Counted from the stretch's first letter, positions 1-59,919 are shown. The stretch: DNA of 59,919 bases from Bacteriovoracaceae bacterium (GCA_018649885.1 JABIHA010000006.1:1-59919), one strand, 5' to 3'. Notes: a model not told the origin generated them from the letters alone. Translations and numbers: made by a program.

Positions 1-285
1 CAAAGAAAAACTCCTTCTTTTTTTGAAATACCCCCAGCTTCCGCTTCACAACAATCAAGCAGAGCTGGACATCAGAGAGAGTTATCAAAGGAAAGATCTC
101 ACTTCAAAATAGATCAAGGCAAGGCATGGAGGCATGGGATTTGATGCTATCAATAATCTCAACTTGCAGAAAACTTGGTGTGAGTTTTTGGAAATACCTA
201 GATGATCGAACTTCGGCCCGCGGAGAACTTCCTTTTCTTGCCCAAACTATAAGATCTCTTTAAAAACAGTATATTGGCCAGTTAC
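1..285 (+). mobile_element. Right end of an IS66-family insertion sequence: frameshifted transposase C-terminus plus probable terminal inverted repeat
   Basis: Frame 2 reads KEKLLLFLKYPQLPLHNNQAELDIRE. After a frame change in the GA run at ~74-81 it continues VIKGKISLQNRSRQGMEAWDLMLSIISTCRKLGVSFWKYLDDR to TAA at 261-263, matching the IS66 TnpC-type C-terminal pattern (P-x-x-NN-x-AE...R...KRK...CR-x-x-G). The segment ends in ...GGCCAGTTAC at 285, consistent with IS66 GTAA...TTAC ends. Confidence 0.75.
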
Positions 286-388
286 TACCTCTCTGTATAA
301 AAATTAGACAATCAGATAAAATCTTCAATTTAGTAGCTATAAATGTAGCTGGCTTATAGTCTGGTAGGGAATAATTGGAGAATTTAAA

Positions 389-1075
389 ATGCACCGAACG
401 CTACTTACACTTTTAATCGCCTCACTACTTGGCGCAAGTTGTATGAAACAGGGATCCGAGATCCCTAGTGAAGCGGCCCATCTATTTGAATCCAAAGACG
501 CAAAAAAGAAAAAAAAGAAGAAGAAGAAAAAGAAAGCACCTAAAAATATCATACTCCCAAGTGGAAATTTTCAGTTCACAGATGGACAAATCGCTTTAGT
601 CTCAAGGGGAAGATTCTTTCATGATGATATCCCTACATTTGAACACGAGCAGGTCTTCAATTTGACAAGAGATAAAAAAGACCTTGAAGAAACAGTGCCT
701 ATGGATTTTATCTATATAAAGGTAGATGGTGGAGACCCGACTATGGTCATCGCATCCACTAAAGACAGAAAGCTCCACAAGGAGTATCAGAAGTACCTAG
801 TGGAAGATGAAGACGAGGAAGAAGAAGATGATGAGGAAACTGATCCTTCAGTTAAGATCTACGCCACAGGAAGAATTTCTTTTGAATTCGATGAAAAAGC
901 TATTTTAAGTAAAATAAAAATTGATAATAAAGGATCAAAAATTTGTTCTTCATTTTCACTGATGAGCAAGCTTTTGACATTTTTTAGTAGCTCTAAAAGA
1001 TTCAAAGTACCAAAAGGTGTCCAAGTCAGTTTTAAGCATCAAAAAAATAGTGACTGTGAATTTGAATTAGAGTAA
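389..1075 (+). CDS. Hypothetical lipoprotein with poly-Lys and poly-acidic tracts
   Basis: Signal peptide with lipobox LGASC; K11 run; EDEDEEEEDDEE tract. Confidence 0.7.
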   Translation: MHRTLLTLLIASLLGASCMKQGSEIPSEAAHLFESKDAKKKKKKKKKKKAPKNIILPSGNFQFTDGQIALVSRGRFFHDDIPTFEHEQVFNLTRDKKDLEETVPMDFIYIKVDGGDPTMVIASTKDRKLHKEYQKYLVEDEDEEEEDDEETDPSVKIYATGRISFEFDEKAILSKIKIDNKGSKICSSFSLMSKLLTFFSSSKRFKVPKGVQVSFKHQKNSDCEFELE

Positions 1076-1080
1076 AAAAA

Positions 1081-2142
1081 TCATGGTAAGTACTTCCTAT
1101 AAAGTTCAAGGTAACTCTCAGCTGTTGATCTCCAATTAAATTGTTCGCTCCACTTCACCATTTGCAAGGATTCCTCGCTTCCCTTTTGGATTTTGTCTAT
1201 AGCATTAAGTACAACGAAGGCCATGTCAGCTGGATCAAAGTTCTTAAAGTAATCTGCGTGAACTCCACCGATTTCAGGAAGACTCATTTCAGTTGATAAA
1301 ATTGTGGGAATTCCCTGGCCCATGGCCTCCACTGCTGGAATGCCAAAACCTTCGGCGAGAGAGGGAAAGACAAAAGCACTTGCATTTTGATAGTACCAAC
1401 TCTTCATCTGTTCACTAATTTTACCAGGTAAAAAGACTCTCTTTTCAAGCCCATTTTTGACAACTTCCTCACTTATCTCACTAGCGTATGGATGATAGGT
1501 GGAGCCAGCAATAACTAAGTCAAAGTCTTTTAGATGCTTCATCATTTGGACTAGTACATGAAAGTTCTTCTTGGGAAGAATTGTTCCCACCGTAAAGAGA
1601 AAGGGACGATCTGATAGAAAAGATGGTCTTTCCACACTAGTAGTATCTTGCAATAAGTTAACCCCTAAGTAGATTTGGTGAATTTCGGTGTCCCCTACTC
1701 TTAGATGTTCTCTAACTATTTTTTCTGTGTACTTTGAAATAACCGTAAGTGCACAGCTTCGATCAACTTTTTTTTGCAATATCTTGATGCGATTTTCAAT
1801 TGTCTTCGAGTCTCTTTCTTCTTGTAGGAAATTGAGATCATTTATTGTTAGAAGAAAGGGAATTTTCTTTGAAGGGGGAAAGTACTTTGTATCTTGATGG
1901 ATTGAATGCCACAAGTCAGTTTTAGGAGATAAAAAAGGTAGTGTCTTATAGATTTTTTTCAGTGTGTGGTAGCGCGCTTTTTCTCCAAACTCGGAAATTT
2001 GCCCTGGAAAAACCATATATTCTAAATCCAGATCCTTTGGCGCAATTTCCTCAAAAATCTGACCTAATTGCAAACAAACCTGTCCCAGTCCGCAAGCAAT
2101 GTCAGATAGCTTTTCCATTTCAATGATTACACGATTTCCCAT
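1081..2142 (-). CDS. Glycosyltransferase family 4 (GT-B)
   Basis: VGTILPKKN and FVFPSLAEGFGIPAVEAM (E-x7-E) motifs. Confidence 0.92.
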   Translation of the reverse strand: MGNRVIIEMEKLSDIACGLGQVCLQLGQIFEEIAPKDLDLEYMVFPGQISEFGEKARYHTLKKIYKTLPFLSPKTDLWHSIHQDTKYFPPSKKIPFLLTINDLNFLQEERDSKTIENRIKILQKKVDRSCALTVISKYTEKIVREHLRVGDTEIHQIYLGVNLLQDTTSVERPSFLSDRPFLFTVGTILPKKNFHVLVQMMKHLKDFDLVIAGSTYHPYASEISEEVVKNGLEKRVFLPGKISEQMKSWYYQNASAFVFPSLAEGFGIPAVEAMGQGIPTILSTEMSLPEIGGVHADYFKNFDPADMAFVVLNAIDKIQKGSEESLQMVKWSEQFNWRSTAESYLELYRKYLP

Positions 2143-2167
2143 GACCTATAGTATAGGACAGCTATCA

Positions 2168-2872
2168 CTATGTTTGAAGGGAATTCAAAAAAGGGGCCTC
2201 TAATTTATTAATACCTGCGCTGCCTGCCAAGTCAAAGGCCTTGGATCTTTGCAAAATTCGATCATCTAGGACATTAAAGTCCGAGATCAATATGAATTTG
2301 TACCAAGGAAAGAATGAGAGTCGATAGAGCATTTTGTTAAATAGCTTCTTTAAAAATGCTCCCTTTAAGTGACTCGCGGTGATGCTATATCTTGGTGCGA
2401 CAATTCTTGTCTCTTCCCACTTTAAAACACTCAAGTAAATTTCTTTTTTTCTTATGCTGTCTATCTTTCGATTTTTTTTGCGGTATAGGTGAATCAAATC
2501 AAGCGAGTTTTGATATTCGGTTGAAATAAAGTTACATTTATTCTCACTTTTTGATTCTAAGTACTTTGTCACTAAATCGAGAAATAGGTATCTATTAGTT
2601 TGCTTTTTCTCCCTCAAGTAAAGGGATACGGGAATAAGATACTTAGTGAGCATCCATTGCCACCTTCTAAAAATAAAAAACACTGAATTTAAAATCAATT
2701 CATATAGGTATATTTCTTTGGATAATTGCTTAGTCTCATAAGATAGTATTAGCGGATTTAAAAAATTTTTATTTGAATCAATATAGATGCGGTAAAGCTC
2801 GATACTTCTCTTGTCGAAATCGTCAATGTCACCAGCAAGAGTACATGCTTGTTCAAGTGAGCTTGAATTCAT
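2168..2872 (-). CDS. Hypothetical protein
   Basis: 234-aa ORF, co-oriented and closely spaced between the desulfurase and GT4 genes; GAGG RBS upstream. Confidence 0.6.
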   Translation of the reverse strand: MNSSSLEQACTLAGDIDDFDKRSIELYRIYIDSNKNFLNPLILSYETKQLSKEIYLYELILNSVFFIFRRWQWMLTKYLIPVSLYLREKKQTNRYLFLDLVTKYLESKSENKCNFISTEYQNSLDLIHLYRKKNRKIDSIRKKEIYLSVLKWEETRIVAPRYSITASHLKGAFLKKLFNKMLYRLSFFPWYKFILISDFNVLDDRILQRSKAFDLAGSAGINKLEAPFLNSLQT

Positions 2873-2893
2873 GGCCTCACCCTAACACAACTC

Positions 2894-4063
2894 TTAAATG
2901 GATGCAGCCTCAGGTTGTAAATTTTGACTCACTTCTTTTAGTCTATTTACAAACAATTCCAATTGGTTAGCAGTACTGCTCACTCCAAGGCCCACTCTAA
3001 AAGAGCCTTTAGATATGGTTGCGGGAGAGCCTAACCCGTTGAGTACTGATTCCCCCCCATCTTTATGGCCCATACAAGCTGAGCTGGACGATAAAAAGAT
3101 ATGGGGAAACTGATATAAAATAGAAGTGGCATCAGCGCCTTTAAGTGAAAAATTGAGAATATGAGCAAGACCAAACTCAACATCACTATTAAAGTGAAGT
3201 CCTCTTAGATCACTCGCTATTAAAAGACTTTGTAGTTTCCCAGATAATTTTTGATAGTGACGTACATGACTCGTGAGGTTTTCGGTGACAAATTCTAGGG
3301 CACACTCAAGTCCTACCACAAGTGGCAGTCCAAAAGTTCCGGCCCTAATGCCCATTTGTTGTCCCCCTCCATGAATCAGAGGGGTCAATTGTTTTAAAAG
3401 ATTGCACTTACCTACAAAGGCCCCAACATTTTTCGGGCCATAAATTTTATGTCCACTAAAGCTGAGAAAATCTACTTCTCCACTTCCTAAAAAAGGAAGC
3501 TGCGTTTTACCAAGAGATTGAGAAATATCGAGGTGTAAGAGAGCTGAATATTTTTGGGTACACTTGGATAGCTTGGGATAATCAAATAAGCTTCCAAGCT
3601 CACTATTGCCGTAACAAAGAGTCACTAGAGACTTAGGGTGGTCTTCGAGGAGACGCGCCAGGGATTCAACACAAATTTTCCCAAACATATCAGTCTTTGC
3701 GTACACCACTTTAGCGCCAAATTTTTCAATAAATTTGAGTGGTTCTAATATGGAGGGGTGCTCTACTTTAGTAGTAATAAAACTCTGGCACATACCAGAA
3801 AAATAAGCACCTTTAATAATTGTATTATTAGACTCTGTGGCCCCAGAGGTAATGACTACTTCCCTTTTTGAATATCCCCCCATCAACTGCCCGATTTTTG
3901 CTATGGCCTTATTAAACCTGGCCACTGCCAGCTGACCTAAGGCGTGGGTTGATGAGCTATTAGCAAAGTACGCAGCACTTGTGCGCTCCATCTCTGAGCT
4001 AACATCTGTGTTTATTGGTGTTGTAGAACAGTGGTCAAGAAAGATCTGATTTTCTTTCACCAC
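2894..4063 (-). CDS. Cysteine desulfurase (IscS/NifS family, PLP-dependent)
   Basis: FLDHCSTTP, TSGATESNN, EHPS, SGHKIYGPK (PLP lysine), SSSSAC (catalytic Cys). Confidence 0.9.
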   Translation of the reverse strand: MVKENQIFLDHCSTTPINTDVSSEMERTSAAYFANSSSTHALGQLAVARFNKAIAKIGQLMGGYSKREVVITSGATESNNTIIKGAYFSGMCQSFITTKVEHPSILEPLKFIEKFGAKVVYAKTDMFGKICVESLARLLEDHPKSLVTLCYGNSELGSLFDYPKLSKCTQKYSALLHLDISQSLGKTQLPFLGSGEVDFLSFSGHKIYGPKNVGAFVGKCNLLKQLTPLIHGGGQQMGIRAGTFGLPLVVGLECALEFVTENLTSHVRHYQKLSGKLQSLLIASDLRGLHFNSDVEFGLAHILNFSLKGADATSILYQFPHIFLSSSSACMGHKDGGESVLNGLGSPATISKGSFRVGLGVSSTANQLELFVNRLKEVSQNLQPEAASI

Positions 4064-4731
4064 GACGTTCCCGCAAAGGATTCAAACTCAGCTGGAGTAT
4101 TAAGATTCATCACCACTCTTGGGTCATTAGCCGGGGCAGCTATCACTAAACTCGGATCTAGCTTTTTAATTTGTAAATCAAGTCTTGATTCATCTCCTGA
4201 TACAAGTAGACGTTCCAAGGATTTTAAAAAATCATGATGCAGGGCCACTGGGTGTCCACCACGTTCTTCGTGATAGGGTATACAGGCCTGTGCCCCCTTG
4301 AGCACATGAAGCATCAAAATTCTTAAAATATTGACATCAGCTATAGGAATATCAATGGGAGTTAAAAATACACCTCTCGGCGCACTATCATAGCTCATAA
4401 TCTCTTTAATGCCCGATTGAATGGAGCTAAATTGTCCAAACTCAGGGTTGGGAGAAATAACGGTTTTGATTTGAATATTTTGATAATAGACGTACTCACT
4501 GCACGACTGTAAGAGCCAGGGGATTGCCTCTAAATACTTATCAGAATCGAATCCTAAAACTAATACAACTCTTCCACCACCCAATTTTCCGTAGGCCTCC
4601 AGTTGAGAAAATAACCACGGATTTCCTTTATAGGGCACAAGACCTTTGGGTGAGCCCATCCTAGATGACTTTCCTGCAGCTAATATTATTAGTGGAAAAC
4701 CACTGGGATTACTCATGACTCTCTCCTGCAT
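4057..4731 (-). CDS. mocA: Molybdenum cofactor cytidylyltransferase (MocA-like NTP transferase)
   Basis: LAAGKSSRMGSPKGL and GGHPV motifs; lies in the xanthine-dehydrogenase operon. Confidence 0.8.
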   Translation of the reverse strand: MQERVMSNPSGFPLIILAAGKSSRMGSPKGLVPYKGNPWLFSQLEAYGKLGGGRVVLVLGFDSDKYLEAIPWLLQSCSEYVYYQNIQIKTVISPNPEFGQFSSIQSGIKEIMSYDSAPRGVFLTPIDIPIADVNILRILMLHVLKGAQACIPYHEERGGHPVALHHDFLKSLERLLVSGDESRLDLQIKKLDPSLVIAAPANDPRVVMNLNTPAEFESFAGTSW

Positions 4732-5491
4732 GAAAGATTTCTAAAAGTTGAGATGAAATAGAAATTCCTAGCTCACCAGGAGTCTTACCTCCAATAGCAA
4801 GGCCTATGGGGCAGTAGACTTTCTCAAGCGTTTCTTTTGAAACCCCTCTAGCATTAAGTCTTTTTTTGAATCGGTCCCACTTTGAAAGTGAGCCTATGAG
4901 CCCTAAAAATCGGGGTGAGTAGTTAGACAACTCAAAAACAAGGTCTTCATCAAGGGCGTGATCATGAGTCATAATCGCCACATAGCTAAGAGGAGATGAG
5001 AGCAAACTTTCATTCTTCTCCACAAAATCAAGTGGATCGCAACAGATACTTTCAATTCCAAAGCAGTCCCCAATTTTTTCACTCCACTGCTTTCTTTCAT
5101 CAATCACTTTTATTTGAAAAGGAGTTTCACTCAGTACACGACAAACTGCCTGGCCTACGTGGCCTGCACCAAAGAGATATAAAGTGGGTCTTTGACCTAA
5201 TACTTCGAAAAAAAGATGGGCCTCTCCTCCACAACATTGTGAGGTTCTCTCACCCAGGGGAAATTTTTCAAGGCGACTACTCCCCTCTTTCATACAGCTT
5301 TGGGCCATTGAAATGGAAATATGCTCAAGCCTTCCCCCACCGACTGTGCCAAAGAAACTACCATCTTCCACAACAATCATTTTTGCTCCCAGCTCTCGTG
5401 GTACTCCGCCTTTTACATTGACCACAGTCACTAAGACAAACCCAGAGAGCGAGCTTTCAAGCTCTGAAATTTTACTGGCCCAATCCCACAT
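4709..5491 (-). CDS. xdhC: Xanthine dehydrogenase accessory protein XdhC
   Basis: PRELGAKM, GTVGGGRLE, QCCGG, FGAGHVG, MTHDHALD, GLIGS, CPIG motifs. Confidence 0.93.
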   Translation of the reverse strand: MWDWASKISELESSLSGFVLVTVVNVKGGVPRELGAKMIVVEDGSFFGTVGGGRLEHISISMAQSCMKEGSSRLEKFPLGERTSQCCGGEAHLFFEVLGQRPTLYLFGAGHVGQAVCRVLSETPFQIKVIDERKQWSEKIGDCFGIESICCDPLDFVEKNESLLSSPLSYVAIMTHDHALDEDLVFELSNYSPRFLGLIGSLSKWDRFKKRLNARGVSKETLEKVYCPIGLAIGGKTPGELGISISSQLLEIFHAGESHE

Positions 5492-6371
5492 ATATCTTCT
5501 CCATATAGTATTTAAATAAATTGAGTGTCACTTTTTTTCTATATGCACCAGTGGATCTAATATCATCAATTGGTGACAGTTCTTCGTTTAAAATGGAAAG
5601 TCCTTTTTCTATTAAATCAGATCCAAACTCCTGCTCTTCAAATGCATCCCTCAAGGAATCCATAAGAATAGGTGTCGCGGCCATGCTACCTAGAGCTAAA
5701 CGAAATTTTTCAATGCGACTATTATTCACTTGAACCATTAAGCAAAATAGAACTTTTGAAATGGCCTGGGCATTTCTTGTTCCCACTTTGTGATAAAAAT
5801 TAAATTTCTTTTCTTGCCCTCTTCTTAATTTAATATGAGTAATCAGCTCACCTGGGGCCAGAGCGTGTGTTTTATAACCTGTATGAAAGTCCTGGTAATC
5901 AACCCATCTTTGTCCTTCACTAGAGCTTAGCAGTAATTCAGCGTCGTAACATAGAAGAGCAGGAGGTGTATCAGCTGCGGGAGAAGCATTGACAATATTT
6001 CCGCCAATAGTCCCACGGTTTTGAATCGCTTTGGCGCCAGTTAGTCCGGCGGCTTGATAGAGTAAGGGAAATTCTGATTTTATCACCTCACTGGAGCGAA
6101 TTTCACTATAAGTGGTAAGTGCACCTAAAACAACTTCACAATCTGACTCTTCAATACCTTGTAGTTCAAATAATCCCCATATATTGAGAAAGTCGGCACC
6201 ATCCAGTAAATTAGACTCTAGCTGGACCATTAAGTCAGTCCCGCCTGCAAATGGAATCCATTTTTTATCTGTATCAGCTAGTAGCTGAAGTGCCTCGCTC
6301 AGATCTTCTGGAGTTGTCATTGAAAGCGTGGAAGTTGAGTTTCTCACTGTTGATCCTCCATTTGAGAGCAA
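5472..6371 (-). CDS. Xanthine dehydrogenase family FAD-binding subunit (CoxM-like); start probably GTG at 6347
   Basis: AGGTDL, IQNRGTIGGNIVNASPAAD, PIDDIRSTGAYR. Confidence 0.93.
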   Translation of the reverse strand: MLSNGGSTVRNSTSTLSMTTPEDLSEALQLLADTDKKWIPFAGGTDLMVQLESNLLDGADFLNIWGLFELQGIEESDCEVVLGALTTYSEIRSSEVIKSEFPLLYQAAGLTGAKAIQNRGTIGGNIVNASPAADTPPALLCYDAELLLSSSEGQRWVDYQDFHTGYKTHALAPGELITHIKLRRGQEKKFNFYHKVGTRNAQAISKVLFCLMVQVNNSRIEKFRLALGSMAATPILMDSLRDAFEEQEFGSDLIEKGLSILNEELSPIDDIRSTGAYRKKVTLNLFKYYMEKIYVGLGQ

Positions 6372-6823
6372 ATTAATGTCGACTCAAAGATTTTCTTATA
6401 GCCTGTACAACGACACAAGTTTCCTGAAAGCGCCGTTTTGACCTCTTCAAGATTTGGTGCCGGGTTATCCCTAAGTAAACTAATGGCGGCAAGCACCATA
6501 CCCGGAGTACAAAACCCACACTGAGCTCCTCCATTTTCTAGAAACGATTTTTGAATAGGGGCCAAGCTCTCAGAGTTTGCCACTCCCTCAATGGTTTCAA
6601 TCTCAGAAGATGCTACCTGGGAGATGGGAATCAAACAGCTATTGACTAGTTTTCCATTAACTAAAACACTGCAGGCCCCACACTCTCCTTCACCACAACC
6701 TTCTTTGGTTCCAGTTAAGTTTTCATCTGATCTGATAGTATCAAGTAGGCGCTCCATTGGATGGGCCAAAAAGACTTTGGTCTCTCCATTTATTTTCAAT
6801 GTAAATTCTTCTTTATGACTCAC
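6344..6823 (-). CDS. Xanthine dehydrogenase family 2x[2Fe-2S] subunit (CoxS-like)
   Basis: GCGEGECGAC...NSC, QCGFCTPG, CRCTGY. Confidence 0.95.
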   Translation of the reverse strand: MSHKEEFTLKINGETKVFLAHPMERLLDTIRSDENLTGTKEGCGEGECGACSVLVNGKLVNSCLIPISQVASSEIETIEGVANSESLAPIQKSFLENGGAQCGFCTPGMVLAAISLLRDNPAPNLEEVKTALSGNLCRCTGYKKIFESTLICSQMEDQQ

Positions 6824-9038
6824 TAGAGGCCTCCATAAATTCCATTAAATCCTCTGGTAGCATGGGGATAAAATGAGGCGCGCTTCCAAGGGCATTTTGG
6901 ACAGCATTAATAATGGCGGGAGCAGGTCCATCCATCGGTAGCTCCCCAATCCCTTTGGCGCCTTTTGGTCCATAGTTTTGATTTTTTTCTTCGAAATAGA
7001 CTCTGATATCGGGAACATCTGCACTTGTGTGCATTATGTAATTAGTCATTTGACTATTTTTCATCAGGCCTTCTTCCCAAACCACTTTTTCACTAAGTGC
7101 GTAGCCAACTCCCTGGGCAACACCGCCCTCAATTTGGCCTTCGGCAAGAGTTGGATGCATCACATGCCCCACTTCTTGGATGGCCACAAAATCATCAACC
7201 TTTGTTTCATAGGTAAGGGTGTTGACTGAGACTTCAGCAGCGTAGACGGCCCAGGCATATGTTGCGTAGGCGTCACCTTGGTAATTCTCTTCATCCCATT
7301 TTATACCTGGTGGCTGCTTGTACTGAACATAGGATTTAAGACTTCCAAATTGATCAATATATTTTCCACTGGCCTCAAAGAATTCCCTCTCAGTATAGAC
7401 TTCACCAAGAAAACCTGTGGTCCTCAAAGTGCTGACAAGAGAGCTTCCAGCTTTTTCTAAAAGATCTCCCACAACCATTGTTGTTCTTGAGGCCACTGTC
7501 GGCCCTGAATTTGGGACATTACTTGTATCAGGCCTTGCCACAATCACACTTTGCTCAGAAATCCCTAAGGCACTGGAAGCCACTTGAGAAAAAATCGTAT
7601 TGGCCCCTTGGCCTATTTCAGTACTTGAGGCCTTGACGACCACCTGGCCATCTCTTGTCGCCTCTAATCCAACAATAGAGGCGAGATAACTCTCACCTGA
7701 GCCCGTAAAACCGGCGCCATGAAAAAAGCATGCAAGCCCAATCCCTTTTTTTACAATTGGGTTTTTCTTATTCTGAATGGCGAAGCTCTTAGATTTTTCT
7801 GAGAAATCCATTAACTCATCTACCGTGGAAAAGAGCTCATGATAGCCAGGCTCCTCAGCAATACTTTGCCCAGTAGCGGTGGTATCCCCAATTTTGAGCA
7901 CATTGATTTTTCTAAATTCGACAGGATCAATTCCCAATTTTTTGGCCACCACATCCATATGCCTTTCTAAGGCGAATATACTTTGAGGAGCACCAAAACC
8001 ACGAAAGGCGCCAAAGGGAGGATGATTTGTGGCAACGGCCTTTGAGTGAACCCTGACATTTTCAATATTGTAGGGACCTGCTGCGTGAATAGTTCCCCTA
8101 CTTAGTACCACTGAAGACAGTGTGGCGTAGGCACCACCGTCTAGAAAAAATTCAAAATCAAGACCCGTTATCTTTCCTTTTTTATCTACGGCCATTTTAA
8201 TATGAGACATTGAAGGATGGCGCTTAGTGGTCACCTCCATGTCTTCGGCCCGTGAATAAATCATCTTCACTGGTCTTTTTGATTTATATGATAGAAGGGC
8301 AGCATGCGAAGAAATGATAGATGGATAATCCTCTTTCCCTCCAAAGCCCCCGCCTGTTTCGGTTTGAACAACCCTAACTTTTTCTGGTGGAAGAGAAAAT
8401 ACTTCTCTTAGAGCCTGCTGAACATAGTAAGGACATTGAAGCGATCCCCACACAGTAATACTGCCATCATCACTTGCGTGGGCGATGACACCGTGGTTTT
8501 CAATATAGAGCTGCTCTTGTGCTCCGGTGGAATAACTGCCTTCAATAACCTGACTGCCTGCGCTTATGCCTTTGGCCACGTCACCTTTAGTGATGGTGTA
8601 CTCTTTAAAAATATTGTCACTTCCCCAAACTACTTCTTTTTTGGCCAAAGAGTCTTCAATACTAAAAATACCTGGACTGGCTTCTATATCGAGTTCTACA
8701 TAATCACGGGCCTTTAAAACCTCTTCTCTATCCTCACCGGCGAGAAGTAGCACCACCTCACCAGGATGAGAAATATGAGAGGAGGCCAGACAAGGCTGAT
8801 CATCCAAGATTACCTGAATCACATTTTTCCCAGGAATATCCGAAGCCCTTACAATGGTGAATTTTTCCCAATCAATACCGGGTTTAAAACTAACCCCTTT
8901 TATTTTTCCTCTGGGAACACTACTTCTGACACTCACTCCGTGGAGCATATTGGGAAATTTTAAATCATCTATGTACTTAGACTTTCCAGTCAGCTTCGAA
9001 ACACCTTCTACCCTGGTCGGAAAACTTCTTTTTTTCAT
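6813..9038 (-). CDS. Xanthine dehydrogenase family molybdopterin-binding subunit
   Basis: GGGFGGKE, AFRGFG, EIGQG, GQIEGG, KGIGELP (catalytic Glu). Confidence 0.95.
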   Translation of the reverse strand: MKKRSFPTRVEGVSKLTGKSKYIDDLKFPNMLHGVSVRSSVPRGKIKGVSFKPGIDWEKFTIVRASDIPGKNVIQVILDDQPCLASSHISHPGEVVLLLAGEDREEVLKARDYVELDIEASPGIFSIEDSLAKKEVVWGSDNIFKEYTITKGDVAKGISAGSQVIEGSYSTGAQEQLYIENHGVIAHASDDGSITVWGSLQCPYYVQQALREVFSLPPEKVRVVQTETGGGFGGKEDYPSIISSHAALLSYKSKRPVKMIYSRAEDMEVTTKRHPSMSHIKMAVDKKGKITGLDFEFFLDGGAYATLSSVVLSRGTIHAAGPYNIENVRVHSKAVATNHPPFGAFRGFGAPQSIFALERHMDVVAKKLGIDPVEFRKINVLKIGDTTATGQSIAEEPGYHELFSTVDELMDFSEKSKSFAIQNKKNPIVKKGIGLACFFHGAGFTGSGESYLASIVGLEATRDGQVVVKASSTEIGQGANTIFSQVASSALGISEQSVIVARPDTSNVPNSGPTVASRTTMVVGDLLEKAGSSLVSTLRTTGFLGEVYTEREFFEASGKYIDQFGSLKSYVQYKQPPGIKWDEENYQGDAYATYAWAVYAAEVSVNTLTYETKVDDFVAIQEVGHVMHPTLAEGQIEGGVAQGVGYALSEKVVWEEGLMKNSQMTNYIMHTSADVPDIRVYFEEKNQNYGPKGAKGIGELPMDGPAPAIINAVQNALGSAPHFIPMLPEDLMEFMEASSES

Positions 9039-9069
9039 TTTTTTAAATACCTTTTTTTAATCGTCAATT

Positions 9070-10398
9070 TTAATGGGTAAAATATAATGAGAGCACACAC
9101 AGAAGATTAATTCCCCAAAGTGTCACTGGGATGTCTCCACCCTTTCCCACCAAAAGCTTTAATACGCTATAACTTAAAAGACCCCAAATAATACCTTGGC
9201 TTATAGAATAACTAAGGGGGATCAAAAACATAGCAAGAAATGCTGGTATCCCCTCTTCCAACTCGGCCCAATCTATTTTACTAACAGGTGCCATCATAAA
9301 GACACCAACAATCACTAGAATAGGAGCTGTAGCAATAGAGGGAATCATAGACAGTAGTGGCGAAAAAAACATCAAAGGCAGAAATAGAACTCCTGCCACA
9401 ACTGCCACCAAACCAGTTCTACCTCCACCTTGAATGGCCGCAGCCGATTCAATATAACTTGTCCCTGGAGATGAGCCAAAAATAGCAGAGCTCAAGGTTG
9501 CTATAGCATCACAAAAAAGACTTTCTTTAAGATTTCGTGGGTCTCCCGATTCATCGAGAAGATTTCCCGCCTCGGCAACTCCCATAAATGTAGAAAGAGA
9601 GTCAAAGAGATCGGTAAAAACAAAGCTGAAGATAACGGGAACCATCCCCCATTTAAGTGCACCAATGACATCCATCTTAAACAGCAGGCCAAAATCAGCA
9701 GGCGAATAGATGCCATTAAAGCTTACAAGTGTCTTCACTCCGTGATTAATAAAAGAGGCATCACCATAGTATCGTCCTATGGGGTAGCACATCAGGGTGG
9801 TTAAAAAAATTGAGACAATGGCACCACCTGGAATTTTTTTAACCATAAAAATTGAGGTCAAAACCAGTCCCAACAAGAAAGTGATTGTCACTGCATTTAA
9901 AGGCCCTGCAGTTACCAGTGTTGCCTGGCCCTTAACAACCAAACCTGCATTAGAAAACCCAATCAAGGCAATAAATAGACCTATCCCGCAGGAGACTGCC
10001 ATTCGTTGACTCTTTGGTATGGCCTTAACTATTTTGGAGCGAATATTAGTCACAGATAAAATCACAAAAATCACACCGGACCAAAAAACGGCCCCCAAGG
10101 CCTCTTCTACAGTTGCGCCCATTCCGGCAACAACGCTAAAAGCAAAGAAAGCATTGAGCCCCATTCCCGGAGCAACCACGATAGGGTTTTTGCCATAAAG
10201 CCCCATGAGAATACTTCCAAGGGCACTGACCAGAACTGTCGCGGTTACTACCGCGGGAAATGACATCCCCGCTTGGGACAAAATTATTGGATTTAAAATA
10301 GTAATATAGGCCGTGGCCAAAAAGGCGGTGACTCCCGCTAAAACTTCTGTTTTCAAGTCAGTACGATTTTGATCAAAATCAAAATATTTTGCCAGCAA
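9070..10398 (-). CDS. NCS2/AzgA-family purine (guanine/hypoxanthine/adenine) permease
   Basis: TEVLAGVTAF, APGMGLNAFF, YIESAA..GGRTGL; multiple hydrophobic segments. Confidence 0.93.
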   Translation of the reverse strand: MLAKYFDFDQNRTDLKTEVLAGVTAFLATAYITILNPIILSQAGMSFPAVVTATVLVSALGSILMGLYGKNPIVVAPGMGLNAFFAFSVVAGMGATVEEALGAVFWSGVIFVILSVTNIRSKIVKAIPKSQRMAVSCGIGLFIALIGFSNAGLVVKGQATLVTAGPLNAVTITFLLGLVLTSIFMVKKIPGGAIVSIFLTTLMCYPIGRYYGDASFINHGVKTLVSFNGIYSPADFGLLFKMDVIGALKWGMVPVIFSFVFTDLFDSLSTFMGVAEAGNLLDESGDPRNLKESLFCDAIATLSSAIFGSSPGTSYIESAAAIQGGGRTGLVAVVAGVLFLPLMFFSPLLSMIPSIATAPILVIVGVFMMAPVSKIDWAELEEGIPAFLAMFLIPLSYSISQGIIWGLLSYSVLKLLVGKGGDIPVTLWGINLLCVLSLYFTH

Positions 10399-10563
10399 GT
10401 GGATGCCCCTTATCTCTTTATAAAATAGGGGAGCATTGTAATCGGTTTACTGTAAAGGTGACAATAAAACCATGGTGATTGCTGCGTAGCTCAGCAAACA
10501 AGGGCCTTACAAACCACCTCCGGAGATCATAATATCCAAAAGGATGAAAATAATAAGGAGATA

Positions 10564-11142
10564 ATGATGCAAACCAGAAAAATTATGTACACACTTTTAC
10601 TGACTATGGGGATTGCCACCTCTTGCCTAGCGAAGAAGGCCGAGGCCACTAAAGTGATGTTAAAAACCAATTACGGCAATATAGAAATAGAGCTCTACCC
10701 AAAAAAAGCTCCACAAACTGTTAAGAACTTTCTTCGATACGTGAAAGAAAATAAATACAACGGAACAATATTTCACAGAGTGATTGATGGCTTTATGATT
10801 CAAGGTGGTGGACTAACTCCCGACATGAAAAAAGTAAGCGCTCACAGGCCCATTAAAAATGAAGCTGACAATGGGTTAAAGAATGAAGCTGGAACAATCG
10901 CCATGGCCCGAACTGGCACAGTCGATAGTGCAACCAATCAATTTTTTATCAACGTTAATGACAATGATTTTCTCAATCACAAATCAAAAGACCCTAAGGG
11001 TTTTGGCTACGCCGTCTTTGGAAAAGTCACCAAAGGCATGCCTATTATTAATAAAATCAAAATGATTAAAACTGCTGTCAAAAATGGAAGACGTGACGTT
11101 CCGACTCAAGATGTGATCATTCAATCTGCCAGAAAACTTTAA
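10564..11142 (+). CDS. ppiA: Cyclophilin-type peptidyl-prolyl cis-trans isomerase, exported (PpiA-like)
   Basis: Signal peptide; FHRVIDGFMIQGGG, IAMART, QFFIN, GYAVFGKV. Confidence 0.93.
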   Translation: MMQTRKIMYTLLLTMGIATSCLAKKAEATKVMLKTNYGNIEIELYPKKAPQTVKNFLRYVKENKYNGTIFHRVIDGFMIQGGGLTPDMKKVSAHRPIKNEADNGLKNEAGTIAMARTGTVDSATNQFFINVNDNDFLNHKSKDPKGFGYAVFGKVTKGMPIINKIKMIKTAVKNGRRDVPTQDVIIQSARKL

Positions 11143-11184
11143 TTTCAAAACTATTTGGTTGTAGGCCAATTCCGTATTGGCCTA

Positions 11185-12522
11185 CTAATTTCTGAAATCC
11201 TCAATAACATCTACTACTGTTCTAAACATTCCTTTAGGATATTTCTTGTGAAATTTTTTGAGGATGTTTTTCTTATCAAAAAACTCAGGTTCAACAGAAA
11301 GAAGAACCTCTGCATACTCTTCAGCTATTTTAAAAACAATGGCGAGAGGAGAAAGTGAGCTATTATTGGTAGTCGCAAATCCCATACCATTGAGTTGACC
11401 GTGATGTTGCAAAATAATACTGGCAGCTGAATAAGGGGCCTTTGGGTATTCCCTTATTAATTCTGCAGCATCATAAGCGTGCTTATTGATTTTATTTTCT
11501 TCTGCCTTTGGAAGTCTAAGCTCGCTTAGCTCTCTTCTAGTACTAACTTTGGCATATCTATCTTCCGTCAGGGTAATATCGTGAAAAAGAGCAATAAAAG
11601 AAATGGTCTTTTGCTGATCTTCATTGCCCCAGTCTAATCTCGACAAAATAGCGACACCAACAGCTGCTGTCATCATTGAGTGTTTAAATAGATAGCTATC
11701 ACCATTTTCTTGAAGTGTTTTCAAAAGATCCGTTAGAGTATTCCCGCTATCTATAACTTTAGACATAGAGCTAACAGTGGCATCGGCAAGCTTAATAGTA
11801 TCTTGATCTAGCCCCCCCATGGACAACATATTGCTGACAGTGGAAAGTCCAATTTCAGTGACTTTTGTACGTTCTGGAGTCTTGATACTATCATCACTCA
11901 AAATACTTAGCACTTGTTTTGAGAATTGATTAATAAATTTCAAACGCATTTCTTTGTGCACATATATATGTTTGACACCCTTACTGTGGAGCTCATCAAT
12001 TAAAATCGAGGGAAACTCTTCTCCACCTTCAATAATAATCATGAATTCATTACTCTTGGTTATTTGATAAACATCACAAGCACATTTTTCGACTTTTATA
12101 TTTAAAAGATTTTCAACTAAAATGGGATAGAACTTTTTGAGTTTCTTATTTTTTGCCGCCATATCCTTGGATGTAATTTTAAGAAGTCTTCCGGCCTCTC
12201 TAATGGCATCCTTCCATTTTTCAGGAGAGATGGTATTAACTCCCTCAACAATAACAGAATTCATAAGAATATAGGGAATAGGAAATTCACCTTCATGAAG
12301 GTAGTCTAAAATGACCTTCGAAGTATTTTCTCCTTCATTAAACTTATTACTAATAATCAACGCAACACCATCAAGGTGCTTGCTATGATAGGTAATTAAT
12401 TCTTGTGCACTTTCCAAGCAAACAACTTCTAGGCCCAGGTACACATCTAAATTCATAGAAAGTAGCTTTCTTAGTTCAACATCTCTTTCTATTAAAATGA
12501 TTCTATCCATTCTTTTTTCCAA
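11185..12522 (-). CDS. HD-GYP-like protein with degenerate N-terminal receiver-like domain
   Basis: HSMM, ALFHDI, QHHGQLNGMGF (degenerate HHExxDGxGYP); N-terminal ILIERD receiver-like fold. Confidence 0.75.
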   Translation of the reverse strand: MEKRMDRIILIERDVELRKLLSMNLDVYLGLEVVCLESAQELITYHSKHLDGVALIISNKFNEGENTSKVILDYLHEGEFPIPYILMNSVIVEGVNTISPEKWKDAIREAGRLLKITSKDMAAKNKKLKKFYPILVENLLNIKVEKCACDVYQITKSNEFMIIIEGGEEFPSILIDELHSKGVKHIYVHKEMRLKFINQFSKQVLSILSDDSIKTPERTKVTEIGLSTVSNMLSMGGLDQDTIKLADATVSSMSKVIDSGNTLTDLLKTLQENGDSYLFKHSMMTAAVGVAILSRLDWGNEDQQKTISFIALFHDITLTEDRYAKVSTRRELSELRLPKAEENKINKHAYDAAELIREYPKAPYSAASIILQHHGQLNGMGFATTNNSSLSPLAIVFKIAEEYAEVLLSVEPEFFDKKNILKKFHKKYPKGMFRTVVDVIEDFRN

Positions 12523-12910
12523 ATATTATATCATCAGATTTTTTGTTCATCTTCCTTTTTATAGTAATGATCTCATTAATTGCATGAGGAATATCCACAC
12601 ATATTTCCTCATTTCTAAGCCCTCCTGCTCTCATTAACATTTCTTTCCATTCTTTCGAAACCCCACATACTTTTAAAACACCCTTGTCTCTTAGGCCTGA
12701 CTGGCATTGGATTAAAAGTGGAACTAAAAATGGGTCAATATATCTTACATCTCTAAAACTCAAGATTGTATACAGTGCCCTTACTTTGGGAATCTCTTCT
12801 AAAATTTCTAGTAGAAACCTCTCAAAGTTACGCTTCAGGTCCCCTCTCAGAACACAGACTGCGTAGTGACCCTTGTTTGACCAAAAATATCCTGCTTCAT
12901 TACTATTCAA
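12503..12910 (-). CDS. STAS-domain (anti-sigma antagonist-like) protein
   Basis: LRGDL...ILSFRDVRYIDP...LKVCGV pattern of STAS domains; overlaps the HD-GYP gene start. Confidence 0.65.
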   Translation of the reverse strand: MNSNEAGYFWSNKGHYAVCVLRGDLKRNFERFLLEILEEIPKVRALYTILSFRDVRYIDPFLVPLLIQCQSGLRDKGVLKVCGVSKEWKEMLMRAGGLRNEEICVDIPHAINEIITIKRKMNKKSDDIIFGKKNG

Positions 12911-12955
12911 CGAATTGATTCCCTATATTATCTCATTATCCAAGGATAGAGTATG

Positions 12956-14302
12956 CTAATAAGCGTTAATCTCCGAAGCCGCTTTAAATAAATTGAGCTT
13001 GCCACCACTTTGAGTCTTTCCATCAAGTGATGAATTAAAATCAACAGAATTTAAAAGTATCGCTTTAAGAACCCTAACAGCTTCAGCCGGCCTACTTAGA
13101 TACAACTCATTAAATCTCGTTGAGGCCACTGAATGCAAAAAGGCAATAGCGCCAGCAACATGTGGAGTCGCCATGGAAGTACCTGTAAGGGTTCCAACCT
13201 TGCCTTCTGGGACAGTAGATACAATTTCTGTTCCAGGAGCACCAAGGTCTATGCTATTTGCACCAAATCCTGCATACTCATAAATTTTATTTTCTGAATT
13301 AGTATTTGTTACCGTTACCAAAAAATCTGATGAACAGCCTGTTGGGACATCACCATTTTCATCAACATTGACACTGTCATTTATTGTTGCTGCTGCTGAG
13401 AGGATTCCCATACTCCCCATTTGATTATAGAGATCATTCCACACTGGAAAATCATCACTTTCACAATTTCCATAATCAACACCAAAACTTGAATTAGTGG
13501 CAACAACGTTGGCACCTTTGAGACCAGAGGATTCCATCCAAATTTTCTTTTGCTTCATCACATAACCGTAGGCCTTGACAATTGTGGAGGTCAGCCTAGA
13601 TGAACCGGCGACACTCATGATTTTCACATCCCAGTTAACCCCACTGACAAGTTTTTTATTATTTCCAACAGCCCCAATAATCCCCGCCACATGAGTGCCA
13701 TGACGAGCAACTGGAATTTTTCCATTGTCCTCATATGCATTCCATCCGTTGAGATCATCTACGTAACCATTTTGATCATCGTCTACTCCATTTCCACCAA
13801 TTTCAGCTTCATTGACCCAAATATTTCTCTCTAGATCACTGTGGCCCAAATCAACTCCACCATCAACAACGGCCACTACAATTTGATTACCAGAAGAGTC
13901 AACACCACCGGTTCCAAGCTCCCAGGCCTGATTAGCATTTATATCAGCTTGTGCCTTCCCAGTATTAAGTGACCACTGGGTTTTAAATTCTTTGTCGTTG
14001 GGTGACTTTCTTTGCTTTACGTAGTGATCATATTGAGCGTACTCAATTTGTGGATTGTTACGAAGCTGACTAAGAGTGCGAGCATTAGATAGTGTATTCA
14101 TCCCCTTCACCAAGTATATTCCATGCTCTTTATTTAAAACTTCTTCAACAGAAATATGGGAAGAAAAGATCGAATTAATAGCGTCCCCATCTCCCTTTAG
14201 CTTAACAATGAAAGATCCATTGTGAGGGTGAATTTTATCTAATGAATGAGCAGAAAAGGCCAAACAAAGGCCTACCAAAGAAAAAAGTATTCTCATCACC
14301 AA
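12956..14302 (-). CDS. Secreted subtilisin-like serine protease (S8)
   Basis: Signal peptide and prodomain; intact triad VAVVDGG, HGTHVAG, GTSMATPHVAG. Confidence 0.96.
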   Translation of the reverse strand: MVMRILFSLVGLCLAFSAHSLDKIHPHNGSFIVKLKGDGDAINSIFSSHISVEEVLNKEHGIYLVKGMNTLSNARTLSQLRNNPQIEYAQYDHYVKQRKSPNDKEFKTQWSLNTGKAQADINANQAWELGTGGVDSSGNQIVVAVVDGGVDLGHSDLERNIWVNEAEIGGNGVDDDQNGYVDDLNGWNAYEDNGKIPVARHGTHVAGIIGAVGNNKKLVSGVNWDVKIMSVAGSSRLTSTIVKAYGYVMKQKKIWMESSGLKGANVVATNSSFGVDYGNCESDDFPVWNDLYNQMGSMGILSAAATINDSVNVDENGDVPTGCSSDFLVTVTNTNSENKIYEYAGFGANSIDLGAPGTEIVSTVPEGKVGTLTGTSMATPHVAGAIAFLHSVASTRFNELYLSRPAEAVRVLKAILLNSVDFNSSLDGKTQSGGKLNLFKAASEINAY

Positions 14303-14512
14303 CTCTCCTTGCAGGTATGACTATTAATTAATTTTTTGTCTGCCTAAGTTTTCGGGTAAATACACTGCTGCAAGCAAGTATTGAATTTTGTCTCCGGGGC
14401 AGCGGAAAAAATTTCCTAAATAAAATTTAAGAGTGTTTAAAGTTTGGTCGGTTTGGGTCTCTATCTCATAAATTGTTAGCGACAAAAGAAGTCGACAATT
14501 ATCAATATAACA

Positions 14513-14902
14513 TCTTAGTAGGAAGGGGATTTTGATAGTCTGTGTTTTTTTGTTTTCTTTGAGTTTTCTTAAGAGGTTTGACTTGTCGATGGAGTGGGTT
14601 TGCACGCCCAAGGAAATTTCGTGAGATTTAGTAAGTATGGTGGTGGGGGCTTCTATCAAGGCGGAGATTTTTAAAAAGCATGATCTTTTATTGATATTTC
14701 GCTCGGATTTAGGTTTATTTCCAGTGGTAGTAAATGCTTCTATGGTAAGGGGCGCATGTAGCTTTGGTGGTATTAATAGGCCTTGATCAGAGTTCGGTGT
14801 TTTATGGGTGGTATTCGCGAGGCCGCACCTTACGGTTTGCTTCTCTTAGTGTGTTCCACTCCGCTTCAAAACTACCCACTGGGTAGTTCCGCCGCAGGCG
14901 GT
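14513..14902 (-). repeat. Left copy of a ~390-bp imperfect inverted repeat flanking the HNH gene
   Basis: Its reverse complement aligns along its length with 16013-16421, e.g. GCGAATACCACCCATAAAACACCGAACTCT, ATCAAGGCCTATTAATACCACCAAA, AAATTTCCTTGGGCGTGCAAACCC. Outer boundary approximate. Confidence 0.92.
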
Positions 14903-14975
14903 TTTGTGGATGGGGGTTTTTAGGTGCAGCTCGGTCCTGAAGAGCAAGTCATAAGAAAAAACTGTGAGAGTTTAG

Positions 14976-15851
14976 CTAACTCTCGCTCTGATTTATATAG
15001 AGATCCATTTTCTGTTGCGAGAGAGTCACTATGGCGGCCCTAGCATTGCAATTTGAGCATAACTGGCGCAGGTTCCCAATCGCCGATGCTCCCCCCATAC
15101 TATGAGGGGTAACATGATCAAAGTGCAGGTTGTATTTTGAGCCACAGTTTTCACACTTATTACCTGATCTTGTTATCACTGTTTTTTTGATAGCAGCTGA
15201 GATGGTTCTTGAGTTTATGATAGGTTTTGATTTTCTAGACCCAAGCGCTTTGATCTTTTTTCTAATAGTGGCTGCCGCCTCTGTGATGGCGTATCCGATG
15301 ATATCTTCTGTACTGTAAAGACCCTTATTTGAAAGCTACTCTTTAATAAATTCATAATCCTTTGCCATTTGCCCCACTAAGGTGAGGTGGATGCGAAGGC
15401 TTCCATCTGAATGCGCTCGGGTTTTAGATCTGGTGGCACGCTTTTTACCTGTTAGCTTCTCCACAAGCTCTCTTGTTTGGGTTTGAGTTTTCCCCACAAT
15501 GCTATCCAGTATCTCATTTTTCTTTTTGTTACTTTTAATACCATCCACTAAATTTGACACTTCTGCTAGGTTTGTCAGCGTTACCTGTTTCTTTGCTAGT
15601 GCTTTATCAGCATTTGGTACAAGTCTTAGAGTTTTTGCTGCTAAAATTCTTCTGCTGGTCTCACTGTCACTTTTATTAAAATTTTTGCGGATATATTTAA
15701 AGAGCGAGCCCGTCTTGTCATCACAAAAAAGTCTTCGTCTATTCACCTCATTAATATGTCTCAAAAACTGGCGAGTACAATACTCTTCTTTCTCATTCCA
15801 CATTTTAGTGTCAGCAATTAGTCTTTCATCTGATAAATTTTGTAGTGACAA
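14976..15851 (-). pseudogene. HNH endonuclease (Bdellovibrio-type helical N-terminus plus C-terminal HNH) interrupted by one in-frame TAG at 15336-15338
   Basis: ORFs 15336..15851 and 14976..15179 are in the same frame with an open stretch between them (292 codons in total). C-terminal CENC...DHVTPHSMGG...NLRQLCSNCN. TTG start with GAGG RBS. Confidence 0.88.
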
Positions 15852-16012
15852 GGCAACCTCCCAGGTAAAAGTAACATACCATTTTAATCACATTTACTAA
15901 ACAAAAAGATTCAATTTGGCCTCTTTGAAAAACCTCAAACACTAGTGCTGGAACTGATTCCAAGCAACGAAAGATCACCAACCCTCACAAAAGAACTCAA
16001 AGAAAAACAAAC

Positions 16013-16421
16013 ACCGCCTGCGGTGGAACTACCCAATGGGTAGTTTGAATGTAAGTGAAATACACCAAGACAAGCATGCTCCGCCGGAGTAGCCGTGAAG
16101 GCGCGACTTCGCGAATACCACCCATAAAACACCGAACTCTCATCAAGGCCTATTAATACCACCAAAACCACATACGCCCCTTTCCATAAAAGAATTACTA
16201 CCACCAAAAATAAACTGAAGCCCCGAGCGAGACATCAATAAAAGATCACACCTCTTAAAAATCCCCGCCTTGATAGAAGCCTCCCACTACCTCGCTTACT
16301 AAAGCTCATAAAATTTCCTTGGGCGTGCAAACCCGCTCCATCCACAAGTCTAACCTCTCAAGAAAATCCAAGGAAAACAAAATTAGAGAACAAAATATTC
16401 CAAATGCCCCTCCCTAGAGAT
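16013..16421 (+). repeat. Right copy of the ~390-bp imperfect inverted repeat
   Basis: Begins ACCGCCTGCGGTGGAACTACCCAATGGGTAGTT and matches the reverse complement of 14513-14902. Confidence 0.92.
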
Positions 16422-16779
16422 CGCCACCTCTAAGAGAGGCCATTCGATAGATAGCAGGACTTAGGGGATTATTAAGCAGAAAAGGAGTTAAAGAACCTGT
16501 AATCATCACCTTTTGGAGGGATTGGTGCCAATTAGTGTCAGGAGTGTAAATTTACGGCATTGCTGCTAAAGCTTAAAAAGCAAATTTTTGGAGTTATTTA
16601 ATGAAAAAGTCTTATCGATGTGCTAAAAACGGCTTAATTCCTGACGAGATTTTTAAGCATGTAGGTGTGTACATATTTTTTAAAATCAATTCACTACCTA
16701 CTTCAGATTATTGAATAGACTTACTGGGTTCGACAAGTTGTAGAACTTAGGTAGTTTTGATTCGTTAAGAGAAAAATAA

Positions 16780-17289
16780 ATGAGGTTGAGATTTATGATA
16801 AAAATACGAAAAATGTGCATTGAAGACGCCCAGGGAATTATTAATATTTTGAATCCAATTATTGAAAGAGGGTATTCAACTGTTTTCGATGCACCATTTT
16901 CATTGGGAGAAGAAAGAGCATTTTTAAAAAGTTTTCCTGACCGAGGAGTTTTTAATATTGCTGAAAATCAAAATGGGCATATTCTAGGATTTCAAGTTTT
17001 AGAATCATTTGTTACGTTTGCTCGATCAATGGACCATGTTGCATGTATTGGTACATATGTTGATATTAATTCTCATGGCAAAGGGGTTGGAAAATTGTTA
17101 TCTCAAAATACATTTAACGAGGCACGAGCAATAGGTTTTGAAAAAATATTTTCATACGTTCTTGAAGCTAATAAAATGGCACTTTCGTTTTATACATCTT
17201 TGGGGTTTGAGGTCGTGGGCAAAGCTAAGCAACAAGTAAAACTTAAAAATGAATATTTGGATGAACTTCTCATTGAAAAATTCCTCTAG
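16780..17289 (+). CDS. GNAT family N-acetyltransferase
   Basis: YVDINSHGKGVGKLL (motif A), N..AL.FY.SLGF; AT-rich. Confidence 0.9.
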   Translation: MRLRFMIKIRKMCIEDAQGIINILNPIIERGYSTVFDAPFSLGEERAFLKSFPDRGVFNIAENQNGHILGFQVLESFVTFARSMDHVACIGTYVDINSHGKGVGKLLSQNTFNEARAIGFEKIFSYVLEANKMALSFYTSLGFEVVGKAKQQVKLKNEYLDELLIEKFL

Positions 17290-17633
17290 AAAAAGATGAT
17301 GAGCACTCTACTCCCATCCACTTGGAATAGAAACCTCTGTATAAAATAAACTGCAATTCTGATTAAATATTAGGTATGTAGGTAGTGGCATAGCTTGTCG
17401 GTTATAGCCTAAGAAATCTCTAATCCCGACATAGTGATAGTCTTTAAAAGAACCAAAAAATAAATCTCTTTAATTAATCTTCAAAGCGAGCACGAGAGAA
17501 CACTCAGAACAAATCTACTGATTTTACTATCTTTGTTTCAAATACTTTAAGTTTTAGAGATGTGGGTAATAGTAGGCTCCACGATATTGGACCAGGAGAG
17601 AATCCTGGCCCAGTAAAATGACGTATGCTTTTA

Positions 17634-20222
17634 CTATTCTACTACTGAATTATCTTCGAGGTCATATAACCAACTATACATCTTTCTTACAAAGATGATG
17701 AAATCTCTGCTAGTTGGTTTTCTTCCCAGTGCCTTTTCAACCATTTTTTCAACCACTGCTGGAAGTTTAAAGTTATAGGGATTGCCCTCAATAGAAACTG
17801 AGCCTTCACCTTGCTTTTCATCTGTAACGTTATTCCATCTGGCCCAGAATGTTTTGTCAGATCTTGAAACTGAACCACAACTACTTTCACTTGGACAAGG
17901 TCTGGGATCGTAGATCTCAACCTGCATTTCTCTAAAGGCCCCTGACATAGTCAAAAAGTCTTTGTTTGCAGATCCTGTAATGAGAGCTGGAATATTCGCT
18001 GCTGTCACATTATTCCCTTTGGCATTAAAGCCATCAATGGAAAGAGATTTAATGTGATACTCCAGGTGAAATTCACTAGAGTGCGGGACCTTCTTCCACT
18101 TAAAGTGAACATTGGCCCTTTTAGCATAAGCACTTACTTCTTTTTGAGCAGTGCTAAAACGATCATAGTTTGCTGGAAGCTTGTATAGTAAGTGATCCAG
18201 ATACATTGTGTTAGGAAATCCACCTAGATCTTCAACTTTTTCTCCTGAGTGCTCTGAAAGAGGCTCAAGCATAATATAGATAGAAACTTCTGGGTGCTTA
18301 TCTGCTTTTTTAATCAACTCAGATACAATTCTTTTTTCAAAAAGAAATTGGTCATTGATGATGATTTGCTTTTTTGCTCTTCTAATAAGTCTAATATTTT
18401 GATCAACTGCACTTTGGATACTTCCATCAAAGTTGTTTTGACCAAGTCTTACTGTAAAGCCATGCTCTTCAATGGGGGCCTTAACATCTTCAATATCAAC
18501 AGTGGAGGCCACCGATTTTGAAGAAGCGTCCCACTTTCTTTTTAGAACATCAAAGCTTGATAGAATTATCTCAATCTCCTGAGATGATTTTGGTTTGTTA
18601 ATACTATCTCCAGCTCTTAGTGCGTACCACATATCCCAGTAGTATGAATCTTGAACAGCGATTGCGGCCGGACCTTCAATTCTGGCGACTTCATCAAAAG
18701 TCATTCCACCTGAGCTATCAGTCCAGTTTTTTGAGCCCACAAAGGCCGTAGGAGTTGAATCGGCCCAAGCACCAACGCCGTCAATAACCATCACTTTAGA
18801 GTGATCTGACTTGGCCTTGGGGTAGAGTCCCACAGGAGCACCTGTGAATTTTGAAAGTTGGTCGAGAAGTGACTTAGCGTAGTCATCAGGTAATATTTCA
18901 TCAAAGTATTTAGGAAGACCTGTAGGAGATGCCATTACATATGATGAGCCAACAGTTAAATTGGAATTCGTTTTAGCAACACTCGCCAGGTATTCAAAAA
19001 TCGGTCTCATCTCTTTAAAGTGAGCAAAGTAATTTGTATTATCTTTTAAAAGTAGAACCTTCACGCCCTCTTTTGCTTTCTCTTCCAGAATTTTGGCAAC
19101 ACTTGTTCCCATTGTTCCACCCATAAAGAAGATATCCACAAAGATTGTATGTTTGGCCTCTTTCATCGCCTTAATCATTTGAGCAAAAATCGAATCTTTT
19201 TCACTGAAAATATCTTGAGGTGCTTGAAGCAAGATATTATCATTAGCAGATCCAAAACTTGCAGGATTGTAGATATCAAAGATATCGCCAATAGGATTTT
19301 TCTCACCCTCATACATTTTCTCAAGCTCTCTTAGAATTTGAGGATCATGTCTATTTTCATTTAAAATGGAAACTTTGTTTCCTGGAATGAAACCAGCTGG
19401 TGACATTAAATGGTTAACTTCTTCCCCACCCAGTAAATCAGTAATGGACTTACCATTCATCTGAATCATCACAGTAGTTGCCACAAAACACTTTTTAACT
19501 TTAGCAATATCTGAAGGTGACTGGTACTGGTGAACACATTTAGAAAACCTTGTTCTTCTCTTTGAACCACTGTGAGTAGGAAGCTCAATCAGGCAATTTC
19601 TAATGTCACTGGCACTACTGTTTTGTTTTCTACATTTTAAAAGCTCAGACCCTTCAATATCTATTAGTCCGGCTGCAAGAGTTAGCCTATTCTTTGCTCC
19701 CCCATTTTCTTTCAAAGTATTTGTAAGGGACGGGTCACCTAAGAGTTCTTGTGCATAAAGTGCCCAAGAAACGATATAGATTTGAAGCAGGTTTTCAGCC
19801 TTTTTGAGCTGCTTTGTTTCTAAGAAATAAGCAAGATTTTTTCTCACTTTTTCTGATGGAATAAATGATTTTGCAAGAGATTCCATCTCACGTCTTAAAC
19901 TAAGAATTCGTGCTTGTTTTGCACGCAAATTCCCAACTCTTGCCCACTTCTTCACTTGAGCTTTTTTAGCTCTCGAAACATCATCGCGATCAAATTCACC
20001 TAAGGCCTCATCAATAAACAAATCATTGACTGGCATCCACCACTTGGCGAGATCTTGTTGGAAATTCTTATCAAAAAGAAGACGCCTTACATCGGCATCG
20101 ATTCCATTGAAAGCAAGCTCTTTATAAATGAGCTTAGATATTAATTTTTCTTTAGTAATATTGTTTTTTGAAAAAACTGAAGTACTTAAAACAATAAGTG
20201 TAAGTGCGATTAACTTTTTCAT
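17634..20222 (-). CDS. Secreted phospholipase D superfamily protein
   Basis: Signal peptide; two HKD motifs, HSKVMVID...GSKN and HIKSLSID...GSAN. Confidence 0.88.
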   Translation of the reverse strand: MKKLIALTLIVLSTSVFSKNNITKEKLISKLIYKELAFNGIDADVRRLLFDKNFQQDLAKWWMPVNDLFIDEALGEFDRDDVSRAKKAQVKKWARVGNLRAKQARILSLRREMESLAKSFIPSEKVRKNLAYFLETKQLKKAENLLQIYIVSWALYAQELLGDPSLTNTLKENGGAKNRLTLAAGLIDIEGSELLKCRKQNSSASDIRNCLIELPTHSGSKRRTRFSKCVHQYQSPSDIAKVKKCFVATTVMIQMNGKSITDLLGGEEVNHLMSPAGFIPGNKVSILNENRHDPQILRELEKMYEGEKNPIGDIFDIYNPASFGSANDNILLQAPQDIFSEKDSIFAQMIKAMKEAKHTIFVDIFFMGGTMGTSVAKILEEKAKEGVKVLLLKDNTNYFAHFKEMRPIFEYLASVAKTNSNLTVGSSYVMASPTGLPKYFDEILPDDYAKSLLDQLSKFTGAPVGLYPKAKSDHSKVMVIDGVGAWADSTPTAFVGSKNWTDSSGGMTFDEVARIEGPAAIAVQDSYYWDMWYALRAGDSINKPKSSQEIEIILSSFDVLKRKWDASSKSVASTVDIEDVKAPIEEHGFTVRLGQNNFDGSIQSAVDQNIRLIRRAKKQIIINDQFLFEKRIVSELIKKADKHPEVSIYIMLEPLSEHSGEKVEDLGGFPNTMYLDHLLYKLPANYDRFSTAQKEVSAYAKRANVHFKWKKVPHSSEFHLEYHIKSLSIDGFNAKGNNVTAANIPALITGSANKDFLTMSGAFREMQVEIYDPRPCPSESSCGSVSRSDKTFWARWNNVTDEKQGEGSVSIEGNPYNFKLPAVVEKMVEKALGRKPTSRDFIIFVRKMYSWLYDLEDNSVVE

Positions 20223-21595
20223 TACTTACCCCCTTTAATTGAGGAAAAAATCTGCTTGAGTGGGCCTGTCAGCTCTCCTACTTTATTTTGAGAGTCTACT
20301 ATCATCGCCTTAATCATTTCATTGCCTGCAGTAGCTATTTCTTTACCTGCCATATTAACTGGAGAACCATTTTCGAGAGTGATCTTGATTCCAGAAACGG
20401 CTTCAACATCAATGGCCGTTTTAATAGCTGTGATTTTCACACTACTTGCGACATCGGATACAGTAGGATCAATTTCAACATCAATTTCTTTAAAATGAAT
20501 ATTGACGGGAGTTCCCTTTTTATACTTTTTAAGTTGTGCTTGAAGATAAGGAGTAAATTTCCACCAATTGGGTGCATCGCTAAAGAGCTTAATCTCTCTT
20601 TCCATATTGTTGTATTGCTCAAACATGCCAAACTTAATATTAATTTTTTGAACCTGACCTTTGTCTTTATCACTCCACTGAGTAGTGATCAGAGCATGGG
20701 GGTATTCAAATTCTTCAGGAGCTGCCACACGACTCATAGAGTGGTTATCAGTGCCTTCGGGAATTCTGATGTAATCAATATTCACTAGTGGTGAAGCCTG
20801 CTCTCCCCCAAACTTTGACTTGTGAGGAGCAAATACAACCAGCATCTGAAGTTTTGCGACAACCTCTCTAGGGGTCGCAGTCACTTTGATCAGTCCTAAA
20901 AGAGGAACAAGGTAAGGCGCTTTGATAAACTCAGGAGTTGACTCATCAAAAAGAGGCAGGCTCTTTCTTGTCATCTCTTTTAGTACAAGGCCTAGAGATG
21001 TTGGATTACCCACATTGAGTGCGTATCCATTGTTGTTTGTAACCCAATTTTTTGAAAAGACATCTTTTAGGGGTGTCTCTCTATTAGATGAAAAACCCAT
21101 TTGGTTCGCGGCCCAGTTATTTCTAGACATTTTCATCATCTGATAGCTTTCTTTGTCTTTATTAAACCTATTCCAGGGGGTGAGCATAACACTGACATCC
21201 CTAAGTCCACCCGTTAAGGAATCTTTTTTGATGGCCTGAAGTTTGCTTCTAATTTGAGTGGAAACTTCGCTCATTATATCCCGGCCGATTTCAATGGCCG
21301 ATTTTTGTCCAAGCTCCATTTGCGACATAGAACCTAGAAGTGGTGAAACCATGTTTGGAAGATTCTCAAGCAGAGAATCCGTCGTCTTAGCGCCGACTTC
21401 TTTATTAATAAGGGCATCTCGCGGATCAGAATAAGTTCCTGCTCCTTGTGAATCCATCACCTGAGTTCTGTCAGTAACATCCCATTTACTGTCGTCTACA
21501 AATACTTGGTATCTAAATTTAGTTGGATTTAGGGGTACTGCACTCAGTGCGCTTGCACTTAGTAGCATGGCCCCAATTAAGGCCTTGATATTCAT
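20222..21595 (-). CDS. Hypothetical exported protein, translationally coupled to the PLD gene
   Basis: Signal peptide MNIKALIGAMLLSASALS; its stop overlaps the PLD ATG (TAATG). Confidence 0.8.
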   Translation of the reverse strand: MNIKALIGAMLLSASALSAVPLNPTKFRYQVFVDDSKWDVTDRTQVMDSQGAGTYSDPRDALINKEVGAKTTDSLLENLPNMVSPLLGSMSQMELGQKSAIEIGRDIMSEVSTQIRSKLQAIKKDSLTGGLRDVSVMLTPWNRFNKDKESYQMMKMSRNNWAANQMGFSSNRETPLKDVFSKNWVTNNNGYALNVGNPTSLGLVLKEMTRKSLPLFDESTPEFIKAPYLVPLLGLIKVTATPREVVAKLQMLVVFAPHKSKFGGEQASPLVNIDYIRIPEGTDNHSMSRVAAPEEFEYPHALITTQWSDKDKGQVQKINIKFGMFEQYNNMEREIKLFSDAPNWWKFTPYLQAQLKKYKKGTPVNIHFKEIDVEIDPTVSDVASSVKITAIKTAIDVEAVSGIKITLENGSPVNMAGKEIATAGNEMIKAMIVDSQNKVGELTGPLKQIFSSIKGGK

Positions 21596-21767
21596 CTACT
21601 CTCTCCCGATACTCATATCGTTTTTATAAGTAAGAAGTCACTCATACTTGATACTCTGCGTAATTGGGAGGGAGTGTGTAATTATTTTAATATTTGTTGG
21701 TTTAATTTAAGAACAAGAAACAATTCGAGACACAATGCGTTACTTCTTTTTATTTTAACCACCTACC

Positions 21768-22424
21768 TCAAGATAGATGTGTTTCCAGGATTGCTAACAA
21801 CTGAGACAAGGCGAGGTCAATTTCTCTTTGATCGCGCGCGGTGTGATGGGCATGGCCAATTTGCGGCTCCACAAAGAGATCGTGCATGGGTTTGACTTGT
21901 CCATCAAACTGCAATTTCACACCCTCTTTGGTTCTTCCACGCTCTAATACATCTCTTTTTAAACGACGTTCAAAACGAATCTGCTCCTCAATTTGAATAA
22001 AAACAGAGTGGTCAATGAGCCCTCTGAGCTCACTTTGATGAAGCAGAAGAGTTCCATCTATGACCAAAATTGGTGTGGGAGCAAGTTCTATAAACTCCCT
22101 TGATCTGGAGTGAGTCGCAAAATCATAAATAGGAACTTCGATGGCATTTCCATTTTTAAACCTATCAATATGAGTGCCCATCAAGTCAAAATCAATGGCC
22201 TGGGGGTGATCAAAATTGACTGAGCCACCGTCTCCATCGAATTTTGCACTTTGATCTATATAGTAGCTGTCTTGCCCAAGCATACTGACTAAATCAGATT
22301 CAATACTCCCGATTAAGTTCTTAGCAAAAGTCGTTTTTCCTGAACCACTTCCACCGACGATGCCTATGACTTTGACATTTTTAATACTCATAGTGTTTTG
22401 TTCCGTAGATTCTATCTCCTGCAT
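21768..22424 (-). CDS. udk: Uridine kinase (start probably ATG ~22391, MSIKNVK)
   Basis: GIVGGSGSGKTT, QDSYY, NFDHP, PIYDFATHSR, RDVLERGR, VKPMH. Confidence 0.93.
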   Translation of the reverse strand: MQEIESTEQNTMSIKNVKVIGIVGGSGSGKTTFAKNLIGSIESDLVSMLGQDSYYIDQSAKFDGDGGSVNFDHPQAIDFDLMGTHIDRFKNGNAIEVPIYDFATHSRSREFIELAPTPILVIDGTLLLHQSELRGLIDHSVFIQIEEQIRFERRLKRDVLERGRTKEGVKLQFDGQVKPMHDLFVEPQIGHAHHTARDQREIDLALSQLLAILETHLS

Positions 22425-23025
22425 CTCCTACACCTGGAAGAAGGTAGCCATTAGAATCTAGTTCTGGCTCCACATTTAATGTATAAATACTTACATCAGG
22501 ATGAAATTCTTTAACCTGGTCCAGACCCTTTTGTGCACATAAAAGTGTCAGTACGGTAATTTTTCCAACCTCATAGTCCTTTAGACGATCAAGTGCTGCA
22601 ACCATGGTGTCCCCAGTGGCGAGCAGAGGATCAAGCAGCATGATATGGGCATTTTCCACATCGTCTGGAAGACGAAAAAAGTATTCCACAGTGTTGTGAA
22701 TAAACTTATCTCGGTAGATTCCAATATGGCCTACTTGAGCAAAAGGAAGAAGATCGAGCAGTCCTGAGATCATGCCATTGCCTGCTCTCATAATAGAGAC
22801 CACCACCATTCTCTCGCTGACTCTGGAAGCCCGGGCCTTACCCATAGGGGTTTCGACGGTCATTTCATTAACGGCCAGATCTTTCGTGGCCTCATAGCCA
22901 ATCATCACACTAATTTCCTCAATGAGTCTCCTAAACTCTGGTGGTTTTGTTTCTTTATCCCTCAATATTCTCAGTTTGTGCTGTAAAAGGGGGTGCTCAA
23001 CTATATTTAAAAATTCACGACTCAT
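22381..23025 (-). CDS. upp: Uracil phosphoribosyltransferase
   Basis: HPLLQHKL, IMRAG, LDPLLATG, PGVGDAGDR. Confidence 0.95.
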   Translation of the reverse strand: MSREFLNIVEHPLLQHKLRILRDKETKPPEFRRLIEEISVMIGYEATKDLAVNEMTVETPMGKARASRVSERMVVVSIMRAGNGMISGLLDLLPFAQVGHIGIYRDKFIHNTVEYFFRLPDDVENAHIMLLDPLLATGDTMVAALDRLKDYEVGKITVLTLLCAQKGLDQVKEFHPDVSIYTLNVEPELDSNGYLLPGVGDAGDRIYGTKHYEY

Positions 23026-23037
23026 TATTACCTCTAA

Positions 23038-24246
23038 TTAAAAAACGGTTCCATCACTTATTATTTTTATGGGTGAAGACAGTGTATCAGGCCTTAATTT
23101 GGAAGCAAGTTTTCTTCCGGCCCACCAAGTTCCCCCTTCTAAAACTTTTGCCAAGGGAAAATCAGCAGACGATTTCCCCAGTTTTTTTCTAACTTCATCA
23201 CCTACTCTATCTAGTAGACAAATAGTAAGTGCCCGCCACTCTATGATAAGTTCACTATCAACTGAGTGCTCAAGCTCTAGAAGTGCTGGGTCTCTAAGCT
23301 CCAGCATTCCAGAGTCTACAAAGAGACCACCATTTCGGTATTCGGGAAGCCCCGTCAACTGATCAACTCCTGTTACTTTCATTCCCAGTTCATCGTAGGG
23401 AGCAATCAGTGAATAAGTTAACCACTGGGATAGTTTATGAAAGGGAACGAGTAAATCAAGTGGTCTATATTCCCACACGTCCCCTAGAGGATAACCACCT
23501 CTACTAAGTCTCGAAGGCCAAATGGGTCCCAGCCCCAAAAGTACAGCGAGTAAAATATCACAGGCCCGTACGAATGGAAGATCAGTTGTTTCCATTAATA
23601 AATCACTAGGTCTGCTTGTGAAATACTGGCTATCTCTTATGGTCTTACCCAGCTTGTTTAGTAAGTGGACTCTTCCCTCTATACCAGTAAGTGGATTATC
23701 GTCTGATACTTGAAAACCTTTTTTCAAATCATCAGCGCTAAAGGCCATCAGCTTATCTTGATCCACTTTATAGGGGTCACTTGGATCACTTGAAAAAGCT
23801 CCATTCATAAACATATCAAAGCTAGCAAGGGCCAGACCCTCGCTTCTAGTGCTCACTTTTCCGGCCATTTGATCTTTGTATTTCCAAACATTGCCCGCGC
23901 CTGCATCAAGCAGAACTGAGACAATGACAAGATCCCATAGAGCGCAGGCACGCTGCTCTTTGGTCTTCTCACTTAGTTTTTGTTTTAAAATGGCCGTACG
24001 GTCAATCCCGCCGCCTCCGAAGTGATTCCATCTACAGTGAAATGGGATATTTAAATCGGGGTAATTTTCTTTTGTAGTTTCAAGTACTAACGCGACCACA
24101 TCATAGAATTTATTTTCTCTAATGATGAAATTTGTTTTTCCAGTGAGGGCATAATCCCAAATCTTTTTTGAGTGATCGCGCACAGTTTTAGGATTAAAAA
24201 ACTTTTCAATCTCTGCGGGAAGAGGAATGGGGAAGATCTTACTCAT
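23038..24246 (-). CDS. URC4/Urg3 family protein (DUF1688)
   Basis: IPFHCRW.HF, SVLLDAGAG..W, RSEGLA, FHKLSQWLTYS, TGLPEYRNGG, VLEGGTW..GR, SDGTVF. Confidence 0.92.
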   Translation of the reverse strand: MSKIFPIPLPAEIEKFFNPKTVRDHSKKIWDYALTGKTNFIIRENKFYDVVALVLETTKENYPDLNIPFHCRWNHFGGGGIDRTAILKQKLSEKTKEQRACALWDLVIVSVLLDAGAGNVWKYKDQMAGKVSTRSEGLALASFDMFMNGAFSSDPSDPYKVDQDKLMAFSADDLKKGFQVSDDNPLTGIEGRVHLLNKLGKTIRDSQYFTSRPSDLLMETTDLPFVRACDILLAVLLGLGPIWPSRLSRGGYPLGDVWEYRPLDLLVPFHKLSQWLTYSLIAPYDELGMKVTGVDQLTGLPEYRNGGLFVDSGMLELRDPALLELEHSVDSELIIEWRALTICLLDRVGDEVRKKLGKSSADFPLAKVLEGGTWWAGRKLASKLRPDTLSSPIKIISDGTVF

Positions 24247-25492
24247 CGATGCCTCGCCCTTGAACTTTCTTTAAGGCCTTATCGTCTTTCACTTCACCTG
24301 CAGTATAGTACCCAGCGGCCTTTTTTGCTTCCATTTCAACTTGAGCATCTTCAGGTATGAGATCTGCCGGAATTGTAACTCTATTAGTTACTTCAATGCC
24401 ACTTCCGACAATGGAGTCATACTTCATGTCAGACATAGATATGAGATTATCAATGCGTTTAACCCCAAGCCAGTGAAGAGAATCTGGCATGAACTCTTGG
24501 AACCTCATATCCTCAACTCCAGCAACGCATTCAGTTCTTCTAAAATAATTGGCGGCACTGTCCCCTCCCTCTTGCCTCTTTCTAGCGTTATAAACTAAAA
24601 ACTTGGTGACTTCGCCTAATGCTCGCCCCTCTTTTCTAAAGTAAATAACCAGGCCATTGCCACCGTCTTGCGCCGTTTTGATAGACTCTTCAAGGCCGTG
24701 AACAAGATAGGGTCTGCAAGTGCATATATCACTTCCAAAAACATCACTTCCGTTGCACTCATCGTGAACCCTACAAGTGAGTTTCTTACTTAAATCTGAA
24801 ATATTTTTAACATCTCCAAAGATATAAGCGGTAAGTCCACCAATGGGGGGGAGTAACACTTTTATATCTGGTCTTGTCACAAGCTCTGGAAACATTCCCC
24901 CAGTGTCTTTAAAAAGTGAGCGCCTTAGATCTCCTTCATCAATGCCAATTCTTTTGGCCATGCCAGGTAGATACCAAACTGGTTCGATGGCAGCTTTAGT
25001 AACCACGACATCTGTGCTTTCTTTAATCACCTTGCCATCAACTTTGAGTCTTCCCTTCAAAACGGCTTCCGTCAGCTCGGGCATTTTGATATGGGCTTTG
25101 GTAATGGCAATAGAGGGTCTAATATCGAATCCCTGTTTTAATTCTTCACTAAAGACCTCTGCCACTTTTGCTCCCCAAGGATCAACAGTGACCATTTTCT
25201 CAGGGTTAAACCAAGAATCATTAGGTGCAATGTCTATAACAGGAGCGGTATTGGTGAGATCGGGAACATGCTCTGAGCTAAGATGCCCAGCTGCTCTGGA
25301 AAGTGCACCATAAACTGTGTACTGACCACCGTGGGTGCCAATAGCATTTCTCTTTGCCACATCAGTCATGGAGCCAATAACAGGCCCGCGCTTTCTTGGG
25401 TCTTTCTCCCCCCAATTAATAGTGGGCGACTCTTTAAACACCTTGTGAGGGTGTGAAGTTAAAACAATGTGGTCTTTATTGTTGGTTCTCAT
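24239..25492 (-). CDS. URC1/Urg1-type GTP cyclohydrolase II family protein
   Basis: N-terminal LTSHP...RGPVI...RNAIGTHGG; RVHDECNGSDVFGSDICTCRPYL; KEGRALG. Confidence 0.93.
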   Translation of the reverse strand: MRTNNKDHIVLTSHPHKVFKESPTINWGEKDPRKRGPVIGSMTDVAKRNAIGTHGGQYTVYGALSRAAGHLSSEHVPDLTNTAPVIDIAPNDSWFNPEKMVTVDPWGAKVAEVFSEELKQGFDIRPSIAITKAHIKMPELTEAVLKGRLKVDGKVIKESTDVVVTKAAIEPVWYLPGMAKRIGIDEGDLRRSLFKDTGGMFPELVTRPDIKVLLPPIGGLTAYIFGDVKNISDLSKKLTCRVHDECNGSDVFGSDICTCRPYLVHGLEESIKTAQDGGNGLVIYFRKEGRALGEVTKFLVYNARKRQEGGDSAANYFRRTECVAGVEDMRFQEFMPDSLHWLGVKRIDNLISMSDMKYDSIVGSGIEVTNRVTIPADLIPEDAQVEMEAKKAAGYYTAGEVKDDKALKKVQGRGIDE

Positions 25493-25510
25493 TTCCTATA
25501 TCCTTGGTCA

Positions 25511-27010
25511 CTAAGACATCCAATTATTATCTGATTGTAATTCCCATTTGGTGGTGAGCTTTTTTAGGTTACTCCAAAAGTCCATGGAGGCCTCTCCCGT
25601 TATTTCACCGGCACCAAATTTTGAATCGTTTATACCTGCAAAGCTAAAGGGCTCCCGTGGTACAGGTACTCCGATATTCACTCCCACCATTCCCGCGCGC
25701 GCTTCTTTTGCCACTCGCTGGGCGAATATTCCTGAGCTGGTAAAAACTGAACAGGCATTTCCGTAGGGATTACTATTTTCTATTTCTAAGGCCTCACTTA
25801 GTGAGTTAACTCTTATGATTGATATCACTGGTCCAAATAGCTCGTCACATGCGAACTCCGAGCCTGGTTTAACTCCATCTAAGATGGTGGGAGAAAGCCA
25901 GCTTCCCTTTTCACACCCTTTAGGCGCTACCGGGTTTCTTCCGTCTAGAAGAACTTTAACCCCTTCACTTTCGGCCCGGTCAATTGCTTTTGTTATGCGC
26001 TCTACTGAACTACTATCTATCACTGCACCCATTTGCTCACCGATTTTGGTGGCGCGCGCGCGCTCGACAACTTTTTCGATTATGTGATCCACATCGCCCA
26101 CAGCTAAAAGCACTGAGGCGGCCATACATCTTTGTCCGGCACAACCTGTAAAGGAATCAGCAATCCCCATACCACTGAGTTTAACTTCAGCATCGGGAAG
26201 TAGTATCAAATGATTTTTAGCTCCCCCTAGACAGAGTGCTCTCTTTCCAGTGCTCGCGGCTTTTGCATAGACTAACTTTGCTACTTTTGTAGAGCCCACA
26301 AACCCCACCGCCTTAATATCGGGGTGCTCACAAATGCCTTCAACCACTTCCTTTCCACCTTGAACAACACTCAGTACTCCATCAGGCAGACCGGCTTCTT
26401 TGAGAGCGCAGGCCATCCAGTAACTTGTGAGAGGAGTTTTCTCAGAGGGTTTCCAGATATAACAATTTCCCAGGGTCAGCGCGATGGGCATAGTCCACAT
26501 GGGTACCATTGCTGGAAAATTAAAAGGTGTAATAGAGGCAACCACTCCCAGTGGCTCTCTTATATATTCACAGCTCACACCACGACTTACTTCCATTTTC
26601 GCCTGTGAGTCCATATTTTGGATTGAAAGAGCAAACTCCAAGACTTCCAGGCCTTTCATCACACCCGCGCGGGCCTCTGGAATTGTTTTTCCATTTTCCA
26701 GGTGAACTATCCGCGAGATTTCATCAATATTGTCCTTTAAGATATCCCTAAAGTTAAACATCACCTGAGTTCTCTCTTTTAGTGGAGTGGCACTCCAGGC
26801 GCCAAAGCTCTCTTTTGCCTTTGCCACTGCCGCTTTCAAGTCTTCATTTGTAGAAAAATGAAACTCTCCAAGAAAATTTCCATCAAGTGGGCTGATCACA
26901 GTACAAGCTGTTCCACTGCCTGGAATCCAGGATCCACCAATAAAATTACCGAGTTTAAAAGGAGCTTCAAATTTTTCCAGAGTTTTCAAATCACTATCCC
27001 TCGTCCACAA
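25511..27010 (-). CDS. mmsA: CoA-acylating (methyl)malonate-semialdehyde dehydrogenase
   Basis: ITPFNFPAMVP, KPSEKTP, FVGST, GGAKNH, GCAGQRCMA, GVNIGVPVP; start may be TTG ~26989. Confidence 0.92.
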   Translation of the reverse strand: MWTRDSDLKTLEKFEAPFKLGNFIGGSWIPGSGTACTVISPLDGNFLGEFHFSTNEDLKAAVAKAKESFGAWSATPLKERTQVMFNFRDILKDNIDEISRIVHLENGKTIPEARAGVMKGLEVLEFALSIQNMDSQAKMEVSRGVSCEYIREPLGVVASITPFNFPAMVPMWTMPIALTLGNCYIWKPSEKTPLTSYWMACALKEAGLPDGVLSVVQGGKEVVEGICEHPDIKAVGFVGSTKVAKLVYAKAASTGKRALCLGGAKNHLILLPDAEVKLSGMGIADSFTGCAGQRCMAASVLLAVGDVDHIIEKVVERARATKIGEQMGAVIDSSSVERITKAIDRAESEGVKVLLDGRNPVAPKGCEKGSWLSPTILDGVKPGSEFACDELFGPVISIIRVNSLSEALEIENSNPYGNACSVFTSSGIFAQRVAKEARAGMVGVNIGVPVPREPFSFAGINDSKFGAGEITGEASMDFWSNLKKLTTKWELQSDNNWMS

Positions 27011-27138
27011 AATGAAAAAGAATCATTTTCGTGGTTTTTTCTCCCTTTGTCACTGTCCGGATCAGCAGTAACTACAATAATTTACATGGCTTTGAGGAAC
27101 TCTTGACACGTTGCTAATATAAAGAGAAATTAATCCCC

Positions 27139-28314
27139 ATGGACACCAGTTTAGCGCTCTTTTATGGGTTTTTAATTATTCTAATCGCCTTTATCCTCTT
27201 TTATCTCAAAAGAAGAATTCACCAATTTTTCAAAGAGCATCGCTATCCCAAGCTCTTGGTGTGGATTTTTTTCGCACTAAGTGTCTTAATGATTGGGACC
27301 TTGGTCACCTACCGTACATCCCACATTCCGGTATCTCAATTTTACGGTTCTCCACTTCTGTGGACTTCCTACATTTTCATGGGATTTATTGGACCATTTT
27401 TTCTGGTACTTGTGGCCTTTGATCTTATGCGACTGGGGACTCGCCCCATAAAAAGCAAAATAAAAATTAATCCAGATAGACGAGAGTTCCTAAAAAAAGC
27501 AGCAGGCATAGGCATCTTTGCCGGCCCTGGAATTCTCAGCGCCTCGGGGCCTTTTGGAGAAGAGCTGGTACCCAAGGTAGTAGAGGTTGTAGTCCAGGTG
27601 AAGGACCTCCCCCAAAAGCTTGTGGGCCTAACTATTGCTCAGGTTAGCGATATTCACATTGGGCCACTTTTAAGAGGGGACTTCCTAGAAAAAATTGTAG
27701 CAGAGGTAAACTCATTAAAAGCAGATATTATCACCATTACAGGCGACCTAGTCGATGGCAGAGTCTCCCAACTAGAAAGTGAGCTAAGCTCACTTAGTGA
27801 GCTCAAGGCCGACTTAGGAGTCTATTTTTGCAGCGGAAACCACGAGCTGTACTGGGGTTATGATAGTTGGCTCAACTTTGTCGAAAATAAGGGAATTACA
27901 GTTTTTCGAAATGATCACAAGGTTATCAGTAAAGACGGCGAAAAATTTATGATTGCTGGAGTTCATGACCATTCTATTAAAAGAATGATTAGATCGATGG
28001 AAAGCTCACCTAAAAAAGCAGTAGAAGGAGCGGAACATCTGCCACTCAAAATTCTTCTGGCCCACCAACCTAAAAGCTGCTTCGAAGCACAGAAGGCCGG
28101 TTTTGATCTCCAACTCTCCGGCCACACCCATGCTGGACAATATTTTCCCTGGAATTTATTCATAGGCCTTTTTCAGCCCTACGTTAAAGGTCTACACCAA
28201 TTGCAAAACCTCTCCATTTACGTTAATTCTGGCACTGGTTACTGGGGACCTCCCAACAGATTGGGGGTACCAGCTGAGATCACACTTTTAAAGTTAGAAA
28301 GAACAGAAGGTTAA
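27139..28314 (+). CDS. Membrane-anchored metallophosphoesterase (YkuE/YaeI-like)
   Basis: Three N-terminal TM segments, RREFLK, SDIH, GDLVD, GNHE, LAHQP, SGHTHAGQ. Confidence 0.92.
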   Translation: MDTSLALFYGFLIILIAFILFYLKRRIHQFFKEHRYPKLLVWIFFALSVLMIGTLVTYRTSHIPVSQFYGSPLLWTSYIFMGFIGPFFLVLVAFDLMRLGTRPIKSKIKINPDRREFLKKAAGIGIFAGPGILSASGPFGEELVPKVVEVVVQVKDLPQKLVGLTIAQVSDIHIGPLLRGDFLEKIVAEVNSLKADIITITGDLVDGRVSQLESELSSLSELKADLGVYFCSGNHELYWGYDSWLNFVENKGITVFRNDHKVISKDGEKFMIAGVHDHSIKRMIRSMESSPKKAVEGAEHLPLKILLAHQPKSCFEAQKAGFDLQLSGHTHAGQYFPWNLFIGLFQPYVKGLHQLQNLSIYVNSGTGYWGPPNRLGVPAEITLLKLERTEG

Positions 28315-28315
28315 T

Positions 28316-29017
28316 TTGGCCAATATCATTGAAAACAAATGTCCCAAGTGTTTCGTCAACAAGGCCTTTTGTTTTTGTCATCATATTAAAAAAGTCGACT
28401 TGCAAACCAAGCTCAGTTTAGTAGTGCACACAAGAGAGCTCCTACTTTCATCCAACACGGCCAGACTTGCCCACCGAAGTTTGCCCAACTCAGACTTCTT
28501 CGTCTACGGAAGCGAGTATACAAAAATTGATGAAAAAGCGCTGGTCCCTGAGGAGTATGAAAACTTAGTGCTCTTTCCCTATGAGGATGCCATTACATTA
28601 GATAGCGATTATCTCTCTACAATAGAGCGCCCTATTAACTTAATTGTTCCCGATAGTAATTGGAGAGGCGCCAGAAAAATTAAAAGAAGAGTTGGAGTCC
28701 TCAGAGATTTAAAATGTGTCAAAATAGATACCCAAAGCAGATCCAGATACTTTCTGAGAAAAGCGCCTATAGAAAATGGACTTTGTACTTTCGAGGCGAT
28801 TATTGAGGCCTTAAAAATTATTGAACACAAAAAAGATCTCTCAGATCTTTGGTCAAATTTGGATCATTTAATCTCTCGGGTACTCTATCTCAGAATAGGC
28901 TCACCGCTAGCAAAAGAGAAATTTGAAATTCACCAAAAAATTTCGAGGGCCTCTGAAGCTCTTGTGCCGACGACAAAGTTTACTACAGGTAGGAATACAA
29001 CTCACTCCAATCAGTGA
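28316..29017 (+). CDS. DTW-domain tRNA-uridine aminocarboxypropyltransferase (TapT/YfiP-like)
   Basis: CPKC..CFC, H..E...SNTARL, LFP, PDSNW (variant of DxTW), LCTFEA. Confidence 0.85.
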   Translation: MANIIENKCPKCFVNKAFCFCHHIKKVDLQTKLSLVVHTRELLLSSNTARLAHRSLPNSDFFVYGSEYTKIDEKALVPEEYENLVLFPYEDAITLDSDYLSTIERPINLIVPDSNWRGARKIKRRVGVLRDLKCVKIDTQSRSRYFLRKAPIENGLCTFEAIIEALKIIEHKKDLSDLWSNLDHLISRVLYLRIGSPLAKEKFEIHQKISRASEALVPTTKFTTGRNTTHSNQ

Positions 29018-29717
29018 TCACTTTTTTTCCCTGGGCCTTCTCTAAATTTTCTACACTATTAAATCCCCAGCTAACACTGACAGGATTAAAACCAGACTCA
29101 AGTGCAGCCACAATGTCTCTTGTTTCATCGCCCACATAAAGAGCGGTGTCAGTTTTGGGATTAAGATCAGTTTTTCGGAGGATCTTACTAAGATGTTTAC
29201 TCTTACCAAACATACTTCCTCCTCCATAGATAAAATCAAAGTGACTATCAAGCCCATGAAGAGCTAGAAAATTCTGGGCATTTTCAGCTGAATTGGTTGT
29301 CAAAATGCCAATGCTCGCGCCCTTTTCTTTTAAAGTAGAAAGCATTGGGCCGACACCTTCAAAGGCCTTCATTTCTGAAATTCTAAGGGATATCTGCTCT
29401 CTCATTTCTTTAACAAGGCCTGGCATGTGGTACCAGCGAATATTAAAACGCTTCATCAACTCAGTGCTAGTCATACCCTTTAATTCTTCTTTCTCAGACT
29501 CTGTTAAGGGCGCCAAACCATTTCTTTGGGCCACAAGTTCTAGTCCTTCTAAGACAAATTTAAAAGAGTCGCAAAGAGTACCATCGAAATCAAATACCAC
29601 TAAGGGAGAGCTGCATTTAGTAAATCCACCAATCACCTCATAGCGATTGCCTCTGTGATAAAAGACCATGGCAAAAACTGAAAGTATCACTAGACAAATA
29701 ATAATGATAAAGGCCAA
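28983..29717 (-). CDS. HAD family hydrolase (phosphoglycolate phosphatase-like)
   Basis: FDFDGTL, LTTN, FGK, YVGDETRD, WGFN. Confidence 0.9.
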   Translation of the reverse strand: MAFIIIICLVILSVFAMVFYHRGNRYEVIGGFTKCSSPLVVFDFDGTLCDSFKFVLEGLELVAQRNGLAPLTESEKEELKGMTSTELMKRFNIRWYHMPGLVKEMREQISLRISEMKAFEGVGPMLSTLKEKGASIGILTTNSAENAQNFLALHGLDSHFDFIYGGGSMFGKSKHLSKILRKTDLNPKTDTALYVGDETRDIVAALESGFNPVSVSWGFNSVENLEKAQGKKVITDWSELYSYL

Positions 29718-29743
29718 AGCAACTCCTCATGTGCGAGCTTAAA

Positions 29744-31387
29744 TTATTTTCTTGAAAGGGCCTCTTTAATGGCCTGGTAGGCATCGACTATTCCACCTGA
29801 ACTGCAGAGCTCTATCATCGTCCGATATGGATCGTGTGAATCACTTCCAGGAAGTTTCACTTCAAGAGTGCTGTAATCTCTAGACTCACCAATAAGATAG
29901 GTATTTTTTAACTGCAAATTAGTAAGATCATCAAAATAGCTTAATATCATGGCGCCTACTCCCGCCACTACAGCAGCAGACTGAGCGCTACCCGACATAT
30001 CGAAAATGCCTGATTTCCCTGCAGTAAGTGAGATAATTTGCTCTCCTGGAGCAAAGAGATTAACCCTTTTTTCTGCATAATTGCTACCGTTAAAAATGAG
30101 GTAGCTCCCTTTTTGTTTGTTATTAGATCCCACTGTGATCCAATTTGGATAAGAGCTTCCATTTGGAAAGTAATAGTTGCTACCTATATCAGAGGCACTA
30201 TCACCTGCTGCTTGAATAATTAACGCATCATTTTTTCCGTCAGAAAAAAGTGTAGATAGCTCGGTGTTGATTTCTTCATTGTGAGCTGAGAACTCACTTC
30301 CCGTGTCCAGCACAATAATATTTGCTCCCATACTCCAAGCATATTTTATAGCGTGAAGAAGATCCTTATCTCTGGTATCCCCTACCTCTGGTCTAACCCT
30401 AAGACCCATCAGCAACACTTTTTCAGAAATGCCATCCATTCCTTCACCATTTTCTCTAATGGCGCCAATGATACCTGCAAGGTGTGTTCCCCTCACAGGA
30501 TTTCCAGTTTCTATTTTCCAATTTCCGTAGGCCTTACTCTGCGTGAGATCATCGGGATCGTCACCAGTTACTATTTGCCTGGCATCGTAGGAGACATTAT
30601 AAGCGCGGTCTATTAGCTCCTTACTGGCATCAACTAAGCCTTTTAGATTGTCGAATGTTGTGTAGGTTTTCAAAAGCTCTAATAATTTTGCTTTGGCGGC
30701 CACAACATCTACATCTTCAGACTCAATGGATTCAATAGTTGCTTGGGTGAACTCTTCAAGTCCTAACTTATCTTTTAAAACTTTGCTTGAATCTGCATAG
30801 GTGGTTTGATCGGTGCTATAGGCATTGTACTTGTCTTCGATTTCTTTGAATTCACTTGCATACCTTGTTTGGGCCAGGGTGCAAATTTTAGTTTGATCTT
30901 CCGTGTACTTGGCATCAGCACAATCAACGCCTTGGTACACTCCATAAACGCGAGTGAGCGACAGGTTGTCAGTGGTAGAGTTAACAAGTTTGTCATTACC
31001 TAAAAAATTCCATCCATAGTAATCATCAATATGGCCATTAACATCATTATCAACGCCATCATTTTTTATTTCATCTTTATTGATCCAAATTCTATCTTTT
31101 AAATCAACATGTCCTATATCAAGTCCATCAGAGATAATGGCCACAACAACTTCTCTAGTCGCTTTCTTATCTTTTAACAATTCACTATAAGCGCGATCAA
31201 CTCCAGCGCCTTCAACTCCATCAAGAGATGAGTCTAAATTCATCCATTGTCCGGCACCTTGTCCACCACCACCTTGATCAATTGGGTCCTTTGGAAGTGA
31301 TTTTCTTATTGAGTTATCACAGCCACAAATAATGGCAGCAAGTAAGAGTAAAGTAGCTATTCTTATCACGATAATTACCTTGTCCAA
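29744..31387 (-). CDS. S8 subtilase-fold lipoprotein, catalytic triad degenerate
   Basis: Lipobox ICGC; HVDL..RIW.N..E...DG.DND.NG..DD.YGWNF scaffold; triad positions read IISDG, RGTHLAG, SGSAQSA. Confidence 0.85.
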   Translation of the reverse strand: MDKVIIVIRIATLLLLAAIICGCDNSIRKSLPKDPIDQGGGGQGAGQWMNLDSSLDGVEGAGVDRAYSELLKDKKATREVVVAIISDGLDIGHVDLKDRIWINKDEIKNDGVDNDVNGHIDDYYGWNFLGNDKLVNSTTDNLSLTRVYGVYQGVDCADAKYTEDQTKICTLAQTRYASEFKEIEDKYNAYSTDQTTYADSSKVLKDKLGLEEFTQATIESIESEDVDVVAAKAKLLELLKTYTTFDNLKGLVDASKELIDRAYNVSYDARQIVTGDDPDDLTQSKAYGNWKIETGNPVRGTHLAGIIGAIRENGEGMDGISEKVLLMGLRVRPEVGDTRDKDLLHAIKYAWSMGANIIVLDTGSEFSAHNEEINTELSTLFSDGKNDALIIQAAGDSASDIGSNYYFPNGSSYPNWITVGSNNKQKGSYLIFNGSNYAEKRVNLFAPGEQIISLTAGKSGIFDMSGSAQSAAVVAGVGAMILSYFDDLTNLQLKNTYLIGESRDYSTLEVKLPGSDSHDPYRTMIELCSSGGIVDAYQAIKEALSRK

Positions 31388-31493
31388 TTCTTGACGTTAA
31401 GTGTCACCTTTTCTTTAATATATGCTTATTTATATCAGTTTCAGGACATTTTGCCATCTGTAATTCCGCGTCAAATCATATTAAAATACTACA

Positions 31494-32450
31494 ATGGGCC
31501 CAAATGGAGTCGACCAAAATTCAAATTCCACTACAAATACTCGGGTAAACTCAGGGAGGCGCTCCCCTGGATCAAAAACTTCCAACAAACTAAAAAATAT
31601 TCTCGGCAAAGCAAAAGCTGATAGCGTTCAAATTTCTGATGAGGCCAAACAAAAGGCCAAAGGCGCATTAAAAAATATTACTAAAGGCGTGACTAAAGGG
31701 GCCAAGGAAATTTTAAAAGCACCTCTGAGTGCCTTAAAGGGCGCTCCCACTTCTGTCACTCCTATCCCCTCTCCACTAAATCTTTTAAAAGGTGGTGGTA
31801 GCAAAGATGATGAAAAAGACCAAAGCATAGTAGCAGCTGATGGCAAAAAAGAAGACTCGGGGAAAAAAGAGGATCCACTCAAAGGAAATCAAGCTGGCGG
31901 AGTAGAAAAAAATGAGGCCAAGAAAATTGCAAAAGCTATAAAGAAAAAAGGCCACATTAGAAAACCTGCTATCTTTTTTATTGGAGGCCTTGAAACCTTC
32001 TCTGGAGGCTACGGTGGAATTAAAAAAATGGCCGAGTCAGTTCCAGGAGCTAGGTATTACTCTTGGGATCAAAAAGATGAAATGATTGCTGAAATCGATA
32101 AACGTCATGTCTCCCAGCCCGTGGTCTTAGTAGGACACAGCTATGGAGGCGATACTGCTTTTGAAATGGCAGAAGAGCTCAACACCCTTGATCACAACTT
32201 CAGACAAGTTAATCTAATGGTAACTCTTGATAGTGTAGGCGGTGAGAATGACATCATCCCGCAAAATGTAAGAAAAAATTTGAATTTTTTTGGAGAGGGC
32301 AACCCTCTCTTAAATGATGGGCCGCATGTGGCGAGAAATAACCAATTATCCGATGTAATCAATGAGTTGAGGAGCGAAGGGCACACTGAGTTAGACGACA
32401 CAAAAGAAATTCAGTACAAAATACTAAAGGAAATTAACCTACAACTTTAG
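31494..32450 (+). CDS. Alpha/beta-hydrolase-like protein with long low-complexity N-terminus
   Basis: LVGHSYGG nucleophile elbow, TLDSV, GHTELD. Confidence 0.7.
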   Translation: MGPNGVDQNSNSTTNTRVNSGRRSPGSKTSNKLKNILGKAKADSVQISDEAKQKAKGALKNITKGVTKGAKEILKAPLSALKGAPTSVTPIPSPLNLLKGGGSKDDEKDQSIVAADGKKEDSGKKEDPLKGNQAGGVEKNEAKKIAKAIKKKGHIRKPAIFFIGGLETFSGGYGGIKKMAESVPGARYYSWDQKDEMIAEIDKRHVSQPVVLVGHSYGGDTAFEMAEELNTLDHNFRQVNLMVTLDSVGGENDIIPQNVRKNLNFFGEGNPLLNDGPHVARNNQLSDVINELRSEGHTELDDTKEIQYKILKEINLQL

Positions 32451-32558
32451 TCTGCCCATTTGATTTTAATGCTCACCTCATATAGCCTATACTACTAGGG
32501 TGCGAAATTCCGCTGAGACCAATTTCATTAACGCGAACACTTAAATTTACTGGGGGAC

Positions 32559-33065
32559 ATGATGTCTATGTTAGGAAAAGATTTTAAAGATACAGTTTAC
32601 CTTAAAGGTGGTGAAAGCGTACTTATTGAAACCGTTTCCATGGACCAAGCCGCAGTACTTAGAGAAAAGATTGTTTCAGGTGAAAAATTTATTAAAATAG
32701 GCGATGACAGCGAACCACCAGCACCTTCAAAGACATTTAAGTATGCTCTCGCCGCTCAGATGATTAATCCTAATTTCTATTATCAAGGCCTACAAGTGGT
32801 GGCCACTGCAGAATTAATAGGTCTTGATAACCCAGAAAAGGCCTCTGCTTATATTTATGTTAAAGAAGAACTTCGAGGCCTTGGTCTTGGTGCTGAGCTT
32901 ATGAAACTTCTTCTAGGACAACTTAAAGCTATGAATGTCCAAAATATCAAAACACTTTTTGATAAGAGTAGTGATCTTGATGCTGCCGGCGATATCTCGC
33001 TTGGAGACTATAGTGTCGAGCCTACTGGAAATGGTGAGTTCCTAATTAAGACCACTCAGTTGTAA
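32559..33065 (+). CDS. GNAT-like acetyltransferase
   Basis: YVKEELRGLGLGAELM acetyl-CoA-binding motif A. Confidence 0.65.
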   Translation: MMSMLGKDFKDTVYLKGGESVLIETVSMDQAAVLREKIVSGEKFIKIGDDSEPPAPSKTFKYALAAQMINPNFYYQGLQVVATAELIGLDNPEKASAYIYVKEELRGLGLGAELMKLLLGQLKAMNVQNIKTLFDKSSDLDAAGDISLGDYSVEPTGNGEFLIKTTQL

Positions 33066-33204
33066 ATCGATCTTTTTCATCCATAATATAATAGGATGTA
33101 TACTCACATAATCAAGATTTTCAAGTAATCTTTGATCCAATTTGATGGCATCTTCTCATTCAAAATCCTTCAACTTGCCTTTAGGCAAGCTTCAGGAGTT
33201 TTGA

Positions 33205-33669
33205 ATGCGAATCTACCATCAAATTGAACCAAATCTTTACTTGAAAACCTTGATCACGCGAGTAAAAGGAGAAATTATGCAACTAGAAATCACATCTATA
33301 TACGCCTCAGTCGCCATTATTATCTATGTCTTCCTCTCACTCAGAGTAGCGCTTCTTAGAGGTAAAGAAAAAGTCGGAATTGGATCGGAGGGAGCATCAT
33401 CTGTGATGGTAAAGTCCATTCGCATTCACGGCAATTTCTCCGAGTACGCACCACTTACAATTATTTTGCTAGCATTACTTGAGCAACAAGCACTACCGAG
33501 TTGGTTTTTACATCTATTTGGGGCCCTGTTTATTGTCTCTAGAGTGCTTCACCTCTACGGACTTTCACAATCAAAAGGGAGAACCTTTGGCCGCTTTTAT
33601 GGGACTATTTGCAATTTCTCACTTTTGCTTTTTGGATCTTTCATCGTTTTGTTTAAAGTGATCTTTTAG
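33205..33669 (+). CDS. MAPEG family membrane protein (start probably ATG 33277)
   Basis: IRIHGNFSEYAP, SRVLH; AGGAG RBS before 33277. Confidence 0.9.
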   Translation: MRIYHQIEPNLYLKTLITRVKGEIMQLEITSIYASVAIIIYVFLSLRVALLRGKEKVGIGSEGASSVMVKSIRIHGNFSEYAPLTIILLALLEQQALPSWFLHLFGALFIVSRVLHLYGLSQSKGRTFGRFYGTICNFSLLLFGSFIVLFKVIF

Positions 33670-33675
33670 AGAATA

Positions 33676-36276
33676 CTAAAAGAAGACTTCAAGACTTAGA
33701 AAGTTAAAGACTTTTTTGAGTAGAACAAAGCCCAGTGGTCGCCACTCTGCTTTTATCTTCCCTCTGCCAGTCATTCCAGCCCTTAAAACTTCTCCGGTGC
33801 CATGTTCACTATTAGAAAGAGTCGCCCTGGCCATAAAATACTTGTCTTTTTCTCCCTCAAGAAGAGGTCTGCCTTCACCGGCAACGATAGCAAGTTTTAT
33901 GTCGTCAAAGCTTGTATTGGGATAACTAAAGACTTTGAATTTCACATCCTGGCCACTCTTTACATATGTCACATCACTTTCTGGAACTTCAATTTGAACA
34001 TATACTTTTTCAGAGCTTGCCACTTTAATTAGCTCTTGCCCAAAATTGACAGGCATCCCAATTAAATTGTCGAGCTCAGAGCTAATAACAACTCCCGCGG
34101 TTTCACTTAAAATTTTTGATCTTCCAATTTTTTTATTTATCAGCTCTAGTTCCAGATCAATTGAATTCTTCTCAAACTCTTTTATTTTATAATCTGCAAT
34201 ATTCCCTTCACTTCTTTGTTTAAAAATTTCAGAGATCACTTTTTGTCTTTGGGCCACTTTCTTGGATTTTTCTAGTATCAAGTCTTGGATATCAAGCTGT
34301 GCTAAAACTTGACCTTTTTTCACATGCTGGCCTTCTTTTACAAACATTTCAGTAATTTTTCCTGCAGATCCACTATAGTAAGTCTTTGCCACAGGTAAAA
34401 TTTCAACATTAGCACTCACATTGTGCGGAACTTTCAAAAAGACCATGGCACAAACAAAAGCAATAGTACCTGTTATATAGGCCAAAAGCTTTGTTTTGGG
34501 CACTTCGGAGATATTCATGATTCCATAGTAAAATTTGTCTTTCATATGGGCCATGACATTTGTGGCCGGGATTGTATTATACAAAGAGGCATTTCTTAAG
34601 GCGACAGTAGACTGACCAATCAAAATTGATAAGAGCTCTGCCTTGTTTTCATTAATCATATCTTTGTTAACTGATTCCATTGAGATGATCCCCAAATCTC
34701 CTTGGTCATCTTTGAGTGCTACGGCCCAGAATGATTTAAGCTCTTTTTCTTCTAGATAGGTAACTAGCTCACTTTGGGCAACTTCACTAGACTTGTATGC
34801 TTCAAAGTCCGGAATATAAACCTCACCTTGCTGACTAGATATAAAATTGTGAAGTGCTTCTAATTTTTTATTTTCTTCAAGAGTTTTATCTATTACTTCA
34901 ATTCCACTAACAGACTTTAACTCGAACACACCTTCTCTTCCCCTTTTTTCCACAGAGATAGCAGCAAGTTCATAGGGAATAATATGAGATGATAAATTGA
35001 CCACTGACATAAGAACAGAGTCGAGATCAAGTGTTGAAGTGATTTCTTTACTTATTTCGATCAGGGCCGAGAGCTCTTTTGCCTTCTTCTCAGATTCAAA
35101 TAATTTCGCATTCCTTACATACATGGCAGAAGAAGCTGCAAATAGCTGCATTAACTCTAGGTCATCTTGATTAAATAATGTGCCTTTAGCTTCTTTATTT
35201 ATAATTTGAACAGCGCCAATTGACTGACCTTTCACACTGAGTGGGACTGTTATCATTGACTCTGTAACAAAACCAATTTTATTATCAAGCGCTTTTGAAA
35301 ACCGTGAGTCTTTGGAGCAGTCTTCCACAATAATGGGCTCTTTATTTTCAACAACCCATCCAACGATACCTACTCCTGACTTGATCTTAATGCCTATAAC
35401 CTTATCCTTCGTAGGACCTTCAGCCACATAACATTCAATTCCATCACCACTATCTTCATTTAACCAAACAGAGCCCACTTCTGCTTTTAATAGCGAGGTC
35501 GCCTTAGCTAAAATCATTCCCAGAAGTGTATCTAGATCCATTGTTGAGCTAAAGTCTTCATGAATTCCAATAATCGTTTTTATTCTATTATGAAGCTCAA
35601 CCTCTATTTTTTCGAGTCGTGAGGATTTAATATGCATCGCCGCCTGAGTACAAATATCCTCCAAGAGATATTTCTCCGACTGATTAAATTCCTTGTCACC
35701 TTTTTTATTTACCACTTGGAGAACACCAATGATCTCGCCTCGGTAAATAAGAGCAGATGAGATGAAAGACTTCGCACCAAGTTGTTCAACTTTATCATAG
35801 TGCAAGTTAATGCGGTCATCACTGGTTGCATCGAGAATTAATGACGATCTACCATTTTCTCCAACCCAGCCAATAATACCTTTTCCTGTGGGCACACTTG
35901 ACTTGAGTATATCTTTTTTCCCAGGGCCTGTGGCGAATTTACAAATTAACTCTTTTTGGTTTTCTTCCATTATCCAAAGTGAGCCACCTTCTGCACTCAA
36001 TGTGTCCACTACCATGCAAAGCATGCCTTCAATTATTTGAGATAATCCTAAGGATTCATCTTGAAATAGATCATTAATTCTGTGATAAAAATTTAGTGAT
36101 TTTTGAATATTAGAGCTATCACCTGTGGCCTTTAGCTCTTCTTCAAGTCCCCTTCCACCATGACTACTCAGAAGTTTTAGATGGGCCTTCTTGGAAACAA
36201 ACTCTTTAGGAACTTCTTTTTCTTCCACGCTCTTAAGATCAACTTCTTTTTTTTGAAATCTCTTTTTTAAGGCCAT
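33676..36276 (-). CDS. Triple-GAF domain plus HlyD-family membrane fusion protein
   Basis: Three GAF repeats (GKGIIGWV/GVGIVGWV; VVNK..F..SE, IINK..F..DD), one TM segment, lipoyl-like VKEGQHVKKGQVL, coiled hairpin, LRAGMTGRGKI. Confidence 0.9.
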   Translation of the reverse strand: MALKKRFQKKEVDLKSVEEKEVPKEFVSKKAHLKLLSSHGGRGLEEELKATGDSSNIQKSLNFYHRINDLFQDESLGLSQIIEGMLCMVVDTLSAEGGSLWIMEENQKELICKFATGPGKKDILKSSVPTGKGIIGWVGENGRSSLILDATSDDRINLHYDKVEQLGAKSFISSALIYRGEIIGVLQVVNKKGDKEFNQSEKYLLEDICTQAAMHIKSSRLEKIEVELHNRIKTIIGIHEDFSSTMDLDTLLGMILAKATSLLKAEVGSVWLNEDSGDGIECYVAEGPTKDKVIGIKIKSGVGIVGWVVENKEPIIVEDCSKDSRFSKALDNKIGFVTESMITVPLSVKGQSIGAVQIINKEAKGTLFNQDDLELMQLFAASSAMYVRNAKLFESEKKAKELSALIEISKEITSTLDLDSVLMSVVNLSSHIIPYELAAISVEKRGREGVFELKSVSGIEVIDKTLEENKKLEALHNFISSQQGEVYIPDFEAYKSSEVAQSELVTYLEEKELKSFWAVALKDDQGDLGIISMESVNKDMINENKAELLSILIGQSTVALRNASLYNTIPATNVMAHMKDKFYYGIMNISEVPKTKLLAYITGTIAFVCAMVFLKVPHNVSANVEILPVAKTYYSGSAGKITEMFVKEGQHVKKGQVLAQLDIQDLILEKSKKVAQRQKVISEIFKQRSEGNIADYKIKEFEKNSIDLELELINKKIGRSKILSETAGVVISSELDNLIGMPVNFGQELIKVASSEKVYVQIEVPESDVTYVKSGQDVKFKVFSYPNTSFDDIKLAIVAGEGRPLLEGEKDKYFMARATLSNSEHGTGEVLRAGMTGRGKIKAEWRPLGFVLLKKVFNFLSLEVFF

Positions 36277-36311
36277 TATTTATGTGCTCCTGTTCAATAT
36301 ATCTATCAATC

Positions 36312-36339
36312 TTTTCGGCGAAAGCTCGCAAAAACTTGA
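36312..36339 (-). promoter_or_regulatory. Putative sigma28/FliA-type promoter for the GAF-MFP gene
   Basis: Minus strand reads TCAAG-N15-GCCGAAAA, ~35 nt upstream of the ATG. Confidence 0.55.
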
Positions 36340-36407
36340 CTCTTTCCATCAGGTTAGGTTTTGCACTCTTTACCACTAAGTAACTTGAATTAATGAGTTC
36401 GATACTT

Positions 36408-37841
36408 CTAATTTACTGCTGATGAACTCAGAAGTGAGTTCTCTATTTTTTTGACTTCATAATATTTTTTTAGATAACTAACTTTTGTTTTGGTTAGCTC
36501 TTCGGTCAAAGCGGCCAAGCCATTTTGTTCTTCTACTAGCTCAAGAGAGGAGATTTTTCGAAGGTAATAGGCCTTCTCACGGTACTCTAGTGCAAGACTT
36601 TGCAATTTTATCTGCTCTTCTACTCGAGCTATTTTATCTAGCTCTTTGTAGAGATCAAAGCTTAGGGCCCCAATTTTTTGTAAGTCTTTGTGGTACTCAC
36701 TTTTTTCACGCTCTCTAAGCGAATTTAGTTTGGCCGTATTTGCAGTAACCTCGGCACTTGCAGCGTGGGCGCCAAAAGGATAAGAAAAATTGAGTGCTAA
36801 ACTCCAAGAGGGAAAATCAACTCCAAATATTTTATCTACTGACCTTTGCCACTTCTTAGCAATACTTGAGGCTGAACCTGTGGCTTCGATTTTTAATTCT
36901 GGGAGACTCTCCCTTTTGCCCTTATAAAGGTCCTCTTCTACTTCTTTGATCTCAAAACTAGTGGCAAGCAGCTTATAGCTCTTTTTCAAATCTCGGCGAT
37001 GTTCACCAAAACTGGGGAAATCATCTTCCAAAACAGCATTGTCAATTTGGGAGGCGTGAATTTGCTTATCCCCCCTATAAAGAATCAATGACAAATCAAT
37101 TAGAGCATTTTCAACTTTTACTTTTTGATTGAATAAAAGAGATCTTTTTTTGTATATTTGAGATTTTGTTCTAAGTAAATCAGTTTTGCTCTTCTTCCCT
37201 ACTTTCCACTTTCTCTTATCAAAATCGTATATTTTTTCACTATAATTCAAATCAGCTTTTCTCTTTTCGAGTATGGCCATTTCTTTCAGCACATCGAGAT
37301 AACTTTTTATGGCCTTGAAGGATTCATCATTGGCCTTATCGAATTTATTAAATCGATACCTTGAATATTTATTTTTGGCCTTATAGTACCTATTGGCCGT
37401 ATATCTTTTTCCAAATTCTTTTAAAAGAGGTACTTCAATCTTTATCTGAGCTGCTGACTGATAACGACTCTTAGCAAATGCAACTTTTGAGCTCGAGCGA
37501 ATTTTGAGCACTTGAAGACTGGCCTCCCAGTCAATTCCCCATATGATTTTATTTTTAATGCCTATGGAGGGACCTGTGGTTCTTTCTTCATAGGTCTTAT
37601 GATCATAGGTTAAATTGGCAATTGTTGTGTCTCTCTTAGCTTCATAGGCGGTGGTAAGGAAGTAGTCGAAATCTAGACTTGAGGCCTCAATTTCATTTTT
37701 AGCTAGCCTATGATCAAGCCTTGAAATTTCCACATCTATATTGTTTTTAAGACACAGCTCGATCACTTTCTGGATATCGATTTGAGGTAAATCCGCAGCA
37801 AATAGATTAAGGGCCTGGCCAAGAAGTAAAATTAATTGCAT
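36408..37841 (-). CDS. TolC family outer membrane protein (divergent)
   Basis: LKNNIDV, VPLLK.FG, GK.S..DLL, LPELKI, ISSLELV: two OEP-type repeats. Confidence 0.8.
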   Translation of the reverse strand: MQLILLLGQALNLFAADLPQIDIQKVIELCLKNNIDVEISRLDHRLAKNEIEASSLDFDYFLTTAYEAKRDTTIANLTYDHKTYEERTTGPSIGIKNKIIWGIDWEASLQVLKIRSSSKVAFAKSRYQSAAQIKIEVPLLKEFGKRYTANRYYKAKNKYSRYRFNKFDKANDESFKAIKSYLDVLKEMAILEKRKADLNYSEKIYDFDKRKWKVGKKSKTDLLRTKSQIYKKRSLLFNQKVKVENALIDLSLILYRGDKQIHASQIDNAVLEDDFPSFGEHRRDLKKSYKLLATSFEIKEVEEDLYKGKRESLPELKIEATGSASSIAKKWQRSVDKIFGVDFPSWSLALNFSYPFGAHAASAEVTANTAKLNSLREREKSEYHKDLQKIGALSFDLYKELDKIARVEEQIKLQSLALEYREKAYYLRKISSLELVEEQNGLAALTEELTKTKVSYLKKYYEVKKIENSLLSSSAVN

Positions 37842-37899
37842 AGAGTAAGTATACTCACTTTTTCCGGCTTCGCCTCACCTACCACACTTTGCCCAGCAC

Positions 37900-37936
37900 A
37901 AAAAAAAGGGCCCACGATTGTGGGCCCAGAAAAAAA
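37900..37936 (-). terminator. Rho-independent terminator after the acidic repeat-protein gene
   Basis: GGGCCCAC-GATT-GTGGGCCC hairpin (37908-37927); T8 follows on the minus strand. Confidence 0.85.
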
Positions 37937-37957
37937 CTTACTTGATTGGTTATTAAA

Positions 37958-40900
37958 TTATGCAGCGGCCTGTCCACCATCATCTATGTGATCACCATGA
38001 TCATGGTAGTCATCATGTGGGTGGTCATCCATAAAATCTGCACTCTCTGCTGAAATTACAAATGAGCCTTGATCTTCAAAGTACTGAGTGTCCTCTGGAA
38101 GATTAATAGTCATCTGACCAGTTGCTGAATACTCAAGTTCTTCTGGAAGCATATCATTTGCCATCTCATTGTCGAAATGAAGTGATCCAGTATCGGCGTT
38201 GTAATCAATTCCCTCAGGAAGATTTAATTCCATGCTTCCATTTTCAAGGATTTGATAGTCAGCGTCTCCTGGCAATTCATGTGGATGTGGACCCTCACCT
38301 TCTGGAAATGTTATAGAATGAGCATCTGCATTGTAATCAGTTCCCTCAGGAAGTGAAACATCGAGAGTTCCATCGGTGTTAAAAGTAAAATCATCTGGAA
38401 TTTCTTCAGCAAATGCTTCCATCGCCACATCGTGATCCATAGTCATTGTTCCGGCTTCAGCGTCAATAGCAACACCTTCTGGAACCTCAACAGTTATAGA
38501 TCCATCTGGATTATCAGAAACCCAATCTGGTCCATCGTGAGCATAACTTGGCTCAGGATTTTCATAGAAATCAGTGCAGTGATCAGGGATACAACATGAG
38601 CCGTCGTCACCGTAGTATGTGTCACTTGGTAGATCTACATGAAACTCACCTTCTGGTGTATATTCAACACAATCAGGAGTCATTTCACCAGTCCAATAAT
38701 TATCAACATGAACACATCCAGCATCAGCGTCGTAGTTAATGCCTTCAGGCAGAGTCACATCAAGTGATCCATCTGGATTGTAGTCGTAGTTAATGCCATC
38801 AGGAATCTCATTTGGATGAGGACCATCAGAACCTTCAGGGAAGTGTAACACTCCTGAAGCATCATCATATTGGCAGTCATTTGGAAGATTAATATCCATT
38901 GTTCCATCTGGGTTAAAACTAACATCATCTGGAATCATGTGATCAAAGTGCTCTGTAGCAAAATTAGCATCAAATTGTGCTTCACAATTATCTACATCAT
39001 ACTGAAGACCTTCAACTGCTGGAACATTAATTGATCCATCAACATTGTAATCCATAACATCACAGTGACAGCAATAGTCTGGCTCTGGATACTCCATGAA
39101 ATCAGCACAGTGCTCTGGCACATGGAACGAGCCATCATCGCCATACTCAGTACCACTTGGAAGATCCACAGTGAATTCACCAGCAGGAGAAATATCTACA
39201 TTGTCTTGGATAAGCTCACCAGTCCAATAGTTATCCACATGTAGCGTTTGCGCTTCGGCGTCGTAATTGATCCCTTCAGGGAGTTCAACTTTTACACTGC
39301 CATCCACAACTTCATAGTTAATATCGCTTGGGATATCTTTTACTTCAATATCACCTTCAGCAAAAGTCAAAGTGCCTGATGCATCATCATAAGTTGCATC
39401 ATGAACAGAAATATCCATTGTACCGTCAGCATTGATCATGACATCTTCTGGGATTTCTGATTGAAAGTCATTCATAAACTCATCGTATCCAAAAGAAACT
39501 GTCCCAGCTTCAGGGTCTACATTGTAGCCCTCTGGAGGATTACAGTCGTAGGCGCCATCAGGAGTGGTAGCGGCCCAATCACATTCGTGAACAAAATCAG
39601 GACAATCTTGTTCAATGAAATCAAGCTGATCTTGAGGAACATTAAAACTTCCATCTTCGTAAAATTCTGTGGCCTCTGGAAGAGCAATGGCAAGAGAGCC
39701 ATCTTCTGCTAGTGCCATATTGTCAGGAAGAAGCTCATTAGCACACTCATTGGAAAATTCAAGGCAATTTGAATCTGCATTGTAATCGATTCCATTATCA
39801 AGTTGCGCTGTATAACTTCCATCTGGATTTTCGTGGTAATCGTACTGGTCAGGAATTACATTTGGATCGAACTCAGCAGAGACTGTTAGAGCACCTGTAT
39901 CGTGATTGTAATCACATTGACAGTCATCAGGCATTGAGTAGTTCATTGTACCATCTTGATTAAACTCAATATTCTCGTCAATTGGAAGTACATCAGCGAT
40001 AGCACCGTGGTCAATAGTGGCAATTCCACCATCTACTTCACAGCCTTCAGGTACTTCAAATGTAGCAGATCCATCTGGTTGCCATTCACAGCAATCCATT
40101 TCACCAACATACTCTGGTGGAGGATTGTCCATGTAGTCCCCTGCAGCCTCAGAAAAGCAAAGAGAGCCATCATCGTTATACTCGACTCCTTCATGTGGCA
40201 GTTCACAACTCATGCTTCCATCGTCATGAAAATCTACATTGTCAGGACACTCCTCATTGAGGATTTCGTTAGAAACATTTATTGAATTTGTTTCAACATC
40301 ATATTCTACACCTGCATCAGGAAGAGGAATACATTCACTTCCATTTGCCATTGTAAAAGTTTCTACATCATCAGGCACTGGAAACTCTGCGCCCTCTGGA
40401 ATAACTAGTGCATTAAGGCCTTCGTCATAGCTTGATCCCTCTGGAAGTGGAACATCCATAGAGCCATCTACATTCATTGTCGCCCCTTCAACAGGGAGAA
40501 CATCGTTTACAGCTTCAGCTGTAAAGTTGGCCATTCCATCATCTATACTGACACCTTCTGGTGGCTGAATATCGTAGCTACCGTCGGCATTAGCAGTTAC
40601 CCAATCTGGCTCAGACCATTGACCTGGTTCCTCAAAGTCAGATCCAGCATCAGCTGAGTCATAAAACTCATCACCGTGTGAATCATCAATTTCATGATTG
40701 TCGCCATCATTGTACTCATCACCATCAGCATTTGCTTCAGCTTCTAATTGCTCAGTATCAGCAGCGTCGTCGAGGTATTGACCTTCGCCCTCTCCTTCCA
40801 TTGAAGGATCATGCGACTCATCGTGCTGGGTTTCACCACAATCACCGGAGTCGCCTTCCATTGGTTCACCTGCACCAACATCAGCAAGCTCAGCGGCTGC

Positions 40901-40996
40901 TCCTGGATCAATAATTCCTCCGCCTAGCATTCCGGGGGCAATTCTTTCTTCCAGCTTTTTACTTTTTAATTTGGGACTTTTCTTTCTCTTGGCCAT
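37958..40996 (-). CDS. Large hyper-acidic repeat protein with N-terminal LEERIAP (LEPR-XLL-like) leader; probable export substrate
   Basis: AGGAG RBS; MAKRKKSPKLKSKKLEERIAPG leader; five ~175-aa repeats built from ~40-45-aa DG[ST]-x5-PEG-x2-Y[DN] units; no Sec signal. Confidence 0.85.
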   Translation of the reverse strand: MAKRKKSPKLKSKKLEERIAPGMLGGGIIDPGAAAELADVGAGEPMEGDSGDCGETQHDESHDPSMEGEGEGQYLDDAADTEQLEAEANADGDEYNDGDNHEIDDSHGDEFYDSADAGSDFEEPGQWSEPDWVTANADGSYDIQPPEGVSIDDGMANFTAEAVNDVLPVEGATMNVDGSMDVPLPEGSSYDEGLNALVIPEGAEFPVPDDVETFTMANGSECIPLPDAGVEYDVETNSINVSNEILNEECPDNVDFHDDGSMSCELPHEGVEYNDDGSLCFSEAAGDYMDNPPPEYVGEMDCCEWQPDGSATFEVPEGCEVDGGIATIDHGAIADVLPIDENIEFNQDGTMNYSMPDDCQCDYNHDTGALTVSAEFDPNVIPDQYDYHENPDGSYTAQLDNGIDYNADSNCLEFSNECANELLPDNMALAEDGSLAIALPEATEFYEDGSFNVPQDQLDFIEQDCPDFVHECDWAATTPDGAYDCNPPEGYNVDPEAGTVSFGYDEFMNDFQSEIPEDVMINADGTMDISVHDATYDDASGTLTFAEGDIEVKDIPSDINYEVVDGSVKVELPEGINYDAEAQTLHVDNYWTGELIQDNVDISPAGEFTVDLPSGTEYGDDGSFHVPEHCADFMEYPEPDYCCHCDVMDYNVDGSINVPAVEGLQYDVDNCEAQFDANFATEHFDHMIPDDVSFNPDGTMDINLPNDCQYDDASGVLHFPEGSDGPHPNEIPDGINYDYNPDGSLDVTLPEGINYDADAGCVHVDNYWTGEMTPDCVEYTPEGEFHVDLPSDTYYGDDGSCCIPDHCTDFYENPEPSYAHDGPDWVSDNPDGSITVEVPEGVAIDAEAGTMTMDHDVAMEAFAEEIPDDFTFNTDGTLDVSLPEGTDYNADAHSITFPEGEGPHPHELPGDADYQILENGSMELNLPEGIDYNADTGSLHFDNEMANDMLPEELEYSATGQMTINLPEDTQYFEDQGSFVISAESADFMDDHPHDDYHDHGDHIDDGGQAAA

Positions 40997-41059
40997 GAGC
41001 GCGCTCCTTAAGTTTAGAGATTGTTAAATATCTTAAAAGATTTGTTTCCAGTTAAAGTG

Positions 41060-41088
41060 TTATCGGAAAATATAGACCAAAAACATGA
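41060..41088 (-). promoter_or_regulatory. Putative sigma28/FliA-type promoter for the acidic protein gene
   Basis: Minus strand reads TCATG-N16-TCCGATAA. Confidence 0.45.
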
Positions 41089-41216
41089 GCATGAAAGAAA
41101 AAAATAATTGCCTAATAAATGAATATTATGGAAGCTTTTTAATAACAAAACCTTCACTAAAATCGACCCTTTAAGTTTCCTTAATGTCGCTAAAAAAATC
41201 TCGTTTAATATAGATT

Positions 41217-42692
41217 TTATTTAGTGAAAAATACCTCTAAAAGTTGTCCACTTGACTTCTTGAATTGGTAAAAGTCCTTTAAAAATGACACTTTAGATTT
41301 TAAGAGTTGAAGCTCTGATTCCTCTCTCGATTGGAGGGCCTTTTTTAACTCGTAAAGTGTTGCTTTCCCGTTCTTGTATTTCAAAAAAAGTAACTTGTAC
41401 TTCTCTTTGTCAGCATCTACCACAACACCTAGGGCCTCGATCTTTTTCTCACCACTAATTAATAGATTGTGATTCTTTTTTAAGTCGGCCCTTGTTTGGC
41501 CCGCCAGCTTTGCTTTTTTCAAATTCTCTTGAACTGTTTTATAGGCATTCAGTTTCTTAGAAGAGTTAGCTGCATAACCCATTATGGAATACTCAAGGCT
41601 TGTGCCAATTGACCAAGAAGCGTACTTGGCGGCCCACACTTGATCGTGTGCCCTTCCCTGCTTGTGATTAAGCCCCTTGTAAGTCAAGCTGGCATCAAAA
41701 TCAAAATCTGGAAGCCTGTCCACTTTTGCATTTTTAAAAGCGGTTTTGTTTTTTCTAATGGATTTTTCAATCCTCTTAGACTCTTCTTTTCTGCTCATTG
41801 ATTTATCAACTAATATCGCCTCATCATTTTTTTTTGAAATGTCTGGAAGATCTTCTAGGACGGAGGTTAGGTCGTCATAATCAATCTCCCCTTGGTCTTT
41901 CTCACCAAAAGCGTGAAGTTCAAACTCCCCTCTTTTTGTGTTGTACTTTGTCTGGGTAGAAACTTTGCTATTAAACTTCTTTCTTTCATCACTACTTGCA
42001 TCTAGTTTATCAATTAATGAGGCCTTCCCCACGCGCCTTTTAGCACTCACCATTTCTAAATTTTCTATGGCATTTTTATGGGCAAGTGTTCTTACTTTTA
42101 AAGTAACGTGTTCCTGCAAACAATCTAAAAAGAGCTTTAGCCCTTTATCAACCTCTTTTACTAACTTTTCACCATGCTTGTGTTTTGCGATTTCACGATC
42201 GAGCTCAGCACTCTTAATACCTTTCTCAAGATAATCGGGAAAAAATGTTTCTAGTATGGGATGACTCATTGTTAGACCCAGTGAGGGCTCATGGGTTTTT
42301 CTTACTCTCCTAGAGGTTGAAGTGGAATCAACAACGTTATATGTATAGGGAAGACTTAGCTCAGTACCAAAGAAAAACTTCTTGGATAGTGTGGTGCTAT
42401 AGGTATCTGTTTTTGATTTTACAGAACTAGCTGCCCCGGTCGAGTCTAGTGACGAAGATGAAGGAGTGTCACTGTGATCTCTTGTGGCAGATAAGGACAG
42501 ATTGATATCGTAATCCCCCCTAGCGCTTTCAACAGAGGTGCCCTTTTCCTTCGTAGACATTTTGGAGATTTTTAAATCAAAATTATTTTCCAAAATAGCG
42601 CGTACTACGTCTTTTGTGTCTTGAATCTCACCATATGCATTTAAGCAAAATAAAACTGGAGCCGCTAAGGCCATGATTTTCTTTTTATCCAT
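41217..42692 (-). CDS. TolC family outer membrane protein
   Basis: Signal peptide; LENNFDLKI, ARGDYD, GKASLIDKL, RLPDFDF, YKNGKATLYEL. Confidence 0.88.
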   Translation of the reverse strand: MDKKKIMALAAPVLFCLNAYGEIQDTKDVVRAILENNFDLKISKMSTKEKGTSVESARGDYDINLSLSATRDHSDTPSSSSLDSTGAASSVKSKTDTYSTTLSKKFFFGTELSLPYTYNVVDSTSTSRRVRKTHEPSLGLTMSHPILETFFPDYLEKGIKSAELDREIAKHKHGEKLVKEVDKGLKLFLDCLQEHVTLKVRTLAHKNAIENLEMVSAKRRVGKASLIDKLDASSDERKKFNSKVSTQTKYNTKRGEFELHAFGEKDQGEIDYDDLTSVLEDLPDISKKNDEAILVDKSMSRKEESKRIEKSIRKNKTAFKNAKVDRLPDFDFDASLTYKGLNHKQGRAHDQVWAAKYASWSIGTSLEYSIMGYAANSSKKLNAYKTVQENLKKAKLAGQTRADLKKNHNLLISGEKKIEALGVVVDADKEKYKLLFLKYKNGKATLYELKKALQSREESELQLLKSKVSFLKDFYQFKKSSGQLLEVFFTK

Positions 42693-42761
42693 TAGAAAAT
42701 GATAGGGGAAAGCTAAAAAAATTCAATGCCTTGGCCTAAAATGTCCCATCATTAAACAAAC

Positions 42762-42789
42762 TAAATTTCTCAGGCCCTTTGCCCGATCA
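42762..42789 (+). promoter_or_regulatory. Putative sigma28/FliA-type promoter for the M50-MFP operon
   Basis: TAAAT-N15-CCCGATCA upstream of ATG 42827. Confidence 0.4.
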
Positions 42790-44923
42790 ATCAAGTCGGA
42801 TAGGTTCGCTTTATAAAAGTGGGAATATGGAAGACAAGTCAAAAGATTTTAAAAAATACCCTAAGCTTCGCGAAGATTTGAAGATCTCTCAAATTAAAAG
42901 AAGTGGAAAAGTTGGGTTTATCGTTAAAGAGCCAATGAGTGGTGAGTTCTATAAATTTGAATCTGAGGAATGGGAGATCATTGAGCTTTTTAATGGAGAG
43001 AACACCATTGATGACATGGTGGAAATCTACAATAAGAAACATAAACTCGACGAAATTGAGGCCCAGGCCCTAAGAGATTTTCAAGATGGTCTTGATGGTA
43101 TGAGTCTTTTAGTAAAATCAAAAGTCGACACCAATGTTATGCTCATTGAAAAAATGAAAGAAATGAGAAAGAGCCAACTTCTATCGAAGAAAGGTTCTAT
43201 TATGTATAAAAGATTCCCACTCGTTGATCCCGATAAATGGATGGACCGAGTCACTCCCAAAATAACATGGCTTTGGACTAAGTACTTTTTATTTTTCTCC
43301 ATGAGCGTCATGCTGGGAGCTGTTTTTATTATGATAAATAATTGGGCAGCTCTAGAAAATGGTACGAGAGAAATTTTCACCTTTAGTGAAATGTCTTGGC
43401 AAAATATGGCCATTTTATGGATTGTCGTCTATGCCACTATCGGAATTCACGAATTAGGACACGGATTAACTTGTAAATTCTACGGTGGTGAAGTCCACGA
43501 GATTGGATTTCTGCTGCTCTTTGGACAACCTTGTCTATATTGTAATGTTAACGATGCATGGCTGTTTGATAAAAAATGGAAGCAAGTCATGGTGACTATT
43601 GCTGGTGGGTATATTGAATTTTTCATTGGAGCAGTTTGTACCTATATTTGGTATTTCTCTAATCCCAATACCTTTATCAACCTCATTTCATTTCAAGTGA
43701 TGATCATTTGCTCAATCTCTACTATTTTATTTAACTTCAACCCGCTTATTAAGCTCGATGGGTACTACCTATTATCGGATTTTGTTGAAGTCCCCAACCT
43801 TAAAGAAGATTGTTTTACCTATCTTAAATACCTTGCTAAGAAATATGTTTTTAGAATGGATGAGCCAGATTTTGAGGCCACCTCCAGAGAAAAATTTATC
43901 TACTTCGCCTATGGTATTTGCTCATTTGGTTGGATGTTTGGGCTTCTTACTGGGCTATTTTTCATGGCACAGGGAATGCTTGTAGATTCACTAAACGAAT
44001 TTGGTGTCCTGATATCTCTTTTTATAGGATGGAAAATTGCAGGGGGATATGTTGATAGTATTAAAAAGTTTGGAGGGGATTTTATTATGAAAAACATCGC
44101 CTGGTTTTCTCAAAAGAAAAATCAATTCAAGGTGGGAGCAGGAGCAATTGCCCTGGTCGCCCTATTTTTCATACCCATTAAATATAAAATATACGGTGAG
44201 TGTGAGCTTGCCCCCAAGTATGTAAGAGTTGTCAGGGCAGAAACAGACGGCGTACTTACGAGCTGGAGTAAAGATGATGGAGACTTCATAATAAATGGTG
44301 AAACCATTGCAAATGTAAGCAACTTTACAACTAACTATGGCAGAGGCATTGCATCTCTGGCCTATGAAAAACAAATAGTGAAGCATAGAAAGGTTCTGAT
44401 AGATAATCCACAAGGTGCACAATCAGAGAAAAAAGAATTGGCCTCTAAAAAGTCAGAGCTCGAACTCAAAGAACGTGAAGTTCGCGGACTGACTCTCAAA
44501 TATCAAGGCCCCTATGAACTAGCGACGCTCAATTGCCCAGACTCAGCTAAAACCTTGGGAAGTTTTGTCAAAAAAGGTGATGAACTATGCCAGGTACATG
44601 GTGTTAAAGGTCTTCGCGCAAAAATTAATGTGACTGAACAGCAAGTTCGCTTTCTTGAAGCCGGCCAAGATGTTCAATTTAAATTATATTCTAAACCCTA
44701 TTTCACTTACTTTGGTAAAGTGAAAAAGATTAATCAAAGTACGAGAGCCGATCCCAAGAACCCCAAAAGAAAATTCTATGTTGCTGAGCTTTTAATTAGT
44801 AACCCGGGGGAGCTTAAGTCTGGCATGAGTGGGAAAGCAAAAATCATGGGTGAAAATGTTTCGATAATAAAATATCTAGGTATAAAAATAGTGGAAAACT
44901 TAAGAATGGATTTATTCTTCTAA
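42779..44923 (+). CDS. PqqD/RRE-like domain + M50 (site-2) zinc peptidase + HlyD-family MFP fusion (start probably ATG 42827)
   Basis: N-terminal PKLREDL...VKEPMSGEFY...FNGENTIDD...LL winged-helix pattern; HELGH; IAGG; FNFNPLIKLDGYY; TM helices; C-terminal FVKKGDELC and LKSGMSGKAKI. Confidence 0.9.
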   Translation: MPDQSSRIGSLYKSGNMEDKSKDFKKYPKLREDLKISQIKRSGKVGFIVKEPMSGEFYKFESEEWEIIELFNGENTIDDMVEIYNKKHKLDEIEAQALRDFQDGLDGMSLLVKSKVDTNVMLIEKMKEMRKSQLLSKKGSIMYKRFPLVDPDKWMDRVTPKITWLWTKYFLFFSMSVMLGAVFIMINNWAALENGTREIFTFSEMSWQNMAILWIVVYATIGIHELGHGLTCKFYGGEVHEIGFLLLFGQPCLYCNVNDAWLFDKKWKQVMVTIAGGYIEFFIGAVCTYIWYFSNPNTFINLISFQVMIICSISTILFNFNPLIKLDGYYLLSDFVEVPNLKEDCFTYLKYLAKKYVFRMDEPDFEATSREKFIYFAYGICSFGWMFGLLTGLFFMAQGMLVDSLNEFGVLISLFIGWKIAGGYVDSIKKFGGDFIMKNIAWFSQKKNQFKVGAGAIALVALFFIPIKYKIYGECELAPKYVRVVRAETDGVLTSWSKDDGDFIINGETIANVSNFTTNYGRGIASLAYEKQIVKHRKVLIDNPQGAQSEKKELASKKSELELKEREVRGLTLKYQGPYELATLNCPDSAKTLGSFVKKGDELCQVHGVKGLRAKINVTEQQVRFLEAGQDVQFKLYSKPYFTYFGKVKKINQSTRADPKNPKRKFYVAELLISNPGELKSGMSGKAKIMGENVSIIKYLGIKIVENLRMDLFF

Positions 44924-44941
44924 AAATTAGGGGTCATTACA

Positions 44942-45688
44942 ATGAAAACTATTTTACTGTCAGCTCTTCTACTTGCAACAAGTGCGTGGGCCTATAAAGT
45001 CACAGGAGTTCTCGCCGGAAAGCAAGAAGTGTTAATTAAGTCGAAGTCTCAAGGAGAAATTACCCAAATTGAGAAAAAAGAAGGCACTAAAGTACTTGCT
45101 GGGGATACTCTTGCGACAATTGATGACGAACAAGAACAAATTGAATGGAAACAAGCTGCTGAAGAGCTCAAGTCTGCCAAGGGTGATTACTTAAAAACCA
45201 AGGCACTCAAAAAATATGTTTCGCAAGAAGAGCTAATCAAAAAAAGGGATATTTATCTCAAGAAAAAGTCAATCTATGAACTCAAAGGCTACAACCTAAA
45301 AAATACTAAAATAACTTCTCCCATTGCTGGTGTTATTAGTAAGAAATTTATTAAAATGGGTGAAACGGTAAGCAACGGAGCAAAGACTTTTGAAGTCATC
45401 AATTCTGAAAACCTAATTATTGAAATTGATGTGCTGGCAGAAAAAAGTAAAAACCTAAAAATAGGACGCTTTCTAAGCTTCAGCTCTGATCTACATCCGA
45501 AAAAAAGCTTTAAGGCCAAAATAACCTTTGTTGCACCTACAATTGATAAAGCTTCTGGAACTACAAGATTAAAGCTGGAGCTTAAAAACAATGTTGTGCA
45601 CGGACGTTATGAGCTAAAGCCAGGTACTCTTGTCAATGTTCACCTTAAAACTGATCGTCTACCTGCAAGTAGTGCATCTTCTAAGTAG
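44942..45688 (+). CDS. RND/HlyD-type periplasmic adaptor (membrane fusion protein)
   Basis: Signal peptide; KEGTKVLAGDTL, ITSPIAGVI, PTIDKASGT, LKPG. Confidence 0.9.
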   Translation: MKTILLSALLLATSAWAYKVTGVLAGKQEVLIKSKSQGEITQIEKKEGTKVLAGDTLATIDDEQEQIEWKQAAEELKSAKGDYLKTKALKKYVSQEELIKKRDIYLKKKSIYELKGYNLKNTKITSPIAGVISKKFIKMGETVSNGAKTFEVINSENLIIEIDVLAEKSKNLKIGRFLSFSSDLHPKKSFKAKITFVAPTIDKASGTTRLKLELKNNVVHGRYELKPGTLVNVHLKTDRLPASSASSK

Positions 45689-45690
45689 AG

Positions 45691-46167
45691 TTAGCGATTG
45701 AATTTAAGACTGTGTGGTGATTTAAAACGATTGTACCGAAGAGTGTGTTTCTTATCTGCTTTAGAGGCCACACCTCTACCCATTTTCTTTTCCATGCACG
45801 AAATGTGAAGGGCAGGCTTACCTCTAGTCCAACTATTTTCTTTAAAGTAGAAATCATAAGAGAAATTATTTAGGCCCATGCCATAGCCGTGGCAATAACT
45901 TGTGGCCCACGTTTGCATTTCAGAGAAAAAGCTCCTACTTTTTGGATTGAGAACTCCATCACTACACCAGGCCATAAAACTGCCTTTGTATTTGTGTGAA
46001 TTGGCCCAATAACCAACAACTTCAGAGTCTCCTTTTTCACAAAGAGAGCCGGCAAGACCCACAATTTCTTTTTCTATATTCACGATATGATCATGTAGTT
46101 GAACTGAGCCTGACCACGAAAGCGGCGAGCACAAGAAAATGAAAATACCTATTCGAACTCTCATCAT
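45691..46167 (-). CDS. Hypothetical exported Cys-containing protein
   Basis: Signal-peptide-like N-terminus; four spaced Cys in the mature part. Confidence 0.6.
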   Translation of the reverse strand: MMRVRIGIFIFLCSPLSWSGSVQLHDHIVNIEKEIVGLAGSLCEKGDSEVVGYWANSHKYKGSFMAWCSDGVLNPKSRSFFSEMQTWATSYCHGYGMGLNNFSYDFYFKENSWTRGKPALHISCMEKKMGRGVASKADKKHTLRYNRFKSPHSLKFNR

Positions 46168-47482
46168 AGAGTCCTTTCGTTATTTTTCTCATGAAGCTTT
46201 AATTGGGTTTTACTGTTATTTCAATACGTTAACTCTTTCAGCAATCATGCTTCACCCAATCCTGCGTCGCATCGTCAAGCAGAATTCTATTGTGATTTTA
46301 GCCCCACCTCCTATATTATCTGAAACGATTTACCACAGTACTCTACCCAGGGAGATCTCGTTGAAATTAATCACTATTTTGGCCCTAGCCCTTTCATCCA
46401 CTGCCGTATTTCCCTCAGTTTTTTCACCGGAAGCGGAGTTTGAAAACAAGGCCTTCTCCTACATCTATATTGACCAAAAACTATCTCCCCACCTGGGACT
46501 CAACTCACTGACTCCAGACCCCGAAGTCAAACTGGTAAACGGCTTGTCTACTAGGTTTGTAAGGCCAGCTGCCAGGGAGAATTTAAATTACCTAAAGCTT
46601 TCAAGGGTGCCATGTTACAAAAAAGGCGCAAGGCCCATCTCGTACAGCATTGAAGGGGCCAAAAAAATTACGGTTAAACTACCTCCATGTAAGTGGGACG
46701 CTTCCTCCCCTCTGCGATTTAGCTTCATTGCAGACACTCAGGAGTTTCCAGAACGTGCCAAAAATTTTTCAGATAAATTGGCAAAAAATGACTCTCATTT
46801 TTTCATCCATGCAGGAGACCATGTTCAGACAGGAAAAAAAGAGTCCCACTGGCAGAAGTATTTTTTGGCGCTAGAATCAGCGCGAAAAGATCGATTGATG
46901 CTTTCAGCTGTAGGAAATCATGAATACCGCTATGGGAAAAAGGCGCGAGCTCTATGGCAGAAATATTTTGGCAAAAACTTTAGAAATCAAAATATTGTTT
47001 TAAAAATTGGGGACGCAGTCTTTATTATGTTTAATTCCAATTTCGCTGATGATCCTGCACTTGTTTTAGGACAGTTGAGGTGGCTAAATAATGCTCTTAA
47101 AACTCCGGTTAAATGGAAGTTTGTGATCATGCACCATCCCCCTTATTCCAGAACTCCAAGTCATTCAAAATTTTATTGGAAAAAAGAATTTCTGGCGCTG
47201 AGAGAGCACTACATTCCTCTGTTTGAGAGATACAAAGTCGACGCCGTCCTCAGTGGGCACACTCACATATATGAAAGATCTGTTAAAAAAGGGATTCAAT
47301 ATGTGACGGCCGGAGCAGCTGGAGGAAAGATGGGAATTATGGGAGGCAAAAATAAATACTCCGTAATTGCTGGAAAATGGCGAACATTGACCCATTTTAC
47401 GCTCACTCCGAATAAACTCACCATGTTGACTGAAGATCTCGATGGCCATAGATTGGACACCATAGAGATAAATAAAAAATAA
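46139..47482 (+). CDS. Purple acid phosphatase-like metallophosphoesterase (start probably TTG 46361)
   Basis: ADTQ, HAGDHV, GNHE, HHPPY, SGHTHIYER; GGAG RBS and signal peptide at 46361. Confidence 0.9.
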   Translation: MKIPIRTLIIESFRYFSHEALIGFYCYFNTLTLSAIMLHPILRRIVKQNSIVILAPPPILSETIYHSTLPREISLKLITILALALSSTAVFPSVFSPEAEFENKAFSYIYIDQKLSPHLGLNSLTPDPEVKLVNGLSTRFVRPAARENLNYLKLSRVPCYKKGARPISYSIEGAKKITVKLPPCKWDASSPLRFSFIADTQEFPERAKNFSDKLAKNDSHFFIHAGDHVQTGKKESHWQKYFLALESARKDRLMLSAVGNHEYRYGKKARALWQKYFGKNFRNQNIVLKIGDAVFIMFNSNFADDPALVLGQLRWLNNALKTPVKWKFVIMHHPPYSRTPSHSKFYWKKEFLALREHYIPLFERYKVDAVLSGHTHIYERSVKKGIQYVTAGAAGGKMGIMGGKNKYSVIAGKWRTLTHFTLTPNKLTMLTEDLDGHRLDTIEINKK

Positions 47483-47495
47483 AGGGCACACACTT

Positions 47496-48245
47496 TTGGG
47501 CGATCATCTAAAAATTATTCTCCTGATACTTTTTCAAATTGGTGTCATGATTTTCATAGCGACTAAAGGAGTTATCGCTCAAGATCCCACCTATCATCAA
47601 TTTGCTGATGCCAGAAATTTTTTCGGCCTCCCCAATTTTTGGAATGTTCTATCTAATATTCCCTTTTTCTTTGTGGGAATTATGGGTCTTGTAGCCATAT
47701 CAAAAAATCCTAAAGGGGCAGCATGGTCTTGGATTACAGTTTATCTGGGAACAGCTTTTGTTTGTATCGGATCTAGTTACTACCACCTAGAACCAAATAA
47801 CCAAACCCTAGTGTGGGATAGATTACCTATGACAATTGGCTTTATGGGCCTTTTCTCTGCGGTTATAAGCGAATTTATAGACGAAAAAATCGAAAAATAT
47901 TCTCTCATTCCTTTCTTAATCTTGGGAGCACTCAGTGTCTATTACTGGAAAGTCAGTGGAGACCTAAGGCCCTATGTTTTTATTCAGGCCTCACCTCTTG
48001 TCAGTATTTTATTTATGTTTGTGCTCTTTAAATCAAAGTACACTCCTTCATGGCATCTAATATTAGCGCTGGTCTTTTACGCTCTCGCCAAGGCAGTAGA
48101 ATACTACGACCACGACATCTACGACTTCACTGCAGGTATTATGAGCGGCCATGCCATCAAACATGTACTGGCGGCCATGGGCCTTTATTTCACCATATCC
48201 ATGATCAGACAAAGACGTGTCAGAAGCCTTTTCAAGCTGAACTGA
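47496..48245 (+). CDS. Ceramidase-domain (CREST superfamily) membrane protein
   Basis: QDPTYHQFAD, NVLSNIPF, GSSYYH, WDRLPMT, SGHAIKH. Confidence 0.88.
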   Translation: MGDHLKIILLILFQIGVMIFIATKGVIAQDPTYHQFADARNFFGLPNFWNVLSNIPFFFVGIMGLVAISKNPKGAAWSWITVYLGTAFVCIGSSYYHLEPNNQTLVWDRLPMTIGFMGLFSAVISEFIDEKIEKYSLIPFLILGALSVYYWKVSGDLRPYVFIQASPLVSILFMFVLFKSKYTPSWHLILALVFYALAKAVEYYDHDIYDFTAGIMSGHAIKHVLAAMGLYFTISMIRQRRVRSLFKLN

Positions 48246-48344
48246 TCTCCCCTCAAAAACTGAAAAATAATTATGCTTTGCAAAGGGACTATCGGGTTAA
48301 CCCATTGATATTTAAAGCTTTTCTCAATTGAATTAAAAATCTTC

Positions 48345-48396
48345 TTGCCGTACGTAGAGCGTACGCCTATACTTTATTTGTACGTAAAACTTACGC
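48345..48396 (+). promoter_or_regulatory. lexA sigma70 promoter with two candidate LexA operators
   Basis: TTGCCG-N17-TATACT; GTACGTAGAGCGTACGC (48350-48366) and GTACGTAAAACTTACGC (48380-48396), both CGTA-N5-TACG palindromes. Confidence 0.75.
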
Positions 48397-48417
48397 AAAA
48401 CAAATAGGAGATTTTGC

Positions 48418-49035
48418 TTGAGCCTGACTAGAAAACAAAAAGAAGTTCTCGATTTTATTGTGGCCTATATAGACCACGAAGGGATTTCACCTACCTATTC
48501 AGAAATCCAGGAATACTTTGGACTAAAATCAAAAGGCTCCGTTCACGACTACGTAAGATATTTAAAGCGTGCTGGTTTCTTGGAAATAGATCCCAACTCC
48601 CACCGAGGACTCACTCCCACTAACCCTGAGAGCAAGTCCACTCGCACAGAAGTCGAAATCCCACTTCTAGGAAGCGTCGCTGCCGGCTGCCCCCTAGATG
48701 TGATGGATAATATGGAACACTGTGAAAATGTCTCTATCCCTTCTCACATGATTGGCCGGGGGAAATACTTCGCCCTTCAAGTTGAAGGTCAAAGTATGAT
48801 TGAAGAAGGCATTTTAGATGGAGATATTATTGTCGTGAAGGCCGCAAGGAGTGCTCACAACGGACAAACTGTTGTGGCCTTAGTGGAAGGCGGAGCTACT
48901 GTAAAAAAATATTATCAAAAAAATAATAAAATAGAATTACATCCTGCAAATCATACTATGGATCCCATTGTCGTCACTGGCGGGGATTTCGAACTACAAG
49001 GTTTAGTGGTCGGGCTCTACCGAGCTTATGGCTAA
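48418..49035 (+). CDS. lexA: SOS repressor LexA
   Basis: LTRKQ..wHTH, VAAG cleavage site, GQSM (Ser), TVKK (Lys). Confidence 0.96.
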   Translation: MSLTRKQKEVLDFIVAYIDHEGISPTYSEIQEYFGLKSKGSVHDYVRYLKRAGFLEIDPNSHRGLTPTNPESKSTRTEVEIPLLGSVAAGCPLDVMDNMEHCENVSIPSHMIGRGKYFALQVEGQSMIEEGILDGDIIVVKAARSAHNGQTVVALVEGGATVKKYYQKNNKIELHPANHTMDPIVVTGGDFELQGLVVGLYRAYG

Positions 49036-49243
49036 GCACTAAACTTTTTAACACTTTTTTTGAGTACAAGGTGCTGAAGACTTTCACACACACGGACTTC
49101 TACACCTTTTTCGAATGGGCATCTGTCCGCACAACTGTGCTTCGAATGAGGCCTAAGTGCATTCCCATTAACGGTTAACTAAAGCCGAGGGTCGGGTAAT
49201 CCCTAAGTTTTAGTAAAATATATTTAAATGAGAGGAGACTACC

Positions 49244-49492
49244 ATGAGAAAAAACCAAAGAAGTTTATTAGCTTTTGTCCCAGTAGGAGATCCACTAGGT
49301 GATTCTATTTGGCAAAGATTTATAGTCCAGACCATGGACTTCATCAAAAGAAATTTCAACACACCAACCTGGAGGACAGCACAAAAAAACGTGGCGGTGG
49401 ATTCATGGTCTGACTTATTCCCAACACCAAAAACTAGAACAAGAAACCGACTCATTGATTACCTAGACCCAGTCGTTCTGAGTAAAAGGTAA
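49244..49492 (+). CDS. Small hypothetical protein downstream of lexA
   Basis: Strong GAGGAG RBS; 82 aa; followed directly by a hairpin. Confidence 0.6.
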   Translation: MRKNQRSLLAFVPVGDPLGDSIWQRFIVQTMDFIKRNFNTPTWRTAQKNVAVDSWSDLFPTPKTRTRNRLIDYLDPVVLSKR

Positions 49493-49546
49493 GAGAAGGC
49501 CATAACGGCGAGAAGGTCATGGGTTTTGCTCTTGGCCTTCTCTTTT
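49491..49546 (+). terminator. Hairpin/terminator after the small ORF
   Basis: AAGAGAAGGCCA...TGGCCTTCTCTT followed by TT. Confidence 0.5.
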
Positions 49547-49819
49547 ATCCTGATAGAGGCTTCGTCCCCGCAATGTGCGTTGCTGGCATTGTGAGAGCGA
49601 GCTTGTCATTAGGATTTGAAATAATTGATCACACACTTCCCTAAACCCATGGATGGGAAAACAAAAAAGAAGATGCGCAGAGCTTTCTCTGAGCGCCTAA
49701 CAAGGAGGTTAGTTCTTTTTCGTCCATCGGCATCCCTACCCACCACCCGCTGCTAGAAGGTTGAGTATCCCATGTATCTCGACCTTCAGCACACTTCTTT
49801 TATTTCCTTTTCCTTTGAC

Positions 49820-50021
49820 TTGGCCTTGGCAGTTGGTCTTGCCCTCCCAAGAAAAACTCTCTATTTGGCGATGAACTTAGATGAATTAAAAAACTAATTG
49901 AACTTTCCGAGACATACTTTAAACCTTGGTTTGATTTTTATTTTTATTTTTAAAATTATTTTGTTTTAATAGGTAAAGAGAAAAAACTTCTTGGGAGGGC
50001 AAGACCAACTGCCAAGGCCAA
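49820..50021. repeat. Perfect 34-bp inverted repeat enclosing an AT-rich spacer (MITE-like)
   Basis: TTGGCCTTGGCAGTTGGTCTTGCCCTCCCAAGAA at 49820-49853; exact reverse complement at 49988-50021. Confidence 0.9.
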
Positions 50022-50054
50022 CATAAAGAAAAAGAACAAGAAAACTTTAGGCCT

Positions 50055-50858
50055 TTACCCATCCTCCTTAATTTGAAAAAGATGATGCCCCATGGGAATA
50101 CTAATTTTAAGACTATCTGAATACTCTTGCCCTAAGGCCCTAAATACATCCTGACAACTCTGCCAATTAGCTTCACCCTTATCACCTCTTAATCTTTTAC
50201 TCACAAGGGCCTCAGCCTTTTTCTGAAGACCTACAATTGGTGCAATCCATTTTCTGCTTATAGTACCTGAACGTGCCATAGTTTCTAGGATCGTTAAACC
50301 TGTCATTTGCTGAATAAGAGTTGGAACTTTAACAGCGTATTGAGAGAGATATTCCAGCGTCAGCTCTTTTGCCAATTGATGTGTACTATCACTCCAGTGA
50401 GCATTGTCCTTTTTATTATTCATGGCCTTAAAAAAGTGATAATTATCAAAAACTTTATCACAACTCTGCCGCTCTTTTTCCAAGTGATAAAAGCGCTCCA
50501 GCACATCATCAGTGCAACCGCCAATGAGAGTATCGTACATGGACTGCTCATCAATTCCACTGAGCTTTGAAACGTCAAACTCTTCCATATAATACAATGC
50601 CATTTGTTCATCTGGCTCGAACTTCACCAGATCCTCTAGCTCTGGGGCCTCCAATACGGCCTTTGTTACTATATCCTCATTTTGCTCCAAACAATCTGTC
50701 ACACTTTGTTCAATCTCTTGATGACTCCTAAAATACTTTTCATTTAATTTATCCACCTCTGCACTTGCAAAGGTGTTAGTTGCAATAAAAAAAATGGCCA
50801 TCTGTACAATCATAGTTTCCTCCTTCAACAACAAGATAGCACTGAGATTTGAGACCAT
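50055..50858 (-). CDS. Hypothetical exported protein (start probably ATG 50813)
   Basis: AGGAGG RBS, then signal-like MIVQMAIFFIATNTFASA. Confidence 0.7.
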   Translation of the reverse strand: MVSNLSAILLLKEETMIVQMAIFFIATNTFASAEVDKLNEKYFRSHQEIEQSVTDCLEQNEDIVTKAVLEAPELEDLVKFEPDEQMALYYMEEFDVSKLSGIDEQSMYDTLIGGCTDDVLERFYHLEKERQSCDKVFDNYHFFKAMNNKKDNAHWSDSTHQLAKELTLEYLSQYAVKVPTLIQQMTGLTILETMARSGTISRKWIAPIVGLQKKAEALVSKRLRGDKGEANWQSCQDVFRALGQEYSDSLKISIPMGHHLFQIKEDG

Positions 50859-51149
50859 GTCAGGGGATTGTTAATTAAATGAAAGCTTATATATAAAAAA
50901 ATAGCGCCGAACTACTTTTAAGACTTGGCGGGGAGACGTTATCTCAAAAGCTGTCCGACACAAAATGGAGTATCATTAACTCCTCTTTCACATTAGTAAT
51001 TTGCAAAGGCCCTGCCAGGTCACACATTTGTAATCAAAACCCAAAGGCTTCTAAGTCTTCAGAAGTAGACCTGTAATTTTAAGGGGTTACCGGTCACTGA
51101 AATGTAACCAGCCGATTCTTTTACAATTGCTCAAAAAAGAAACGTCCAA

Positions 51150-51226
51150 CTGCAAGTGTTGTTCACGGCGCTAGGAAGTTTGGTGTTTTTATGAAGTGAG
51201 GAGAGCGCCGTGAATACCACTTGCAG
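51150..51226. repeat. 23-bp imperfect inverted repeat with a 31-nt loop
   Basis: CTGCAAGTGTTGTTCACGGCGCT / AGCGCCGTGAATACCACTTGCAG, two non-Watson-Crick positions. Confidence 0.8.
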
Positions 51227-51337
51227 CAAAGCTACCTAACCAATTCTTGGCCAAAGAAGTTAGACTGAAGCTCAACACCTTGCAACCAAATAGGATTTAA
51301 GGGGCCAAAGGAAAAAACGGCATTGCCAACACTAGAT

Positions 51338-52183
51338 TTACCAATGGATCCCAAAAGTTGTCCCAATAGATAACATGTCGTGAATTTCGACTTGCTTGAG
51401 TTTAGCAATTGAGTAGCCGGCCTCAACTTTTCCCATAAGCTTAACTCTTGATTCCCAAGCTGTGTTCCACTTGATCCCCACATTGGTGCCGTAAACGTCA
51501 CCCCAAGTGCTAAGATCATACTGGGCACCGCTGCCTGTGCTCAAGTGAGAGTCCACATCGTAGTGACTATAATAGGTACTTGAATAAATGATAAAATGCT
51601 CATTAGAACGGTGGCCTACAAGAAAAGCGAAATTGCTTTGTTCTAGCTCAATAGTCGCCTTCATTGATTCAAAATCTAAGCTCGACTCCTGAGACTGAAA
51701 CTCATCCCCTGTCTCTTCCTCACTTCCCATTCCATATGCTGCCAGAACTGCTATTTTTAAACCCTCTTCAGGCTCGTGTTCAGGAGTACCATAAAATTGA
51801 AATTTGGCACCCAACATACTAGTGGATTCAGCATGACTTTTAAAAAAGATATCAATTCTTTTCCAAACACTAAGTCCCGCGCCAACCCCCACTTGAGTGG
51901 AAGACTGCACCTCAACATTACTTTCAACAGTGGGACCTGCGTGAAGAGCTCTAAAACCAAGAAGATAAGATTCATGGGCACGAGCAAGAGAAACCTTATG
52001 AGTTGTCTGCGCCGCTAGTTCTGCCTGGCCATTCCACAACTTTCCCCTGGTTTCTGGAGTTTCAAATTGCACGGTGGTCATGTGATAATCCACATTGAGG
52101 TTTGAGCATGAGCTCAAAAGAGCTAACACCACTAAGATGATAAACTGCTGCAACCTAACAAGCATGGCGATCCTCGAGTTCAT
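51338..52183 (-). CDS. Hypothetical lipoprotein / outer-membrane beta-barrel-like protein
   Basis: Lipobox LSSC; amphipathic beta strands; C-terminal aromatic residue (FGIHW). Confidence 0.7.
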   Translation of the reverse strand: MNSRIAMLVRLQQFIILVVLALLSSCSNLNVDYHMTTVQFETPETRGKLWNGQAELAAQTTHKVSLARAHESYLLGFRALHAGPTVESNVEVQSSTQVGVGAGLSVWKRIDIFFKSHAESTSMLGAKFQFYGTPEHEPEEGLKIAVLAAYGMGSEEETGDEFQSQESSLDFESMKATIELEQSNFAFLVGHRSNEHFIIYSSTYYSHYDVDSHLSTGSGAQYDLSTWGDVYGTNVGIKWNTAWESRVKLMGKVEAGYSIAKLKQVEIHDMLSIGTTFGIHW

Positions 52184-52274
52184 AAAAGTTTAATTGGGAT
52201 TTATTTTAACTGAGAAAATCTAGAAATCCGAGTCAAAACCGACAGTGCTCGAGGCTTCCACTCTACTACTTAGG

Positions 52275-52859
52275 TTATGCAACTTCTTTTGATTGTGAGA
52301 AATATTTGGGAAAGGTTGATTGAAAGCAATCAAAGAGTCCATCCCATGGGTGGTTTTTCACCATATCAACTATGATTTCCTGATACTCAAGGAGCTGTTC
52401 GGTACCTGAATAGTCCATCATGAAAAATAGCATCGAAGGTGTCACAAGTAATTTGTCATAAAGAAATACTGCAAAGATTTTTTCTAAAACAAAGGGAAGC
52501 TCACTATCAAATTGATCCAAGTACTGATTTTCCACCAGCCAGCTTTTGGCCTTTTGATATTCGCTATCGACTTTGGGGTTGAAGCTATCTTGATATTTTT
52601 TTATTACTGTATAAAAACAGGCCTGAAGATTTTTTTGATGTTTAGCACAGATATCTTTTAGAAGAGAAGTCAAAAAAATACTGGATTTTGCATGATGGTA
52701 ACTTTCAGTAAAAACAATTTCAAGAGCGCCCAATGCGTCGGCAGACTTCCCCTGCTCTATCAGCTTGAGTATTTCTCTCCCAATGTCTACTTCGTCACGA
52801 ACATTAAACATGGTTTTCCTAAGCGGCTTTATCAGCCTTTTCTGCTTCACAAGATACAT
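52275..52859 (-). CDS. Hypothetical protein, coupled to the upstream kinase-like gene
   Basis: 194-aa ORF; probable start ATG ~52811 just after the kinase-like gene stop. Confidence 0.65.
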   Translation of the reverse strand: MYLVKQKRLIKPLRKTMFNVRDEVDIGREILKLIEQGKSADALGALEIVFTESYHHAKSSIFLTSLLKDICAKHQKNLQACFYTVIKKYQDSFNPKVDSEYQKAKSWLVENQYLDQFDSELPFVLEKIFAVFLYDKLLVTPSMLFFMMDYSGTEQLLEYQEIIVDMVKNHPWDGLFDCFQSTFPKYFSQSKEVA

Positions 52860-53778
52860 CTATCTCTTCTAAAAAATTTCCTGTCTCAATTTCTTTCCAT
52901 CCTCGACAATGAAAATCACAAAACTCTTCAACAGCTTTTAAAAAAGATTCCACACTATCAAAGCGGTCCTCTTTTTCAAACTCGAGTGCTTTTAGGACAA
53001 CCTCATCTAATTTTTTGACAAGATTGGTCCTTACTTCCGAAGGAGCAATAGAATTCTTTTCGAGAACACCAAGACCAGAACTCGTAATATTCCAAGGAAC
53101 TAAAACTAACATTTCATATAAAATTGCTCCGAGTGTATAAACATCTGATCTTGGATCAAAGGTTTTCGAACCTCTCACAATCTCTGGTGCCTGATATCTA
53201 ATGGCCGCATAGGCCATTTCTGGGCCTTCAAGCTTAGTACTCCCAATTGTTGACCAATAATCAACTGACCACTTATCGTGCTTATTGCAAAATATATTCT
53301 CAGGCGAGAATCCCCCAGTCATAAGGCCTTGACTTGAAATCTTTTTTATATTTTCGCCAATTTCTAAAAATATTTTCAAAGTCAGATCCATCGAAAAAAT
53401 ATTCCCACTGTACCTGAGTTTATCGAGAGTTTCTTTTAGTGAAATCCCTTCGAATGTTTCAAAGATAAGAAAAGCTCCCCCACGAAAAAACCCCTGATCA
53501 ATCAGCTTAAAATCACATAGAGATTTATTCTTCTCAATATAATTTAGTGACCTGTAAACCAAATCAACGGGTAAAAACTTAATCAGAATGTCTCTTTGAT
53601 TTTCATGATCATAACCTTCGTAGAACTCTCCACTTGAAAACAAGGGAGCCCCAACATGGTAGTGACCAACCCTTGAAGGAATAGGTAGATACTTTCTACT
53701 ATCATCCGCACCCGATTCTAAAAATATCCAGAAGAGGCGAAAAGATAGATACATGAATGCAATTACAATAATTTCCAT
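52819..53778 (-). CDS. Membrane-anchored Hanks-type Ser/Thr kinase-like protein (probable pseudokinase)
   Basis: ILIK, SPENI, YQAPE, SDVYTLG, KAL....EDR retained; HRD and DFG absent. Confidence 0.8.
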   Translation of the reverse strand: MEIIVIAFMYLSFRLFWIFLESGADDSRKYLPIPSRVGHYHVGAPLFSSGEFYEGYDHENQRDILIKFLPVDLVYRSLNYIEKNKSLCDFKLIDQGFFRGGAFLIFETFEGISLKETLDKLRYSGNIFSMDLTLKIFLEIGENIKKISSQGLMTGGFSPENIFCNKHDKWSVDYWSTIGSTKLEGPEMAYAAIRYQAPEIVRGSKTFDPRSDVYTLGAILYEMLVLVPWNITSSGLGVLEKNSIAPSEVRTNLVKKLDEVVLKALEFEKEDRFDSVESFLKAVEEFCDFHCRGWKEIETGNFLEEIDVSCEAEKADKAA

Positions 53779-53860
53779 AAATTCTCACAGTTTCAGCTGG
53801 GAATCTACTCGGAGATTATCCATAATTACTTAAGTAAACAGGTCGGTTTTTAAATAGGTT

Positions 53861-54619
53861 TTATTTGGATTTGGCCACCACTCGCAACTTGGCCTTTAAT
53901 TTCAAAGCAAGAGGAGCAAAGGAGATATTAAAGCCTGGACCTTTTCCCCTACCACCGCTCTGGTCTGCCATGGCCATTTCTGCTCCAAATACTGGAGGTC
54001 CCCGGCGATCAGGCTCTAAGAATTCAGAAATTAGTGTATATTTATCAAAAGTTTTACCGGCGGCCCTCAAAATAGAATCTATTTTGACCCTGGCATTTTT
54101 TAAGGCCTGAGAAAAAAGAGTATTGAGAACCTGCTGTCTTTTCTTATATGAGAGTTTGTGCTCTAGCTGGCTCATTCTCACACCTTCAATTTCTATCACC
54201 TCAGATAATATTTTTCCAAGGCGTTCTAAGTCAGCTATTTCAAAATAAAAAGATTGAGACAAAGCAAAGCCCAAATCAACAGACTTCCTATTCCTCCACT
54301 CCTTCCAAGGATTGATAGAAAAGTGAGAGGTTTTTATTTGATCATTTTTAATCCCATTTTTATCTAAAAGAGAATAAATGCGCTTTTTGGCCCTATCGTA
54401 GTCTTTTTTGATCATATCTTTGCTCTTTTTCTTAGTTTCATAAGAAAAATGCCCTACCCAAAGATTGGCAAGCTCAGAAGTTTCTGCCTCGCCCACCACT
54501 TCAATTCCCGAAGCCGTCTGTGCTAAAGCCTGTCCAGTGTACTCAATTAGCAAAAAGAAAGTTAAGAATCTCGTCGCCTTTAAAAAATTGAACATCTCAC
54601 TCTCCCTAATTACTTTCAC
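53861..54619 (-). CDS. SIMPL/DUF541 domain exported protein
   Basis: Signal peptide; IEVVGEAE, GIKNDQIKT..FSINP, ALKNAR.K. Confidence 0.75.
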   Translation of the reverse strand: MKVIRESEMFNFLKATRFLTFFLLIEYTGQALAQTASGIEVVGEAETSELANLWVGHFSYETKKKSKDMIKKDYDRAKKRIYSLLDKNGIKNDQIKTSHFSINPWKEWRNRKSVDLGFALSQSFYFEIADLERLGKILSEVIEIEGVRMSQLEHKLSYKKRQQVLNTLFSQALKNARVKIDSILRAAGKTFDKYTLISEFLEPDRRGPPVFGAEMAMADQSGGRGKGPGFNISFAPLALKLKAKLRVVAKSK

Positions 54620-56181
54620 TGCTCTCTAAGTTTGAATTTTTTGCCACACAACCAAACCAACCACAAGACCGGAATCCCTATAACCGTGGTGAATAGGAAG
54701 AATCCCTGGTATCCAATGGCATCCACAAAAGTTCCAGAGTAGCCCCCTAGAATTTTTGGAAAAAGTGTCATCAGTGAAGTGAAGATCGCATACTGAACAG
54801 CAGTGAAGGAAACATCAGTTAAGCTGGATAAAAAGGCCACAAAAGCAGCACTGGCCATTCCGGCAGCTAAGTTATCAGCAGAGATAACAAGATAGAGCAT
54901 GGGTAGACTGGGTCCCACTTTTGCTAGGATCATAAAAAGAATATTCGTGGCCGATGACAAAAGAGCTCCCCACCACAAAAGACGAATAACCCCAAAGCGC
55001 GTTGTCAGAAGTCCACCAAGGAAGCCTCCTAACAAGGCCGTTACAAATCCAAAGGTTTTAACAACGGCAGCGATTTGAATCTTAGTAAAACCAAGATCCT
55101 GATAAAAAACATTGGAAATCACTCCCAAAACGATATCTGAAACCCGGTACCAACCTATTAGTAGTAAAAGTAAGATTGCTAAGTTTTTGCCATAACGATC
55201 AAAAAAATTCTGGATGGGATCCAGATAGCCTTCTTTAACCATGTCCGTATTGACCAAACCAGACTTCCCTAGCCCTATAGCAAAAGCTGCAGCAATTGCT
55301 ATGGCCGCTCCAAAACGAAAGACTCCCACAATAAATCCAGCAAGGGCCTTGTTGCCTACAGATTCGCTCAAGGATTTTGTGAGATCACTTGCAAGCTCTG
55401 CGCTTAGAAAAAAGACAGTGGCAAAACAGCCCGCAATCAAAAGAAATAAAAAGAAAAAAAACGTATAATCCGTTGTGGAGTGAGACGTTTCACGAGCTCT
55501 TGTGACCTTTGGTTCTGGGCGAACTAATGTAGTGATCATCCCCACCACCATCAAAGCTGCCATAATCAGATAAGTCCATTTCCAGGCATCATAGGAATAA
55601 TTAGCTTTAGTAGATCCAAAATATTGGGCCAAAAAAAGTGCTCCGGCTCCAGAGACAAGCATCGCAATACGATATCCTGCGATATAGGTTGAGGAAAGAA
55701 TCGCCTGCATCTCACTGCCGGCTGACTCAATTCGATATGCATCGATGACAATATCTTGAGTAGCAGACGAAAAACCTAACATTACAGCTGCCAAGGCCAT
55801 ATACGTGACAGCATTCTCAGATGACTTTGGGTCAATCATCGCCATCCAAATAATGGCAATGGCCACAGATACTTGTGAAAATATAAGCCAGCTTCTTCTT
55901 CTCCCCAGTAAATTGGTTAATATGGGAAGCGGAAGCTTGTCTACTAAGGGGGCCCAAATAAATTTAAAAGAATAGCCAAGCGCAGCCCAACTAAAAAATG
56001 TCACGGCCGACCTCTCAATCCCCGCTTCCCGTAACCAAATAGAAAGGGATGAAAAGATCATAAGAATAGGAAGTCCAGCAGAGAAGCCCAGAAAAAGCAT
56101 AGTTATATTTCGAGAATCTGTAAAAACGTCAAAGCTTTCGCGCCAAGAGCGCGTTGAGTTTTCAGCAGTTAGGTTGGCCAT
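54616..56181 (-). CDS. ampG: AmpG-family muropeptide MFS transporter
   Basis: LGFSAGLP, KFIWAPLVD, GRRRSW, SATQDIVIDAYRIE, FTAVQYA. Confidence 0.93.
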   Translation of the reverse strand: MANLTAENSTRSWRESFDVFTDSRNITMLFLGFSAGLPILMIFSSLSIWLREAGIERSAVTFFSWAALGYSFKFIWAPLVDKLPLPILTNLLGRRRSWLIFSQVSVAIAIIWMAMIDPKSSENAVTYMALAAVMLGFSSATQDIVIDAYRIESAGSEMQAILSSTYIAGYRIAMLVSGAGALFLAQYFGSTKANYSYDAWKWTYLIMAALMVVGMITTLVRPEPKVTRARETSHSTTDYTFFFFLFLLIAGCFATVFFLSAELASDLTKSLSESVGNKALAGFIVGVFRFGAAIAIAAAFAIGLGKSGLVNTDMVKEGYLDPIQNFFDRYGKNLAILLLLLIGWYRVSDIVLGVISNVFYQDLGFTKIQIAAVVKTFGFVTALLGGFLGGLLTTRFGVIRLLWWGALLSSATNILFMILAKVGPSLPMLYLVISADNLAAGMASAAFVAFLSSLTDVSFTAVQYAIFTSLMTLFPKILGGYSGTFVDAIGYQGFFLFTTVIGIPVLWLVWLCGKKFKLREQ

Positions 56182-56563
56182 TAATCATCCTTTCTATCTA
56201 TATATGCATATTTGATGATCCTGGTTTTCCTATTAGTTGTAAATACTTAAGCAATTGATTGGAAGCTCTTGTACTGGTGGCTTCTGCCCCATTACCCAGT
56301 GAAGTGAGACCAATAGAATAGGATAGCAATTACAATTTCTGCGCTCTCACTACCTTTTCTTAGATCGAAATTAGCTTAACAATTGCCCCACAGGATGAAA
56401 TTATGGAATTACATTAAATCTAACACTGAGCGTGTTAGTCAGTTTTCTTGCCTTTTAGGGGCAAAATAGGATATTTTCCCAAACAATAAAGTTTTATTGA
56501 TATAATTTTTTTATTTCCGAATAGTTGCAAAATGTTTACAATATCCCCCTAAAAGGAAAATTA

Positions 56564-56788
56564 ATGGGAAAACACACCAATATCGTAGTCACACTTGATG
56601 CTAAATTTCCGGCAGAAAAGGCATTGAAAAAATTTAAGAGAAAGTGCGAAAGCTTTGGTGTTCTCAAAGAATACAAAAAAAGAAAAGAGTATCAAAAGCC
56701 ATCTCTAAGATTGAAAGAAAAACTTAAGCAAGCTGAAAAAAGAAGGCTTAAGACAATCAAAAAGAATCGCGGCAGCAACAGACTCTAG
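56564..56788 (+). CDS. rpsU: 30S ribosomal protein S21
   Basis: EKALKKFKRKCE..GVLKEYKKRKEYQKPS; AGGA RBS before ATG 56564; TGnTATAAT at 56498-56506. Confidence 0.88.
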   Translation: MGKHTNIVVTLDAKFPAEKALKKFKRKCESFGVLKEYKKRKEYQKPSLRLKEKLKQAEKRRLKTIKKNRGSNRL

Positions 56789-56865
56789 TCACCACCACCG
56801 TACATTAATCCAGTACATTTATCCCACAGGGGTATCCCTAGGTTTCGTGCAACTGTTTTGATATA

Positions 56866-58884
56866 GTGCAATTCACTCACATTTTTTTTGTTTTGGAGAC
56901 ACCCAATATGCAGTCCCTTTGGAATGATAAAAAGGCCCAGGATTTTCAAGATGATCAGCTCCAGTTAAGGGCCTACAGCTCAAGGCTACTGGGAGAAAAT
57001 GATCAGCTGATTCTCCACGGAGGAGGAAATACCTCTATCAAGGTTTCTGAATCAGATATCTATGGTGAACAAAGAGATGTGCTCTACATTAAGGGCTCAG
57101 GTCACGACTTAAAGACTATTGAAGTGGATGGGTTCACTCCCGTGGATCTCAAATATGTTAAAAAATTGGCAACCCTTGAAAAGCTCTCTGACAGCGAGAT
57201 GATTACTCAGATGAAGCTTTCCATGTTAAATCCCAACTCTCCCCTACCCTCTGTGGAAACTATTTTACACGCGCTGATTCCCTTTAAATTTGTCGATCAC
57301 ACCCACTCAGATGCCGTGGTAACCATAACCAATACTGAAGGTAGCGTAGAAAAGCTGCGTGAAATTTATGGTGATGATGTATTAGTTTTAGATTACACCA
57401 TGCCCGGATTTATTCTCTCAAAATATGTATATGAAAAAACCTTGGAGCTAGATTGGCAAAAAACCAAGGCGATTATTTTACTCCATCACGGCATTTTTAC
57501 TTTCCACGATGAGGCATCCGTTAGCTACCAGAATATGATCGATTTGGTCACCAAGGCCGAAGATTATATAAAAGAAAAAGGGTGCTTTGATGTTGATACC
57601 TCGTCTTCATTTAAAAGTGATCCCGCGCTATTAGATCTCGCAAAAATGCGTAAGATGGCAGCACTTAAGATGGGTGAGAGCTGTATTTTAAAATTTAAAG
57701 ATGATCCACTGAGCACAAGCTTTAGTGCTAAAGAAGATGTGGCCAGTATTGCCACAAAAGGACCAGTCACACCTGATCACGTGATCCAGACAAAGAGGAT
57801 TCCCGCAATTTTAGGAAAAAACTGGGAAGAAGATTTTGCAAATTATATCAAAGATTATCAGCAGTATTTTGAAAGAAACCAAAGTGCTGACCTTGTGTGT
57901 CTCGACCCCTCCCCTCGCTTTGCTATTTGGAAAAATACAGGGGTTGTTGTCATGGCCGAAAACCACCGAGCTGCGAAAGCGATTAGTAATATAGCCGATC
58001 ACACTATGAAATCCATTTGTTGGGGACAATCTCTTGGTGGATGGAACACTCTTGGGGAAAAAGAAATTTTTGACCTAGAATACTGGGAGCTAGAGCAAGC
58101 AAAATTAAAAAGAATCAAAAGCGTGGGACAGCTGCAGGGAAAAGTGGCAGTAGTGAGTGGTTCTGCCTCAGGGATTGGACTTTCTTGTACAAAGAAACTT
58201 TTAAATGAAGGGGCATGTGTAGTAGGCTTTGATATTGATCCAAAAATTAAAAGCTGTGTTGATTCACCAAACTACCTCGGAATTTGTGTTGATCTAACTG
58301 TCACTGAAGAAATTAAAAATGCCCTCGCCCAGTGTATTAAGAACTTTGGCGGCATTGATATACTTGTTAGCAATGCTGGAATTTTTCCAAAAAGTGCTCC
58401 CATAAAAGATCTAAGCGATGAGTTGTGGGAAAAATCTGTTTCAATAAATCTTAGCTCACACTTTAAACTCTTAAGAGAAACAATCCCCTATCTCGAACAC
58501 GGGATGAGTCCTTGTGTTGTGCTGATGGGATCAAAAAATGTTCCGGCTCCAGGCCCAGGAGCTGCTAGCTACTCTGCTGCCAAAGCCGCACTCACACAAC
58601 TTGCAAGAGTGGCTGCTCTAGAGTTGGGTGAAAAAGGAATAAGGGTTAATACCGTCCACCCAAATGCAGTTTACGACACGGCGATTTGGACTGACGAAGT
58701 TCTAAACGCTCGCGCCAAACACTACGGACTAACAGTTGAGGAGTACAAAAAAAATAATGTTTTAAAATCAGAAGTCACCTCTTCTGGTGTGGCCAATTTA
58801 GTTTTTCAACTGACAACTGATAATTTCTCCAACACCACTGGGGCCCAAATCCCCATCGATGGTGGAAATGATAGGGTTATATAA
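56866..58884 (+). CDS. Bifunctional class II aldolase / short-chain dehydrogenase (RhaD/YuxG-like); start probably ATG 56908
   Basis: HGGGNTS, KGSG, PSVETILH, DHTH, EYWELEQAKL; SGSASGIG, SNAG, YSAAK, DGGN. Confidence 0.93.
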   Translation: MQFTHIFFVLETPNMQSLWNDKKAQDFQDDQLQLRAYSSRLLGENDQLILHGGGNTSIKVSESDIYGEQRDVLYIKGSGHDLKTIEVDGFTPVDLKYVKKLATLEKLSDSEMITQMKLSMLNPNSPLPSVETILHALIPFKFVDHTHSDAVVTITNTEGSVEKLREIYGDDVLVLDYTMPGFILSKYVYEKTLELDWQKTKAIILLHHGIFTFHDEASVSYQNMIDLVTKAEDYIKEKGCFDVDTSSSFKSDPALLDLAKMRKMAALKMGESCILKFKDDPLSTSFSAKEDVASIATKGPVTPDHVIQTKRIPAILGKNWEEDFANYIKDYQQYFERNQSADLVCLDPSPRFAIWKNTGVVVMAENHRAAKAISNIADHTMKSICWGQSLGGWNTLGEKEIFDLEYWELEQAKLKRIKSVGQLQGKVAVVSGSASGIGLSCTKKLLNEGACVVGFDIDPKIKSCVDSPNYLGICVDLTVTEEIKNALAQCIKNFGGIDILVSNAGIFPKSAPIKDLSDELWEKSVSINLSSHFKLLRETIPYLEHGMSPCVVLMGSKNVPAPGPGAASYSAAKAALTQLARVAALELGEKGIRVNTVHPNAVYDTAIWTDEVLNARAKHYGLTVEEYKKNNVLKSEVTSSGVANLVFQLTTDNFSNTTGAQIPIDGGNDRVI

Positions 58885-59113
58885 AATTTATTTAACCCTA
58901 GTGATTTTCCTACTAGATTTTATTGAATGCCAAAACTTATTGACATAAATTAGCTTTTGCAAAATTTCTTAAGAATTGTTTAATCCCTAATTTCAGTAGT
59001 TTAAAACCCAAACTATTTTATAACTTCCCCAAAGCTATAGCGTACTAAAATACTTAGTACGCGCGAATAAAATTTGTTGGGTAGAACGTTAACGGAAACA
59101 TAGGACTAACAAA

Positions 59114-59919
59114 CTGAAATTTTTAAGAATTATTCACATTCTTAAATCCAAAGTGGGAACTCTCTCACATTCACTACCCATTGTCCTGACCCTACTACTT
59201 ACCTCTTGTATGAATCAACAACAAGGCTTCGAAGAAATGTTGTTTGGCAAAAAGAAAAATGCTGAACAAAGCGAGGCCATGAAGTGTTTATTCTACCCAG
59301 ACACTCCTGAGTGTAACGGCACTGCCGCCGCCGAAGCCGCTTCAACTGCAGCTGCCGCCGCCGCAACGGCCGTGGCACAATCAACTGCCGTTGCTGCAGC
59401 TGCAGCGACCGCAACTTCAGGTGCAATTCCAGGACCTACTGCAACAGCACAGGCCCAAGCATCAGCCACTGCTGAGTCGATCGCATCCGCAACTGCCGAG
59501 GCCGTCGCCTCTGCTACTGCCGAGGCTGGTGCATCTGCTACCGCAGAATCAATTGCATCTGCTACTGCCGAAGCCGCTGCCTCATCTACTGCCGAATCAA
59601 TTGCGTCTGCTACTGCCGAGGCCGTCGCCTCTGCTACTGCCAAAGCCGTTGCCTCTGCTACTGCCGAATCAATTGCCTCCGCAACTGCCGAGGCCGTCGC
59701 CTCTGCTACTGCCGAAGCTGGCGCATCTGCTACCGCAGAATCTGTTGCCTCTGCTACTGCCGAAGCCGTTGCCTCTGCCACTGCCGAAGCTGCTGCCTCT
59801 TCAACTGCGGAATCAATAGCATCTGCTACCGCTGAAGCTGCTGCCTCATCCACTGCCGAGGCCCAAGCATCGGCCACTGCCGAAGCCGTTGCCTCTGCCA
59901 CTGCCGAAGCTGCTGCCTC
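59114..59919 (+). CDS. Ala/Ser/Thr/Glu octapeptide-repeat lipoprotein, 3'-truncated by the window (start CTG 59114 or GTG 59153)
   Basis: Frame 2 is open to the window end: ...IVLTLLLTSCMNQQ...CLFYPDTPECNG, then (ASATAE[AS][VIAG])n. Missing from the ORF track because it has no stop in the window. Confidence 0.8.
   Translation, partial: MKFLRIIHILKSKVGTLSHSLPIVLTLLLTSCMNQQQGFEEMLFGKKKNAEQSEAMKCLFYPDTPECNGTAAAEAASTAAAAAATAVAQSTAVAAAAATATSGAIPGPTATAQAQASATAESIASATAEAVASATAEAGASATAESIASATAEAAASSTAESIASATAEAVASATAKAVASATAESIASATAEAVASATAEAGASATAESVASATAEAVASATAEAAASSTAESIASATAEAAASSTAEAQASATAEAVASATAEAAA
59458..59919 (+). repeat. 24-nt coding tandem repeat
   Basis: Degenerate copies of GCCTCTGCTACTGCCGAAGCCGTT, with variation concentrated at third codon positions. 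Confidence 0.92.

Follow-up and report, generated by a model that had tools for sequence, protein, structure and literature searches.

How might a large acidic protein without a Sec signal be exported when the genes around it encode adaptors and outer-membrane channels, and no pump? This question is raised by a six-gene cluster at positions 33676-45688 of a 59.9-kb contig from a Bdellovibrio-like bacterium; the window below refers to this whole contig of 59,919 nucleotides. Type I secretion is exemplified by HlyB-HlyD-TolC and, for large adhesins, by LapBCE, and peptidase-containing ABC transporters (PCATs), which employ a C39 cysteine peptidase, serve peptides with double-glycine leaders. In our view, with a probability of roughly 0.6, the cluster is a trans-envelope export system that is self-contained and dedicated to one substrate, the acidic protein of 110 kDa whose gene lies in the middle of the cluster.

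Gene content of the cluster

ORF calls and translations confirmed all six genes, and together with Pfam and NCBIfam they bear out an earlier note on this DNA, which had described three membrane-fusion proteins (adaptors), two TolC-family proteins and one giant acidic non-Sec protein. The set consists of a 3xGAF-TM-adaptor, two TolC-like proteins, the 1012-aa acidic protein (the cargo), an RRE-M50-adaptor fusion and a short periplasmic adaptor. The genes for TolC2, the cargo, TolC1 and the GAF-adaptor lie on the minus strand, those for the M50 fusion and the short adaptor on the plus strand.

33676-36276, minus: 3xGAF-TM-membrane-fusion (adaptor) protein, 866 aa (Pfam GAF 8.8e-36, HlyD_D23 5.9e-16, HlyD_3)
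33676-34497, minus: TM helix and MacA-like adaptor, part of the GAF-adaptor
34546-35076, minus: GAF3, part of the GAF-adaptor
35077-35592, minus: GAF2, part of the GAF-adaptor
~35605-36123, minus: GAF1, part of the GAF-adaptor
36408-37841, minus: TolC-like outer-membrane protein 1 (TolC1), 477 aa (Pfam OEP 2e-09, 37.9 bits, cut-off 22)
37908-37927, minus: terminator-like hairpin of 8 pairs, 7 of them G-C, followed by T8 (consensus scan)
37958-40996, minus: cargo, acidic repeat protein, 1012 aa, 110 kDa (translation and composition)
40916-40996, minus: leader, residues 1-27 of the cargo, a basic stretch followed by KKLEERIAPGMLGGG
41217-42692, minus: TolC-like outer-membrane protein 2 (TolC2), 491 aa, with signal peptide (Pfam OEP 2.4e-21, 76.9 bits, cut-off 22)
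42693-42826, no strand: intergenic region separating two divergent operons, TolC2-cargo-TolC1-GAF (minus) and M50-adaptor (plus), from the gene layout
42827-44923, plus: RRE-M50 (site-2-type) zinc protease-TM-adaptor fusion, 698 aa (Pfam Peptidase_M50 and HlyD_3)
~42863-43102, plus: RRE domain of the M50 fusion
43205-44092, plus: M50 core of the M50 fusion
43448-43462, plus: HELGH zinc motif of the M50 fusion
from ~44123, plus: adaptor part of the M50 fusion, resembling EmrA/MacA
44942-45688, plus: short periplasmic adaptor (MFP), 248 aa (NCBIfam RND_mfp 7.3e-34, above the cut-off of 94.9; Pfam HlyD_D23 5.8e-22)

The identical six-gene set was found again in other Bdellovibrionota loci, and the arrangement is therefore not due to chance. 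Both TolC proteins are retained in these loci; here, they are paralogues (9.4e-14) and reciprocal best matches within the genome, and TolC1 additionally matched NCBIfam TIGR01844 (4.5e-13), under the cut-off of that model. The hairpin begins 31 nt past the stop codon of the cargo gene, ahead of TolC1, and was the strongest of 14 sites in a terminator scan for which 9.3 were expected from shuffled sequences. The divergent intergenic region holds a single promoter-like match on the minus strand (42726-42699). The longest ORF of the M50 fusion opens at a TTG (42779-44923); however, its true start is likely the ATG at 42827, which matches the 698-aa form on record.

In the GAF-adaptor, two GAF domains were recognised by Pfam, the third (residues ~401-577) being without a Pfam match, and all three are visible in the AF2 model (pLDDT 83.8), as proposed earlier. 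Alignment with VIA-align relates residues 229-577 to the tandem GAF-A/B of PDE5A (Z 24.3, rmsd 12.1, 327 aligned), residues 52-224 to the GAF domain of PtsP (Z 22.3, rmsd 2.1, 157 aligned) and residues 593-857 to MacA (Z 17.7). The protein has a single TM-like segment, residues 598-616. The short adaptor carries a signal-peptide-like N-terminus without a Cys lipobox.

A protease fusion with a predicted leader-binding fold

The M50 fusion scored 29.6 bits against Peptidase_M50 (PF02163, cut-off 27.2), and its HExxH and NxxPxxxLDG motifs are invariant among its homologues in sets of 26 and 34. In the AF2 model (pLDDT 89, pTM 0.83) the membrane part resembles S2P 3b4r (E 1.7e-4) and SpoIVFB 8vjm in Foldseek searches. 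Judged by its motifs, polytopic core and modelled S2P fold, the protein belongs to family M50, the site-2 proteases, and catalysis is predicted. The nearest sequence families are those of leader peptidases, namely the daptide HExxH (intramembrane metallo)protease NF041824 (9.3e-46, 156.7 bits, below the cut-off of 300) and YydH-LiaK NF058609 (5e-13, 49.3 bits, below the cut-off of 225).

The N-terminal domain had been described earlier as PqqD/RRE-like. The Pfam PqqD model returned nothing for it at E<=10, and neither did Pfam as a whole for the N-terminal 138 aa, the leader or the ORF at 45691-46167. The predicted structure supports the RRE/PqqD fold: it comprises strands 19-25, 28-35 and 40-45 followed by three helices (a winged helix), and Foldseek matched it to the leader-binding RRE TbiB1 (5v1u/5v1v; TM 0.62-0.72, prob 0.99-1.00) as well as to lasso B1 6jx3, PqqD 5sxy, TigE and TruD, with an overall prob of 0.96-1.00.

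The proposed cargo and its leader

The N-terminus of the cargo is basic and non-Sec (MAKRKKSPKLKSKKLEERIAPGMLGGG), and translation and composition revealed no hydrophobic signal segment in the protein. Asp and Glu make up 25% of the residues, and we counted 26 Cys and 17 N-x-D-G-S/T-like motifs. Past the leader, the protein contains 2 Lys and no Arg (K+R 0.2% vs a genome median of 12.1%). Pfam yielded only a marginal pAdhesive_11 match and no RTX family. At E<=10 or 0.1, neither the cargo nor any of 13 leader segments or proteins matched an NCBIfam model, in a search where short models are easily lost to the HMMER filters. By eye, LE[ED]RIAP bears a likeness to the LEPRxLL motif of the N-terminal domain that NCBIfam names LEPR-XLL. 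Proteins with a LEPR-XLL domain are cited in a passage of bioRxiv 10.64898/2026.03.19.712371.

The 22-residue core of the leader is 64-91% identical in seven other TolC-bearing loci, 50% in the Planctomycetota locus L005 and 41% in the reduced locus L085, with cargo lengths ranging from 604 to 2079 aa across leader-bearing loci. The conserved element of the cargo proteins is thus N-terminal, and their C-termini are not conserved. A C-terminal ...AA tail was dropped as a shared feature, being present in 4 of 10 cargo proteins, and global identities of the mature regions (32-47%) were discarded as inflated by composition and length. The cargos of SecA-bearing lineages contain 1.3-5.5% K+R and that of locus L085 9.9%; since a low K+R content is also found in SecA-bearing lineages, it does not mark out a motor-less mechanism.

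Contigs from a seawater metatranscriptome RNA library, which can hold DNA, match the cargo gene without differences over 37947-40774. In RNA run X1 most machinery genes had no contig cover, which makes the run uninformative for them, and contig depth cannot rank genes; runs X2-X4 contained next to no sequence words from the locus.

Linkage of machine and leader

Among 401 Bdellovibrionota genomes, a profile of the RRE-M50 protein gave strong matches (E<=1e-146) at six places in five genomes, and a 44-position profile of the leader likewise matched at six places (E 5e-8 to 1e-24) in the same five genomes. Each of the six strong M50 fusions is accompanied, 1.7-7.6 kb away on the same contig, by an ORF of 604-1590 aa with the leader KKLEERIAPGMxGGG. 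In Bdellovibrionota, cargo leader and machine therefore occur one to one, in a survey of the kind that the earlier note had suggested. The only other leader match (genome G267, E 0.004, a 74-aa frame) was taken as chance, and the weak M50 matches in G005 (E 1e-43) and G270 (E 1e-38) belong to other proteins, which are shorter or longer and have no leader match. In the genome studied here, the cargo is the sole LE[ED]RIAP-type ORF.

Outside this phylum, the LE[ED]RIAP pattern at the DNA level occurs once per genome in three of five module-bearing Planctomycetota genomes, always inside the module locus, and reversed-pattern controls gave no hit. In 15 of 81 loci, large proteins with this type of leader are encoded no more than 10 kb away, and no leader protein was found within that distance in the other 66. 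A search with the leader only in a set of 5.8 billion proteins returned three matches; the source contigs of all three are equal in size to contigs bearing M50-fusion matches.

Modelling of the leader together with the M50 fusion gave a complex score of 0.69, the best of three controls reaching 0.00. Of 157 solved complexes 116 attain this score, as do 2 of 215 mismatched pairs; this calibration holds only roughly, since the model was built with our own alignments, and the model may pass via likeness to solved RRE:leader complexes. The runs agreed in at least 62% of contacts, with a partner pLDDT of at least 53. The predicted interface joins leader residues 7-31 to RRE strand 40-45, helix 77-92, the zinc-site residues H208/E209/H212, and segments 229-245 and 308-314. 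The model thus predicts that the leader docks on the RRE and enters the zinc site, lending in silico support to the earlier proposal that the RRE captures the cargo leader. The new contribution is this evidence tying machine to cargo, that is, the observed co-occurrence of the leader, the predicted RRE fold and the modelled complex.

Distribution of the module and absence of a conserved pump

More than 2,300 related proteins are known for the module, and at least 594 loci were confirmed in genomes, from Planctomycetota, Acidobacteriota, Gemmatimonadota, Verrucomicrobiota, Bdellovibrionota and other phyla. In 64 of 80 related loci, covering about eight phyla, GAF-adaptor, adaptor and M50-adaptor occur together; taken singly, a GAF-adaptor homologue is present in 66 and a short adaptor homologue or its WD40-fused equivalent in 70. 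Genes were counted from stop-to-stop frames, as greedy ORF calling in high-GC loci masked genes under antisense ORFs. The Pfam neighbourhood scan covered 66 clusters of at least two members (81 representatives), and 570 singleton clusters were covered by our own profiles and TM counts only. Genes for STAS proteins, sigma-54 activators and ECF sigma factors lie near some loci, with no regulator gene conserved from locus to locus.

Pfam analysis of the cluster and of 46 further ORFs in the window revealed no ABC, RND or MFS pump in or beside the cluster. All that it returned was a uridine kinase with a weak P-loop overlap and, at a distance of 9 kb, an MFS gene (54616-56181). An ABC-NBD profile found no ORF on the contig and 52 in the genome. 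The absence of a pump stated in the earlier note is thus upheld. Moreover, a conserved ABC or RND partner in homologous loci, which the note had named as contrary to its proposal, was not found in 80 such loci, and neither was a conserved MFS partner. Searched with a profile that was validated on a positive control, 3 of these 80 loci showed ABC NBDs, adjacent to the module in one; locus L042 carries a true ABC ATPase.

A secondary SecA-like ATPase is adjacent to the module in 5 of 80 loci, and all five Planctomycetota genomes tested encode an extra SecA of 647-672 aa elsewhere in the genome. No secondary SecA was found in any of the five Bdellovibrionota genomes, where PF07517 detects canonical SecA only (an 862-aa frame in the genome studied here; the four relatives are 77-95% complete). 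A 27-bit SecA_DEAD match on another contig of the genome proved to be RecG. DUF3467 is likewise absent here. As other phyla pair the module with a secondary SecA, the term ABC-less applies generally and ATPase-less is limited to the Bdellovibrionota form, which may consequently depend on housekeeping SecA or an unlinked partner.

Discussion

Much of this architecture has been described before. Kamneva, Poudel and Ward (PLoS One 2015, PMC4452313) reported, in the passages relevant here, a module of GAF-HlyD, Peptidase_M50-HlyD and HlyD-biotin-lipoyl proteins, sometimes with an OEP; it lacks an ABC transporter, M50 is suggested to be the inner-membrane pore in place of the ABC pore, and a secondary SecA_DEAD protein defines the module and is the proposed motor. 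The same three adaptor proteins are encoded here, with the same absence of an ABC transporter, but our genome has no secondary SecA, DUF3467 is absent, and two TolC genes and the cargo lie in the locus. The words 'leader' and 'Bdellovibrio' have a count of zero in that paper, and no substrate or RRE is named in its abstract and sections 16-17; nor did the literature that we searched contain a paper naming the substrates of the module. The interpretation offered in the earlier note is thus supported in part. In its favour are the RRE fold, the predicted binding of the leader, the linkage of leader and machine, and homologous loci in which no ABC, RND or MFS partner is conserved; its architecture had already been put forward computationally (PMC4452313).

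Compared with known systems, the locus shares with type I secretion the adaptor and TolC envelope parts and an acidic, repeat-rich substrate encoded alongside without a Sec signal. It differs in lacking an ABC transporter, in a signal that is N-terminal and probably cleaved instead of C-terminal and uncleaved, in its use of three distinct adaptors, of which two carry a large cytoplasmic portion, and in the absence of RTX repeats from the Pfam matches. As in PCATs, the leader peptidase would be integral to the export machine and the leader has a Gly-Gly element, yet an M50 zinc protease replaces the C39 cysteine protease, recognition would be by an RRE, and there is no ABC module. The M50 leader peptidases of RiPP pathways include YydH/EpeP, the daptide HExxH protease and TglG/TmoG, and a passage of PMC10885120 suggests that EpeP both cleaves and exports. 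The M50 fusion is close to them in sequence family and in its leader-guided logic; however, its scores lie below the family cut-offs, its presumed substrate is a 1012-aa protein, and it is fused to a periplasmic adaptor beside TolC genes.

Three other explanations have to be weighed. MacAB-TolC takes the enterotoxin STII from the periplasm outwards, and the cargo might similarly cross the inner membrane through housekeeping SecA/SecYEG or another unlinked translocon, the RRE-M50 protein acting solely as leader peptidase and receptor and the adaptors and TolC exporting from the periplasm. All five Bdellovibrionota genomes keep canonical SecA, a soluble periplasmic protein is among the adaptors, and in other phyla a cut-down SecA is paired with the module, as a passage of PMC4452313 states. 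We nevertheless consider this two-step route rather unlikely, given a leader without a hydrophobic core, a docking site predicted on the cytoplasmic RRE and in the M50 site, and the absence of a SecYEG link from every locus examined. An ordinary type I system with its ABC transporter encoded elsewhere would account for the adaptors and TolC, and the genome (92% complete assembly) encodes seven ABC_membrane-type exporters, none of them beside adaptors or TolC. The largest, of 760 aa, was rejected as a partner: it lacks a C39 peptidase domain and adaptor or TolC neighbours and lies among unrelated genes. This, the rarity of ABC NBDs in homologous loci, the N-terminal position of the conserved signal and the lack of RTX repeats in Pfam render such a system improbable.

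It is also conceivable that the cluster does not export a large protein, and serves regulated intramembrane proteolysis or the efflux of small molecules or peptides, with the acidic protein merely processed or its N-terminal peptide being the product. The GAF sensor domains, the STAS, sigma-54 activator and ECF sigma genes close to some loci and, according to a passage of PMC10885120, the action of M50 relatives in RiPP peptide maturation would fit this. A leader that stays conserved while the large proteins behind it are hypervariable, repeat-rich and K/R-poor is instead the pattern of a surface-protein secretion signal, two dedicated TolC genes are retained in the cluster, and the regulator genes are not conserved, so that we assign this explanation a very low probability.

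Under the reading that we prefer, a dedicated exporter, the cargo would be synthesised in the cytoplasm with a basic leader of 25-30 residues and no Sec signal. The KKLEERIAP core may add as a strand onto the cytoplasmic RRE, placing the Gly-rich stretch behind it in the M50 zinc site, where the protease would clip off the leader. The nearly Lys/Arg-free polyanion could then enter an inner-membrane assembly of the TM segments of M50 fusion and GAF-adaptor, pass a periplasmic tunnel formed by the three different adaptors and leave through the two TolC-like proteins, with the three cytoplasmic GAF domains gating the system upon a small-ligand signal. Cleavage, conduit, direction of export, stoichiometry and gating are points that we infer. 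As to energy, where the model is at its weakest because this lineage shows neither an ABC ATPase with the module nor the secondary SecA of other phyla, we speculate from the composition that the membrane potential acts on the polyanionic chain and is aided by folding outside the cell. We know of no protein-conducting role of site-2 proteases. The strongest form of the model, a six-gene pathway of a new type that exports a protein of ~100 kDa across both membranes without an ATPase, the RRE reading the leader, M50 cutting it and combining with two adaptors, through their TM anchors, into the inner-membrane passage, potential and outside folding driving transport and GAF domains gating it, is put forward tentatively, as a possibility that we doubt more than we believe.

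Among the complete versions that we have seen, the one in the window is the most compact, with six genes, one cargo, its own outer-membrane channels and no motor gene in the genome, which makes the pathway directly testable by reconstitution. It also poses a sharp question: what drives a large protein over the inner membrane if neither an ABC nor a SecA-type ATPase takes part? Should the model prove right, RiPP-style leader recognition would be joined to protein secretion, and one more type of secretion would be added to those known.

A six-gene cluster with a peptidase-adaptor fusion

The window corresponds to one entire contig of 59,919 bp from an assembly of 5.4 Mb (92% complete), and the top protein matches of its products carry the labels Bdellovibrio, Oligoflexia or Bdellovibrionota. 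ORF calls together with Pfam and NCBIfam searches confirmed the six-gene cluster described in the earlier note, which is organized in two divergent operons spanning positions 33676-45688.

Genes of the cluster (domains from Pfam and NCBIfam)
33676-36276, minus strand: GAF-adaptor, with GAF and HlyD-type domains
36408-37841, minus strand: TolC-like protein 1, with OEP domain
37958-40996, minus strand: acidic protein, the candidate cargo (ORF)
41217-42692, minus strand: TolC-like protein 2, with OEP domain
42779 or 42827 (two candidate starts) to 44923, plus strand: M50-adaptor fusion, with Peptidase_M50 and HlyD-type domains
44942-45688, plus strand: short adaptor, with HlyD-type domain

According to Pfam, the cluster is bordered on one flank by MAPEG, GNAT, hydrolase and S8 peptidase genes and on the other by genes for a metallophosphatase, a ceramidase-like protein and LexA. 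Pfam domain scans and an ABC-NBD profile revealed no ABC ATPase among the ORFs of the contig, and an MFS gene is located 9 kb from the cluster. The system is present as a single copy in its own genome, where the closest relative of each TolC-like protein is the other one; the two TM-anchored adaptor modules are likewise mutual closest relatives.

An ORF at 45691-46167 (minus strand, 158 aa) with a signal-peptide-like N-terminus shares 29 nt with the beginning of the next gene; it has neither a Pfam or NCBIfam match nor a counterpart among the related loci. Elsewhere on the contig, a xanthine-dehydrogenase-type cluster (2894-10398, minus strand) encodes MoCo-binding, 2Fe-2S and FAD subunits, XdhC, a MobA-like transferase, an aminotransferase and a xanthine/uracil permease. 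Two S8 subtilases (12956-14302 and 29744-31387, both minus strand) and an 862-aa PLD-like protein (17634-20222, minus strand) would be fitting for a predatory or degradative lifestyle.

Predicted folds of the M50 fusion and the GAF-adaptor

Residues 1-430 of the M50 fusion were modelled with AlphaFold from an alignment of 34 homologues, reaching a pLDDT of 89 and a pTM of 0.83. Residues 19-91 are predicted to form three strands and three helices, followed by a helical membrane core. In a Foldseek search of the PDB, this core matched SpoIVFB as well as the M. jannaschii site-2 protease (3b4r, E 1.7e-4), and the HExxH and NxxPxxxLDG motifs are invariant across the homologues of the fusion. The adaptor portion shows likeness to EmrA and MacA. 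The N-terminal domain matched TbiB1 with leader (5v1v/5v1u, target TM 0.62-0.72), the lasso-peptide B1 protein 6jx3, PqqD (5sxy), TigE, TruD and the heterocyclase 4v1t, so that the modelled domain appears to resemble a series of RiPP leader-binding proteins. As the Pfam PqqD model fails to match this domain, its assignment as an RRE rests on the fold.

The model of the full-length GAF-adaptor (AlphaFold, pLDDT 83.8) displays three GAF units. Structure alignment relates residues 52-224 to the PtsP GAF domain (Z 22.3) and residues 229-577 to the tandem GAF of PDE5A (Z 24.3). Further features of the model are a single TM helix and an adaptor resembling MacA (Z 17.7). By predicted fold, the three GAF domains previously read from the sequence are correct, though Pfam detects two only. 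GAF2 (35077-35592, minus strand) shows 28% identity across the aligned fold to the GAF domains of cAMP-binding Lcd1 (5w10) and of an HD-GYP protein (4mcw), a likeness that provides a lead to its ligand.

An acidic candidate cargo with a conserved leader

The 1012-aa cargo contains no hydrophobic segment. Asp and Glu account for 25% of its residues, and it harbors 26 Cys and 17 N-x-D-G-S/T-like motifs. Past the leader (37958-40915, minus strand), about 985 residues include 2 Lys and 0 Arg, and even with the leader the protein has the lowest K+R content among the 2,220 ORFs of at least 300 aa in the six-frame set of the genome (median 12.1%). It is also the one ORF with a LE[ED]RIAP-type leader in this genome. 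Cargo homologues adjoining the M50 fusion elsewhere comprise 604-2079 aa and begin with an almost constant KKLE[ED]RIAPGMxGGGxxDPG. Identity over the 22-residue core of the leader amounts to 64-91% in seven other TolC-bearing Bdellovibrionota loci, 50% in a Planctomycetota locus and 41% in the reduced locus L085. The latter (G302:C5, 7432-13489) represents a second, reduced system within one genome and pairs a 604-aa cargo (K+R 9.9%, leader RRLEDRIAPRMVGTE) with a GAF-adaptor and an M50 fusion of 640 aa; neither TolC nor a short adaptor lies alongside.

A strong terminator-like hairpin followed by T8 (37908-37927, minus strand) starts 31 nt past the cargo stop codon, ahead of the gene for TolC-like protein 1, and would allow high expression of the cargo and lower expression of the machinery. 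Within one library of a seawater metatranscriptome, the cargo gene is covered from 37947 up to at least 40774 by contigs that match the window exactly; the cargo sequence hence occurs in an RNA library, short of proof of transcription.

Machine and leader occur together

A total of 401 Bdellovibrionota genomes were searched separately with an RRE-M50 profile and a 44-position leader profile. The former yielded strong matches at six places in five genomes, and two weak ones of other architecture. Apart from one weak match elsewhere (E 0.004, 74-aa frame), the latter gave six matches, which fall in these five genomes too, every one of them sharing its contig with the protease gene at a distance of 1.7-7.6 kb. 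One of the five genomes contains two machines and two leader ORFs. Machine and leader ORF pair one-to-one in Bdellovibrionota, which is to be read as a pattern and not as a statistic, since kin genomes are non-independent. Owing to this co-occurrence, we take the cargo as the substrate of this machine, with a probability of about 0.85. Among the fetched Bdellovibrionota loci, four contain this six-gene set, and the fifth is reduced to cargo, M50 fusion and GAF-adaptor.

In Planctomycetota, the degenerate LE[ED]RIAP DNA pattern was present once per genome in three of the five genomes tested, always within the module locus, and reversed-pattern controls gave 0 matches. Using a small leader profile, related N-termini were detected near the module (VEELEERIAPA, LEDRKLPAP, LEQRIALTA, LEGRRLLTA) on proteins of 529-2235 aa; a leader-type protein is found near the module in 15 of 81 loci. 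By eye, these N-termini resemble the "LEPR-XLL" tag of NCBI annotation. As the NCBIfam LEPR-XLL model matched none of the leader-type N-termini near the module, the leader proteins are not assigned to this class here. A 2026 preprint mentions the tag (bioRxiv 10.64898/2026.03.19.712371). In three Isosphaeraceae loci (L021, L023 and L078; cluster c28), leader-type proteins of 1281-1508 aa carry a subtilase (S8) domain, and the cargo is therefore not necessarily an adhesin.

The RRE-M50 part was further modelled in complex with cargo residues 1-45, each supplied as an alignment. The resulting score of 0.69, compared to 0.00 for the best of three controls, is reached in 116 of 157 solved complexes and in 2 of 215 mismatched pairs, and may partly mirror memory of known structures because RRE:leader complexes have already been solved. 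Contact agreement between runs was at least 62% and partner pLDDT at least 53. In the model, leader L15 is packed against RRE strand 40-45, R18 and I19 lie against fusion residues 238-245, and the zinc site (H208, E209, H212 and residues 308-314) belongs to the interface. The model thereby supports binding of the leader to RRE-M50, short of demonstration.

A conserved core without a conserved ABC partner

The M50 fusion family comprises 2,312 matches among 7,999 scored candidates, with at least 594 confirmed genome loci. Profile searches were run on stop-to-stop frames of 80 loci that were kept. The M50 fusion is present in all 80, a GAF-adaptor homologue in 66, the short adaptor in 52 and a WD40-propeller-fused adaptor in 20 (either one in 70). 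The full three-protein core was found in 64 loci, mostly arranged as GAF-adaptor, adaptor and M50 fusion along one strand; nine of the 14 loci without GAF-adaptor are truncated by a contig end no more than 2.6 kb away. Adjacent TolC-like genes were found in 8 of the 80. ABC ATPase domains were detected in three loci and adjacent to the module in one only (L013), and the same profile detected 52 in the window's genome as a positive control. ABC-2 permeases occur in four loci at a distance of 5-7 kb, and no RND- or MFS-like polytopic protein recurs across the 80 loci. The conserved ABC or RND partner that would have refuted the earlier proposal of an ABC-less system was thus not found in these loci.

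In Gemmataceae-type loci (L068, 7294-9453, and 19 others; cluster c3), a WD40/TolB-like beta-propeller is joined to the C-terminus of the middle adaptor. Small conserved genes immediately upstream of the GAF-adaptor gene encode an unnamed 117-185-aa family in six loci (L008, L012, L025, L033, L056 and L068; c8), a STAS-domain protein (L066 and L076; c51) or DUF3467 (eight loci; c5), none of which is found in the window. Upstream of the module in L037 and L053, a DUF11-repeat protein whose N-terminus is of the LE[SG]R..LL type adjoins a BBP7 beta-barrel porin gene and the short SecA. For Planctomycetota, where adjacent TolC is lacking, the BBP7 porin might serve as an alternative partner in the outer membrane.

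Relation to the published module and proposed route of export

The module itself is already in print as a computational prediction (PMC4452313). Kamneva, Poudel and Ward (2015) described a secondary SecA_DEAD neighbourhood with GAF-HlyD, Peptidase_M50-HlyD, HlyD/biotin-lipoyl and sometimes OEP proteins, stated that an ABC transporter is absent, and proposed the SecA-like protein as ATPase and the M50 protein as pore. That article contains neither "leader" nor "Bdellovibrio" and names no module substrate. In contrast to that module with its secondary SecA, the system studied here is accompanied by canonical SecA only, and its locus includes two TolC-like genes and the cargo. A short SecA adjoins the module in 5 of 80 loci, and all five Planctomycetota genomes tested possess 647-672-aa SecA frames elsewhere, besides canonical SecA. 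The genome of the window and those of four module-bearing relatives among the Bdellovibrionota yielded no secondary SecA; an extra 27-bit SecA match in this set was rejected as RecG. DUF3467, a frequent module neighbour in other loci, is missing from all five genomes as well. Since these are 77-95% complete and both proteins are absent in all, an assembly gap is an unlikely cause.

The mechanism envisaged in the earlier note, capture of the leader by the RRE, cleavage by an M50 module that also forms or gates the conduit, and export through an adaptor/TolC tunnel, gains partial support from the RRE fold, the predicted docking of the leader at the zinc site, the co-occurrence with the cargo and the lack of a conserved ABC/RND partner. 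Its steps differ in strength: the RRE probably reads the leader, whereas removal of the leader at the M50 site is somewhat favoured, as is, to the same degree, passage of the cargo outwards via the three adaptors and two TolC-like proteins. The leading alternative is transport in two steps by way of the housekeeping Sec system. We favour crossing of the inner membrane via an assembly of the fusion TM core and the adaptor anchors, for which a precedent exists in EpeP, an M50 protease suggested to cleave as well as export (PMC10885120). As judged from composition, the membrane potential could pull the acidic chain, and the near-absence of Lys and Arg would avoid hold-back. In some Sec-independent insertions, the membrane potential drives acidic segments outwards, and in RTX proteins cation binding and folding outside act as a ratchet. 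The N-x-D-G-S/T motifs might similarly bind cations, fold outside and ratchet the chain. The energy argument from composition is weak, because the cargo of SecA-bearing lineages is also low in K+R.

As far as our literature searches reach, the cargo, its leader, the RRE reading and the motor-less form with two TolC-like proteins are new additions to this module.
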